A DNA stretch of 61,670 nucleotides, the filler included, from Globobulimina sp. (Eukaryota): NCBI GenBank assembly GCA_003354225.1. It is 15 parts of 15 records of this genome, joined end to end, with 100 filler letters (N's around TTAATTAATTAA, not from the genome) between each part and the next. Parts side by side here need not be neighbours in the genome. Positions count along the whole stretch, not along the records: positions 53,539 to 57,554 come from PIVH01001735.1; 14 more parts are not named here. One strand, given 5' to 3'. Below are positions 1 to 61,670 of the stretch, one piece after another. The position numbers were made by a program, and so were the translations under genes. Within the stretch, counting starts at the first letter, position 1, and each line of letters opens with the position of its first letter. The notes beneath the pieces were generated by a model that did not search any database, had not been told where the DNA came from, and saw nothing but the letters and a program-made list of their open reading frames with translations.

Positions 1-134
1 TCTTCGCCGTCGCTGGCAACGGTCACGAAGCGAAAGGATTTAAACGGCACGATAAAACAGCCGTTATTCCCCTGCTTTTCAGAACTGGCCGCCGGGCCGT
101 GCTTCTGTCGGTGCTGTTCCGGAACTTTAAACAT
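1..134 (-). CDS. Phage hypothetical protein, DUF7694-like (3' truncated)
   Basis: Manual translation MFKVPEQHRQKHGPAASSEKQGNNGCFIVPFKSFRFVTVASDGE. The GNNG-F...VASDG pattern is typical of this phage family. The ATG overlaps the upstream TAA (TAATG). Confidence 0.55.
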   Translation of the reverse strand, partial: MFKVPEQHRQKHGPAASSEKQGNNGCFIVPFKSFRFVTVASDGE

Positions 135-277
135 TAAAAAGCCTTTCTCAACAAAGTATGAACCAGTATTATTAGAAATGTTAATGTAAGATAAAGTATC
201 AAAACAGTACCCAAATTATCCGCTAATGTTACGAGCAACGGCGTCATAAAAGGAATTTGTTGTAATAATTTAATCAT
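134..277 (-). CDS. Small 47-aa phage membrane peptide
   Basis: MIKLLQQIPFMTPLLVTLADNLGTVLILYLTLTFLIILVHTLLRKAF. It exactly fills the gap between its neighbours, with TAATG overlaps at both ends. Confidence 0.55.
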   Translation of the reverse strand: MIKLLQQIPFMTPLLVTLADNLGTVLILYLTLTFLIILVHTLLRKAF

Positions 278-774
278 TACGCCCCCTTTCTTAAAGACCG
301 GGCCAGGTCTTCCACCTCATTTTCTACATAATTGATATCTCTGTAAATATCGCCGCCAATCCAGGAAAAACCGCCGTATTGTTCTTTTAATCTCAGATAT
401 TCCGGCACAAAATCACCGACATGGGCGCAATCAAACCCCAGCCACCAAACCCGCTTATAGGCGATATTTGAACCATGGTGACAAATGACGCGCAGACCTT
501 TAAATTTGCTGCACATCCTGGAAAAAGTCAGTCCGCCATGGGGGACTATATCGGGGAAAAGTTCATATATGTCATCGTCATTGCGTTTATAGGCCGGATG
601 AAACCACGGCACACCAACATAACCGCACAATGCGCCCATATGGTTGCGGATAATCAGCCCGTCATAGCCTGCGGCTGTGATCCATTGTTTGCGGTCTGGC
701 TCTGCCTGCCATGGCCCCGCTGGCAATTTCTTTTTAAGCTGATAATCGCGGCACGCTTTTTTTTGCTTTTTCAT
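277..774 (-). CDS. Conserved phage hypothetical protein
   Basis: 165-aa ORF with GPWQxEPD, LCGYVGVP, HGGLTF and WWLGFDCAH motifs, common in phage accessory proteins. Confidence 0.75.
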   Translation of the reverse strand: MKKQKKACRDYQLKKKLPAGPWQAEPDRKQWITAAGYDGLIIRNHMGALCGYVGVPWFHPAYKRNDDDIYELFPDIVPHGGLTFSRMCSKFKGLRVICHHGSNIAYKRVWWLGFDCAHVGDFVPEYLRLKEQYGGFSWIGGDIYRDINYVENEVEDLARSLRKGA

Positions 775-783
775 AATTATTTC

Positions 784-882
784 CTATGGTACCAAATTAT
801 CTTCTTTTTCTTGGCGTTTCATGCACCAATCCATATATCTTTGATATAATTTATTAAAAAGCTTTTTAATAATATTTAACAT
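784..882 (-). CDS. Small 32-aa phage peptide
   Basis: MLNIIKKLFNKLYQRYMDWCMKRQEKEDNLVP. The ATG overlaps the TAA of the HTH gene. Confidence 0.4.
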   Translation of the reverse strand: MLNIIKKLFNKLYQRYMDWCMKRQEKEDNLVP

Positions 883-1100
883 TAGGTTTTCTCCTTCAAA
901 TTTATCTCGATACAAGACCCGGCGCCTTTTAAAATATCTTCGACTTTTTCAACCGTTGTGAGCGTCGGCACGGTGCGCCCTTTGACGGCATTATGCAAAC
1001 CCGCCAGTGTTACCCCTGTTAATTGAGCAAGAGCGGGCATCTTTATGCCGTACTTCAGCGCCCGCCATTCCCATGATTTCGGTATGTCGGTAAATTTCAT
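882..1100 (-). CDS. Cro/XRE-like helix-turn-helix regulator
   Basis: 72 aa; LAQLTGVTLAGLHNAVKGRTVPTLTTVEKV matches the XRE HTH pattern. RBS AAGGTG upstream. First gene off the divergent promoter region. Confidence 0.75.
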   Translation of the reverse strand: MKFTDIPKSWEWRALKYGIKMPALAQLTGVTLAGLHNAVKGRTVPTLTTVEKVEDILKGAGSCIEINLKEKT

Positions 1101-1128
1101 TTAATCACCTTTCTATATGACTACGGTA

Positions 1129-1212
1129 AATATACATATATTTTTGCATAAGACAACTAATAAAATTTAATTCGCATTTTTATCTTGCGTTATAAATTAA
1201 AGTATATATATT
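1129..1212. promoter_or_regulatory. Back-to-back sigma70-like promoters
   Basis: Plus strand: TTGCGT(1185-1190)-N16-TATATT(1207-1212). Minus strand: TTGTCT(1156-1151)-N16-TATATT(1134-1129). AT-rich gap between divergent operons. Confidence 0.55.
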
Positions 1213-1233
1213 AAGCGTTGAAAGGAACAACAT

Positions 1234-1341
1234 ATGAAATCAATTACACAAGAAACACGCATTTTGGCCGGGGTTATATTAGCCTTCTCTTTTATTGCGA
1301 TGCTTTATGCCATATTATTGACAATAGGAGGATCTTTCTAA
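1234..1341 (+). CDS. 35-aa single-TM phage peptide
   Basis: MKSITQETRILAGVILAFSFIAMLYAILLTIGGSF; RBS AAAGGA; TAATG overlap with the next gene. Confidence 0.55.
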   Translation: MKSITQETRILAGVILAFSFIAMLYAILLTIGGSF

Positions 1342-1601
1342 TGTCTATGAATATTTCATTTAGCGCCGAAATCGGAAACAATGAATTTGAAATTGAAGCC
1401 GAAATTTCGGAACCATCCGACGATTTTTTAAACGGCGATTTACCGCCTGAAGGCCCGGACGTTGAAAGCATTGACGTTTATTTTGGCGGCGCTCTGTTGG
1501 ATATAAGCAGTTTTGCTTTTCTGACCTATCGCAACAAGCCGCAAAATCTGGACGATTATCTGGCGGAACTGGCAATTGAACAGTATGAAAGGCTGAACTA
1601 A
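1341..1601 (+). CDS. Small very acidic phage protein (86 aa)
   Basis: The true start is likely ATG 1341 (AGGAGG RBS upstream), not 1218. 19 D/E versus 3 K/R. Confidence 0.7.
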   Translation: MSMNISFSAEIGNNEFEIEAEISEPSDDFLNGDLPPEGPDVESIDVYFGGALLDISSFAFLTYRNKPQNLDDYLAELAIEQYERLN

Positions 1602-2362
1602 TGGGAAATTCTGTTACAAACTTACAAACAAGCAATCCGGCAATTTACACGCCGATGGACCTTTTAACCCAAGCCAGCAATAACGGCGCACCGCTGGAAA
1701 CACTCGAAAAATACATGGATATGCATGACCGCTGGGAAGCGGGCAACGCTAAAAAATCCTATCTGGTGGCCATGAATGATTTTAAAACCGACCCGCCGGT
1801 TATCCTTAAAACGAAACAGGTTAGGTTTGATACTAGGTCCGGCGATAGTGTCGGATACAAACACGCGGAACTTGGCCGCATTTGCGATTTAATCATTCCG
1901 GCGCTGTCTGCTCATGGCATAACCCATTGTTGGCAAACCCACCAGCCGGACGCCGGAACAATTGAAGTCACCTGCATTTTAACCCATGTAGACGGCCATT
2001 GTGAGAAAACCAAATTAAAAGGGCCGCCCGAAACGTCTGGCACCAAAAACAGCCTGCAAGCGATATCGTCAACCATCACCACGCTTGAACGTTATACCCT
2101 GCTTGCAGCGGTCGGCCTGGCCGCCTCTGATCAAGATGACGATGGCGCGGGCGCCGTTGACGGTTTCGGCGGTGTGTCCCGGTTTATCGATGAAAAACAG
2201 AAAGATATCTTGCTGGATAAAATGCGCGACGTTGGCGCCGATACCAAAGGTTTTCTAAACAGTTGCCGGGTTGAAACAATTGACCAGCTACCAAAAGATA
2301 AATTCCAGGGCGCATTGAACCGCCTGAACGCTAAAGGCGCTTTAAAAAGAGGAAAAAAATAA
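1601..2362 (+). CDS. ERF-family single-strand annealing protein
   Basis: HAELGRICDLIIPALSAHGI...VTCILTHVDGH...QAISSTITTLERYTLLAAVGLA...DDDG matches the ERF signature. Directly upstream of the exonuclease. Confidence 0.85.
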   Translation: MGNSVTNLQTSNPAIYTPMDLLTQASNNGAPLETLEKYMDMHDRWEAGNAKKSYLVAMNDFKTDPPVILKTKQVRFDTRSGDSVGYKHAELGRICDLIIPALSAHGITHCWQTHQPDAGTIEVTCILTHVDGHCEKTKLKGPPETSGTKNSLQAISSTITTLERYTLLAAVGLAASDQDDDGAGAVDGFGGVSRFIDEKQKDILLDKMRDVGADTKGFLNSCRVETIDQLPKDKFQGALNRLNAKGALKRGKK

Positions 2363-2991
2363 TGATTGTCCATGATGTAGAACAAAACAGTCCCGAATGG
2401 TACGCCTTGCGCGCCGGTATTCCAACCGCTTCAGCTTTTTCCCGTCTGGTAACACCAAAAGGAAAACCATCAACCCAAATAGAAGGCTATGCGATGACAC
2501 TGGCCGGTGAAAAATTCGCCGGTAAACAGGTTGACCCGTTTATGGGCAACGACTGGACAAATCGCGGCCACCTATTAGAAGAAGAGGCAACCGAATATTA
2601 CGAATTTGTCACCGGTAAAACAGTGGAAAAATCCGGCTTTATTACCGATAATAAAAAACGCGCCGGGTGTTCACCTGATCGCCTGATTGGCAAAGGCGGC
2701 CTTTTGGAAATCAAATGCCTGAAGGGCGAAAACCACATTAAGGCCGTGATGCATATCAAAGAAAATAATACCTGTCCCGATGATTATTATCTGCAAGTTC
2801 AGGGCCAATTGCTGGTGTGCGGAAAACGCTTTGTTGACGTGCTGTTTTATCACCCCTTGTTACCGTCTAAATTTGTTCGGGTTTATAAAGTTCCGGAAAC
2901 GCAAAAACTTTTACGCAAACAATTAAAACTGGTCAATAAACGCCGCGACAAAATATATTCTTTTTTGTCAGACGACAAAATGGCCGCATAA
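2362..2991 (+). CDS. YqaJ/lambda-exonuclease family protein
   Basis: QNSPEWYALRAGIPTAS, RGHLLEEEA, GCSPDRLI-GLLEIKC (PD-(D/E)xK) and QVQGQL motifs. Confidence 0.92.
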   Translation: MIVHDVEQNSPEWYALRAGIPTASAFSRLVTPKGKPSTQIEGYAMTLAGEKFAGKQVDPFMGNDWTNRGHLLEEEATEYYEFVTGKTVEKSGFITDNKKRAGCSPDRLIGKGGLLEIKCLKGENHIKAVMHIKENNTCPDDYYLQVQGQLLVCGKRFVDVLFYHPLLPSKFVRVYKVPETQKLLRKQLKLVNKRRDKIYSFLSDDKMAA

Positions 2992-2997
2992 AACAAC

Positions 2998-3023
2998 AGG
3001 CGCCCCCACCGGGCGCCTTTTTT
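2998..3023 (+). terminator. Rho-independent terminator, probably bidirectional
   Basis: AGGCGCCC-CCACC-GGGCGCCT stem-loop followed by a T run, between convergent genes. Confidence 0.85.
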
Positions 3024-3027
3024 ATTG

Positions 3028-4022
3028 TCAAAGCTCTGCTTCTGCCGTCGCTTGAACACCGTGATAACTGCCTGTTGCTGTACCTTGTAGCGCGGCACCA
3101 TTCGCAAGTTGACATCCTGACGCCGATATTAATGCCCCCGAACAAGCGATGTCTGCGCCCCCTGATGTTAAATTTGCATCTGAATTCGTTGTCATTTGTC
3201 CAGATGCACCCGTATCTGGAGAATATGTCGTTATCGTAGGAATTGCCAACATTTCTACAGGGAAACGCCAATCAGGGGAAAATATGTTAATATTTGTCGC
3301 AAGATACCCGCGAACGCGAAGGGCGCCATTCCCGACATTTGGAGTTCCTGGAATAGCGGCCATTGCATAAGTTTTAGAAAAATACCGCTGTGCCAAAGAA
3401 AGTTCACCGCCCAGGGTTCCCCTGGATGCGAGACTAAATTCTGTAGAGATAAGCCCAAATTCAGGTTTTAAAAATGTTATCTGTATTGTGTAGGTTGACG
3501 CCGCCGGAAAGAAAAGGCCAAACCTGAGATAATTACCTACCCCTATGGTTTTCCCTGAAACTGAAGGGATGGCAAATGTTACCGTGAATTCCTGCCAGGT
3601 TGTTGTGAATGTTACGGGACTTCCAGACGCAGCAACGGACGCAGAGCCACCAGAGCCAAAATTTTGTAATGTCCGAGGAATAATACTTTCTGTGCCAGAG
3701 GTTACGCGCCCCCAATAGGTAAATGTTATATTTCCATCCGAATGCATTTCAACATCTTCAATTCTTTGCAGTGTATTAGGCTCAAGTGTTGCTGATCCCG
3801 ATGATTGTACATGCTGAAGATAAAACTGCGCACCTGGGACGTCTGTTTGTCCTATCGTGAATTCTTCCTGTGTTATCGTTCCCGCCCCGCCGTCACTTGT
3901 CCGAAGATCAGAATAAAACCTGTCCAAAGTGTAGCCTGTGGCCGTAAAGGACAAGCCTCGCTGTGCAATGGCCATGTCACCATTAATAAACAAATTGCGA
4001 TTGATGTAGGCATCGGCATTAA
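3028..4022 (-). CDS. Phage tail-fibre/structural protein with carbohydrate-binding-like domain (5' truncated)
   Basis: The frame is open to the contig end. NRNLFINGDMAIAQRG...DRF...QRIEDV...ELSLAQRYF...AEAEL is a common tail-fibre C-terminal module. Confidence 0.7.
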
Positions 4023-4122
4023 NNNNNNNNNNNNNNNNNNNNNNNNNNNNNNNNNNNNNNNNNNNNTTAATTAATTAANNNNNNNNNNNNNNNNNNNNNN
4101 NNNNNNNNNNNNNNNNNNNNNN
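4023..4122. other. Artificial contig spacer (first of 14)
   Basis: 44 N + TTAATTAATTAA (stops in all six frames) + 44 N. Repeated at 8143, 12263, 16382, 20501, 24619, 28737, 32855, 36973, 41090, 45207, 49323, 53439 and 57555. Confidence 0.99.
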
Positions 4123-4570
4123 GGACGGTTTTTGAGCGTAAAGTGTGGAATGGCTCATCGGGAATGTTATTATAATCTATATTTGAGTCGTTTGTGTTTG
4201 GTGTTCTTTTGCCATTCTTGGTCTTTTTGTTGCCATTCATTTGTGGCATAGCACCCATGGCAGAGCGTATCCATTCATCTCTTTCGGATGAGGTATTGCA
4301 TGAAAATTCATATTTCTTTTTTTTTGAGGTCGTGAGTTTGAATCCAAAACTTTTGTTACCGTTATGACTGTTTTTATGATTTTCACATATTTTGATCAAT
4401 GATTTGGAAATTATGGCTTTTTTTTTGGTAAAATAGGAGGCTTTGTCTGTGAATAATGATAATTCGCCGGGTGATCCTTGGTTTGATTTAATTACTAAAT
4501 AACATGAGATCCATTTACTTCCAAATGCTTTCTTCTCGCAATATTGAATCGCACCGGTCTTTTTGCTCAT
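4123..4570 (-). CDS. PH-domain protein (3' truncated)
   Basis: N-terminal KKAFGSKWISCYLVI...LSLF...YEFSCNTSSERDEWIRSA follows the PH-fold pattern. Confidence 0.7.
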
Positions 4571-4688
4571 GCTTCTTCAAAACAAAAGCGTTTATTATAA
4601 CTATTTAATTTCCGTTGGAAAACACTCAAAAATCCTAATCAACAATCCGATGTACAAACTTTTGTTCAAAGTATTTAGTTTATCAGGC

Positions 4689-6308
4689 ATGCCACGCAAA
4701 TTGCTTATGATTTTGTGTTTGGGCACACTGTGTATTATATCTGTGTATTTATTGCAAACAATATCAAACAAATTCAATGGTATCATTGCACCCAACGATG
4801 TACATATTGACAAAACATGGATTTCAAACACCAGACTGCTTAATCTTGTCAACATAGACCCAAAATCACGTATTCAGCAACATATTTTGAAACAAAAAGT
4901 AGCAAATGCCACAAGTCAAGAAAACAACAACTCACAACATTACGATGAAATTCACAAAAGTATAAAAAATCAGAGACAAGAAAATCGCGGCAACTATCAC
5001 TCAACACGCGACTCTCACATACAACATGAAGCTGTTAACATAATTAAAAACATCACGCAACATACACCTGGAAAGAAACGCATTTCTTCGTACCATCAAA
5101 AAGCCCGTATGCATGAAAAAAAACGTACCACAGCTCAAGTATTCAAAGAATCATATTCATATTGCAATATTACGACAGTTCCATCGCTATCTAAGCTATT
5201 AATTGCAAAGAATAAATATTTGGCGGCGCCAGAAACTAAAGTGACAATGGAACAATTGTTTAGATTAAGAACAGAAAAGCCAGAGCCATGCAATCCAAAT
5301 AGGAAACATTCAGATCATTTGAATGCACTCAATGTGGATTTGGATAATAACTTAGTTCCGTTCATTAATCGTTGTAAAGTGAAAGGATATAAGCGACAGC
5401 CGGATTTGTTTGAATATTACGGTCATTCCAGCACAAAAATTGGCTATCTCCATATATTCAAATCCGGCGGAACCACAGTGATACAGACATGGGATAATTT
5501 GGTGGAATACCTGCAAAGACCGAAGCGAGCCATCAAAGTACATTGGAGAGACTGGAACGCTGTGAAACGATTTCCTAAACCTCTCCTATGGATGAAGGGT
5601 AGGACACATTTTTACGGCATTTTGGACAAACAATATACGTTTTCATTTGTACGTGACCCAATACGCCGTTTTTTATCGAGCTTTTTTGAATATGTGCTTC
5701 GACAAAGCGATCGCGTGGAAATTATGTATATGGATAAAATACGGGATAATAATACTAAACCCATCCATTTATTGAATGAGTTGGCTTTCATTATGGAACA
5801 TAGAATGAAGTGTGAATATAAAAAGGAAGCTGGCATAAATGCGATGAATATATACTGGGACGACCACTTAATTCCGCAAATGCATTTCTTGTTAAATGAT
5901 GAATGGAATGCATATTCTTTAAATTATGTTGGTCATATTCAAAATATGCAAGATTCGCTTTATAAGATTTTGCTGGAATTTAATGATATCTCCACAGATA
6001 AGGTTTCGTTTAAAGACTATAAACAACGCTTTTTTCAACACGAAAGAGATCGACATGACAATAAATATCAACAACAAAATGATAAAGCAAGGCATTCTGA
6101 GAAAAGATTGAAAAAAGATCATCTTTCTGTTTCTGATTTGGTTGTGGAAAAAGACGAATTAAGTGATGAATTAATTCAATTAATTTGTAATATATATTGG
6201 TTGGATTATATTTGTATTCCGTTTGATATTCCAGTACAATGTAACTTAACTGATTTATTTTTGCAACATTATGGGAAACATGTGGTTTATAATGAATGTT
6301 ATCAGTAA
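4689..6308 (+). CDS. Golgi-type sulfotransferase (Sulfotransfer_2 family), type II membrane protein
   Basis: N-terminal TM after MPRKLL; PAPS-binding motifs YLHIFKSGGTT and FSFVRDPIRRFLSSF; HLIPQ. Confidence 0.85.
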   Translation: MPRKLLMILCLGTLCIISVYLLQTISNKFNGIIAPNDVHIDKTWISNTRLLNLVNIDPKSRIQQHILKQKVANATSQENNNSQHYDEIHKSIKNQRQENRGNYHSTRDSHIQHEAVNIIKNITQHTPGKKRISSYHQKARMHEKKRTTAQVFKESYSYCNITTVPSLSKLLIAKNKYLAAPETKVTMEQLFRLRTEKPEPCNPNRKHSDHLNALNVDLDNNLVPFINRCKVKGYKRQPDLFEYYGHSSTKIGYLHIFKSGGTTVIQTWDNLVEYLQRPKRAIKVHWRDWNAVKRFPKPLLWMKGRTHFYGILDKQYTFSFVRDPIRRFLSSFFEYVLRQSDRVEIMYMDKIRDNNTKPIHLLNELAFIMEHRMKCEYKKEAGINAMNIYWDDHLIPQMHFLLNDEWNAYSLNYVGHIQNMQDSLYKILLEFNDISTDKVSFKDYKQRFFQHERDRHDNKYQQQNDKARHSEKRLKKDHLSVSDLVVEKDELSDELIQLICNIYWLDYICIPFDIPVQCNLTDLFLQHYGKHVVYNECYQ

Positions 6309-6538
6309 ATTAACAAATTATTTATGTTTTGGTTTGCGTTATTTATTATATATTACTTTCCCTGTAAGCATCTTGACTAACAATCGAAATAACCTTTTTG
6401 CACTTTTTATTATGATATGGAAATAACAGCAATTTTTATCCTTCAGTATAGGATAGAAGAATTAATTCAATTGCTGAATGGACAAAAAAATAATAAACAA
6501 TTTCAAGACTGCATTTCAAGTTTCGAAGATTAAACATA

Positions 6539-7759
6539 TTAATAATCACCAAATCGTCCCTCTCCCCAGGAACTTTCATAAATATCTTTGTATATTTCAT
6601 TTTTGGTTGTTTTTTGAACGGCATACTTCACTTTTCTCACTACATCAATATGCTTATGCAGCATACTTTTTATTTCCGATATATCTCGCGTTAAATGCAT
6701 ATATTTCCGATTAAAATTAGACACCGTGGGTCCACAATGCGCACCTGCAAAAAAATCAAAACCACTATGATGTCGTTCAAAAAATTCGCGTAATGCCTTC
6801 TTCAACACGCACTTCTGTAATACAATATTATCCTCATTCGCAGACACATCCCGCTTCAATTCTTGTTCAAATATCCATTCTTGTAATTCCTTTTGAAGTT
6901 GTTTGCATTTCAGATTATAACATCTCTTTCTTTGACTATTTATTGCTGCAATCTCAAGTGATGACAAACTGGATATCATAAAAATGTCACCATATTTATT
7001 TTTTGCCACTTGTATGACATCAGAGTGCAATAAATATGTTCTTCCAATCTTTTTGGATTGGCAGCAATATAAATCATAATCAGACAACTTATATTTTCTT
7101 CTGGCGTGCACCCAATATATGCCCTGTGCTTGCGAGTATATATCAAAACACATTTTGCAAATCGGAAATTCCCAACATATCATATTCTGCGCCATAAGCG
7201 GCACACCGCCATAATCACCATTTGGTGCATAAATATCATCAAATGTATTCACACGGAAACATCGCAAACAACTTTTCTTTAGAAACGGTACCATATTAAT
7301 CAAGCGTAATGATGTGGGCATTTGTTGAGGGTTTAACTGCAAAACATTAATGCATAGTGAATTTAAAAATGTCTCTTTATGCAGTAAATGATGCCACCAT
7401 TTACAAACAGATGGTAGCGACACATACATTGTTTGTGGGTGTAACATTAAAAAACAATATTGCTGGATATGATCAGGCAGTGATAAAATGGATATTACAT
7501 TACTATTATTTGCGATTTTTGGTGGAGATATCCAATATTTCTTGATCAGGTTATTAATTAATTGCTTGTTTTGCTTAATATATGATTTTGATACATTCAA
7601 TTTGGATTGCAACGCCACGCGAACTTTCTTTTTTGTTGGTTCCGAGATCTCATCGTTTTCATAAATAGCTTTCAATGCGCTCTCAATTAGTTTCCCATTT
7701 ATTGCATCTTGTTGAGCCTCAAATTCTTTCCTTGTTCGTTTCCGCTTTTTACGGTCCAT
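6539..7759 (-). CDS. F-box protein with DEK-C-like N-terminus and XPA-like C-terminal region
   Basis: ILSLPDHIQQYCF...LPSVCKWWH (F-box); TKKKVRVALQSKL (DEK_C-like); CLRC..CKMC plus ARRKYKLSDYDL..YLLHSDVIQVAKNKYG (XPA-C-like). Confidence 0.55.
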   Translation of the reverse strand: MDRKKRKRTRKEFEAQQDAINGKLIESALKAIYENDEISEPTKKKVRVALQSKLNVSKSYIKQNKQLINNLIKKYWISPPKIANNSNVISILSLPDHIQQYCFLMLHPQTMYVSLPSVCKWWHHLLHKETFLNSLCINVLQLNPQQMPTSLRLINMVPFLKKSCLRCFRVNTFDDIYAPNGDYGGVPLMAQNMICWEFPICKMCFDIYSQAQGIYWVHARRKYKLSDYDLYCCQSKKIGRTYLLHSDVIQVAKNKYGDIFMISSLSSLEIAAINSQRKRCYNLKCKQLQKELQEWIFEQELKRDVSANEDNIVLQKCVLKKALREFFERHHSGFDFFAGAHCGPTVSNFNRKYMHLTRDISEIKSMLHKHIDVVRKVKYAVQKTTKNEIYKDIYESSWGEGRFGDY

Positions 7760-8873
7760 TAAGTTTGCTTAACATTTATTTTTTGTAAAAAACCTTAACC
7801 AGACTAGAACGTAAATGGAATACAAAGCAGGTTCAGCAATCTCGCAAGCAAAAGATCTTATTGGCATTCAACTTGGTTCGAGTGTAATCACATTCTTTTT
7901 AAACACATTGATTGCGAGGTATTAAAATCAATTAAATATTCACTTAATTTAATTTGCAACATCATTTCCATCCATATACTTTTTATGCATTAAATAAGAG
8001 CGGTTGGACCAGAAATATTTGGTATCGCCAATGTTGAATTTTATGTGGTGTACTCTGCAGCACAATTCTTGTCAAGAGAATATGTCCGCAAATCCTCAAT
8101 AATATTTACTAAAAATACACAACAAACATCACAACGTCAGATNNNNNNNNNNNNNNNNNNNNNNNNNNNNNNNNNNNNNNNNNNNNTTAATTAATTAANN
8201 NNNNNNNNNNNNNNNNNNNNNNNNNNNNNNNNNNNNNNNNNNTTAACAAACTTTCTTTTTGTATATAATTTGTAATTTGTTGTCATCGGATCTTTTATGT
8301 TTTGTAATATAACTTGTGTTCTGATCTTGAAAAGATTTATATTTATCAGAATTGCTGCGTTATTTGATTCACAATGTCGATCATAATCATCATATGAATA
8401 TTTGTTATCAATCTGTTCGTGCAACTTTCTGAGTATTATTGTGTGCGATTTGTCATTTGTTATGGTATCAAAAAAAAGAACCATCTAAAAGTAATTATGA
8501 ACATAAAAATACTGACAATTATGATCTTTCTGGTCTAAGAATAGAAAACAAATAACAGATGATTATTTAGAGTGTGTTTTGTTTAGTTGCCAAAAACAAA
8601 AAACCTTCGGCTTTCCTGTGAACTGTGATACAACACATGTGCCCTTGCTGGTTCGTATAATCATTTTCGTCATTTTATTTCAGATCGACGTCATTAACGT
8701 CACATTATTGATTGTTACATCACAAACCAATAATAATAACAAAACAAAATTTGAATTTGCATCTAAGAAAATTCAAAAAATAAACAATAAATTTACGCGT
8801 TTACCCTTCCTAAATTATTGTTTATTTGCAGTACAAATTTAACCAAACATAAAATACAATAAACATTTATCAC

Positions 8874-11800
8874 ATGGCGGTAACGAACGTATTCTTTCCA
8901 TTCCCGTGTTTCATTGAGCGATGGTTAGTAAATAACAGTATCAATAACAATAATATCAATCGACAGTATTTTGTGAATAAAAATGACATAATCGGTCATG
9001 TTCGATTGGATAATAATAATGTAACATCATTTAGAGCGCCCGTCTCTGGATATTTAACCATTTTAATTAGGGAGAATATTAGAGTCAGAAAAGGATTAAA
9101 GGTCGCTGCCATTCACCCAAATCTTGCCATTGCTCGTTCAAACCATCCAAACAACCCATTAAATCATCAAATTATTCAAAATCAAATAAATCATCCAAGT
9201 TAATTTCTATTTTTATCTCATTCGTGTGTTCGTGTGACAGATTGAAAACTTTTTTTCCCATAAATACAAAAATGAGCATAAGAGTGTTTAACTGTTTATT
9301 ATGCGTAAACATCAAATTCTTTTTCTGCGCACCCTTCGGCGCATTCGCAGTCCGTACTTTGTTGTGAAAAAAATGTATAAATTGCTTTTCTTTGTAAGAT
9401 TTGATTATTTGAATTTGTGCAAATCAAAATCCTAAACAAAAACCAAAAAAAACACTTTAAACAACAAAAAAAATAAGGTGCTCCATTTGAATTTGATGCA
9501 AGATTTCAAAATAATATGAACCAACCTCCTCAAACAATGAATCCTTCTCAACCAGGTTTGCCTCGCAGCACAGAACAGACTTTTCACTCAGAACCGTATA
9601 ACAAATATGCAGCACATACACTGCCTCCGATTCCCAATATGATGGTCCCTGTTGCTCCGCAAATGCATCCTCAAAATATGCCGTATCCCACACAACTCCG
9701 TCATTCTCCGCATCAACATCATATTCCGCTAAATGGCATAAACACTATGCATCATACACTACCTCCTCCTCCTCATTATATGCACGGTGCGCGTGTTCCC
9801 GTTCCCGTGCCACCACCACCTCATTTTATACATAATCCGCATGGTCCATCCCCACCAACCATAATGTATACAAATGCAAATCAACAAAGACCACAATACC
9901 CACCGCCTCAACAAGCACAGCTACCACCACTGCAACCACAGCCAATGGTAGCGCCGCCATATAACATCCCCACGCAACCAACACCAAATATGAAATCCGA
10001 CACAAATGTCTCTATAAATAAGCCTGAAAAAACACCTCAAGACCCACGGAGATCGACTTCTTGTGAAAAAACTCAAAAAAGTGTCAATATAAAACGAGAA
10101 ACACCCAAAAGTGCCAAAACTAAGACAGTCAATAAGGAGAAGCTTAAAATTAAAACATCAACACCGAATGCAATGTTCACCAAACATTGGAACAACAAAA
10201 ACTCGATAAATAAGACAGAAAACATGCAACAAATCAAAATAAATCTACACAAAAATAAGAAGTTATTGTTAGTATTAGACATCGACCACACTTTAGTCCA
10301 CGCCACGCGCGACATTCGTGCCAAAGATATCTTATCCGATGAGGTTATTGGCGAAGACGTGCATGAGATAGAATTCATAGACCCGTCGTGTAGTAGCATA
10401 AAACAAGTGTATTGGGTGAAACTGCGACCGTTTTTGCGCAAATTTCTACAAGTTTTAAAGCGTTTTTTCTGTCTCGCCATCTATACAATGGGTATACGAC
10501 CGTATGCTGATCAAATATTGAAAATAATCGACCCGGATAGCACCATATTTGAGCACAGAATGATATGCCGCGGCGATGATGGCATAAATCAGATCAATGG
10601 CATGAAAGATATCAGCCATTTACCACAATGCGATGCGAAAATGATATTAATTGCCGACGATCGCGATGATGTATGGACTACTCCAAATAATGTGGTCAAA
10701 GTACATAAATTCCGATATTGGCCAAATGAGAACAATTTAGCCATACTTTCCGACAATAATAACAGCGACAATCCCACTGAAATCCGGCGAGAACAGTTGT
10801 TTCCGTGGAATAAAGACAATATTTTGGAGAAAGAAAGTATGGAACCATGGAATTTGCAGCGGTTGAAAGAGAAATCCAATGATAATATTTTGTATAATAC
10901 GGCCAATATATTGCAAGCAGTGCATTATGTATATTACAGTTGCTTTGATAGCAGCGATGGCACTGAGAGGGAGAACGTAGACTGTCGCGCGATATATGGC
11001 GATATGAAGAAATTGGTGTTTAGTGGGGCCAAATGTGCGTTTAGCGGCGTGATACCGACCAATGAAGATCCGAGGAACCATCCCTTGTGGAAGTTGATCG
11101 AAGCGTATGGTGGCGAGCCAGTGGATTGTCTAAGTACGGACTGTACGCATTTAATTGCAGCTAAGCCGGGGACCTTCAAAGTGACAAAATCCTCGGAGAT
11201 GAATATCTGGATTGTGCACTATAACTGGGTCTACCAATCAGTTGTACAATTTGTGAAATGCGATGAGATGAACTATACAAACTTGACCAAACCTGATAAT
11301 ATCCATTCATTTGTACCGAAATTTGTGCACGTTAAACCCAAAGAGTTTGGTGACGAAATAAAGCAGATTAGAAATGGAAGCAAGAAGTTGCCGAAAATTA
11401 TCAGTAAACTGCAGCGGATGGAATTGATACAAAAAGAGCAAATACAACAAAAACAGCACAACGAGAAAATGGATGTTGATGTAATAGAGGAGAAGAAGGA
11501 GAGACAGGCGATGGAGGTGGAGGACAAAGCGGATGTTAAAGAGAAAGAGGAGGAGAGCGAGGAAGGGGAAATCAAGGAACATTCACCAACGCCACAAATA
11601 CAAACACAGCCACAGCCACAAGCAAAAATCAATAAAAATAAACATAAAACACAACCAAATATAAGCAATAACAATGTGAGCATAGTTATAAATAACATAC
11701 AATTACCAACACCACACCCAACAAATGCCTCTGTCATCGACAAACACAACAAAACATCTGAATTACCGGAATATATACAACTACCCACACACAAAAAACA

Positions 11801-12262
11801 AGTACAACATAATAATAATCATAGGGCAAACACTAAGGATGTTAACACTAAAAACAATAACAAAAATAATAACGCTTTACCATCGCATATTGTTTTACCA
11901 GAAAAGAATAAGAACAAAATATTAGCGCAACATCAAACTAATGTGGCTAAATTAAGAGCATTTAAAGCAGATATTCAATCACATCATAATGGTATACAAG
12001 CACAACAAATACAAGCACCCAAACCTCAAGTCATTCAACTTCAGGCACCGACATTTAATCAATCGCGATGTAACGTACCTGCAATACCTGCACATTTAAA
12101 GCAAAATACAATCCCAACAAACACCCATTCGCCAAATAATAATAATAACTATATCCCGCCATCCATGTTACCACCACCCAATTCTATACAGAATGCAATG
12201 CACATACAACATATACAAATAAACCAACCGCAACGTCCACCTCCACAGATTATCCCGCAACA
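8874..12262 (+). CDS. FCP1: RNA polymerase II CTD phosphatase FCP1 (3' truncated; intron 9199-9477)
   Basis: LVLDIDHTLVH (DxDxT), VKLRP and DDRDDVW motifs; BRCT domain (FSGVIP..THLIAAKPGT); N-terminal barrel-sandwich exon joined in frame by a GT-AG intron. Confidence 0.9.
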
Positions 12263-12362
12263 NNNNNNNNNNNNNNNNNNNNNNNNNNNNNNNNNNNNNN
12301 NNNNNNTTAATTAATTAANNNNNNNNNNNNNNNNNNNNNNNNNNNNNNNNNNNNNNNNNNNN

Positions 12363-14093
12363 GAATATAGAGTCAATTGCGGAAATGGATGAAAATAAAA
12401 AACAGTTTTTCAATGCATATAATGCACAATGCAACAAAATAACCTCTCGAACGAAATCAAATTCTGTGCCATCATCTGACACAAAACAAGAGTGTGTACA
12501 GCCATCAATTAATCAATTTGCAGATCTCGAGCTCTCTGCATCAAAATCAAACGATAAACTACCGAATCCGGAGAAGAATGATGATATAGATTATGATGGA
12601 AGGACTAGATCAGAGTCTGTGAAAATGGCGAATAATATATTCGAGATAACACGAACACAATCAAATTCTGTGCCTGGTTTGCATGTAAATCAACAACTTA
12701 TTGAACAAAAAATGGATGTTAAAGTCAAACAATTTATCGATATCGCTGCTGGACAACAATCGAATGTTTGTTATAATAACACTTATATTTATCTGTTTAT
12801 ATGATATCCATATTGATTTATTGATTGATTGTTGATTGAAACAAGGAATATCATGACATTGACGAGAGTGATGATGATGATGTAAAGTCAGATATAAATG
12901 AATCCGATACAATTATCATTGATAATGGTTCAGAGACAATCAAAATTGGTTTTGGCTGCAGTGCCGCTGCTGACTCACATTCTCCATCTTATAAATTCCC
13001 GTCAGTCATTGGGTATGATCAAGACAATAATGATGATATATTTATTGGCAACAGGGCCTATAACGAAAATAAAATGATTTCAAAGTTAAATATTTACAAT
13101 GTAATAAAGAGAGGAAATATTACAGACTGGGATAGTATGGAGAGACTATGGCATTATTCATTTAATAAATTATCAGTATCAGAACCTTGGGAATATAATG
13201 TTTTGTTAACGGAAACAGTATTACGGGGTAACAAAGAAAGGGAAAAATGCGTTGAGACTTTATTTGAAACATTCGATGTCAATTCATTATACTTACAAAA
13301 CGAAGCATGTTTGTCATTGTATGGCAATGGAGCTATGACAGGAACTGTAATGGGGATTGGCTATGGATGTACATATTGTTGCTCATTGTTTGAAGGATTC
13401 TGCGTTCCTCAAAGTGTGATTAAAATAAATTCATCTGGTTATGATTTGACACAATACGTAAAACAATTATTGTCAAATAAACATACAATATTTAAACAAA
13501 ATAATTTCAGGCAAAGATATGATAAAATAGTGAATGAAATTAAACATAAATATTGTGTGGTATCGGATGTAGGTTTTGAGGATAATGATAGTAAAACAGT
13601 GGAAGTGGAAATAGATAAATATAGGTTACCCGATGGTGAATGGATTGAAATTGACAAAGATATTAAACATAAATGTTGTGAGCTATTATTTGGTGGTTTT
13701 ATGAATTTAAACTATGAATCCGTTTCGGAGAAAAATAAAAAATTACTGTGCAATAAAGCAGGTATTCAAGATATGATATATGAATCGATAAAATCGGTGA
13801 AAGATAAGGATTTGCAAAATGCATTTTATTCAAATATTATATTAAGTGGTGGTTCTACATTGTTTAATAATTTAGGAAATAGATTAAGAAAAGAAATACT
13901 TAGATTGGAACATAAAGGAAATTATAATATTAATCGAGAAATTCATATCATTGCAAATGAAAAACGCAAAGATTTAGCATGGATCGGTGGTTCGATTGTA
14001 AGTTCAATACAACAATTTAAAGAAAACTTTATTCAAAGAGAGGAATATCAAGAAAATGGGAAAAGTATTGTTCACAGAAAATGTCCATCCTGA
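12363..14093 (+). CDS. Divergent actin-like protein with N-terminal extension (intron 12766-12845; 5' uncertain)
   Basis: IIIDNGSETIKIGF, RGNITDWDSMERLW, VLLTE, YRLPDG, IILSGGSTLF, AWIGGSI, EEYQENGKSIVHRKC. Confidence 0.88.
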
Positions 14094-14298
14094 GAGTATT
14101 CAATACATTGATGTCGTTATTGTCGAGAGACGAGAGCATTGCTGTTTTGTCATTAACCTAATTTTTAAAATCTTGATAATCGATGCAACCAAACTAAACT
14201 AAACGAAATATATATCGTTAAGCCATTATAAAGCCAAAAAATGGCGATTAATTAAAATGACCAAGTAAGAACACAAAAAACTTGAAATCATCACAACA

Positions 14299-15381
14299 TT
14301 AATTTGTCGATATATGAACATTTATATACAGCATTGAGAGATTAGAACAATCTTTAAATGATTTTATTATTTTATCGGATTTTAATTTAAATGTGTTTTC
14401 ATTTTCATAACTTCGATATGTTGGTAATGAATACCATAAATATTGACCAATAATCACAGCAATATCTGGATGGATATTTTCCCAAACATTTTCGATCAAT
14501 GTCACTTTTTCAAATGAACCAAACATAATATTATACAAAACATTAATATTATCCATCAAAACATCAATATTTCCACATTTTGTAAGCCAACAAAACTCAT
14601 CAATCCGATGTGTTTCATCAAGAAAAGGAAATATATGATAACAATACCAATATATCTCAAAATATTTAGCATCGAAAAGCAAAAACACGCAATCCATTGC
14701 AATAAATAGCCAACAAATTATGAACAGTGCACTCCCCGCTGAACAGACTTTGTTCTGTAAAAATATCAATAAAACAATATCATAAATAACCACAAATAAT
14801 GATAAAATAGATTTAAACCATCGAGCTTTTGTTGCATGTATATTATATCCAGCTGCTTTTTGTAAATCTGTCCAATTTACATTGGTTAAGCCATATGTAT
14901 TGGAATTATGCATATCTGCAAAATAATCTATTTTAGATAATAAATCCTCATCGATGTTATCTGCAAATAGCAGTGTTAAATAATAATTAACCACAACAAT
15001 TCTTCTCTTAATCTCTTCTCTTTTATTATTATTTAAAATATATTTTAATAAACGCGTTGTGAGTGCTTTTGTGCGATTACAATCCGTAAATAATCGAGGA
15101 ATATCACCATATTCTTGTCCCCAATGTAGAGAATAAAAAGAAAAGCTTGGAATGACCACGCATATAATTGATGTCATCAGGTTAGCCATCAATATTAAGG
15201 TTAATAGGTAGAAGCACCATTCTTTTGGTGTTTGATGTATTTCTTGATATACTTTGAAAAATAAAAATAATATTAAAAATATAGAATGTGGTATTAATAA
15301 ATACTTTCCTAAATCATCAAATAATACGCGGCACACCAATGCAATAAATATTGCTAATCGAAAGATATCTGAATTAAGCAA
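14299..15381 (-). CDS. Multi-TM hypothetical protein; the frame extends to ATG 15708 through three TGA codons
   Basis: 360-aa ORF with 4-5 hydrophobic segments and no ATG at its start; see finding. Confidence 0.55.
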   Translation of the reverse strand: MLNSDIFRLAIFIALVCRVLFDDLGKYLLIPHSIFLILFLFFKVYQEIHQTPKEWCFYLLTLILMANLMTSIICVVIPSFSFYSLHWGQEYGDIPRLFTDCNRTKALTTRLLKYILNNNKREEIKRRIVVVNYYLTLLFADNIDEDLLSKIDYFADMHNSNTYGLTNVNWTDLQKAAGYNIHATKARWFKSILSLFVVIYDIVLLIFLQNKVCSAGSALFIICWLFIAMDCVFLLFDAKYFEIYWYCYHIFPFLDETHRIDEFCWLTKCGNIDVLMDNINVLYNIMFGSFEKVTLIENVWENIHPDIAVIIGQYLWYSLPTYRSYENENTFKLKSDKIIKSFKDCSNLSMLYINVHISTN

Positions 15382-15794
15382 AATAATTCAAGTGTATTCA
15401 CCCATTGTATGCACGGTAATGCACCGCAATGTGTATTGTGGGGATTCGAATCAGATTTTATATAAAAACAGGTTACACTTCGGATCGATATCAGGTGGAG
15501 CTGTTTGTTTAAAATTTATTGATGCAGCTACACCGGAGGAAGGGTTACCGATTTCATAGATAAAATTCGTCACGAATCCCGATCATTGCTCAAGTTTTAA
15601 AAGATAGAACGGACCTCTCCAACATAAGGCACACCATAACCGCATTCCATAGTTATGACTTTGAATGGTTAGTAGAGTATTGTTGAATGGACAAGTAGAG
15701 TCGAGCATGACTGTGCGTCTTAGTATCGTTTTATTACTTAAAATAATAATTATACGAATGCAAATATGCGCGCATACAAACAATATTAAGCACT

Positions 15795-16381
15795 CTATTT
15801 TTCAGCAATAAACCAACCAATTTTTGGACAAACTTCCAATGTTTTCTTATTTTGCTCAACACCAATAAATCCAGCAGCAAATTTCAATTTATATTCATTC
15901 CCACTTTTAACATCCTTTAATGTGACAGGTGCCTTTGCCAAACCAATCGGAAATACTTTTAATGAGGAAGATGGACGAAATACTTTCTTTAATGGCTTTG
16001 TATCACCGCGCCCATATCCAGACGGCACATATTGACCAATTGAATATGATGCGTAACTCGCCCTACTTTCTTCAAAGGAACCATTCCCGTCCGGATCATT
16101 ATGTGTTCCTTCACTGCCACCTCCACCTCCACCTCCACCCCCACCACGACCCCACATACCACCGCCAACATTTTTCATCTGATTCAAATACGGGAAAAAT
16201 ATATTTATCCATCCACTATAATACGAATTTATATTTGACGGATCATCATTTGGTATCATCATACCGCTCATCGTGCGGCCTCTCCGCACCATCGAATTCC
16301 AAAACAAACAGTCAATCTCACCATCATAAGCACCAATAAATCGATCTAAAATATCGAACAATGGTCTCCCCCATTTTGCTG
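15795..16381 (-). CDS. DUF4419 family protein, C-terminal part
   Basis: FWNSM...SGWINIFFPY...FPIGLAKAPV...FAAGFIGVEQ...PKIGW. Confidence 0.8.
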
Positions 16382-16481
16382 NNNNNNNNNNNNNNNNNNN
16401 NNNNNNNNNNNNNNNNNNNNNNNNNTTAATTAATTAANNNNNNNNNNNNNNNNNNNNNNNNNNNNNNNNNNNNNNNNNNNN

Positions 16482-18397
16482 CGGTGTAAAACCAACAGCC
16501 GCCGCTACAAGACGACCATATTCTGCCCGCCGGCGAGATCATAAATACTAATGTCGACCGGCTCTCTTCTTCAGATAGCTCCCAGTCCAATTTACTATGC
16601 TCACTCATCGCACTCTGCAGATTTTCACACGCTGCGTCGCCTGGTTTGTGGCTGACATATTTGATGAGAAACCAACGATGTTCACCTTCCCCAATGCGCC
16701 AATCCCCAATCACTAAGGGGCGGGTTTTAAAGGGTTTATTTAAGGTTTTTTTCACATAATCCACGCTATTATTTTTCTTTTCGATGGTGGCGGTATAATT
16801 CATTGGCGATTGGAAGTTATTGGTAGTTTCATCCATTTCGGGTAGGTTTGCGGAGCTATTTTGCATGGTTTTGGATTGGAAGATGAAGGAGGGATTGGCG
16901 GTGGTTGTGGCTGTGGAGAGTGGTGTGATGAGTGGCAGTTCGTAGCTATGCGGGGAGAGAGCGGTACCAACTTCGGATAACATGGGCGATGGTGAGATTA
17001 GTACATGTCCCTTATTGTCATAGGTGGAGAGAGATTGCACCGTAGCATCAAAGGAATGCTTCGGATTTTTGTGAGTGGGATCCAATGGGTTTATTTTGGA
17101 CGGATCCGGTTGGAAAGGTTGTGGTTGTAATAGGTGATTGGTATAGGAACTCCATAGATTGCCATCTGGGAATAATAAAAATATGATATTGTTGCCATGA
17201 GTGATGGCCAAAGGACGATGAATCATATTTGTATCTGAATATCTGTTGATATATTTGTAATGCGCGGTGGTGGCCGGATTGTTGTTGTTGTTTATGGCAT
17301 TTATCAAATCCATTTTAATTAAACTGATTTGTGTCTTCATGTCGATATTTGCATTTTCGTCTTCGTTGTCACGGAGATACGTTAAGAATTTGCTATAGGT
17401 GTCGGAGTCTAACTTATTTTCGTCAGAATCACTTTTTGCTTTATCATAATATGCCGTGTCATGGTCATAGTAATGACTCCAAAAGAAGTTGTGATTGTGG
17501 TTGTGATCATGAACGATTTTATTGATGGCTATGATGTTGGTGTTGCTAATAATATCATGGTCCGCTGATATATTGCCACTGGCACTGCTCCATACATGTA
17601 AATAAGAGCGTGATGGCGCACTGGCCATGGTATTGTACTCTGGTTTGGAGGGAAATGCACTGTTTGGAGGTGCATTGTTCGTATCATCATTTGAATGGGG
17701 ATTACTATCATTGTCACTGTCCGAATCAAGATCACTTGATAGTGGTTGCTCTGCAACCAACATAGTCTCTGATAGTCTGTGTATCCAATATAGAGTGTGC
17801 GTGTAATGGTATATATGTATATAAAACATACGCAGAATGAACAGAGATGTAATCATTATTTTTGTGCTTGTAATTTGATACATTTGGTGCTTGTATATTG
17901 GCAGTGTATATAATGGGTAGTAGTTCACCAATATGCCATTCTCTGTTGATTCGAACCACAGAGTTGTTATTAAAATATATTGTGCGTGGTACGGATATAT
18001 GTGAGATGCGAGGGATTGAAGTTAAGGAGGATGACAATGATGAATGTGTGGCAGATAACGTTGTTTTTGAGCCAGGTATGAATAAACGACCGTCATTTTG
18101 TATACATAACCGGGCTGATTCTAAGTATTCAAACAGAACAGCAGTGGAGCTATGATTGACGCCGACCGACCATTTCTTAGAGTTTTTATTTTGTTTCGGT
18201 GTAATTAATGCTACCATATTCACTAAGGGTGGCGGTGGTGGTGATGAATGTGCCTTATTCTCGTTGTTATAATTCGTATTTAAATCATCTGAGACATGGT
18301 GTAAATTGGATTGCTGTTCAGGCTGTGGAATGTACTCATCTTTCGGATAGTTTTGCTCCAATGATGGTATATGTTTAGTAAATTGTGGCTCTGCCAT
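16482..18397 (-). CDS. Hypothetical protein with repeated W-x-I-G / P-D-G-x-L-W beta motifs (spliced, 3' truncated)
   Basis: The two ORFs (17732-18397 and 16482-17931) can be joined by a GT-AG intron at about 17769-17928. Low-complexity linkers. Confidence 0.55.
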
Positions 18398-18445
18398 GTA
18401 ATATCAACACATCCACTTAAAAACTTTCTGATTAGCTGCTAAATC

Positions 18446-20500
18446 ATGGAACTAATAAATAACGAGATCATTACCTATGGAGACACAGTTCGAATCAACA
18501 AAAAAGGATATGTTGGAATCAAAGGCAAAATACGGTTCTTAGGTGTCATGGAAGGTAAAAAAGGAGTATATTATGGGCTAGAATTAGACAAAAAGAATGG
18601 TAAATATGATGGTTCATTTTTAAACAAAAAGTATTTCGAATGTGATCCACGCAAAGGGCTATTTGTAACCATGTCAGAGATTGACAAAATAATAAAAAAA
18701 TCCAAAACAATGCCTCGTGTTACTATAAATTCAACCGTTTATGTTAAAAAATATGCCGCAACGGGAACCATAAAATATATCGGAATACCATATATTGCGA
18801 AAAATAAATCAAAATCTATTTATTACGGCATTGAATTGAAACAATCCAACGGGAAAAATAACGGCTGTATCAGCAAAAAAAGATATTTTAAATGTGCTCC
18901 CAAGTATGGTATATTTGTGAAAAAAGACCAAATCTCGACACTCAAACAGATATTCCCAATCACACCGGGTGGGCCCTCACAAAGTGTTTCTGTGCCAACG
19001 CCACCGTCAGAACCATCAACACCCCGCAAACGAAGGAATGCACGGAATCCAAAGAAGAAAAAGCTCCATAATTATAATACCAATACACTGTCGAAATCCA
19101 TCCATATCAAAACCAAAAAAAAAATAAAAAAAAAAGTGGTATCAAAGACATTTAGTAAATCGCCACCAGCGTCGCAGCAATTGCTTGCATTTGCGAATAA
19201 AATAAAAACAAAAGCAAATACACAAAAAAAACCCGCCAAATTTAAACGAAAAGCAAAAAAAAAATCAATTACAACTGCATCATGTAAAAAAGTACGAAAT
19301 TATAAACCAAAATCTTGTAAAAAGGTGTCAAAACATGCAAAACACGCAAACGATGATAACAAAATCTGTAAAAAAACACGCATCAAATCCGCTACATGTA
19401 CACCATTAAAAAAAGTACATATAAACATGCAAAATATGTCATATATGGAAGAGAAAGATGATGTTTTCTATGATGATGATGAAGATGATACAAATATCCC
19501 TATCAATGATATCGATTACGAAGCAGCCATGAAAATCGTCAGCGAAACCTTATCCATTCGCAATTATCGCTTATTTTTAGGTTACATCTGCCCGGTAAAA
19601 GACGCTGTTTCTAAACTAAATAACAGACAAAAACGACAAATATTAAACGATTTACATCGACAATATCATGCGAATAATTTACAAATCACGCAAAACATTC
19701 TTCATTTGGCTTTATTTATTGTCAAATCAATGCATAGTTTTTATAGTTTGCGAGAAAAGAAAGAGATATGGGATTTTATTGACTTTTTATTACAAAATGG
19801 GTGTTCTCCGCTAATTCGTATGACAATCAAACAGGAGGAGTCTTGTGAGGATAAAAATGTATTTCGTTTAATGAATGAAGCTCTAAAAACTTACAAACAA
19901 AACGAGATTTTGATCGTGAAAAGATTGAATTGGTTATGGTCTTTGGTCGATGATGACTTTAAATGTGAGAATAGATTGAGTCGTCCGGCGCTGTTGACTA
20001 TAAATAGCAATTTCAGTAAGCACTGGATCGTCGCGGATGGATATGCGGAGATGCCGGCACCCAAAATATTAAAAGAATACCTCGATTTTGGCTGTGAGTT
20101 GATACATTTTTGCAGTGAGGATGCCATTTATTATGATTTTAATCAAATACAATTGTCATTACCGCCGCATTTAATTATTACTACCTTGCGCATTAATGCT
20201 GATATGACATTTTATTTGGACGTAATTGGTAAAGTTGTGTTGTACTACAAATATTATTATGTACAGCAAAGATATAATGATATTTTGCAAATATGTAAGC
20301 AGTTATATGGTGACTGTGATGCGTACGAGAATATTATTACAGAGATTGTATTATATTCAAGCACGGATATCTTGTATGACACTGACGAGTTGACAGAGAT
20401 TGACGTGATTGCGTTTACATTGCATCGAATGCCGAGTTATAGTGCGGAATGGAATGCTTTTTTATACCAATATGTTTTATGTCAATTATCAGTTGGAAAG
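18446..20500 (+). CDS. Tandem CAP-Gly domain protein (3' truncated)
   Basis: Two copies of YYG[LI]EL...GK[YN][DN]G...YF.C...G[LI]FV, then a Lys-rich region. Confidence 0.88.
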
Positions 20501-20600
20501 NNNNNNNNNNNNNNNNNNNNNNNNNNNNNNNNNNNNNNNNNNNNTTAATTAATTAANNNNNNNNNNNNNNNNNNNNNNNNNNNNNNNNNNNNNNNNNNNN

Positions 20601-21659
20601 ATGCTATTAATAATGTCATTTATCACAAACATAAAAAACCGTTTTAAATTCGGATTGGGTGTAACAACAAATATATATTATACCTTTTGGGCATAGATCG
20701 CATTTATACGGTCTCTCGCCGGTATGAGAACGCATATGAATGCGTAATTTATGCTGATGCGGGAATTTCTTACCACATTCTTTACATATTTTGGCCTCTG
20801 ATGTATGCACTTTGAAATGTAATTTCATGGAAGATTTATATTTATATCGATTACCACATTCTGGACAGGCGTGCGGTTTCTTGTTTGTATTTGTATTTGC
20901 GTCCATATCATTTAATAAGATGGTGTTTAATGGCTCTGTTTTCACTCTATTCTCGGAGTGAAGATATGGTGAAATATGGGATATTGTCGATGATGAATTA
21001 TCGTCGTTATTGGTATAGTTTGTGCTGTTTGATATTTCCGAACAAAATGAATAATTTGGTTGCATCACTTGTGCACTATCAATGGCCGGAGGGATGGGAT
21101 CGAAATTGCTATCTTGTTTAATAAATTCTGAATTAAAACAATTTGGAATAGTTGGAACTGGAATAGTCATCCTCGCGCATTCATGATCATTATCATTATC
21201 ATTATCAGGATGCATATGAGAATAACCAATATCATTGTTATGAGAATTTAAAGTTGTAATATTTGGTATGTTGCTAAATGAATTAAAAGCTGACCAGCTG
21301 CAGTTTGCAATACGCGTACGATGATTATGATGATGTGGATGTATTAATGGAGGTTGATGTAATGGTCCATAATAACAATAATTATCCAATGTTTCTTGTT
21401 CTTGTTCTTGTTCTTCTTGCATGAGATTCGTGTGCATCATTGGATGATGATGGAAATCAGAATCAAAATGTATTGGTGGTGGTAATGATGGAGGAAATGA
21501 TTGATATGAACTGCTGTTAACAATATTACCTGTATATGTTTTATAATATATGCAAATGAAAACAATATATTGATTACAATTATAATTATATGCGTATGTG
21601 TCAATTAATGCGATTTAACTGTGCATTGCTTGTGCGTTGGGGTTACTTCGTCGGTTCAT
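20601..21659 (-). CDS. C2H2 zinc-finger transcription factor (intron 21530-21619; 3' truncated)
   Basis: CPECG..H..H, CKECG..HMRSH and a TGERPYKC linker. The upstream exon MNRRSNPNAQAMH splices in frame. Confidence 0.88.
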
Positions 21660-21927
21660 TTTATTGGGCAGTTATTTCTAAATTGTTTGGAAGCTATAAA
21701 AACAACAAACAAATATGATTTTTGTCGATGAAAAAAAATGGTTTCTATTTTCGAATGGAAAGAGTGTTTGTTAGAGTAATATTTGAAACGTTGCGTCTAA
21801 AGTGACATTGCAGAATGTTGTGATTTGCAGAATGTATGTTTTTCAATAGAAAAGGACAACTTTGGTGAACGCATGAAAATTCTATAATTTTCAAGTTATC
21901 AACAAGACAGTTGCGGGAGTAGTTATG

Positions 21928-22299
21928 TTATGGATGAATTTTATTTTCCGAATTCCTGAATACCTTTTTTAATCGTTTGCGATACCAACGAGGACCATAC
22001 CAATTACATTCAACTTTTATATATCTGCGAACATGTGAACATGGTCTAGCTCCATGATTTGATTTTGTTGGTACTTTTGAATTTCTCTGCGTAAATAATA
22101 ATCCATCATACAATTTAGATAATAATCCGATGTTATCTCCATTGTTTATGTTGTTTGGAAGCGCTGTTTGATATAAATCCAATGCCATAAAACGTGACAA
22201 TGTCAAATAATTGTACCGCATGCATACTTGTGATGCAGTATTATAATAAGCCGTCAGTAGTCTGTTGTAAACAAGAAATCTGCAAAATGAAGATGACAT
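21928..22299 (-). CDS. Small basic protein, possibly mitochondrion-targeted
   Basis: Presequence-like N-terminus; basic C-terminus with NHGARPCSHVRR; ATC-ATG start context like other genes here. Confidence 0.5.
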   Translation of the reverse strand: MSSSFCRFLVYNRLLTAYYNTASQVCMRYNYLTLSRFMALDLYQTALPNNINNGDNIGLLSKLYDGLLFTQRNSKVPTKSNHGARPCSHVRRYIKVECNWYGPRWYRKRLKKVFRNSENKIHP

Positions 22300-22350
22300 G
22301 ATGAGTTTTATTTATGCAAAGTGCATTTCAGTAACAAACAAATACACACA

Positions 22351-23627
22351 ATGCAAGAAGCATCAGCACCAAATATAGAAGATATATTATCTGATGGTGG
22401 TGAAGTTGAAATGCAAACATTATTATCATTGCCAGGAACACGATGTTTCACAATAAATCAAGGTAAACGAACACAACTTGGTCACGGTGAATTAAACATT
22501 TGTACAATTGATGAAAACACATTATTATTATATGTACCAAATATATTTCATTACGCAATCACTAAACAATTCCCATCATTGCGTGCTACAAAACATAGCT
22601 TTGTATTCCCCGGACATAAAAGTCTTTGTTTTGGCATTGTTTTGCCAATTTCAACTCCATTGGATGACATCGATATGTTCGAAGGCTTATTGTCTCAATA
22701 TTCACAATATCAAATTGATGAGGAATTTCAAAATGAATTACAAGATAACAATATCGATGAAGATGAAAAAAAAGCAACATCCAAAGATGAGAAATACGCA
22801 GAAAAAGGTAAACAAATAGCAACATACATTGAAAAGGGCGCGTTGTTGGCAAGGAAAGGAATAAAAAAAACAACCTCTGTCGCATCGTTAGGAATTCGTA
22901 AATCAAATGAATTCATTAAAAAGAAAATCAAGGTACGTAAAAATATAGAGGTGAGCGAAAAAACAAAAGGGAGGATATCGAGAGCAAAGATGGTGAGCAA
23001 AGGCGCTGTAAAAGTAAGCAAAGCGGTGGTTGTTGGAGCAAAGGTAATGTGCTCTGAGTTGGCTGCGTCTGCATCGGATGCTGCCAGTAAAACTAAATTG
23101 GGACAAAAAATTTCAAATGCTGAAAGTGGGAAAATTAAAGCAGTTAAAGATGTGAGTAAAGCAGCAATTGGCGGCACATTGCTTATCATTGAGGAGTTGC
23201 ATAATGCGGCTATTGTATTGGTGGCAGAAGTGGCAGACTGCAGTGCTGATATTGCAAAATATAAATATGGAGATGAAGTTGGCGATGTCGCAGACAATGT
23301 TGCCGATGTAGTCAAAGATGGATCACAAGTGTTTAAAAATGTGTATGATGTTGGCATTAAGTATGTAACTATGAATATATATATATATATATGATGCTTG
23401 TTTATAATATGTAATTATGTATATATAGACCAATGGCAAGGACATTTATTGGAACTGGAGCTATTGATATGATGAGTACTGATGAAGAAAAGGAACAAAA
23501 TAGAAAAGAAAGAAGACTCCAGGACTTGCAAGGAGTTGGTCCAAGTGTTCAATCTGCAGCGACTATGGCCAAGGAGTTTGTAGTAAATGATATTCAACAG
23601 CAATCAGGGCAAAAATATAATGTTTGA
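22351..23627 (+). CDS. Senescence/spartin-associated domain protein (intron 23361-23428)
   Basis: GELNI, then IATYIEKGA...AKMVSKGAVKVSKAVV...KYKYGDEVGDVA. The GT-AG intron joins the last exon in frame. Confidence 0.8.
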
Positions 23628-23717
23628 ACTTTGAAAAATTAATGACACAACGTATAAGAGCAACATTTGTCACAATCTTTGGTGAATGGAAACTAGAGTT
23701 TGAATTAACGAACAATA

Positions 23718-24618
23718 ATGTCACCGTTATTAACCAAAAGTTGTTTAGTCATTGTCTTGTGCATAACTCAGCACAGTGATGCAACTGCTCCTCAAATGTG
23801 TGATAATTCCACTGCCTTTGGATTCTCTGCTTCAAGTTGCTCATCATATCTTGAACCGTGGGATATAAATGGATATTACTATTACAGCTATTTTGACCCT
23901 GATTATCAATGGATACCTGAAATATCAGCACCATTATTTGATCCAACTATAGATACCGCCAATATTGGTGATAGTTTGTATTATTGGATCGGTTGTCATG
24001 AAACAGAAACTATTTTCTGGTTACACATAGCTGCATCTTATCCAACCACTTCCGTTGACGTTAATCTTCCACCAACACTACTTTTTGGACAAAAACCAAC
24101 ATATTTTGTGCAGCTTTTTGGATGTATTTATCCATGCTCAACAAATCCTTGGTATCCTATGGGTCCTATGGTGGCTTGTTCAGTTACATACGATTTAGGA
24201 AACAATACTGTCGACCCAACAACATCGAATCCAACAACATTTGACTCCGACCCAACAACATCGGACCCAACAACATCAAATCCAACAACATCTGATCCAA
24301 CAACATCGGACCCAACAACATCGAATCTAACAACAAAAACGCCAATGATATTTACAACAAAGACTATTGTTCCATCATCAGAAAATACTGATACAACTAC
24401 TCTACCAACAACCTTGCAAACGTCAGATGTAACAACAACCACAGATTCCGTAACAACTTCTGTGACATGGACTGATATCTCAACTGCTAGTACCAAGGCA
24501 ACCAAATGTGAGGATGATTTAAGTTTGGAAAATTCAGGTTGTTCAGATAATGGTTGCAGCAGAAATATGCCGTATTTAGAGTTTAGTTTATCATTTAGTG
24601 TTTGTAGATATATATTTA
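23718..24618 (+). CDS. Secreted mucin-like protein with [DN]PTTS repeats (3' truncated)
   Basis: Signal peptide; 15-nt tandem repeats at about 24213-24330; Thr-rich. Confidence 0.75.
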
Positions 24619-25140
24619 NNNNNNNNNNNNNNNNNNNNNNNNNNNNNNNNNNNNNNNNNNNNTTAATTAATTAANNNNNNNNNNNNNNNNNNNNNNNNNN
24701 NNNNNNNNNNNNNNNNNNATTGCAATTCTGCTTAGTGGAGAAAGAAAAAGCATTTTAACTAGCTCAGTTGCACCGAATAATGTTTTTTTACGTGGTGAAT
24801 AATCATCAACAAATTGTGAATAATCATTTTACGTGGTGTCAGAAACCATGGTATTGTATATATCAACAACAGCAACCACTTTGTATTCAATTTAACAAAC
24901 AATGGTGGCAAATAAGTCGGAAAGTAGAAGATATGTTGGAAATCAAGCATCGGCCGGAATGTCCAAACAATAAATATGTGCCAATTGATTATACGAACTC
25001 GCATTTATTCTCTGCTTCCAACAAATAGTAATTTAGAATCATTATTTAATTTAATTCAACAAAACATTTTTAGCAAGCTCGAGTTGAAAAAAAAGAAACA
25101 AAAGTTGTAAGTCCGAGTCCAGATTGCAACATCAACCAAA

Positions 25141-25273
25141 AAATAGGGTGGAAGTTTTAGTTTTACCTTTATCTGCGCATAACCGTCAGGGGAAATATAA
25201 TTTTCAGAAATATACAAAACTCCCTTGACGGTTATGCGCAGCTAAAGGTAAAACTAAAACTTCCACCCTATTT
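25141..25273. mobile_element. MITE-like inverted repeat
   Basis: About 50-bp arms AAATAGGGTGGAAGTTTTAGTTTTACCTTTA[T/G]CTGCGCATAACCGTCA, near perfect; TA flanks the GGGTG...CACCC termini. Confidence 0.75.
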
Positions 25274-25461
25274 CAGGACATGTGAGTGGTACCAGAGGTC
25301 TCTCCTGGTCCCAGGGATGCAGAATATACACGAATTGGTTGGTACAGATTTTGGAAAAAAGTACAACAAGTTCTTTCTGCTATGGTCTGGTTGCGTAATA
25401 AATTTTTACCAACTAACTCAAAAATCCCTTAAAACATCCTCAAAAACTCGCATCAGCAATC

Positions 25462-26317
25462 ATGGGTTTGCAACTATGTGTTGTTATAATTGCTTCATGT
25501 TTGTATAACAAAAACAAAAGGTATCTGCTCGGCAAAAGACGACAGTGACGAGGCCATCGTAGCAAACACGGTGAAAGAGCCATTGGTCAAAGAAAGCGAA
25601 CAGCAACAAAAAGATGTGGAAGAGCAACCCAACGAAGCAGATGACGCCAAAAATAGCCCAGCCGAGGACCAGGAAGACGCCGTGCCGGTACCGGGGGAAG
25701 CCGTACAAGAAAAACAAAAAGAGCCAGCAAAACAGCCGGTAGTCGAAGATAAAGGAAGTGCGGCAGCCAACGTTAACGATGCAGAAGATGTGAAAGAGAA
25801 TGTAGCGGCGCCCGTAGCTACAGAAGAAAATGTAGTCAATGATGCAGAAGATGTGAAAGAAAACGTAGCCAAACCAGTGCCTAAAGTGGAATTAGCAAAA
25901 CCAGCCGAGAACGTAGCAGCGGCCAAAGCAGAGCCAAACGCAAAAGCAGTGGCTGTGGATGAAGAAGACGAGAAAGCGGCATTCAATGCGCAGCAATATG
26001 TGGATGAGACAGTGTCGTCAGGCTCGGTTGTGATGATTGCAAAATCTGATTGCAAATTTTGCAAAGAAGCGTTGGTTATATTAGAGAAATACTCTAAAAA
26101 TGTGATTAAAAAAGAAATTGATGTCGATTTTCAGGAATCTGACATGGGGCAAATCACTGACTATTGTAAGGCATTAACGGGCGAAGCCTCAGTGCCGCGG
26201 ATATTCATTGACGGGAAATTTGTCGGTGGCTGTGATGACGCCAAGGCATTGGATGAAAAGGGAGAGTTGAAAACATTGATTGAAAATGCAACCAAAGCTG
26301 CTAGCAAAGAGGAGTAA
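25462..26317 (+). CDS. Glutaredoxin with predicted N-acylation motif and long acidic linker (intron 25478-25520)
   Basis: Spliced N-terminus MGLQLCICS; CKFC active site; SVPRIFIDGKFVGGCDD. Confidence 0.88.
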
Positions 26318-26802
26318 AGTATTTATTCTACATATTAATTAATAATATGCTGACGCGTGCATGTAATTTTTGTATATTATATTAGTTTTTTTTTACGCGT
26401 GCAGTGCAAGGATATACGTTTATTATTATTATTTTTTCTGAGTTAATACATTTAGATTTTTCATCGTCAGAACGTTTTCGTAACAATTCTTCAAATATTC
26501 TCTGACGGTGTCAAATTAAACATATCTTTTTCAAGCTGAGAAAAAAAGTATGTCCTGATTTTCTCAAAAACTCTGAAATGTTTGACTATTCCACACAAAA
26601 CTAGTGCAATGGAAATAAACACACTGATTTTTAATTACTGGTATACGTATCCATTGAAATATTGTTAGGTATTGCATAAAGATCGAGAAAAAAAGTCAAG
26701 GAAAAAAAAAGTCATCACAAGGAAAAAAAAAATATGACAAACAATTATTATATATACATATATTATTAACAGAGGAAACAGAACATTCAATGCAGAATTT
26801 AT

Positions 26803-28521
26803 TTATATAGCATTTATTGTAATTAATGACAAATTTCTAAATTGTGTCGATGATTTAAATCTACCCAAACTATATCTCGCCAAATCAACCAATTCTAAAA
26901 TAACAGCATCAAATATTGTGTCAAATTGATTAATCACAACATTATCAGCGTTTAAATCATCAAATAAACGCTTTAATTTAATCCGCTCTCGAAACGAAAT
27001 GTTGATTTCCAATTCGCTTTCACTGTTTGCATATTTATTATATAATACATATGCTCTGATTGCAAATGATAATATCCCTTCTCTTTTATGTTTGTTTTTA
27101 TTTTTATTCCCTTTATTTTTATGGTACATTGTTATTATTTTGTGATTGGAATAATAATTAACAACATCCTCCAATTCGCCATGAACAATAAATGATTTTG
27201 AGATATCCTCATTATCCATAATTGCTTGTGCTACATCTGACAATTTTGCAATTGCACAATCACTATGATCCACATTTGAATTCCAGCATGATTTAAATTG
27301 AACGAATTCGATCAATGCCAATATCACTTCTAAGCTCATTTCATTCATCATATGATCTACAAACAAATCCGACACTTCTTTGTGCCCCAATATATGTTCT
27401 AAACCTATTCGTTTCTCTATTTTTTGTTCAGATTCTGTTTTTTGTTCAGATTCATTTGGATCGGAGGAAAACTCAAAAGAAACAGAATGCATTTCCTGAA
27501 GCGGAAAAGGTTTGTTCTTCACATATTCTTCCAACGCCAATTCATCTTTATACAGTACATTATTTTCAATTTTATGCACATCGCTCTTATTCATTTTATA
27601 TAAGACCCAACAAGTTATCACCATGCCGGCTGACCAATATCCCAAAGCACCGATAAATATAATCACAGCATCGCGGATCTCAGGCTCCATAAAGTTGCCG
27701 CCAAAAAGGAAGAATAACACGTAAAGACTCACTCCCATCACAAATATCAGCGCAATGTACTTCATTTCGGTAGAAATTGACAACGAGTCATAAAATCGAG
27801 GGGTTTTGCACCAAAGCACTAAGCAACAGACCATTGGGATAAAGTATAATAACCAATCTAAAAAGATAGAAAAAGTCCATATCTCAGTATTGTTATAGTC
27901 TGAGCCTTTCTGCATCCATATTATGGCGCTGATAGTCCACGAAACGAGCGATGCAAAGACGATAATGGCAAAAATACAAAAGATTCTTGGTTTGAGCCAG
28001 TTAATATTGCCATATCGGTTTTTATTTTTGAAAAACCAGTCGCTTTGAATGTTCAATGTAACATGATTTAGATATACTTTCCACGACGACTCAAATACCA
28101 TCATACTCCAACTGAAATCATAATAAATTAAGTAGAACCTTGTGAGAGCACACCATGACACCGCATGTGGTAAAACACTACATAGAATTATAGATACGCG
28201 CATTTTTAGGAAATATATGTACTGTAAGTATGCATGTATGATATACCTATATGTTACAGTTTGGATCCACCATAAAATATCTTGAGTAGATGTAGTCACT
28301 AAGCCACTAACTCGGAGATAATAAATTATTCGGTCAAGTACAAATAATACAGCTGGAATGCTCATATAAATTGTCATCATTGGATACCGTTTTTTGACCC
28401 ATAATCGTCGCCGATTATTCCAAAATTTCGTAATGAAATAAACCAGTATCACACTCATAAGAACTAATAGGATCGAAATCGCAACGAAAATCACAATGCT
28501 TCTGTCGCCTCCCAACGCCAT
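26803..28521 (-). CDS. 7TM-RGS protein (in-frame 69-nt intron 28178-28246)
   Basis: Seven hydrophobic segments, then LEHIL..FVDHMMNEMSLEVILALIEFVQFK...ELEINIS...FDAVILELVDL..SLGRF (RGS). Confidence 0.85.
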   Translation of the reverse strand: MALGGDRSIVIFVAISILLVLMSVILVYFITKFWNNRRRLWVKKRYPMMTIYMSIPAVLFVLDRIIYYLRVSGLVTTSTQDILWWIQTVTYRYIIHAYLQYIYFLKMRVSIILCSVLPHAVSWCALTRFYLIYYDFSWSMMVFESSWKVYLNHVTLNIQSDWFFKNKNRYGNINWLKPRIFCIFAIIVFASLVSWTISAIIWMQKGSDYNNTEIWTFSIFLDWLLYFIPMVCCLVLWCKTPRFYDSLSISTEMKYIALIFVMGVSLYVLFFLFGGNFMEPEIRDAVIIFIGALGYWSAGMVITCWVLYKMNKSDVHKIENNVLYKDELALEEYVKNKPFPLQEMHSVSFEFSSDPNESEQKTESEQKIEKRIGLEHILGHKEVSDLFVDHMMNEMSLEVILALIEFVQFKSCWNSNVDHSDCAIAKLSDVAQAIMDNEDISKSFIVHGELEDVVNYYSNHKIITMYHKNKGNKNKNKHKREGILSFAIRAYVLYNKYANSESELEINISFRERIKLKRLFDDLNADNVVINQFDTIFDAVILELVDLARYSLGRFKSSTQFRNLSLITINAI

Positions 28522-28836
28522 GGTCCAACAAAAGTTTCTCAAAATTCCCAAGCTGAAAAAAAAAAACTTTCCTCACTTCTTCCTTTACGCTCTAATTCTA
28601 GAACCTAAACCCTCGCCCAAAGCTGCAGCGTTTTCAAATTCTGATTTAGAAAAGTATTTCCTGGCTTTTTCAAAACATTTTCAAACTTTGAAAAGCATTT
28701 TCTGACAAGGTTTGGCGTTTTCAAAGTTTGTATCAGNNNNNNNNNNNNNNNNNNNNNNNNNNNNNNNNNNNNNNNNNNNNTTAATTAATTAANNNNNNNN
28801 NNNNNNNNNNNNNNNNNNNNNNNNNNNNNNNNNNNN

Positions 28837-29572
28837 TAACGAAGGCGAGTTGTTGCAAGGTTTGGATATGGATTTAATTAGAAAGTTAAAAATGGAAAAT
28901 AAAATTGAGATTGGTAATATATATAAAGGCGAATATGATTATACAAATGTGAGTATTATTGCTAATACGTTTGCTGATGAAAAAACACAAAATATTGGGT
29001 ATGTTTTGCAAAATATTAAAAAAGATATCAAACAGCCGCAGGTAATGAAGTTTAGCAATAAGTCAAAGTTTGATATGAAATCTGGTGATTGGAATTGCAT
29101 TAAATGTCATTATCATAATTTTGCAAATCGATGGTTTTGTAGAACGTGCAATAATATCAATCATACATTAAAAAATGGTGATTGGTTATGTAGTAAATGC
29201 GATGATATTAATTTCGCAAAAAATAAAGTTTGCAGGAAATGCAAAGTGACAAAGAGACCAGTAAATGGACCAAATATTGTTAAGAAGAATGAGGATGAGG
29301 AGGAGAAAGAGAGCAAACAAGAAATTAAAGGCATTGAATGTGCGGTGAATGATGATATTGTGAATGTTGTGATGAACAGAATTAAAAAACAACGCAAGTT
29401 TCATGATTGGAAATGTAAAAATTGTAAATATATTAATTTCGAAGCAAATGAGAAATGTAAGAAATGCAATGTAACGAAAACTGATAATTTTGGTGATTGG
29501 AAATGTAATGCATGCAAATTTATGAATTTTGGTTCAAGAAAGAATTGTAAACAATGTAATAAATCTAAATAA
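28837..29572 (+). CDS. RanBP2-type zinc-finger protein, 4 fingers (5' truncated)
   Basis: Four DW.C..C...NF.....C..C motifs. Confidence 0.88.
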
Positions 29573-29756
29573 AGTATTTTTTTTGTTTTTTTTTGTTTTT
29601 GTTTGTACGGGGTATTGTTTTGACTATATCACATCGTGTGTTTATCAAACATTTGCTCACTTTTTATATTTATTTCGATAGTTTCATAGAGCGTCTATGT
29701 AACAAAACGATAATTAACATTTTTAGAGGCTATTAATAAACAACTCATATTAAGTA

Positions 29757-31448
29757 ATGGCACCAAGACCAACAAAGACGCCCATTTTAACCCACGCCGC
29801 ACAACAAAATGTTCAACGATTCCCAGCACCAAGAAATCCAACGCGCAATTCAGACAAACAAGAGCCATTACTTCAATCCAGTGCCTCCCAACCAAACTTA
29901 GTTCATCCAACAAAACAACTCCTCCCAAACGATGCCAGCCAAGCTTTCCTAAAACCGGACGAGAAACCAGTTTATCAACGATCAAAATCATGTTTCCTAT
30001 GGGTTGTATTATGCTTGTCGTGTTGGGCAATGTTTGGCAGTTATTACTGTTACGATAATCCGACTGCGCTATCCAATCAATTCAGAGATGAATATAACTT
30101 ATCCGATACGCAGTACAACTTACTTTACTCCGTCTATTCATTTCCAAACATAATCCTGCCATTATTTGGTGGTGCATTGATCGATCGAATCGGCGCAGAA
30201 ACCTCACTATTAATATTTTTATGTTTCATCACAGCGGGCCAAGCATTATTCGCCTTCGCAGCCTCCATCAAAAGTTATCCATTAATGTTAGTCGGCCGCT
30301 CCGTGTATGGCTTAGGCGGTGAGTCACTGTGCGTGGCCGAGTCTGCTTTGTTGGCGGTTTATTTCATGGGCACAGAAGTCGCATTTGCAATGGGCTTAAA
30401 TCTGTCATTGGGTCGGTCTGGCAGCTCGTTAAACGATTATGCGACATTACGGATTTATGAGGCAAACAATTCCATTCCGCAAGCTTTATGGGCTGGCTTC
30501 TTATTGCTATGCATCTGTCTGCTATTTACTGTCATTATGGTTGTATTGGATGCCCTGAAAACGCGCCAAAAAGAAAAACAAGGCTTTGCTGTTCCACAGG
30601 CACATTCTGGAGAAGTGGTGCAGTTGAAAGAAATCTGCGACTTTGGAATATTATATTGGTTATTGACAGTATCATGCATTGTCATCTATGGCTGCGTGTT
30701 GCCGTGGAATAACATTGGCAGTTCCTTCTTGCAGGCACAATATGGCTATTCTCGAAAGAAAGGCAACTATTTGCTGATGCTTCCATACCTGATTTCTGCG
30801 GTTTGTTGTCCTTTTTTTGGTTATGCCTGTGAGAGATTGGGCAAACGCTGCCAACTGTTACTGGCGTCGAGTGGCGCCTTGATGTTATCGCATGCCATGT
30901 TTGCATGGTTTACTTGGATAAATCCAATAATCGCGCTGACTTTGATGGGTATTGCCTATTCTATCTATGCCAGCGCGATCTGGCCAGCTGTTGCGTTGGT
31001 TGTGAAAGAGTCCAAATTGGGCACCGCTTATGGCTTTATAACGGCTGTGCAAAATTGCGGCTTGGCTGTCTTTCCAATCATTGTGGGCACTTTGACGCAA
31101 TCGGAGGGTGACCCGAAAAGTGAGTATTATTATGTGGAGGTGTTCTTGTTTGGTTTAGCTTTGTTTGGGGTGGTGGTGGGAGCATTGTTGTGGTGGAAGG
31201 ATGTTAACGGAGCGGCAGTATTGGCACAACCATCCATTCAAAAGGATCCGCAGGGAACTACAAGAAAAGAATTTGGAGACACATTTAAGGAGCATAAGGT
31301 GCAATTGCTTAGTGAGCAAAATGAGGCTGAGGATGAGGCAAATATATCGTTGCAGACACCGCAGTTAATGTATGAGCAGCATGACGACGGAGAGCTTGTG
31401 CATACACCTGTTGCATTGCAAAATAATGAAGATCATGTAATCAAATAG
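29757..31448 (+). CDS. MFSD1: MFS transporter, MFSD1-like (lysosomal)
   Basis: FGSYYCYDNP, YNLLYSVYSFPNIILP, GLGGESL, GTAYG..TAVQN; about 12 TMs; EPLL dileucine-like motif. Confidence 0.85.
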   Translation: MAPRPTKTPILTHAAQQNVQRFPAPRNPTRNSDKQEPLLQSSASQPNLVHPTKQLLPNDASQAFLKPDEKPVYQRSKSCFLWVVLCLSCWAMFGSYYCYDNPTALSNQFRDEYNLSDTQYNLLYSVYSFPNIILPLFGGALIDRIGAETSLLIFLCFITAGQALFAFAASIKSYPLMLVGRSVYGLGGESLCVAESALLAVYFMGTEVAFAMGLNLSLGRSGSSLNDYATLRIYEANNSIPQALWAGFLLLCICLLFTVIMVVLDALKTRQKEKQGFAVPQAHSGEVVQLKEICDFGILYWLLTVSCIVIYGCVLPWNNIGSSFLQAQYGYSRKKGNYLLMLPYLISAVCCPFFGYACERLGKRCQLLLASSGALMLSHAMFAWFTWINPIIALTLMGIAYSIYASAIWPAVALVVKESKLGTAYGFITAVQNCGLAVFPIIVGTLTQSEGDPKSEYYYVEVFLFGLALFGVVVGALLWWKDVNGAAVLAQPSIQKDPQGTTRKEFGDTFKEHKVQLLSEQNEAEDEANISLQTPQLMYEQHDDGELVHTPVALQNNEDHVIK

Positions 31449-31522
31449 ACAATCTTGTAATGATGAAGCTATTTTGTTTTAACTTGTTTTAATTATCCAA
31501 AAATTCCGATTGCTGAATGTAA

Positions 31523-32692
31523 TTATTTTACATAACGAAGAAAAAAAGTTGCATTTATTAATTTTGCGTCTAACAGTGTCTGTTTCAAATCATTGTATAT
31601 TTTCTTTGGGAATGGCGAAAATAATTCAAACGCATATGGAATGAAACGAATGTCATCATTCCCTGTGGATTGCTTGGTGCTTTGTTTTATACTTTGTAGA
31701 TATTTGTGTACCAATTCGTATACAATTGCTAACCTATCATTGATATTCATTTTTAATATCAGTGTAAAGTTATGATTCGACGATTTTATTCGCAACGTTG
31801 ATACTTTGATGTTGTACTTACTTAATTTATTATTTTGTGTCAATAAACATCCTTCGGCCTGCAGTAAGTTGGCAGTCGGAGTGTCTATAAATACTAAATC
31901 CGAAGTGTTGTTTGTTTTGGCCTGAAATCCGGAGCGATAATCTACAATTTTTCCATTATTGCTTTTATATTTCTGTGACTTGGAAGTAGTATTCGTACAA
32001 TTTACTGCATCAAATCTGACACCATTTGGATATTCTTGTCTTAATTCAGATGGAAAATATCCGTCCAATATATCACGTATAAACTGTTTTGTTTCAAACA
32101 AGTCATATTTCCGAACTGGTCCATTTGTTAAAAATAGTCCATCCGAATACAATATTAAAGGGATTGATGGTACTGAAGTAAAGTGATAAATGTTTGAATG
32201 TTTATGTTTTGTGATATACTGATAATTAACCAAAGAATTTAATTCTTCAATTTTTTGCAGTACCATATTAACATCAAAATCGACGGAACTTTTGTCTGAA
32301 TTTGTAGATTGTGCAGGTTTCATTGCTTGAGTATTGTTGGTTTTATGGTGATGATATCCGACCCATTCCAGCCCGTAATCAGCCAAAAATAGTTCCATTT
32401 CAGCAATTTGTCGCTTACATTGCAGGTTCTCAATTTCAAGTTCTTCTATGACATTATTATCATTATTTGGATATAAAATACTCTCTAAATCGTTGTTATA
32501 ATTCGTTAAAATGCTGATTTGATCATCTTTGTGTTTCATAGCATTTCTTAGATTGTCCATTTGTTTTTCCAATACAGACAATCTTTTTGTAATGGAGATA
32601 ATTGCTGTTTGATGGCTACCATTTGGAACAATATCGTTTGAAAGTGATGATGTCTTTTGTTCGATAGCGTTTTTATACGGATCCGACGACAT
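31523..32692 (-). CDS. UBXN11: UBXN11-like SEP/UBX domain protein
   Basis: Coiled coil, EMELFLADYGLEWVG, FIRDILDGYFPSEL, C-terminal UBX (FELFSPFPKKIY). Confidence 0.8.
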   Translation of the reverse strand: MSSDPYKNAIEQKTSSLSNDIVPNGSHQTAIISITKRLSVLEKQMDNLRNAMKHKDDQISILTNYNNDLESILYPNNDNNVIEELEIENLQCKRQIAEMELFLADYGLEWVGYHHHKTNNTQAMKPAQSTNSDKSSVDFDVNMVLQKIEELNSLVNYQYITKHKHSNIYHFTSVPSIPLILYSDGLFLTNGPVRKYDLFETKQFIRDILDGYFPSELRQEYPNGVRFDAVNCTNTTSKSQKYKSNNGKIVDYRSGFQAKTNNTSDLVFIDTPTANLLQAEGCLLTQNNKLSKYNIKVSTLRIKSSNHNFTLILKMNINDRLAIVYELVHKYLQSIKQSTKQSTGNDDIRFIPYAFELFSPFPKKIYNDLKQTLLDAKLINATFFLRYVK

Positions 32693-33239
32693 TTTCCAAT
32701 CAAATATATAAATCAATTATTGGTGATATAATACTCATAATGATTTAAATGCAATGGCGAAATTATTGCTGCTGTATGAAAGAATTGAATTTTATCACAA
32801 TTGTTATAATCATGACCCAACGCATGAGTTTTTTAAACAAAATCATCTCCAGTTNNNNNNNNNNNNNNNNNNNNNNNNNNNNNNNNNNNNNNNNNNNNTT
32901 AATTAATTAANNNNNNNNNNNNNNNNNNNNNNNNNNNNNNNNNNNNNNNNNNNNAAATAACACTATTTATTTCCTTTTTTTATGTTGTTTTTTTTTGTAA
33001 TATATAAATAAAATTCTGTTTTTTATGTTTTTTGCATGACCCTTTTATTATTTTTATGTTTAATACTTTTCTTTATTTCCTTTTTTTTGTTCGTTTGCTT
33101 TGCTTTTTTTGTTCTGGTTGTTTCGTGTATTAATTTATGTAAATTTTATGTTTTTTTAACCATTCGACACATGTACAATACACTAATCTTGCAACTGCAG
33201 TCCAAAAACTGCGGGCTCAAAATTGTACGGATTTATACC

Positions 33240-34547
33240 ATGATTACTTGGGAAGTATGCATCTTGGCCTGGATCGTAGTCAGCGTTTTCATATTATCAC
33301 CATACACAATTTATTTGTATATTCAATTCGGAAAACATAAAAATTTGCCGTATTTTCATGCAAGAAGACCCAAGCTAATGTTGATAATTTTGATGAATCT
33401 AATTTATTATCAAGTATTCCATGCTCCAACATATGTATTATTTGCATTATTTTTATTTCCTGATACGAGCGGCTGTTAATTTATGATTTCCTATACAACT
33501 CATCAATGGCTGACATGAAATGGATTCAACCATTATTCACTTCAAACAATATTTATCATTCTGTGGCTTTGCATTACAATATTTACTACAATTATTTGTT
33601 GGAGCTCATGTTTCATCGAATATCCATCGTCATCGGCATCTGTGAGTGTGACAGTCATAATGATATTATTTCAAATTTTCTGTGCAGTTTCATCCATTGC
33701 GGTGCTCAAAGCTTTATACGAATCATCCAATGACAATATTGATATTTGGAGGGTGGCATCCAAGGAATTATGTGTTCAGTTCTTCGGTATTGTCGGTACT
33801 ATATGGGCTTCTATGGCAGAAAAAACAATGCCGAAATATTATCCAACTAATTCTATAAACGTGTTACAATGGATTTTATTGCCTGGTGTATCATTCTTTG
33901 TTGTTTACATAATGAGAATTGGATTACCTCTCTATTATTACAATAAACAACAAGCAGTATTTCAAAACGCAATGGCAATAACAATGCAGAGCCGCAAAGT
34001 GTCGTTAAACAGAATGCTTTGTGATGCATATGGTTTAAAAGTATTTGCACGCCATTTGGTGAAAGGTTTGTTGATATGTTCTTGTGTTACATTTGAATAT
34101 CAGGCGTGTACATTGTATACAGAATACTGTGTTGAAAATTTATTGTATTTGATTGAAGTGAATTATTGGAAACAAATTTGTTTACATCGGTGCAAAAACG
34201 ATGTGCAATTTTTAGAAAAAGAAACGTTAAAAATAAAATTTGAATTGAGTCACAAATTGGATAATGTGAGCATTGTAAATTATTGGTGTCAGATTTATGA
34301 GAAATATGTAAATGGCTCAACTGCAGCTTGGGAAATTAACATTAGCTCAGCCAATCGAGTGCAGTTAGAAGCATTGTATACAAAATTAAGAGTTGATAGA
34401 AACACAAATATTGAATTGGATATCGGTGAAATGAATGATGCGTTGAATGCAGCGACACGTGATGTAAATGATAATCTGTTAAATGCTTTTGCTCGCGTCA
34501 GAGCAACATGTGATTATAAAGAATGGGAACTCAAAGTGTTACAATGA
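33240..34547 (+). pseudogene. 7TM-RGS gene with two frameshifting lesions (in-frame 57-nt intron 34066-34122)
   Basis: TM1-2 (ARRP), RLLIYDF..DMKW and FIILWLC.. lie in three different frames. RGS: FARHLVKEYCVENLLYL...WEINIS...NAFARV. Confidence 0.65.
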
Positions 34548-34685
34548 CTGCACATTACACCCACATTTTGCAATATTATCATCATTTTGTTGACCGTGTG
34601 CCATTAGTTTGTAATTACTGCTTTTTGTTTGTGACTTTGTGTTTACAGCGGCACACTTGTTAATATAATGCTTCTTTGAAGAACA

Positions 34686-35990
34686 ATGCATGTTTTACTG
34701 TACGTTGTTGAAAAACTGTCTTTGCTAAAGGATGATGGGCACGTTACCTTTAGTTTTTTTTATTTAGTTATTGGATTGTTACCATTAATAAAATTGACAT
34801 TATCGCAATTTCCATTTTCATTAAATATCCCAACAGCAACGAAATGCACCACATGTAAATTTAATTGGCCTCGATCAGCTCACTACGGATATTCCTTCAA
34901 TCTGTACAATTCGACTGTTAATTTAGATACTTCGCAACTGGTCACATTCTCCGCCATTGCAATTAATTATGATTCATACGATTCAACGCATCCATCCTGT
35001 GATGCAACTTCTGGATTTCTCGAACAATACTACTATCAAATCTCAATATATTACCGCCAATCTGTCAACGTTTCATGGGTCCAAAAGGAAGCAAGAAATG
35101 GAGAGATTGACCGAGATAAATCCAGCGGAATTGATCGAATCCCATTAAATCCCAATCCACAAACCGATCCACCCATTATTTTAACCACTGGCCTATGGTA
35201 CATTGGCTTGCAATTATGGTGGATGGTGGTCTCGCAACGTTGTGACTGTTAAGTAAAAATAAACCATCTGCTTATATGCAATTAATTCGTCCACAGTCCA
35301 CACCAACTCGTTTAATCTAATCTACTTTCAGTCATCGTGGATGGTTGGAATATATCAAATATTAACGGTCCCACCTATCCCATCGCATATTTAACAGCAC
35401 CTATGCCTCAAACCAATCATGTCATGTATTTCAAAGATATTATCTGTTTGCAAGGCGATGTAGCCAGCAACAATGCACATTTATTATCTGCTGCAATCTT
35501 ACCTCATTTTGATATTGAATTTGAAATTGCTACGCTTTCACCTACAACATCACCAACAGATAATCCAACTACTTCCACACCGACGATAAAGCCAACTATA
35601 TCACCGAGCACTAATCCATCCATTACACCTACAAATACACCCACCCTCTCACCCACACACAACCCGTCCATTCCACCGACGAGTAACACATTACATCCAT
35701 CATCCCCGCCAAGTATAACACCATCGATAAATCCGTCTATAAATCCGACTATAAATCCGACCTATTCACCTTCTACAGCCCCGACCAATGCACCATCAGA
35801 TAATCCCACTGATTCACCCAGCATTGAACCTACACTTCGTCCAACACCTCGTCCATCATTTGCACCCACACCGTATGTAAGAAATCAATATATATCCATC
35901 TGACAGCACAAAAAAACAAACGCAAATGTAAAAGTTTAGAAGGTAAACCGGACGTCTGGTTTACAGTGGAACGTTCTGTATTGGTTGGAG
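34686..35990 (+). CDS. Secreted PT-repeat (mucin-like) protein, spliced, apparently truncated
   Basis: Signal-like segment, intron at about 35240-35296, and a long (P[TS]xx)n tract at 35540-35870. Confidence 0.6.
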
Positions 35991-36972
35991 CACAATGCAT
36001 TATTTGCAGCGGAGTTGACTAATGTTATTAAATATTGATTGTTAACTTTTATTTTACTGAGGCCTAAAGAATGATATTTTAAACATTGCCAAAATACACC
36101 GCAATACGCATCAATGCCCAGTCCATTACATCGAGCAACCAAAGCAGTGTTGTTATCCAATATATCAATGTATTCATTGCTTGCGGCAGTATCTATTTGT
36201 TCATATTCAAACGTAATACGCGGAGAAATACACTCAAAGTTACTGATTGTAAAATAAATGTTAAAATAGGTATCAACACCGCCTTCAGAAGATGCGATAT
36301 TCACAATCGTTTCTGCGAATCCATTGGATACAGGAAATACATCAATATAATGACATACTGTGTTACTACCACAAGTTGTAAATTCGTTGGTTGGTGAATG
36401 GGTCGGATTTCTTGTTGTTGGTGTATTGCTTGGTTGTGATGTCGGACTCGGATTATGTGTTGGTTCATTAGTGGGTGCATCAGTAGGTGTTTTTGATGGA
36501 GTTGGTGTTGGCAGCGGTGTTGGGAAAACTGTTGGGAACGAAGTAGGATCAGAGTTAGTCGGTAATTTTGTTGGTGAATTACTGGGGAATTTGCTAGGAT
36601 TATTTGTTGGATCATCAGTGGGAATCTTCGTTGTTGGAAATGATGGACGCGGTGTTGGATAGTTTGTAATTACTGCAGCTTTTGTTGGAATAGTTGTGGG
36701 ATTATTGCTTGGTAACTTGGTGGGTGGTACAGTTGGATCAATTGTTGGCGAGCTGGTCGGCTGAATTGTGGTCGGAGTAAATGTTGGCCGCATGGTAGGC
36801 TCCACCGTTGGCGACGGACTATCGCCACAGAACAATCTCAATCTGGCATTAATAGTATACAGAAGTTTCCACGGTAAACCAGACAAATATTTCTCCTGGG
36901 TATACCAGACCACATGAGTTGATTCAACAATTCTTGTAATTGTATTTTTATTTTTGTTGGGAAATGGAGATA
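35936..36972 (-). CDS. PT-repeat protein with Cys-containing extracellular domains (fragment)
   Basis: (PTxx)n tract at about 36390-36820, flanked by beta/Cys domains. Confidence 0.65.
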
Positions 36973-37309
36973 NNNNNNNNNNNNNNNNNNNNNNNNNNNN
37001 NNNNNNNNNNNNNNNNTTAATTAATTAANNNNNNNNNNNNNNNNNNNNNNNNNNNNNNNNNNNNNNNNNNNNAATATTGAGCGATTTTGATTTTGGTGTT
37101 TGGTTTGGTGGTGATATTCGATGACAAATGTTTGTAGGGAAAATAAGGAATACTAAAATTAATTTAAATAAAAAATAACACTGTGGAGGGCCAGAGAATA
37201 ATTCCCAGTCAATAAATGAACACAGAAAAGTTTTTGAAGAAAGAAAAGAAAAACACTCAAAGCACTAACCACAAAACACAAGTTTTGAGATTAAAAAACT
37301 GCGCAAATC

Positions 37310-39121
37310 ATGTTTAGCATGCGTCGTATTCCCAGACAGATGAACCAAACACGATCGTTTGCAGCAGTAAGCAAATTAGTAAAACCATCAGTATCAATCG
37401 AGAATACGCAATTATTTATCAACAATCGTTTTGTTGATTCTTTATCCGGCAAAAAATTGCATACTATCGATCCGCGAAATGACACCAGCATAATTAGCGT
37501 AAGCGAAGGTTTTGAAGAAGATATCAATTTAGCTGTAGATGTTGCCTACGATGCATTTTATAATGGTCCGTGGTATAACAAATATACAGCCTCTGAACGT
37601 GGTCGTATATTAAATAAATGGGCAGATTTAATTGAACAAAACATTGAAGCATTGGTTGAGTTGGAATCATGGGATGTTGGCCAACCGCTTGCATTGGCTC
37701 GGCGTCTAATTCACTCCGGACTTGGCTCAGTTAGATATTATGCGGGATTTACAGACAAAGTGGATGGGGCTACGTTATCACCAGATGCGCCAAATTTTAT
37801 TGCTGTCACCTTTAAGTTTGTTTCTCCATATTATATTCAGCACAAATCAGTTATAAATTGCAGCATAATAATATTAACAGAGAGCCAATTGGAGTGATCG
37901 GTGATATATTACCATGGAATGCACCGGCTACGCTTTTTTTGATGCAGTGTGCTGCAGCATTGGCCTGCGGGAACACAATGGTCATCAAACCAGCAGAAAC
38001 ATCGCCATTAAGTGCGTTGTATTTAAGTGCATTGGCGGCAGAAGCGGGATTTCCAGCTGGTGTATTAAATATTGTTCCAGGCTTTGGCGAAACGGCCGGA
38101 CAAGCTTTGTTTAGAAGTAATAAAGTTGGCAAATTATCATTTACTGGAGCGTCTATAACAAGTTTGTATCCATTTAAAATGTATACGCAATATCAAATAT
38201 TATACAATATATTTGCTGCTGCATTGCCGTTATATAATATTATATGTCTTTAACAGTGCGATTAATACATATTTTTTACTGCAATATGCTATTTTGTGTG
38301 ACAAAAAAAAGTTTATCATACTGTTTTACTGTAAAATTTGCAATGATTGATTGACAGGAAAAGCTGTGATGAGGACGGCGTCCGATAATTTGATCCCAGT
38401 TTCATTAGAATTGGGCGGTAAGTCGCCATTAATTATATTTCCCGACGCAAACATTGATGCGGCAGTAAATGTGTGTCAAACCGGCGTGTTTACAAATAGT
38501 GGACAGGTTTGCTGCGCGTCAACGCGCATTTTCGTTCATGACTCCATTTACGATGAATTTGTGGAGAAAACAGTGGCTGTGACAAAGAAAAGAAAAGTCG
38601 GTGATAATTTAGATGGGGATGCTGCCGTTGATCAAGGGCCGCAACAAAATAAGCAACAATTCGAGAAAGTGTTGTCATATTTAAAAATTGGCAAAGAGGA
38701 AGGTGCGAAAGTGCTTACCGGCGGGAACAGATTTGGCGATGAAGGATATTTTGTAGAATCAACTGTTTTTGGCGATGTTACGGATAATATGGAAATTGCA
38801 AAAAAAGAAATATTTGAGCCTTGTATGCAGTTACTTAAATATTCAGATGATGTGAAAAATTATGAATTTGACGATGTGTTGGAAAGAGCAAATAATACAC
38901 GATTTGGTTTGGCTGCGGGTGTTGTTACAAATGACACAAATATAATCCATAAATGTAGAAAGAAAATGCAAGCGGGAACAATTTGGGTGAATTGTTGGAA
39001 TGCATTTTTTGCACAGACTCCATTTGGTGGATATAAAGAATCTGGTTTTGGTCGCATTGGTGGTGCATACGGTATCGATAATTTTACAAAGGTTAAAGTT
39101 TGTGTTCAACATTTATTGTAA
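37310..39121 (+). CDS. Aldehyde dehydrogenase, mitochondrial ALDH1/2-like (introns 37816-37880 and about 38162-38357)
   Basis: LFINN, EPIGV..PWN, KPAETSP, LELGGKSP, GQVCCA, PFGGYKESGFGR; presequence. Confidence 0.93.
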
Positions 39122-39278
39122 ATCGTAAATAAAGAAAATTACACTGAATTAAAGTATTTTTATATTGTGTATAGTTTTATATTACTGCAAACATTTAGAA
39201 CATTAACGATGTTCTTCAAAACTTTAAGAAGATGAAATCCGAGAAGCCCCCAACTGTGGGGAACCAAAAGATGAACGA

Positions 39279-39479
39279 TATACCCCCACCCCCTTGTATA
39301 CATTTGGATCAATTATAAATTTGTTCTGACTTTGTTCTGGATTTGCAAACCCAAGACAAAGTTATAACAAACACAGAACAAATCCAAGACAAACATATAG
39401 CAAACAGTTTCTGGATTTGCAAAGCGTTTCTCAGAAAATTGAATCAAATGTATACAACTTATCGACCAGGGGGGGTATC
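39279..39479. mobile_element. Degenerate MITE-like inverted repeat
   Basis: TACCCCC...GGGGGTA termini; inner arms TTGTATACATTTGGATCAATT / AATTGAATCAAATGTATACAA; internal repeats TCTGGATTTGCAAA x2 and CCAAGACAAA x2. Confidence 0.55.
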
Positions 39480-39783
39480 TTTTGGAATATATCGTTGAAG
39501 GGAAATCTGACAGGAGACGTTGTTATCACTTTAAGGGGTTGTTCTTATATTGCGCAATATAAATTGGGACCTAGGACGGTAGTAGGACCTAGGTGCCATG
39601 CTATTGTCCCTAGACATGGACCACGCACAACCTCTAATCTGAAACGCATACAAACAATGCGCAGTCACCAAAACACATGTTTAGCAAAGTCATCAAGACT
39701 TAAAGTGTTACCCCATACTATAAAACTGTATTATACTTATTAAAAAAAAAAGAAATAATTAATAGTATGTGTCATATTTATAT

Positions 39784-40918
39784 TTATACTCTAGAAAAGT
39801 CAAATTTTTCTCCAAAAAGATGAGTATACTCATCCGCATCCGGACAAGCATGAGCCGACGCAATATTTAACTCCCACACACAGTCCCCGTCATAGCTGCC
39901 ATTGATAACTTTGTAATTAGGAACCGAAGGATTGCAAAACCAACGAATAATCTCCTCGCCTTGCGCTCCATTGCTGCACATCTGTCCTAACCAATAATGG
40001 AAGCTCCAATGCACATCCTCCGGATTGCTATTATGAAAGAAGGGCTGCACTCTGCCTTCTTGCCACACCGATAAATAATGCTCGCAGGTATGGGTCACGG
40101 TATTCTCAGTCATGGACATCACCCGAATGTCTCCCGTCTGCTGCCAACAATGAAGGCCATTCTGGCACGGACTGTAATAATGTTCATACCCATTGTTGTG
40201 CACTTTGTCATGGAGGACGGTGCCATTTAAATGACTCAAATCTAATCTATACCGGAGGCCAGTTGATGGTTCAAAATATTGCCATTGACAATTAGCGTTA
40301 TGGCTATCCTCAGGAACACAAGCTAACGGACTGCGGACATCTGTTTTAAGTGAAATATACAAAATATGTTAGTATATGCAAATAAAATATGTAAAAAAAA
40401 GGAGTTTGGATAGAGTGAGTTGCGAATTTGCGGGGAAAAAATATGCATTTGGACATACTCATTGTATAACGACATCTTTCTGGCTCATAGGCTTCATATA
40501 AATAGGTTTGTGGCTGAAGCTCGTCGCAGAGATAATATATGTTGGTTTCTCGCGGTTGTTGGGTGATGTCGCACATTTCACCGTCTTTGTATTGAAATGC
40601 CCATAAGGCGCCACCAAAAAAATAAAACGGTCTTTCATGATGATCTACAGATAAATAATGACGACATTGATTCTCTGGGAAACTGTATTGAACTGCGTTG
40701 GCATGGAAATCTGCAGTGCCTTGGCGACATTCTTCTCCATTACGGCATGGCGAGTGATAATAATTATTTCCATCCGGTGATCTATATTCTAAACGATAAC
40801 CACTCACTGAGGTTAAATTTAATGTATAGACGTTGTTGGGACCACCATGATACTCGCATGGCTGACCAGGTTGGCCTGACACCAAAGCTACAAAACCAAT
40901 CACGATAAAGGAGAGCAT
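39784..40918 (-). CDS. Soluble protein with two mannose-6-phosphate receptor homology (MRH) domains (intron 40341-40458)
   Basis: Signal peptide; two Y.L.L...YY.SPC.NG..C...C..YLS...C...I...C...C....I.S..AC repeats. Confidence 0.8.
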
Positions 40919-41724
40919 TGTCAAAGTTGCTTTTTTTTTTTTAGAAGGAAAGTTTTTTTTATTTTCAGTTGTTGAGTTTCTCAGCCTGCCTTTATTGAAA
41001 TTACGCAATTGCAACTAGTCAATTCTACCAAGCCACATCCACCACAACAAACAACATCTATAGCATGGCAACGATGAATAGTAACTTTANNNNNNNNNNN
41101 NNNNNNNNNNNNNNNNNNNNNNNNNNNNNNNNNTTAATTAATTAANNNNNNNNNNNNNNNNNNNNNNNNNNNNNNNNNNNNNNNNNNNNTACCGCTTTCT
41201 CTTTGCGATCAGCATATGCAAAGTTTAGATATGGTAATATTATACCCCATAAGTTTATCAATGATATAAAGAAGCAGTATTTATACATCTTCGATTGTAA
41301 GATGATGTACGTCATAATAATATGTATAAATAACATTGTATGTTACTTGCTTCTAGAAGAGATCCATATTTTGCAGCTCTTTCTTCATGCTCGCTATACA
41401 ACAAAAAATCACGAATGGTGTATTGAGTTAATGGACGTTGCCATTTTGTTAATATAATCGACACAATAAACATGTAAAATATGCCTTAGACAGGGGGTAA
41501 TCACATGTGATATAAATATATCAATGACGAATCACCCCTCACACCCCCGCACCCACCATATAATCAGGTGCACACGTGGAGATAAGTAAAGTAAACTAGT
41601 TAGTGATAAAAGTTTGTGTTTCAGTTTGTTTTCCTACAAAACAACTAAAGGACAAGACTTGAGTTGAGTCTGACCGTGTTTGTTTGAACAATGTACATAT
41701 CAAATCATAGCAAATCAAATCAAG

Positions 41725-43992
41725 TCAGGCCAAGCCAATGTTGTGTATGATATTATTCAGTTCCGTCCACTCAGTGTCATTTCTGTGGTGCTGGCACCGA
41801 CTTTGTATTTTCTGCAAAGCTTTCATTTCTTTGAGTCTTTTTTGATTGTAAAAATATTCTTCGTATCCAATCATTTGAATATGTTTGAGCCACACCTTGG
41901 CAGTGTTTGTGAAATATTTCAGACTCTCTTCGTTCTCATTCAGATTCTCGTAAACCACACCGATCTGATACTGCAAGTACGCATTTTCTTTCTTTTTTTC
42001 ACTCTCTTTTTCGAACGTTTTGTAGATGTCGAGGGCGTCGACAAAGTTCTGTTGCTGGACATGGACCTTGGCCAACAAAGTCAGGCATTTCTCGTCGGCC
42101 GGCTTGCTCTCCAAAATCTGCAGCAACTCAAACTTGCTTTTTTCATAAGCATCCAAATAAAAGTACGAAATGGCCAAATGATACTTGGCGAACATGTCGA
42201 AAGGCTCCAAATTCACCGCAAACTCCAAATGCTCCCTCGCCAAATCGTACTCCTTGCACAAAATGGCCATCCGCCCCGTTTCGAAGTGGATCTGATGCGA
42301 ATTGCCTTTGATTTTGCACAAATTCAGCATGCGGTCCAAGGCCTCGTCATAGCGGCCCAACGCCTCCAGGCACACATTGAGGCGGTCATAAATGGAGTCG
42401 ATCTCAATGCTCTCCACCGTCTGAAACATCTGATAGGCGCCGCTCCCGTCGCCGTCGCCGAGCAACATCTCCAAATATTCCACCGCCTCCTCCAGCTCCT
42501 CGGGGTTGTTGGCGCCGTGCTTTATCAACAAATTGCAGAGTTGCATGGTCGCCTCGGGCATATACATTTTGTTGCCGCTCTGCTTCAAAGTCTGCGCCAT
42601 CGCCATCCGGAACTCCTGCTTGGCTTCGCCGACTCGCCCCAGTTCGCCCAGGCATTTCCCGGCCAAATAGCGTAACTGCGCCGACCGCGGCAAATACTTC
42701 AAAGCTTCGCAGAAGGCGCCGTACGCCGCCTCGGTGTCGCCGCGCTGGAAATGTTCCTGTCCGATCCCCGCCAAACTGTCCACCAATTTGATGCCGTTCT
42801 GCAGCTTTTCGTCGTCGGAGTCGCCGAGTTTGCGTTTTATCTCCGCGATGTCCGGGTAGTTCCCGACCAAACCGATCAGGATGAACATGGCCAATTGCTT
42901 GAGCTGCACCGACCGCGCATCCAGCAGATTGAAGGCGAACTTCATGCAGTCGTTGTCGATGAGAATCTTTTTGATCTCCATGAAGTCCGGACTGATGCTG
43001 CTCTGCCGCTCGCGGGGCGGGTTTTTGTGCACAAAGTCGATGATGTATGCGGGATCCTGGTAAATCACCAACAAACTGGCCGCCAGATCGGGCCGCATCG
43101 TGGGCACATCCTCGCAGTGCTTCATCACCAACGCCACGCTGTGCGAGCCCTCCTTCGCCACCTCCAGGTTGGGGATGGCAGTCAGATCCAGCAACAGCTG
43201 CAAGCCGGCAAACAGCAGCTGTTGGTCCTTGGTCTCCCCACACAGCGAATAGATCATATTCAGGAACTTGGAGACTGTCCAGCCGCCGTCCTCTGCGCTG
43301 CCTTTGTAGCCTTTGAGGATCTCCAACTTCCTCAGACATTTATCGAAGAAGACGTCGGGAGGCAGCGTGTTGGTGTCGCCGCTCAACATTCCGATCAAAC
43401 AGCCCACCGCCACCATGCGCGTCTGCGACGGGTATTTCTTGTCCAATAAAGGCATGAAATGCTTCCACTGCGCCATGATTCGCGTCGGGCGATGGGAATG
43501 GATCTGCGCGGCCCACAGCATCGGCAACGTTTGCGCCCAACTCGGGGCTGGGTTTAATCCGTTTTTGTTTGCATCTCCGTCCGCGTCCGCATCGGCATCG
43601 GCATCGCGGTCATAGTCGTCGGGCAAGGGGTACTTTGCCAGTTTTTTGAGGCAATAAACGTATGGGATGTCGCTGTCGTGCAACGCGAATAAGCCGGTGC
43701 TGATGGCGAAGGGGATGCCGATTAACATCAACATTCTGCGGAATTTATAACGTTTCATCCGCCACCAATCGGAGGAGCCCCATTTGGAGGACGAGGTGGT
43801 GGCAGCGGCAGTTTCAGCGATTTGCAGGGATTCGGACTGCGTTTCTATGGATTTTAATTTTTTGACTTTGATTTTGGTTTTTTTACCTTTGGGGGTTGAT
43901 AATAAACGGACGTTGTTGTATATTGAGGGGGTTACTCTGCGACTGGCTATGTGTGATATACGTTGCAATGGTGGACGCAGAAGGAATGACAT
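41725..43992 (-). CDS. TPR-repeat protein with predicted mitochondrial presequence and one TM
   Basis: 755 aa; Arg/Ser-rich N-terminus; LMLIGIPFAISTGLFAL; several 34-aa TPR-like units. Confidence 0.8.
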   Translation of the reverse strand: MSFLLRPPLQRISHIASRRVTPSIYNNVRLLSTPKGKKTKIKVKKLKSIETQSESLQIAETAAATTSSSKWGSSDWWRMKRYKFRRMLMLIGIPFAISTGLFALHDSDIPYVYCLKKLAKYPLPDDYDRDADADADADGDANKNGLNPAPSWAQTLPMLWAAQIHSHRPTRIMAQWKHFMPLLDKKYPSQTRMVAVGCLIGMLSGDTNTLPPDVFFDKCLRKLEILKGYKGSAEDGGWTVSKFLNMIYSLCGETKDQQLLFAGLQLLLDLTAIPNLEVAKEGSHSVALVMKHCEDVPTMRPDLAASLLVIYQDPAYIIDFVHKNPPRERQSSISPDFMEIKKILIDNDCMKFAFNLLDARSVQLKQLAMFILIGLVGNYPDIAEIKRKLGDSDDEKLQNGIKLVDSLAGIGQEHFQRGDTEAAYGAFCEALKYLPRSAQLRYLAGKCLGELGRVGEAKQEFRMAMAQTLKQSGNKMYMPEATMQLCNLLIKHGANNPEELEEAVEYLEMLLGDGDGSGAYQMFQTVESIEIDSIYDRLNVCLEALGRYDEALDRMLNLCKIKGNSHQIHFETGRMAILCKEYDLAREHLEFAVNLEPFDMFAKYHLAISYFYLDAYEKSKFELLQILESKPADEKCLTLLAKVHVQQQNFVDALDIYKTFEKESEKKKENAYLQYQIGVVYENLNENEESLKYFTNTAKVWLKHIQMIGYEEYFYNQKRLKEMKALQKIQSRCQHHRNDTEWTELNNIIHNIGLA

Positions 43993-44288
43993 TTTTTGTT
44001 GTTGGTTTGGGTGTTGGTGTTTGGTGGATTGGTATGGGAAATTTCTGGAGATTTCAAGTGTTTCTCTATTACTGATTGGTGGTGTGGTTTATATTTATAT
44101 TTGGGTGGGTTTGGTTGATTGAATGTGTTGTTGTTTGGTTTTGATTATTTGATGCAGCTTGGGAGAATAGACAGAATGTGCAGTTTTGGTCGATGATGGA
44201 AAACTTGATTTTCAGCCCAAAAACTCCAGCACAAAATAACTGAATCTTTGCAAATAACTGGTGAGAGAGTTGTTGGTGACTGGTTTTG

Positions 44289-44737
44289 ATGATGAATAGT
44301 TTGATAAGCTTACCACATGAAATATTGGCTCAAATTATATTTTGTTTAGGTTTTAAGGATGTCATTGTATTACGTATGTTATTGCTTTGTTGGTTTTGTA
44401 TTTGTGAATTGATAAGAAAATTATTGAAGGGCAAACAAATAAATTAATGAATGGATTGGTAGGTTTACAAATGGATATTATCCAAGAAAGGGATGAAAGA
44501 GAGAGACAATGGATGTTATTAAAGGACCAACACAATAAGTGTGGTTTTAGAAATGTCGAATCATCCGTTGATAATCACGCATTTGAACAAGGTGTAAAAG
44601 ATGCTTATGTTAAACATTGTAATTTGTCTTTTATTGATGGACAATGGAAAGGATATACCTTGTTAGGTTTTGTGTATTATTCTGTATTTAATGCAGTTAC
44701 GTTTATTGAATTGTTAACAGTGCAAAAATGTCATTAG
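44289..44737 (+). CDS. Possible small F-box-like protein (splice structure uncertain)
   Basis: MMNSLISLPHEILAQIIFCLGFKDVI (F-box-like), then ORF 44447-44737. Confidence 0.3.
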
Positions 44738-44905
44738 GCAATTAACGAAATTTACATATGGTTATCATTGATGGTTCAAGCAATGACATGTCGCGTATTT
44801 ATCCAGCACTCAATCAAACATTGACATTGTCAAAAATTAGTTGGTTACGGTCAGTCAAACATGTCACTTTTAAAAATTAACGCGACATAATAATTATAAT
44901 AATTG

Positions 44906-45206
44906 TCATCTTTGATCCGTAGAGCCATAGTTCGCTTTTGAATGTCTGGCATTTTTTTCCTTTTTTTCCATCAAATCATATCCTTCCTTCATAGTTTTCA
45001 TCTCATTTTTCCAATCCGTACAAGTCCAATAAAGCGCAGACAACAAACACCAAACCAAAAACGCGCCGGCTTCTCCAAACCAAATGCCATAAAACTTCCA
45101 TTTTGCAACAAAACCTAAAATAATCGACAAGATCAAGCCAACGATGTAATAGCCTATCAACATAAATGTGCCGCCGCGAGCCAACCTCCCCACCGATACA
45201 AAAATG
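44906..45206 (-). CDS. MATE-family transporter C-terminus (5' truncated)
   Basis: GR..RGG..MLIGYYIVGL.L...LGF...W...GIW.G is typical of MATE TM11-12. Confidence 0.7.
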
Positions 45207-45306
45207 NNNNNNNNNNNNNNNNNNNNNNNNNNNNNNNNNNNNNNNNNNNNTTAATTAATTAANNNNNNNNNNNNNNNNNNNNNNNNNNNNNNNNNNNNNN
45301 NNNNNN

Positions 45307-47457
45307 CGACACGGAATCATCAGCAAATTGGTGGAATTTATAAAATATGATAATAAGAAATGCAATTTTAAATATAAATATTCCGCAATGAAGATATTAA
45401 TCGAGTTAAGCGCCACAAATACGGCCTATTTGGAAGAGATTTGTTTCGGTTACAACGTATTATCATCATTTCACAATTTATGTTTAAGCCCTCCAGTTTC
45501 CAAATTATTCCATTACACCTCCTCCTCAACGCAATGCAATTGCGATTTGAACAAAAATGATCGCATAATTATGGAAACAGATAACATTTCAACCATTTTA
45601 AGTGCGTATCGATGGGACCCAAATGCCAAAAAATGGCGCAATGTCTGCGATTCTTGCGATTACGAAGGAAAAATACAAGGAGAAGGCGGCAAAGTTTGTG
45701 TGTATCAAAATATTTGTAGCGGCTTGCATAAATTTATGTTTTTTGTCCACTCCGAGCTGGCCTTATTGCAATACATTGACAACCAACAAGGTGTGACTTG
45801 GAACCGTAATGACAACGATTGCATCATTTATTGGCGAGGCGATGATTACAAAATGCATACGAATGGAACATGGAAGTTCATATTCAAAAGCAAACAGAAA
45901 AAGGACAAGAAATATATCCAAGAAGCCATCCAATTGCATGATTGCTTTGTGACATATTCGTGCAAAGACAATCAATCCGTCGGTGCGAAGATAATCAGTC
46001 AGTTGGACTCAAACAATATCTTTGATCATTTTTATTGGTTAACCAACAATTTGCAGGTCGAGATCTTGAACATTATGGAAAACAGAGAGGAGAATGTATT
46101 GATGAGGCTGTACAATGAGATATTATACACAATCAAAAACAATCGGAATGATGAGATTGAACATATCATTAATTGCGGTTTGATAAATAAAATCATTTCC
46201 TATCTGACACCGCATGCACAGATACCTCAGACCTATGGCAGATATGCGATGAAAATATTATTATTGCTATTAATTCACGGCGAGGACAGTCATGGCAGCA
46301 ACAGCCAATATAAAAAACAGATAATTTCTACATTCTATCATTTCCTGTGTGGTATCAACGATGATAACGAATTATTGCCCGATATTCTCGAATGTTTTGC
46401 GGAGCTGGTTTGTATTTCTCCCTTTCTGCGACACGAATGTCTGAAAATCGGTGCCTTGACGCATATATTTAACAATGTGTTGGAGTACAATGCCATCATA
46501 CAAAGTGTCGCAGTGGTGGCTATTTATAAGTTTCTGTCAAGTTTTACCAATTTGGATTTCGCGCTGATTGATAATGATAATGAGTTCCTGCAGAAGATGG
46601 CCAATGTTTTGGTTGCTTTGTTAGAGTATGCCGGCTATTACGATGACGCAGAGATGGAACAAGAATTATTGTCAAGCATTGAGGCCTTTTGTGGCGGCAG
46701 AAATAGTGAGTGTCGATCACGCATTTTGGTGAAGATAAAGTGTTTGCAATATATTGGGTCGTTATTGACTGAGTCAATTAAATTAAAATATACATACGGC
46801 ATTTCACCAAAAAAAAAGCAGAAAAATGACAATTTTCAGATTGAGAGTTCCTGCGTTCGCATCATTGGAAATGTTTTGTGTGACTGCATTTGGTCTGATT
46901 TTGAGGATAAAACTGTGGCTTTTTTGGACGAAATTAAATATCTACAAATTATACATAAATTGTTTAGTAATCAAAATATATCGCTCTCGAGAGATATATT
47001 GTGGTCGTTGTCAAATGTGTTAATCTCAAAGAAAGGGATTGAATGGATCTTGAAATATAAGCAAATTATATTTGATATTATACAAATCGCAGTTGCGAGC
47101 AATCTGAATGAAAATAGTCATAATCTCAAATTAAAATATGATGCCGGATGGTGTTTATGTAATGCTTATAGACATTCTACGACAAAACAAAAAATTGTAT
47201 TTTTAAAATGTGGATTTCAAAATGTTTTGTTGTCGTTAATTGGGATTGCTCAAATTAATGAAAAAAAATCCAAAAAAATGACATTTTTAATGCAACAAAT
47301 TGTAAAATCTACGCTTATGAAGGATCAACAAATAAAAATAAAGACAAAAAAATTTGAAACTCAATTAAAATATATATTGCAATATGAAACGGATAAAATA
47401 TATATAAATAATTTCAATAAATTATTAGATATTATACAATCGGGCTATATCGGATAA
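45307..47457 (+). CDS. Importin-alpha-like ARM protein with an embedded RanBP1/PH-like domain
   Basis: YRWDPNAKKW..GKVCVYQN..WRGDDY..WKFIFKS (RanBD-like); IINCGLINKIISYL, LRHECLKIGAL, RIIGNV, WSLSNV, DAGWCLCNA (ARM). Confidence 0.65.
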   Translation, partial: RHGIISKLVEFIKYDNKKCNFKYKYSAMKILIELSATNTAYLEEICFGYNVLSSFHNLCLSPPVSKLFHYTSSSTQCNCDLNKNDRIIMETDNISTILSAYRWDPNAKKWRNVCDSCDYEGKIQGEGGKVCVYQNICSGLHKFMFFVHSELALLQYIDNQQGVTWNRNDNDCIIYWRGDDYKMHTNGTWKFIFKSKQKKDKKYIQEAIQLHDCFVTYSCKDNQSVGAKIISQLDSNNIFDHFYWLTNNLQVEILNIMENREENVLMRLYNEILYTIKNNRNDEIEHIINCGLINKIISYLTPHAQIPQTYGRYAMKILLLLLIHGEDSHGSNSQYKKQIISTFYHFLCGINDDNELLPDILECFAELVCISPFLRHECLKIGALTHIFNNVLEYNAIIQSVAVVAIYKFLSSFTNLDFALIDNDNEFLQKMANVLVALLEYAGYYDDAEMEQELLSSIEAFCGGRNSECRSRILVKIKCLQYIGSLLTESIKLKYTYGISPKKKQKNDNFQIESSCVRIIGNVLCDCIWSDFEDKTVAFLDEIKYLQIIHKLFSNQNISLSRDILWSLSNVLISKKGIEWILKYKQIIFDIIQIAVASNLNENSHNLKLKYDAGWCLCNAYRHSTTKQKIVFLKCGFQNVLLSLIGIAQINEKKSKKMTFLMQQIVKSTLMKDQQIKIKTKKFETQLKYILQYETDKIYINNFNKLLDIIQSGYIG

Positions 47458-47652
47458 CAGCATAGCCGCTTATAATTATTTGTGCATTCACTGCATTTGT
47501 TTCTTTTTTTTGTGCGTTTTCTAGTTTTATTTTATATGTAAATGTTGCAGACACAGAGCAACACAGTTTTTGTCGTTTATAATAGATCCAAATTCACCGA
47601 ACAAGTTTCTTTTGTGCAAGGGTCGGAAAATAAAGCTATTGAGATCATAAAT

Positions 47653-48895
47653 TTAGTCCAATATTGAGGTCACAAATGGATCGCCTTTTAAATATTTACA
47701 CAAATAATTGGTCATATCCGTCGTAGTACATTTACCATTTAGTTCGGGTGTAACAAAATCATTTTCCAACAAATACCCAATACCATTTTCAATGTGCTGT
47801 GCAATATCCTGATACCCCATATACTGCAACATCAACACTGCAGATCTCCACTGCGATATTGGATTTACAATATTCTTCCCTGCAATATCCGGCGCAGAAC
47901 CATGGGTCGGCTCAAACACTGCAAAGCCACTTTCTTCATTTAACTGAGCAGCTGGCATCAACCCCAAACTCCCAATCATTCCGGCCAACAAATCGCTGAT
48001 TAAATCACCATATAAATTGGGACACGATATAACATCAAACTCATTATGGTTTATCATCAATTTATACAACATTGAATCTGCCAATTGCTCGTTATATGTT
48101 ATACCATACAAAGACTCTGAATCTCTAAATATATCCCGATGACAGTTTAAAAACAATCCATCCGATTTCTTGCATACATTGGATTTATGCACAGCGGTCA
48201 CCAGTTTCCTGTCGTTATTCTGTGCATATTTTAGCGAAAACTTCGCAATTCGGTCGCTTGCAGTCTTTGTGATACGTTTAATTGCTTCCACTGTGTCTCC
48301 ATCGTTTTTTACATATTCCTCGCCAGTGTACAAATCCTCCGTATTCTCGCGGACCACAATGATATCCACATTGGCAAATGGAGAATTCTTATAGGATTTG
48401 GCTGGCCGAATATGTCCGTACAATTGATATATTTTTCTGTGCAAAGTAGGTTACATCATTTGTGCATATATTCAATGTGCGGACTGTGAGCAGTATACCT
48501 TACCTTAGTGCTTGGTTTGGAGAAGTATATGATTTGCCAGTGTCTAAATTGTCGATCATGAAGGAAGTGTCGCCGGGTGGGATGGTAATGGGTCCCTTTA
48601 ATATTATTTTATGTTCTTCAAAGGCAGCTAAATGGTCTTTATTTATTGAATGACCTTTTTCTTTGTATAAGCCATAACCAAATGGCATATTTATCCATTC
48701 AATGTCAATGCCAGTTGAATCAATGGCTGCTGATATTATTTCTTTTGTACTTGACATTAATTCCGGTCCTATACCGTCACCATCTAAGGCTATAATTTGA
48801 TGTTTTTGTTTCTGTGTTGAGAACAATTGGCGATTGTATTGGAGTGTAATATGATTAAAACGAGATCGTGTTGCTAACTGTCGTAAATAGGACAT
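47653..48895 (-). CDS. Isocitrate/isopropylmalate dehydrogenase family, mitochondrial (intron 48437-48503)
   Basis: GDGIGPE, VRENTEDLY, VHKSNV, NLYGDLISDL, FEPTHGSAPDIAGK. Confidence 0.93.
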
Positions 48896-48946
48896 GATCG
48901 ATTTAAAAATTGTTTTAGTTATTAGTAGTAAAAAACTTTTAAACTG

Positions 48947-49322
48947 ATGGCAGAATTAAACCAACCAGATGACAAAAGTGATGAATCGACTGATGATGTC
49001 AAGATTGAACACGAGGAGAAAAAAAATGATGGTAAAATAGTACTGAACATTGGAAACAAAGAATCAATAAAGATATTATTTTTGGATATAGATGGTGTGA
49101 TGAATGGAGCTGAAGATTTATTTGGCGATGATATTGATGAACAGCATGAACTGTTTAAAGCCCATCGCATCAATCGGTTGAAGCATATATTGGATAAAAC
49201 AAATTGTAAAGTTGTGTTATCATCAGCGTGGAGACGGCATATTGAGGGAAAGAATCAAATCAAACAAGCATTTACTAAAAAAGGAATCAAATGGGATACT
49301 GTGTATATTGGAGACACGCCAA
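48947..49322 (+). CDS. HAD-fold 'Swiss Army Knife RNA repair'-like domain protein (3' truncated)
   Basis: ILFLDIDGVMN...LKHILDKTNCKVVLSSAWR...IGDTP. Confidence 0.75.
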
Positions 49323-49466
49323 NNNNNNNNNNNNNNNNNNNNNNNNNNNNNNNNNNNNNNNNNNNNTTAATTAATTAANNNNNNNNNNNNNNNNNNNNNN
49401 NNNNNNNNNNNNNNNNNNNNNNATAAAGAATGTCAAAGTTACATCCCTTCGGCTGTTGTGATGAAA

Positions 49467-49736
49467 TCATATCTCGCATTGAGTGATTGTATGTTTCTTG
49501 ATTGCTTGAACAATCTCATTAAATATTTTATCTTTTTCGTTTCTTTTCAAAATTGAAAACCTTATCCTTTTAAACCTAAATTTATATTAATTTCGTTGTC
49601 AATTAACAACAATCCGAATTCGAATAAATGAGCAATAACACTTGCATTGTTCCCAAACACACCACATCCAAAAGCACCAAGCACCACTGCTTCATGGTTA
49701 TACTTAACAGCAATATCCAATATTTAATCAATGTGC
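49467..49736 (-). pseudogene. Fragment of a TIGR02452/DUF2263 (bacterial-type PARG macrodomain) gene
   Basis: Manual translation HID*ILDIAVKYNHEAVVLGAFGCGVFGNNASVIAHLF, then a frameshift to FRFKRIRFSIL; truncated at the retroelement edge. Confidence 0.7.
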
Positions 49737-49905
49737 TATATAATTCGGAGTTATATGCGTTGCAAATATAACTCCAGTTATATAGATGATAAACCCCGAA
49801 TAGAATAGGATCCATAATTGAGAATAGATGCGAATTATGAATGACGTCAATAAACGGCGATTTGAAGAATAATAATACAACGCCTTTTCGTAATAATTTT
49901 TTAAG

Positions 49906-51708
49906 ATGAAAAGGGCGTTCCGAAAACTAGCCAACTTGAGCCAGTCACAAAAGCAAAAACAACAACCCCCTACACCTACAGCCACCAATCCCCGCGACAC
50001 AAAAAGAAAAGTAATCCATATTCGCCGGAGATTACCACAACAACCAATGTCCGGAGACGACGAAAATAATCCCAAATCTCATTGGGATAAACAAAAAGAT
50101 GCAGTTCAGCAGAAATTAGGTAAAACCTGGACGCAGATTAAGGAGATTCAGGACAAAGATTTATTAATGATTCATTACATGAAATTGGACGCTTTCCAGC
50201 GAACGATATTTATGCGACAGATAAAGGTCGATCAAGCCAGGAATATTAGTGAAGAATTGGAGGCATTATTGAGTCAGCAAGAAAGCCAGAGACGGCAACA
50301 AGAAGCGGAGCAACAGCCGCTATCAACAGAGCAAATCCAGAATTTAATGCAGCAACAATCCCAACAGGGATACCAAGTTTAGTAAATCACAAATTTGATT
50401 ACTTTTTTCAATGAGAGAGGCCGTGACGTCAATCCCCAGACGGAACGGAATGCATAAAACTTTTTGCGGCCATATACGCAAAATCGCACATCTACGCTTA
50501 AGGTGATGGGCGGTATGATGTCGGCAGCGGTCGATAGAATGGGGGGAATGGTCCAAACCATATCGGGATCATTGCAGAACCAATACGGAGAGATTGAGAA
50601 ATGCACAAAAGTGGTCTCGGCACATAACGTCAACAAAGTGCTGAACGCCGAGATCCAAAAGAAGCATTTGATCGAATTATACGCAACGGCGAATGTATTG
50701 GCGTCATTAGAAAATAACATAAGCGCATTCCAAGTAAATAGGGCGTGATGCGCCATAATGAACAAAGGAAAGAATGCCCAGGAAGATAGGGTCCCATTTG
50801 ATGCTAAAGCCCCGGGATTCAAATCCTTGGCATTATTGGCATTAACAGAGGCATTACAGCCGCAATTAAAACGGCAAGAATTAAGATTTGAGACAGAGGC
50901 ATTAATCAAAAAATTATTGGCATTAACAGAGGCATTACAGCCGCAATTAAAACGGCAAGAATTAAGATTTGAGACAGAGGCATTAATCAAAAAATTAATA
51001 GCCATCGAACAAGGAGAGCCAGACGAGAATGTAAAGGAAATGACACTCCTTTTACAGCAGATACAGCCAACATTGCTTGACCAGGAATTGGCGGAGAAGA
51101 CGGCGGCATTTATCACGAAGTTGACAGCCATCGAGAATGAGCCAGATGAGAATGTCCGAGGAATGCGAGAGATTTTAGAGAGGCAAAAAAAACAATCGGT
51201 TGGATTGCAGAGAGAGATTTTTTTGAATTGAATGATGCGGCAAAAAAACTGCAGCAATTAATACATCGCACATTGAATAAATTGAAAGAGAGAGAAAGTC
51301 AGAAAAAAAGCATGAATTAATAAAATTGAACTATAACACAATCGACCAGACGATTGTTGATGATTTGATTGAGAGATTGCAAGGAATGATAAAAACCAAT
51401 AACAAAGGCCGATGCCCATTTGATTTGAGAAAGGGAAAATGTTATGATTTTTGGTATAACGGATTCTGTGCAAAGGGAAGTCATTTAAATGGGTTTTGTG
51501 GACAATATAAACATTTACAGAATCCTCTGAAAAAGAGACAGAAGCAACAAAATAATGCTCCGCAACAATACGGACATCAAAATAATTGCAATGACCATTA
51601 TCGCATCAAAACAATTGGAATGGGCGGCAAAATGAGTGGAATCCACCACAAAATAACCCAAATGCCAGGGGACAGAATAAAAACAACAGAAACAACAACA
51701 GAAGATGA
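49906..51708 (+). pseudogene. Gag-like ORF1, interrupted
   Basis: ORFs 49906, 50464 and 50758 share one frame broken by TAG, TAA, TAA and TGA, followed by frameshifts. CYDFWYNGFC..FCGQYKH zinc finger. Confidence 0.6.
50832..50997 (+). repeat. Perfect 81-bp tandem duplication
   Basis: Encodes LALTEALQPQLKRQELRFETEALIKKL twice. Confidence 0.95.
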
Positions 51709-51990
51709 GATGAGATAAAATTTATATATTTCAACAAATAAAAAGCAAAGCAATTGGAAACTGGGGGATTTAAGCAAATATTCTTTCTTTTTTTATGCGC
51801 CTTTTTTATGCGCATACTTTGAGTGTATACAATTATGCTTATCGCCGAAAACGTTTTTGCAAATTTCGGAGATAAACGCATATTTATTTTTGTTTTCCAT
51901 AATAACTAATTAAACACTCACTTTTTTAAACCAATATATAAGGAACAAACATATAAATCGAGCCATCCAAAAGTCAGAAACGACGCAAGG

Positions 51991-53438
51991 ATGAGAGCAA
52001 TCTACGCAAAATGGAAAGATATGGACGTGCCAGAATTACCCCCTTGTTGGGATTTGCCGGCCGAGAGATATATTCATGCAATGGACACATTGCCAGACGG
52101 GAAAACAGGAAATATTGGATTCCCAGACAAAGAAAACAAGAAAAAAATGGTGGACTTACTAAAAAACGGTGCCACAATAACAAAAAACCAGAGACCAAAG
52201 CTGGAGACAAGAAATGATATTGAATATCCACTGACGATTGACCAACACATCAAAAAATGTGAAATAATCCAGAAACGCATTAAAGACAAAGCAATCTGGG
52301 GTCCGCCTCATCAAAATAATATGCCAGAAGGTTATGAGGATTACCATATCAATCCGATATTTATGAAGAACGATACGCCGATAGATAACCCAGAAAAAGA
52401 AAAGCATCGAATCATTGTCGATTGCTCAAAGTCAAATAATGTCGGCTTTGCCCCAAATGATAATATCTTTGATGATGAAAAAAGCTGCGAATACACCACC
52501 ATATTAGACATAGTCAGATTGATTGTAACGTGCGGTATAAAATGGATGGTCGCAGCCGACGCACAAAACGCATTCAATCGAGTGCCCATTGAAAGAAGTT
52601 TCATAAAATGGTTTGGAACCAGAATTGGAGAATGGATATTTTTGTGGACGGCACTAGTTTTGGGAGTGGCGTCAAGCTGTAATATATATTCATTATTCGC
52701 AGCGACGGTCGCCTGGATAATAGTGAATTCGTTCCAGTACTTATTTTACATCGGAAACAAGTGTATATTGAGAAACTATTTAGACGATTTTTTTGCGGGC
52801 CACCATGATGAGAATAAATGTTGGCAGCAATATTATGCAATAAAATGGATGTTTGGATACTTAGGAATCCCGACACAGAAACGAAAAATGATAACTCCGA
52901 CCCAAATATTAATATGGATCGGATTTATAATAAATTGTATTGAAAATTATTTGGCGATACCAAGAGCCAAAATAATTAAAACAACGATAAAAGGGAGATA
53001 TTTGGAGAAATTACACAAACAAAAGACCAGAGCCAAAGCAAAAGATATTTCTTCGTTTGTAGGGATAGCGAGACATATATCGTATGTCCATTATTATATA
53101 ATCCCTGCACTGCGACGTTTGGAGGAGGCCATAGCAGGAAAGGAGCCAATGGACACTGTAAGGATAACAGTGGAAATGGCGCGAGATATAAATATGATAT
53201 TGGTCCCAATATTGGACCCAACAAAGAATAGAATTCCGTTCAAATGGCTGTTATATGACAAAGCCAGTTCGGACTTAATAATTGAAACCGACGCATCGGG
53301 AAAAATCGGCTTAGGAGGCATTGAGATGAGGGATGGAGGCATATTCTATGCCACTTTCTATAATGAATTGACAGAGTGGGACTATCAAAACCCACCGGAT
53401 ATTGTTTATTTAGAATTATTCTTGGCACTAAAGCGTTG
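51991..53438 (+). CDS. Reverse transcriptase-RNase H, DIRS-type (3' truncated)
   Basis: KHRIIVDCS, ADAQNAFNRVPI, LGVASSC, NYLDDFF, WIGFII, ETDASGKIGLGG, IVYLEL. Confidence 0.9.
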
Positions 53439-53609
53439 NNNNNNNNNNNNNNNNNNNNNNNNNNNNNNNNNNNNNNNNNNNNTTAATTAATTAANNNNNN
53501 NNNNNNNNNNNNNNNNNNNNNNNNNNNNNNNNNNNNNNATAATTTTTGTAAAGAAATTCAATTATTTAATTTTATAATACACTAGTTTTAAAAAAAAAAT
53601 CGTACAAAA

Positions 53610-55040
53610 TTACAATCCATAACTTTTTGATTGTAATATTTTGATATTATTTACAAATGTTTTCCAATGATTGATCAATATCAACCTATAAATTTCATGT
53701 TCAATCTGTTTAATATATGGACAAAATGTGCATATGCATTATGTACAAATTACAAAAACACGGAAACAAAATATATCAAAAAGAAACGAATTAAACTTCA
53801 GAAAAAAATTGAGCATCGATATCGAGTGGTTGTTTAGCTTTAAATTGTTGTTCCAATTCTTGCATCGCGTTTAATACCTCAATAAAAGAAAAAACATACA
53901 AAAATATTGCGACAGATACTTGACAAATTATACGTGTACTTAACGCACATTTTGTCGAACTTGATAGGAGAGGTTAAGAGTAAAAGTGGCGTCTGGATCA
54001 ACTGAAGTGGCCATAATCTGTCTGCCAACCATAAATCTCTGAACCTCCGTCGGTTGGTTTTTAAATTTACAGACCATCTCTAAAAACAAAACAATTTCAT
54101 CACAAAATGTTTGTTTTAGGTATTGGTAGAAATATTCTTTCCCAGTTCTTGATTGTAAAAAACTGCTCAAATTGGAGAGAAATTGAATATCATTTTCGTT
54201 TTGAAATGACTTTGCGATGTCATGTAACTGTGCACAATAACTGATATCCTGTCCGCTCATAATCTGTGCAGCCACAGAAAATATTTCATCAAATGCATAT
54301 TTTACTTCAATGGTATATTTTTTAGGAAAATAATGAGTCAAGTAATGGGTGGAAATGGTGCATTCTAACACCCATATTTTGGTGTAATACGCCTAAGTTT
54401 GTTAATAATAGATACAAATCGATATCATCAACGAGCAAATTTCGAAATAACCATCCAATCATATCCAAATATTTTAAACTTTTTTCTTTAATATTTTTAT
54501 TATTTTGCTTCAAGTTACCAATCATTATTTGCTTCATTTCTTTGTTTGCGGACATTGCACCAAAAAATATGGAGCAACCAATTTCCTGTTTGTTGTATAT
54601 ATTAAATATATTATATACATATAATTATGTGTACATTTAACTAATTGTTGCTCCATGCCCACGTTTTCCATATTTCTATGCCAGAATTTTGCAGCAATTT
54701 TACTGATTCTGCTGTGGATATGCGTTCCCGTGATACCATTCGTTATATTTGAATAGGAACTGTTATTCTTTTTAAGTTGAGGTTTAAACATAGAAAGTGA
54801 TGGTAATGTGGAATGGTCAACAGTTTGATCAGAAACAGGGCTTATTTCAGAAAGCGGAGGAATTGATTTTTTCGATGATAATCTTGCAGTAAAAGTATAC
54901 GTTGAACTTGGCGAAACAACTTGTTTCTCGTCATTGGCAATTGAGACTGTTGGTGTTGACATAAATGTAGAGGTTGGTGTTGATATCGCTGTTTGATGCA
55001 CAGCGATCGGTGTGATTTCAGTTGATTTTTGGTTGCCCAT
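53610..55040 (-). CDS. Myristoylation motif-globin-RGS fusion (introns 54586-54641, 53878-53948, 53706-53796; one frameshift near 54335)
   Basis: MGNQKS; globin LTNLGVLHQNMGVRMHHF..YTIEVKYAFDEIF; RGS GKEYFYQYLKQTFCDEIVLFL..LNLSYQVR..FSEIEHEIYRLI..HWKTF. Confidence 0.72.
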
Positions 55041-55116
55041 TCTATAGCATTTAAAAAGAAGCTGAGAAATAATATTTTAAAAACCCGTACTTGAAGTACA
55101 GTACACTACATATAAA

Positions 55117-57009
55117 ATGAACAATTTACGTCGTGTTGCCAATAAAGGCACCTCTGTTTATAGGACCATACCATTACTTTTATTTGTAAATCCTGCCAAA
55201 TTTCATTATTCTGCCATGTCAAACGAATTGCCAACAACCAAACACATCCCACAACCAAACTATTTGGATATATTGTTAGATAATATACCCGCACCATGGG
55301 CAAATACACAAACTAAAGACATATCAGATACCACCGCTGCATTTAAAAAATGGATACAATTTCGACATTTGTCAGAAGAGGATGGCAAAATGCTAAACAC
55401 ATTGAAAGAACACATAATAAATGGCGGACATCCGGATTTTCCGCGGCTAACAAAAGACAACAACAACAACAAATGTTTAAAACATTGGACCGATGATTAC
55501 TACACAAGCATAGACACGAAATGTTTCCAATGGCTCAAAAAACAAAGACAATTATATAGGAACAAGAGTATCCATCCATGGTTGCATTGGAAACTCTTGC
55601 AATTAAACGTGACTCTAAAATGGTTTGCAATATATATAATACATAAAATTTCTTGAAAATTCTGAGAAATTAAACCTTCCCTATTTAGGACCAGAGAGCC
55701 TTTGCAAGACCGCGATTTCCGATGGATGGGATACTATGACGATGTGTTAAATAATGCCGACACAGCATCACTTTGTGCGGAATCTGACCCGTTGTTCCCA
55801 TTGCATTCCAGCGACGAGCCGTTATTGAAATTTTTAAATCCATTTTATGAGCTTTGGTACGAAAACATGCCACAAACATTGAAACAACTAAGATTAATAA
55901 ATGCGAACAAAGAACCGCCAAATGAGGGCTATACGGACAAAGACGATATTCGCGCCACGCGAATCATAAAACGATACGACACAGAAACGCATGAATGGAG
56001 ATATTATATCGGAGCGAAGAATATCGACCAACAAAAAATCGACGCTGAAATATTACATAAATCGAATGGAAACGCAGAGAATGAGCAGAATGGAAATGAA
56101 AAGGATCCGATTCTACGGACTTCCTATTTAGGCAAAGATTTATATGATAAAAATAGTTATTCGTTGGCGGAAATGAATGAATTGTTGGCGGACAAAGAAA
56201 AGATGAATGAATTAGGCGTTGAGAGCATGAATTATTTGCGGGCGAAAGAGACAAAAAAAGAAATGAAAGATAGTTTTGAGAGCGCAGCGGTGAGACCAAC
56301 ATATTCAAAAAGACAACGCGCGGAATATTTCATTGAAGCGTTGAAACGCGATTTGATCGAAGCGTCGCATTTGAATTTGAAGGAACTGATATTAATTATT
56401 CAACATTTGGGATTGGAGTACCATCCGAAGCAGAATCCGAATGCAAAGCGAATGAATGATTACATGCCATATTCGTCGCCAATGAAACGGAAAGAAGCGA
56501 AAACAAAATGGAATGACTGGAATGGAAATAAGGCAGTGGAGATCTACGAGTTTCGCCCACAGAGATATACGGATAGGAACGGCGTGTTCAGTGAGTTGGA
56601 CATCTATCACAAGACCAGGCATCCAGGCCAACCGCCGTGGGGAGTTTGGGAGATTCCGGAGCCAAATTTGGATGTGGAATACTTTCAAATCAAAGTCGAA
56701 GCGTATTTGAAATGTTGGAGACAGAGCGCCGAAGGAAGGCAGTTTATCAAAAATCAGTTGCAAAGGAAGGATTGGGATGGCGCACAATGCGAGAAATTAA
56801 AGAAAGGGATTGAATTATTGAGGGAAGAGAAAGCAAATAAATGTGAGAAAATCAATGACAACAAACAGTTTAGATATAAATTTGGGAATGACATTGCGTG
56901 GCAGCCACAATGCAAAGAAAAGACTTTGGAAATACAGAAATTGAACTGTGAGTGCCAACAAATTGAGGAGATATTAGAGAGTGTGTACAGATATAATGCT
57001 CTCTGTTAA
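55117..57009 (+). CDS. Hypothetical protein, possibly mitochondrion-targeted (intron 55623-55688)
   Basis: The two ORFs join in frame (..VTLKW|TREPLQD..) via GT-AG; Arg-rich N-terminus. Confidence 0.7.
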
Positions 57010-57063
57010 ATGTTAGAGAGAGTTGACAGTTTTTGCTTCCTTGCACTTGAAAGTTTAAGTTGT

Positions 57064-57449
57064 CATATAAGGGATGACCTAAACATTTTAGTAGTCTGCA
57101 TAGCAAACATATACGACTAAACGTTGAATATTGTTCGGATTTCAACGTTTAATATCAAACGTTTGATACCAAACGTTTCAATACCTGTGAACCCTAACGT
57201 TTCTCATCAAACGATTCTCATCTAGTAGAGATCAATATATAATGGATTTCCATCAAACGTTTGATATCAAACGTTTGCCATTGGAAGATTTGAAACGTTT
57301 TTCATCGAGCGTTTGATCACAAGTATTGAAACGTTTGGTATCAAACGTTTGATATTAAACGTTGAAATCCTAACAATATTCAACGTTTAGTCGTATATGT
57401 TTGCTATGCAGACTACGTATACTAAAATGTTTAGGCCATCCCTTATATG
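57064..57449. mobile_element. Foldback/MITE-like element with about 125-bp inverted arms
   Basis: CATATAAGGGATG...CATCCCTTATATG; near-perfect arms; 12 AACGTT palindromic subrepeats. Confidence 0.85.
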
Positions 57450-57936
57450 TACAGCTGTAATAATTTGTATAGAGATAGTACTAAGTACTAAAAATCCTCA
57501 TGTCAACTGAACAATGGCTCCAAGTACGCAAAGACAGTGAATCTGATGGTTGGTNNNNNNNNNNNNNNNNNNNNNNNNNNNNNNNNNNNNNNNNNNNNTT
57601 AATTAATTAANNNNNNNNNNNNNNNNNNNNNNNNNNNNNNNNNNNNNNNNNNNNATAAATAATAAAATTATATCTATTAAAGATACCAAAGTGGAGATTG
57701 AAGCTTTTTGTTTGGAATTTTCAAGGATACGCGAAGCGACAAAATTATATAAGTTATTGAAACAACAAAATATTTCATCAACTCACAACAATCAGAATCA
57801 GAGTGAAAGTAATGAGTAATGACACGCAATAAAAGAAAACATTATATGCTAATAATTTGATTGTTTGCTCGTATCTCACTACTTGGTCATCATTATAAAA
57901 TTAGCTTTTTCTGTTTTTCATCTTTAAACTAAAAGC

Positions 57937-58959
57937 ATGGCGCAGGCAGAAGAAAAAAAAGAAGAATTGCAACAACAACAACAAGTGGTATTAGTAACTG
58001 GATCAAATAAAGGAATTGGTTTAGCATTATGCCAAATGCTCGTTAAACAAGCCAACCTTTTGGTTATTATCGGTTGCAGAAATTTCCAATATATTCCAAT
58101 TCCAAAAGATGTAAATGTTAAAAAAGAACCTGATAACTACGAAGCTGTCGGCAAAAATGAATCAAAACAAACAAGAATTGAAATATTACAAAATATCCGC
58201 TTCAAAGATGTAAAAAACGTCGATTTTGTTGAAATTGATATTTGTGACAAAGATTCAGTCAAAAAAGCTGCTGAACAAATTAAACAAAAATACCAACAAA
58301 TTGATATTTTGGTGAATAACGCGGGGATGGCATTTAAAGGCAATGCGTTTGATATTGATGGTATGTTATATTGTTTTAATACTTTAATATTATATTACTA
58401 ATTACGTAAATATTTAGTGGTGAATACTACCTTCAAAACCAATTATTTTGGAACAGTGGCTGTGACCGAAGCATTTTTGCCGTTGATCCGAGATGGCGGT
58501 AAAATTATTAATACATCATCAACAGCCGGGACATTAAGCGGAGTGGTTAAAGACGCAAAGCTTCAGCAACAAATATTGAAATCTGACTTGACTCAAAATG
58601 AATTAGAACAAATAATAGCTGATTTTAAGCAGCATGTCGCCAAAGATAAAAGTTTAGCAAATGCGCCATATAAACGGAGTGCGTACGGAATGTCAAAAGT
58701 GGCAATGTCTGCTTATTCAAGAATTATGGCAGCACAGCTTGCAAAGCGTAATATCTTTGTTGCCGCATACTGTCCCGGATGGTGTGCGACTTATATGTCG
58801 AGCGGCGGTGGTAACAGAACTGCACAAAATGGTGCAAAAGGTTTGGAATTGTTATGTTTGGCAAAGAAAGGAATAGATGAAAGTGGCAAATTTTGGAGTT
58901 GTGAATTTGAGGATCAAAATGAAAATTCAACCGGAAAGCTTCAAAATATTGATTGGTAA
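57937..58959 (+). CDS. Carbonyl reductase-like short-chain dehydrogenase (intron 58361-58417)
   Basis: TGSNKGIG, LVNNAG, TNYFG, YGMSK, CPGWCAT. Confidence 0.92.
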
Positions 58960-59355
58960 ATAATAATTAATCGATAATATATAATTTTAAGGGCGCCGTG
59001 GCCCGTCGATAAATATTAAATTAATGTTTTGTAGCAAATGCTTGAAATATTGATTCCCTACATTTTAAATCGTATCCTTATGCTAATCCAGACTCCATTG
59101 TTTTTGATGATAAGAGTAGCTGCAAAACATTTCGCATTGACTGGATATTCGCACTTTATTATTATTATTGCTCAGAAACATAAAAATATGAACAGAATAT
59201 GTAGAATCAACAAGTACGACCATATGGCATCACCATAGGCTGGTAATAAAATCGACACATAACGCAGTCAGTAATTTAGAAATGAATTATGAGATTACAT
59301 GATGATGATGTCAGATGTCAGATACATGAATTAAAATTACTAAATCTGTAACAAT

Positions 59356-61670
59356 ATGCAACAAGTGATATCCAGTCGCAATCGCAAAAAACGTGCTCGT
59401 CACAACCAAGTTCACATGAACTCGAATAGCAACTCAGCATTAGAGGCAAGACTCGATATAGAATCAATTAGCGTTGTTCGCAAACAAACGGAACTCGGAG
59501 ACAATGATCGAGCATTAAGACATTCAAAATCGTTGCCACACACTATAAACAGTGTAAATACATTTAATGAACTTTCCAGCAAAAAACACAAATCCGACGC
59601 TGATATTACCGGCAAATCAGACATTTCAATGAATAATCTAAATCTACAAAATCCACCAACAAATGTTGATGTAAATACTGCCCAACAACAAAATGATAAT
59701 ATGGATTCTCACACATACTCCGCAATAAGTGCTTTATTAGAAATACGCAGAGATACTACACTAAATTCAACGGGCTCATTATTGGGACAATTAACTAACA
59801 AAATAATGCCAACCAACAAAAACAAAACCAAAGAGCAAAAAAAATGGAAACCTCGAACTATGAGAATCAGTTCGGATTTAACTGCATTATCAACGTATAA
59901 AACTCAAATGTTGGCCTCGGAAAATGATTCATGTTTGCCGTCGATAATGGTATTTCATCCATATTCCGGACCGCGAATGATTTGGGATCTGACCATAATA
60001 TTTTTAATATTATACACTGCCATCGCTGTCCCGTTACGATTAAGTTGGTCGTTACCAGAAACCTTCGTATTTTGGATATTTGATCGTTTCTTAGATTTGA
60101 TGTTCATCATCGATATATTTATAAATTTCAACACCGCATTTGAACGAGGTACAGAACTCATTGTTGATAGGAAAGAAATCACGCAAAATTATATAAGGAC
60201 ATGGTTTTTATTAGATTTTGTTGCTTCTGCTCCATTTGATTTTTGTATGGCGGTTATAAATGGTGGCGATATGTTAGATTTTGCCAATAATTCTAATCCT
60301 TCTTCGTTATCTTTATTACCGCGCTTAGTGCGCTTATTTAAGTTATCGCGACTGTTCAGATTGGCGAGATTGCAGAGAATATTACGAAGAGTACAGCTAC
60401 AAATAGGAATTCGCAACAGCACCAATAAGATATTAAAATTCTCAGGTTCTGCGATATTATGTGCACATTGGATGGCGTGTATGTTTTACGCAACTTCTAC
60501 TTTTTCAGCCAGCAACGATTTGGGAGATTTTCCGAGTTGGGTGGAAAGATTAAATGAAAACGGCAAAAACCAACTAGACTCCAACAATGTCGCGCATACT
60601 TACATTGCAGCATTATACTGGTCATTAACCACTATGACAAGCATCGGCTACGGCGATGTTTCTCCCAAGACGCCGGCAGAAAGAATATTTGGTATTTTTG
60701 GTATGATTTGTGGAGCTGTTTTATTTGGCCATTTCATGGGCAATGTATTAGCTGTTGTGGCAGATATGAGTCCCGCTGAAAATGAATTTCATTTAAAAAT
60801 GGATATGTTGAATGTTTACATGAAAGAACAAAACTTGCCGACTGAGCTACGGCGACAAATTGAAGAATTCTATCACGTCGAACATAAATTGAATAATCAC
60901 CAGGTGGATGAAGCGGAAATGTTACGTGAAATACCGGACAGATTGAAAAGAGAATTATCATTGGCGATAAGTAAGCGGATATTGGGCAATGTGCCATTGT
61001 TTGATGGGATGAGTTCATCCTTTGTTCGCACTGTTGGATTGTCGATGGAACGGAGGATTTATCCGCAAGGCGAGTATGTGATACGCGAAGGAGAAGAAGT
61101 TAATCAATTTTATATATTAACTGCCGGTCGCGCCTATTTGCTGCAAAATGGAGCAGTGATTGGTGCCATTTCGAATGGTGACTATTTTGGTTCGATCCCA
61201 ATTCATTGGCAACAATTCCAACAAACTGCAAAATCAACTTATTCTGTCCGGACATTAGAATGGACGGAAGTTCGTAGTTTATCGATTTCGCGCTTTCGAC
61301 AATTAATTGTAGAATTTCCTGATGCCAAAGATATACTAATTGCGAGAATCGTGGATAACATTTTGGAGCAAAACAAGCAGACATTAGACGAAGGTGCCTC
61401 TGAATCAGCCGCACCATCAAAAGAAAGTAATCAGAACAAGTATGAAATGACAAAGGATAGTCATAATATAGAGATCGAGAGTTCTGACCGAAATCTGAGA
61501 AGGTCTTTATCTGCGGATGTCGATAGAAATCAGTTGATACGTTATGTTGAAAACGCATTATGTCTGAATGAGAATAGTCAGAATATGACACCTACAAATA
61601 ATAAAACATCAAATCCTGAATTGCAAAAAGGATATGAGGCCACTTCGATTCTGAAAGATCTGAAAAAGTT
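59356..61670 (+). CDS. Voltage-gated K+ channel, CNBD (EAG/KCNH-like) family, 3' truncated; absent from the ORF track
   Basis: Manually read open frame: WD..I, S4 RLVRLFKLSRLFRLAR, pore YWSLTTMTSIGYGD, C-linker, CNB-like GDYFG. Confidence 0.92.
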   Translation, partial: MQQVISSRNRKKRARHNQVHMNSNSNSALEARLDIESISVVRKQTELGDNDRALRHSKSLPHTINSVNTFNELSSKKHKSDADITGKSDISMNNLNLQNPPTNVDVNTAQQQNDNMDSHTYSAISALLEIRRDTTLNSTGSLLGQLTNKIMPTNKNKTKEQKKWKPRTMRISSDLTALSTYKTQMLASENDSCLPSIMVFHPYSGPRMIWDLTIIFLILYTAIAVPLRLSWSLPETFVFWIFDRFLDLMFIIDIFINFNTAFERGTELIVDRKEITQNYIRTWFLLDFVASAPFDFCMAVINGGDMLDFANNSNPSSLSLLPRLVRLFKLSRLFRLARLQRILRRVQLQIGIRNSTNKILKFSGSAILCAHWMACMFYATSTFSASNDLGDFPSWVERLNENGKNQLDSNNVAHTYIAALYWSLTTMTSIGYGDVSPKTPAERIFGIFGMICGAVLFGHFMGNVLAVVADMSPAENEFHLKMDMLNVYMKEQNLPTELRRQIEEFYHVEHKLNNHQVDEAEMLREIPDRLKRELSLAISKRILGNVPLFDGMSSSFVRTVGLSMERRIYPQGEYVIREGEEVNQFYILTAGRAYLLQNGAVIGAISNGDYFGSIPIHWQQFQQTAKSTYSVRTLEWTEVRSLSISRFRQLIVEFPDAKDILIARIVDNILEQNKQTLDEGASESAAPSKESNQNKYEMTKDSHNIEIESSDRNLRRSLSADVDRNQLIRYVENALCLNENSQNMTPTNNKTSNPELQKGYEATSILKDLKK

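What the first reader, a model, noticed from the sequence alone, without database searches (positions are those of the whole stretch)
53610..55040. Globin fused to an RGS domain behind an N-myristoylation motif: candidate O2/NO-sensing switch for heterotrimeric G proteins
Seen: four ORF pieces splice via GT-AG introns into MGNQKS (MGxxxS), a Ser/Thr linker, a globin-like region (proximal His in LGVLHQNMGV, following HF, H-helix YTIEVKYAFDEIF) and a complete RGS domain (FYQYLKQTFCDEIVLFL, LNLS, EHEIYRLI). Established: globin-coupled sensors normally carry MCP, GGDEF, kinase or STAS outputs; RGS domains are G-alpha GAPs and are the regulated step in plant/protist-type self-activating G-protein systems. 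Inference: a membrane-tethered haem sensor controlling G-alpha GTP hydrolysis according to O2/NO, plausible for a sediment protist facing hypoxia. I do not recall this architecture being described. Caveats: the CD1 position looks like Met rather than Phe, and this copy has a frameshift in the G helix.
Basis: partly seen in the sequence, partly recalled or inferred. Interest (0 to 1): 0.85.

Follow-up and report, generated by a model that had tools for sequence, protein, structure and literature searches.

The report
Lipid-anchored globin fused to RGS domain
This is a real, transcribed gene of a foraminifer-type protist that joins a haemoglobin-like domain to a G-protein-regulating domain, so it could link oxygen or nitric-oxide sensing to cell signalling, although nobody has tested this.

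Summary
A four-exon minus-strand gene (55040-53610) encodes MGNQKS, a Ser/Thr/Pro-rich linker, a full 3-on-3 globin and an RGS domain. Spliced contigs from three public runs join exactly at the three predicted GT-AG introns.

The frame break at 54331/54332 is a 20-nt deletion. One near-identical spliced contig (run X2) carries those 20 letters and reads through, matching the orthologues. The gene therefore exists intact. This assembly holds a deleted allele or copy.

It belongs to a family of at least 67 two-domain proteins. Every named member comes from Foraminifera: Ammonia, Elphidium, Nonionella, Bolivina. An AlphaFold model of an orthologue matches globins (Z 14.5) and R4-type RGS domains (TM 0.85).

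- The proximal His is kept in 62 of 67 members.
- The RGS4 Asn128 equivalent is kept in 54 of 67.
- The RGS4 Asn88 equivalent, one of three critical G-alpha contacts, is hydrophobic in nearly all members, so GAP activity is uncertain.
- The globin is myoglobin/flavohaemoglobin-like, not the sensor type found in bacterial globin-coupled sensors.

Six full-text searches found no description of this fusion. The haem-gated RGS mechanism is plausible (about 0.45) but untested.

The parts
54642..55040 (-). Exon 1 (133 codons). It holds the start ATG at 55040, the MGNQKS N-myristoylation-type start, a Ser/Thr/Pro-rich disordered linker and the globin A helix (..ISKIAAKFW..).
   Evidence: Spliced contigs of X2, X6 and X8 end this exon at 54642. 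The model of the orthologue is disordered over residues 1-99.
54586..54641 (-). Intron 1: 56 nt, GT..AG, phase 0.
   Evidence: The joint 54584->54641 (cut +1) stands in X2, X6 and X8.
53949..54585 (-). Exon 2. It encodes globin helices B to H, a short conserved linker and RGS helices up to ..LNLSYQVRQN. It is 637 nt here and 657 nt in the X2 contig.
   Evidence: tblastn of four family members against the window hits this stretch.
54331..54332 (-). Frame break. Twenty nt are missing between these two bases, inside the globin G helix. The site is flanked by a 3-nt ATT repeat.
   Evidence: table 4: 20 letters are put in behind 54331 in the X2 contig (depth 31.8 of 31.8). X1 contig 5 lacks them. 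Read by eye, the frame with the insert gives ..LLDS LHQTLSYY FPKK.., which fits the orthologue consensus ..MLQAMHETFSYYF...
54382..54384 (-). Codon of the proposed proximal (F8) histidine in LGVLHQNMGV.
   Evidence: The column is His in 62 and Tyr in 5 of 67 two-domain members. It aligns with the F-helix His of Hell's Gate globin I (alignment).
53973..53975 (-). Codon of the Asn in LNLS, the equivalent of RGS4 Asn128.
   Evidence: HMMER alignments to RGS2, RGS8 and RGS10 place this Asn opposite the Asn of their ..INI/VNI.. motif. It is Asn in 54 of 67 members.
54160..54160 (-). Single base where the window (A on the + strand) differs from all three runs that cover it (C). The window reads Phe, while the runs and the family read Cys.
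   Evidence: table 3: the site is A>C in X1, X2 and X6. The column (C281 of P0003) is Cys in 65 of 67 members.
53878..53948 (-). Intron 2: 71 nt, GT..AG, phase 0.
   Evidence: The joint 53875->53948 with one letter between stands in X2 and X6. That one letter differs from the window at 53876.
53797..53877 (-). Exon 3 (27 codons): the RGS helix 6-7 region, VLNAMQELEQQFKAKQPLDIDAQFFSE.
53706..53796 (-). Intron 3: 91 nt, GT..AG, phase 0.
   Evidence: The joint 53705->53797 stands in X2 and X6.
53610..53705 (-). Exon 4 (31 codons plus the TAA stop at 53612-53610). It encodes the last RGS helices, IEHEIYRLILINHWKTF.., with the conserved L..NHW.KF motif.

Best explanation
SHOWN
- The locus is a transcribed, correctly spliced four-exon gene for a roughly 410-residue protein.
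- The protein has four parts: a Met-Gly start of the N-myristoylation type, a roughly 100-residue disordered Ser/Thr/Pro-rich tether, a complete 3-on-3 globin and an RGS domain. The RGS domain follows the globin H helix after a short conserved linker.
- It belongs to a multigene family. Every named member comes from Foraminifera.
- The copy in this assembly carries a 20-nt deletion in the G helix and one base not supported by any run. A near-identical spliced contig carries the intact frame.

INFERRED (most likely mechanism)
- The protein is anchored to the inner face of a membrane by myristate, next to heterotrimeric G proteins.
- The globin binds haem through the conserved F8 His.
- The ligand or redox state of the haem (O2, NO, CO, ferric/ferrous) changes the globin G/H helices and, through the short linker, the RGS domain.
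- In this way it tunes how the RGS domain engages a G-alpha subunit, by GTPase acceleration or by competition with effectors. It would be a haem-gated regulator of G-protein signalling.
- In organisms that move along O2 and nitrate gradients in sediment, this could steer motility or metabolism.

My odds: about 0.95 that the architecture is real and functional in the family, and about 0.45 for the haem-gated RGS mechanism.
For: Gene and splicing
- All three introns are joined in the X2 and X6 contigs, and intron 1 also in X8.
- X2 has no cover over intron 3 or over the 5' intergenic bin, as expected of RNA.

Intact form
- A 20-letter insert behind 54331 in X2 restores the frame.
- Purifying selection is evident: 28 of 35 variant sites lie at third codon positions.
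- The indel in the linker of the X6/X8 variant is in frame (2+7 nt).

Family
- One search found 25 relatives.
- The representative library held 373 at E<=0.001 and 91 at E<=1e-30.
- Of the 170 session proteins that match the family profile, 67 span both domains.
- I looked up 20 proteins. Fifteen clusters carry a species name, always Bolivina, Nonionella, Ammonia or Elphidium.
- P0003 is an Ammonia sequence.

Globin
- Pfam Globin lies above its cut-off in P0002 (30.2 against 22 bits) and matches 5 of 21 members.
- The family profile hits Hell's Gate globin I at E 5.3e-07.
- Model residues 110-251 align to 129 of its 131 residues (Z 14.5, rmsd 1.9).
- The domain pLDDT is mostly above 90.
- The F8 His is kept in 62 of 67 members.

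RGS
- Pfam RGS matches the window's own fragment and 20 of 21 members.
- Foldseek gives RGS8/16/1/4 with target TM 0.81-0.86.
- Conserved columns fall on the three G-alpha-contact segments of RGS4: C 62, E 60, N 54, L386 (invariant in the 21-member alignment), N 53, W 64 and F 63 of 67.

Anchor
- An MG start occurs in 48 of 67 members, and Ser/Thr at position 6 in 27 of those 48.

Precedents in print
- Globin X is myristoylated and membrane-bound (passage in PMC7475203).
- RGS is the regulated step where G-alpha self-activates (abstracts of PMC3386157 and PMC9283941).
- Rhizarians have expanded G-alpha and RGS sets (passages in PMC3971589).
Against: - No experiment of any kind bears on haem binding, lipidation or GAP activity.
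- The equivalent of RGS4 Asn88 is hydrophobic (I 27, M 14, L 12; Asn in 1 of 67).
- Asn88 is one of three critical contacts (PMC8252600 passage).
- The E87A/N88A double mutant of RGS4 loses GAP activity (PMC10794492 passage).
- The Asp163 equivalent is Asn in 53 of 67. That mapping is an ungapped extension of the 1agr_E row.
- The globin lacks Phe at the column I take as CD1 in 50 of 67 members.
- The column that aligns with E7 of Hell's Gate globin I is variable (T 16, L 13, Q 7 and others). Five of 67 members have Tyr for the F8 His.
- Only 5 of 21 members reach Pfam Globin at E<=0.01.
- No G-alpha gene was available to me. None was found among the 23 ORFs of the window that I scanned, and the whole genome is not held.
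- The kind of runs X2, X6 and X8 is not on record. RNA is inferred from the splicing.
Confidence: 0.45

Rival explanations
1. Membrane-anchored working globin with an RGS-homology targeting module. The globin would act as an enzyme or protector at the membrane (NO dioxygenase, nitrite reductase, peroxide or lipid-radical scavenger, as proposed for globin X). The RGS-like domain would have lost GAP activity and would only dock the globin to a G-alpha or another partner, as the RGS-homology domains of GRKs and axin do.
For: - The Asn88 equivalent is missing in 66 of 67 members.
- De Mendoza et al. state that not all RGS domains are GAPs (passage in PMC3971589).
- Axin appears among the weak profile matches (1emu_A, E 0.044).
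- The N-terminal acylation motif resembles that of globin X, which is linked to protection against reactive oxygen species (passage in PMC7475203).
- Denitrifying foraminifera handle NO and nitrite (abstracts listed).
Against: - The best sequence and fold matches are GAP-active R4 proteins (RGS2, 18, 16, 1, 8), which rank well above axin.
- The other contact residues (Glu87, Asn128 and Leu159 equivalents) are strongly conserved.
- A plain enzyme would not need dozens of paralogues with a conserved RGS face.
Confidence: 0.22
2. Double G-alpha regulator. The RGS domain would act on G-alpha-GTP. [quoted passage not shown] The protein would then be a redox-gated analogue of RGS12/RGS14 (RGS plus GoLoco).
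For: - Neuroglobin structures are among the best fold matches of the globin part (1oj6_D, E 3.2e-03; 7ohd_B, Z 14.1).
- The neuroglobin GDI activity is described in the abstract and passages of PMC4842972.
- A conserved His-Glu pair on the G helix and conserved surface residues of unknown role exist.
Against: - The neuroglobin residues reported as crucial were not mapped here.
- The resemblance to neuroglobin is no closer than to many other globins; the Z values are tied within 1.
- There is no evidence of binding.
Confidence: 0.08
3. Haem-free globin fold. The globin domain would have become a purely structural or ligand-binding regulatory module, like the non-haem globins of RsbR or photoglobin. 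It would regulate the RGS domain by something other than a gas.
For: - The domain is divergent. Pfam Globin matches only 5 of 21 members.
- No Phe stands at the presumed CD1 in most members, the E7 column is variable, and 5 of 67 members lack the F8 His.
- Non-haem globin families exist (abstract of PMC8717448).
Against: - The F8 His lies within the L-G-x-x-H-x-x-x-G motif and is kept in 62 of 67 members.
- Hydrophobic pocket positions are conserved (F121, W122, I141, M175, L215).
- The fold matches haem globins over the whole domain.
Confidence: 0.12
4. About this locus only: the copy in the window is a dead allele or pseudogene, or an assembly defect, and not the working gene.
For: - The 20-nt deletion shifts the frame and removes part of the G helix.
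- X1, the DNA-like run of the likely source sample, agrees with the deletion (contig 5, 0 differences).
- The window also reads Phe where 65 of 67 members have Cys.
Against: - The rest of the gene is open, with intact splice sites.
- The base at 54160 is contradicted by X1 itself, so the assembly is imperfect here.
- Contigs drop rare variants, so a second, intact allele in X1 cannot be excluded (tool note).
- X2, more than 99% identical, carries the intact form.
Confidence: 0.6

Closest known systems
Globin-coupled sensors of bacteria and archaea (HemAT, diguanylate-cyclase and histidine-kinase types)
   Same: An N-terminal globin is followed by a C-terminal signalling output in one chain. 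The idea that the haem ligand state controls the output also carries over (passage in PMC7475203).
   Different: - Those use the sensor (protoglobin-like) globin lineage. Here no member matches Pfam Protoglobin, and the best matches are myoglobin/flavohaemoglobin-like.
- The output here is RGS, which the review read does not list.
- The host is a eukaryote.
- The protein carries a lipid-anchor motif and a long disordered tether.
Globin X of metazoans
   Same: A 3-on-3 globin with an N-terminal Met-Gly acylation motif that places it at a membrane. It belongs to the neuroglobin-like structural neighbourhood (passage in PMC7475203).
   Different: - Globin X is a single domain.
- It also uses Cys3 palmitoylation. 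Only 8 of the 48 MG-start members here have any Cys in residues 3-8.
- It has no RGS domain.
- No phylogeny was made here.
R4-type RGS proteins (RGS2, RGS4, RGS8, RGS16)
   Same: - The same nine-helix fold (target TM 0.81-0.86).
- Best PDB sequence matches (RGS2, E 1.1e-06).
- Equivalents of Glu87, Asn128 and Leu159 are kept.
- Cys at the Ser85 position and Asn at the Asp163 position, as I recall for RGS2. That RGS2 detail is recalled, not checked; one search found no paper.
   Different: - The Asn88 equivalent is hydrophobic.
- There is an insertion of about 11 residues between helices 6 and 7.
- The N-terminal partner is a globin instead of an amphipathic helix.
Seven-transmembrane RGS proteins of plants and protists (AtRGS1, Naegleria 7TM RGS)
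   Same: A sensor module at the membrane is joined to an RGS box. This makes deactivation the regulated step where G-alpha activates itself (abstracts of PMC3386157 and PMC9283941).
   Different: The sensor there is a 7TM receptor for outside signals. Here it is a cytosolic haem domain held by a lipid. Whether foraminiferal G-alpha self-activates is unknown.
Neuroglobin as a G-alpha-i/o GDI; androglobin as a chimeric eukaryotic globin
   Same: Neuroglobin is a reported functional link between a globin and heterotrimeric G proteins (PMC4842972). Androglobin shows that eukaryotes build chimeric globins (PMC7475203 passage).
   Different: Neuroglobin and G-alpha regulators are separate proteins. 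Androglobin is fused to a calpain-like protease domain, not to a G-protein regulator.

Membership tests
Globin (Pfam PF00042, 3-on-3 myoglobin/flavohaemoglobin-like) | 3-on-3 helical sandwich with helices A to H | tested here: met
   Tested on orthologue P0003, not on the broken window copy. Model residues 110-251 align to 129 of 131 residues of 3s1i_A (Z 14.5, rmsd 1.9, 23% identity). Hundreds of haemoglobins and neuroglobins score Z 13-14. The domain pLDDT is mostly above 90.
Globin (Pfam PF00042, 3-on-3 myoglobin/flavohaemoglobin-like) | Significant sequence match to the family | tested here: met
   - P0002 scores 30.2 bits against a cut-off of 22.
- 5 of 21 members match at E<=0.01.
- The family profile hits 3s1i at E 5.3e-07.
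- The window's 87-residue globin exon alone gave no hit.
Globin (Pfam PF00042, 3-on-3 myoglobin/flavohaemoglobin-like) | Proximal His at F8 | tested here: met
   The window's His codon is at 54384-54382. The column is His in 62 and Tyr in 5 of 67 members. It aligns with the His of ..LGRRHKQYGV.. in 3s1i.
Globin (Pfam PF00042, 3-on-3 myoglobin/flavohaemoglobin-like) | Phe at CD1 | tested here: inconclusive
   The column I take as CD1 is Met in the window and M 22, L 19, F 17 in 67 members. I assigned the column by eye from helix spacing, not from a residue-level structural alignment.
Globin (Pfam PF00042, 3-on-3 myoglobin/flavohaemoglobin-like) | Binds haem | not testable with these tools
   This needs a spectrum of purified protein.
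Globin-coupled sensor (sensor lineage) | Sensor-type (protoglobin-like) globin domain | tested here: not met
   No Protoglobin match at E<=0.01 in any of 21 members. The only globin family matched is PF00042. The best structural and profile matches are Hell's Gate globin I, haemoglobins and neuroglobin.
Globin-coupled sensor (sensor lineage) | N-terminal globin joined to a C-terminal signalling domain | tested here: met
   The globin (about 109-254) is followed by RGS (about 272-400) in P0003. 67 session proteins span both parts.
Globin-coupled sensor (sensor lineage) | Output controlled by the haem ligand | not testable with these tools
   This needs an enzyme assay in defined haem states.
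RGS domain (Pfam PF00615), GAP-competent R4-like | RGS fold and family-level sequence match | tested here: met
   - The window fragment scores 33.7 bits against a cut-off of 23.9.
- 20 of 21 members match.
- 2ode_B gives target TM 0.85, and 1agr_E gives 0.81.
RGS domain (Pfam PF00615), GAP-competent R4-like | Asn equivalent to RGS4 Asn128 | tested here: met
   The Asn of LNLS (codon 53975-53973) aligns with the Asn of RGS2, RGS8 and RGS10. It is Asn in 54 of 67 members.
RGS domain (Pfam PF00615), GAP-competent R4-like | Glu-Asn dyad (RGS4 Glu87-Asn88) | tested here: not met
   - Glu is kept in 60 of 67 members.
- The Asn position is Ile in the window (..FCDEIV..). In the family it is I 27, M 14, L 12 and Asn in 1 of 67.
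- Gap-free alignments to five RGS proteins agree on the mapping.
- The importance of the dyad is stated in PMC8252600 and PMC10794492 (passages).
RGS domain (Pfam PF00615), GAP-competent R4-like | Asp equivalent to RGS4 Asp163 | tested here: inconclusive
   The column is Asn in 53 and Asp in 1 of 67 members. The mapping comes from an ungapped extension of the 1agr_E match (profile 256-372 to RGS4 49-153), not from a printed alignment.
RGS domain (Pfam PF00615), GAP-competent R4-like | Accelerates GTP hydrolysis by a G-alpha | not testable with these tools
   No foraminiferal G-alpha sequence was at hand. This needs a biochemical assay.
N-myristoylated proteins | Met-Gly start with a small or hydroxyl residue at position 6 | tested here: met
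   The window reads MGNQKS. An MG start occurs in 48 of 67 members. Of those 48, position 6 is Ser/Thr in 27 and S/T/A/G/C/N in 37. The motif rule is recalled.
N-myristoylated proteins | Myristate actually attached | not testable with these tools
   This needs labelling or mass spectrometry.

The most novel reading that the evidence does not exclude
Foraminifera would use a family of lipid-anchored haem-globin-RGS proteins as a direct gas and redox input into heterotrimeric G-protein signalling.

- The haem state (O2, NO, ferric/ferrous) gates the shut-off of G-alpha at the membrane. It would take the place that receptors hold in animals.
- The many paralogues would cover a range of ligand affinities.
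- This would let the cell steer its pseudopodial network and switch metabolism along the O2, nitrate and NO gradients of sediments.
- It would be the first eukaryotic globin-coupled sensor, and the first gas sensor wired to G proteins.
Probability: 0.3. Interest if true: 0.85.

Novelty: new variant of a known kind. Interest (0 to 1): 0.7.

Why it matters
- Haem-based globin sensors are known from bacteria and archaea, with chemotaxis, cyclase and kinase outputs.
- In eukaryotes, how gases reach G-protein pathways is largely unknown. The one proposed globin-G-alpha link (neuroglobin) involves separate proteins.
- A natural fusion of a globin to an RGS domain, conserved and multiplied in a lineage known for living without oxygen, gives a concrete and cheap experiment: load with haem, change the gas, measure GTPase acceleration.
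- It also gives students of foraminiferal ecology a candidate oxygen or NO sensor.
- If the RGS part proves inactive, the family is still a new kind of membrane-tethered chimeric globin.

Tried and rejected
- Whole-genome search: no genome is held for this window, so I could not look for paralogues or G-alpha genes in the same genome.
- Pfam on the globin exon alone: no family. The domain is split over exon 1, exon 2 and the frame break.
- Expression by run type: no RNA holder is listed in the look-up of sequencing runs. Splicing in contigs is what I used instead.
- X6 does not resolve the break. Its listed contigs stop at 54314 and resume at 54346.
- The 20 letters as an intron or as RNA editing: rejected. 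They are present in the spliced contig and absent from the DNA-like contig, which is the reverse of an intron. The site is flanked by a 3-nt repeat, typical of a slippage deletion.
- Complex prediction of the globin part against the RGS part with haem riding along: no verdict (score 0.00). It says nothing either way.
- ESM Atlas look-up of P0003 residues 100-410: no usable hit.
- Earlier findings of this scan: nothing on this genome or sequence. One unrelated Naegleria RGS-START note came up.
- The Reticulomyxa genome paper is not held.
- A search for the RGS2 selectivity residues found no paper, and they are not in PMC7572916. That comparison stays recalled.
- G-alpha in the window: none among the 23 ORFs scanned with Pfam. 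Those were 20 of the 45 ORFs of 170 aa or more, plus 3.
- Print search for the fusion: searches found no paper that describes a globin-RGS protein.
- In the nine foraminiferal papers, the word globin occurs 0 times.
- Subscription-journal reviews of microbial eukaryote globins, and all supplementary tables, were not searchable. They could hold it as a database architecture.
- First attempts with a wrong frame and an over-long search term were corrected and resent.
Full report
THE OBSERVATION

The gene lies on the minus strand. Translation from the ATG at 55040 gives MGNQKS, followed by a linker in which 43 of the first 100 residues are Ser, Thr or Pro.

- Exon 1 ends at 54642.
- A 56-nt GT..AG intron leads to exon 2 (54585-53949).
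- A 71-nt intron leads to exon 3 (53877-53797).
- A 91-nt intron leads to exon 4 (53705-53613, stop at 53612-53610).
- All introns are phase 0.

THE SETTING

The window is not a continuous piece of chromosome. Fourteen N-runs, each with a TTAATTAATTAA linker, divide it into fifteen contigs of about 4.1 kb. Only 53539 to about 57555 is true context.

That contig holds this gene and a divergently oriented gene with no Pfam match. No whole genome is held.

READS

I laid four public runs on 53545-55300.

- X1 is the likely source sample. Its contigs are unspliced and identical to the window, except at 54160.
- X2 comes from another study and is more than 99% identical. Its contigs skip exactly the three predicted introns and leave intron 3 and the 5' intergenic bin uncovered.
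- X6 shows the same three joints, and X8 the first one. They carry a variant that is 95-99% or 90-95% alike.
- The run kinds are not on record, so 'RNA' is my inference from the splicing.

At the frame break, the X2 contig has 20 extra letters behind 54331. Read by eye, they restore the frame to ..LLDS LHQTLSYY FPKK.., which fits the orthologue consensus ..MLQAMHETFSYYF... The break is therefore a 20-nt deletion inside the G helix, flanked by a 3-nt repeat.

At 54160 all three runs that cover the site, X1 included, read C where the window has A. This turns the window's Phe into a Cys that 65 of 67 relatives share. The assembly is therefore imperfect at this locus.

Of the 35 variant sites that fall in my coding model, 28 are third codon positions, on both sides of the break. 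The linker indel of the X6/X8 variant is 9 nt in total. Both point to selection on the protein.

THE FAMILY

- The RGS-bearing fragment found three longer proteins. One of them, P0002, carries Pfam Globin and RGS above their cut-offs.
- A search with P0003 (Ammonia) found 25 relatives.
- I aligned 21 of these and left out four partial ones (P0015, P0023, P0024, P0025).
- A profile search of 1.84 billion representatives gave 373 hits at E<=0.001 and 91 at E<=1e-30.
- Among the 170 session proteins that match the profile, 67 span both domains. Most of the rest are fragments, and four are giant multi-globin proteins without RGS.
- Of the 20 proteins I looked up, 15 clusters carry a species name, always Bolivina argentea, Nonionella stella, Ammonia sp. 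or Elphidium margaritaceum. Three of the other five have only generic names ('hemoglobin-like flavoprotein' twice, and an uncharacterised RefSeq record once), and two are unnamed.
- The window protein is at most about 50% identical to any member, so it comes from a different lineage of the group.
- Only one copy lies in the window.
- A depth spike at 54430-54488, with contigs that match only 54444-54485, shows that other paralogues share the conserved E-helix stretch in the same runs.

THE TWO DOMAINS

An AlphaFold model of P0003 built from the 21-sequence alignment has pTM 0.71. It is disordered over residues 1-99 and confident over the rest.

Globin part:
- It matches Hell's Gate globin I over 129 of 131 residues (Z 14.5, rmsd 1.9), and haemoglobins and neuroglobins at Z 13-14.
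- The family profile hits the same globin at E 5.3e-07.
- Pfam sees Globin in only 5 of 21 members and never Protoglobin.
- The domain is thus a divergent myoglobin/flavohaemoglobin-like globin, not the sensor lineage.
- The F8 His is kept in 62 of 67 members.
- The presumed CD1 column is M/L/F.
- The column aligned to E7 of the Hell's Gate globin is variable, and E11 is Tyr or Phe in 49 of 67.

RGS part:
- It matches RGS8, 16, 1 and 4 at target TM 0.81-0.86, and RGS2 at E 1.1e-06.
- Gap-free alignments to five RGS proteins map the family's W-C-D-E-[I/M/L] onto F-[S/C]-E-E-N.
- Glu87 is therefore kept (60 of 67), but Asn88 is not (1 of 67).
- The Asn128 equivalent is kept (54 of 67).
- By ungapped extension of the RGS4 match, Leu159 maps to a Leu that is invariant in the 21-member alignment, and Asp163 maps to Asn (53 of 67).
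- A review passage names Asn128, Asn88 and Asp163 as the three critical contacts (PMC8252600).
- Another passage reports that E87A/N88A RGS4 loses GAP activity (PMC10794492).

The most conserved RGS columns thus sit on the canonical G-alpha face, but one key contact is changed in a family-wide, conserved way.

HOW IT MOST LIKELY WORKS

Shown: one transcribed gene, four parts in a fixed order, conservation and selection.

Inferred: myristate holds the protein at a membrane, the globin binds haem through F8 His, and the ligand or redox state is passed through the G/H helices and the short conserved linker to the RGS domain. This alters how the RGS domain engages G-alpha. I put that at about 0.45.

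Rivals:
- A working membrane globin with a non-catalytic RGS-homology docking module (0.22).
- A haem-free regulatory globin fold (0.12).
- A two-handed G-alpha regulator in which the globin also acts like neuroglobin's reported GDI (0.08).

Separately, the copy in this assembly is probably a deleted allele or copy (0.6), while the organism or its close kin expresses the intact form.

COMPARISON AND NOVELTY

- It works like a globin-coupled sensor but fails that family's defining globin type.
- It shares the acylated start of globin X but is a fusion.
- Its RGS part is R4-like but lacks Asn88.
- It parallels 7TM-RGS proteins in putting a sensor on an RGS box.

Six full-text searches and passages of a 2020 globin review and a 2014 survey of G-protein signalling evolution show no such fusion. 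Subscription reviews, supplements and domain databases were out of reach.

I rate it a new variant of a known kind, with interest 0.7.

Noticed in passing
window 4067-57610 (14 sites): The window is fifteen contigs of about 4.1 kb, joined by N-runs that each hold a TTAATTAATTAA linker (14 matches against 0.08 expected). Gene order across linkers therefore means nothing.
   Followed up: yes
window 54160: The assembly base (A) is contradicted by all three runs that cover it, including the likely source run. The runs restore a family-invariant Cys.
   Followed up: yes
window 54430-54488: There is a depth spike (110-200 against about 15-35), and contigs match only 54444-54485 before diverging. Other paralogues in the same runs share the conserved E-helix coding stretch.
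   Followed up: partly
window 55117-57006 (+): A divergent neighbour gene starts about 75 nt from the globin-RGS start codon. Its two long ORFs have no Pfam match. Contigs of X2 and X6 cover its 5' end.
   Followed up: partly
window 51910-53421 (+): On the neighbouring contig, a long ORF has a reverse-transcriptase domain (RVT_1, E 5.9e-07). It is probably a retroelement.
   Followed up: no
window 1-4060 and 41150-45250: Two contigs have a higher G+C content (0.43-0.47 and up to 0.53, against about 0.33 elsewhere). They hold an ERF-superfamily recombinase ORF and a TPR protein. They may come from associated bacteria or phage rather than the protist.
   Followed up: no
proteins P0087, P0108, P0037, P0039, P0067: Some family members are much longer (661-974 aa). 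Two have a further, full-length RGS match upstream of the globin part. They may be true multi-domain forms or chimeric transcript assemblies.
   Followed up: partly
family alignment, columns of P0003 C281 and C300: Two cysteines in the RGS part are nearly invariant (65 and 62 of 67). One sits at the G-alpha-contact position where RGS4 has Ser85. A redox or S-nitrosation role is conceivable but untested.
   Followed up: no
window 59344-61668 (+): The last contig encodes a cyclic-nucleotide-binding ion channel (Ion_trans plus cNMP_binding), another signalling gene of the same organism.
   Followed up: no
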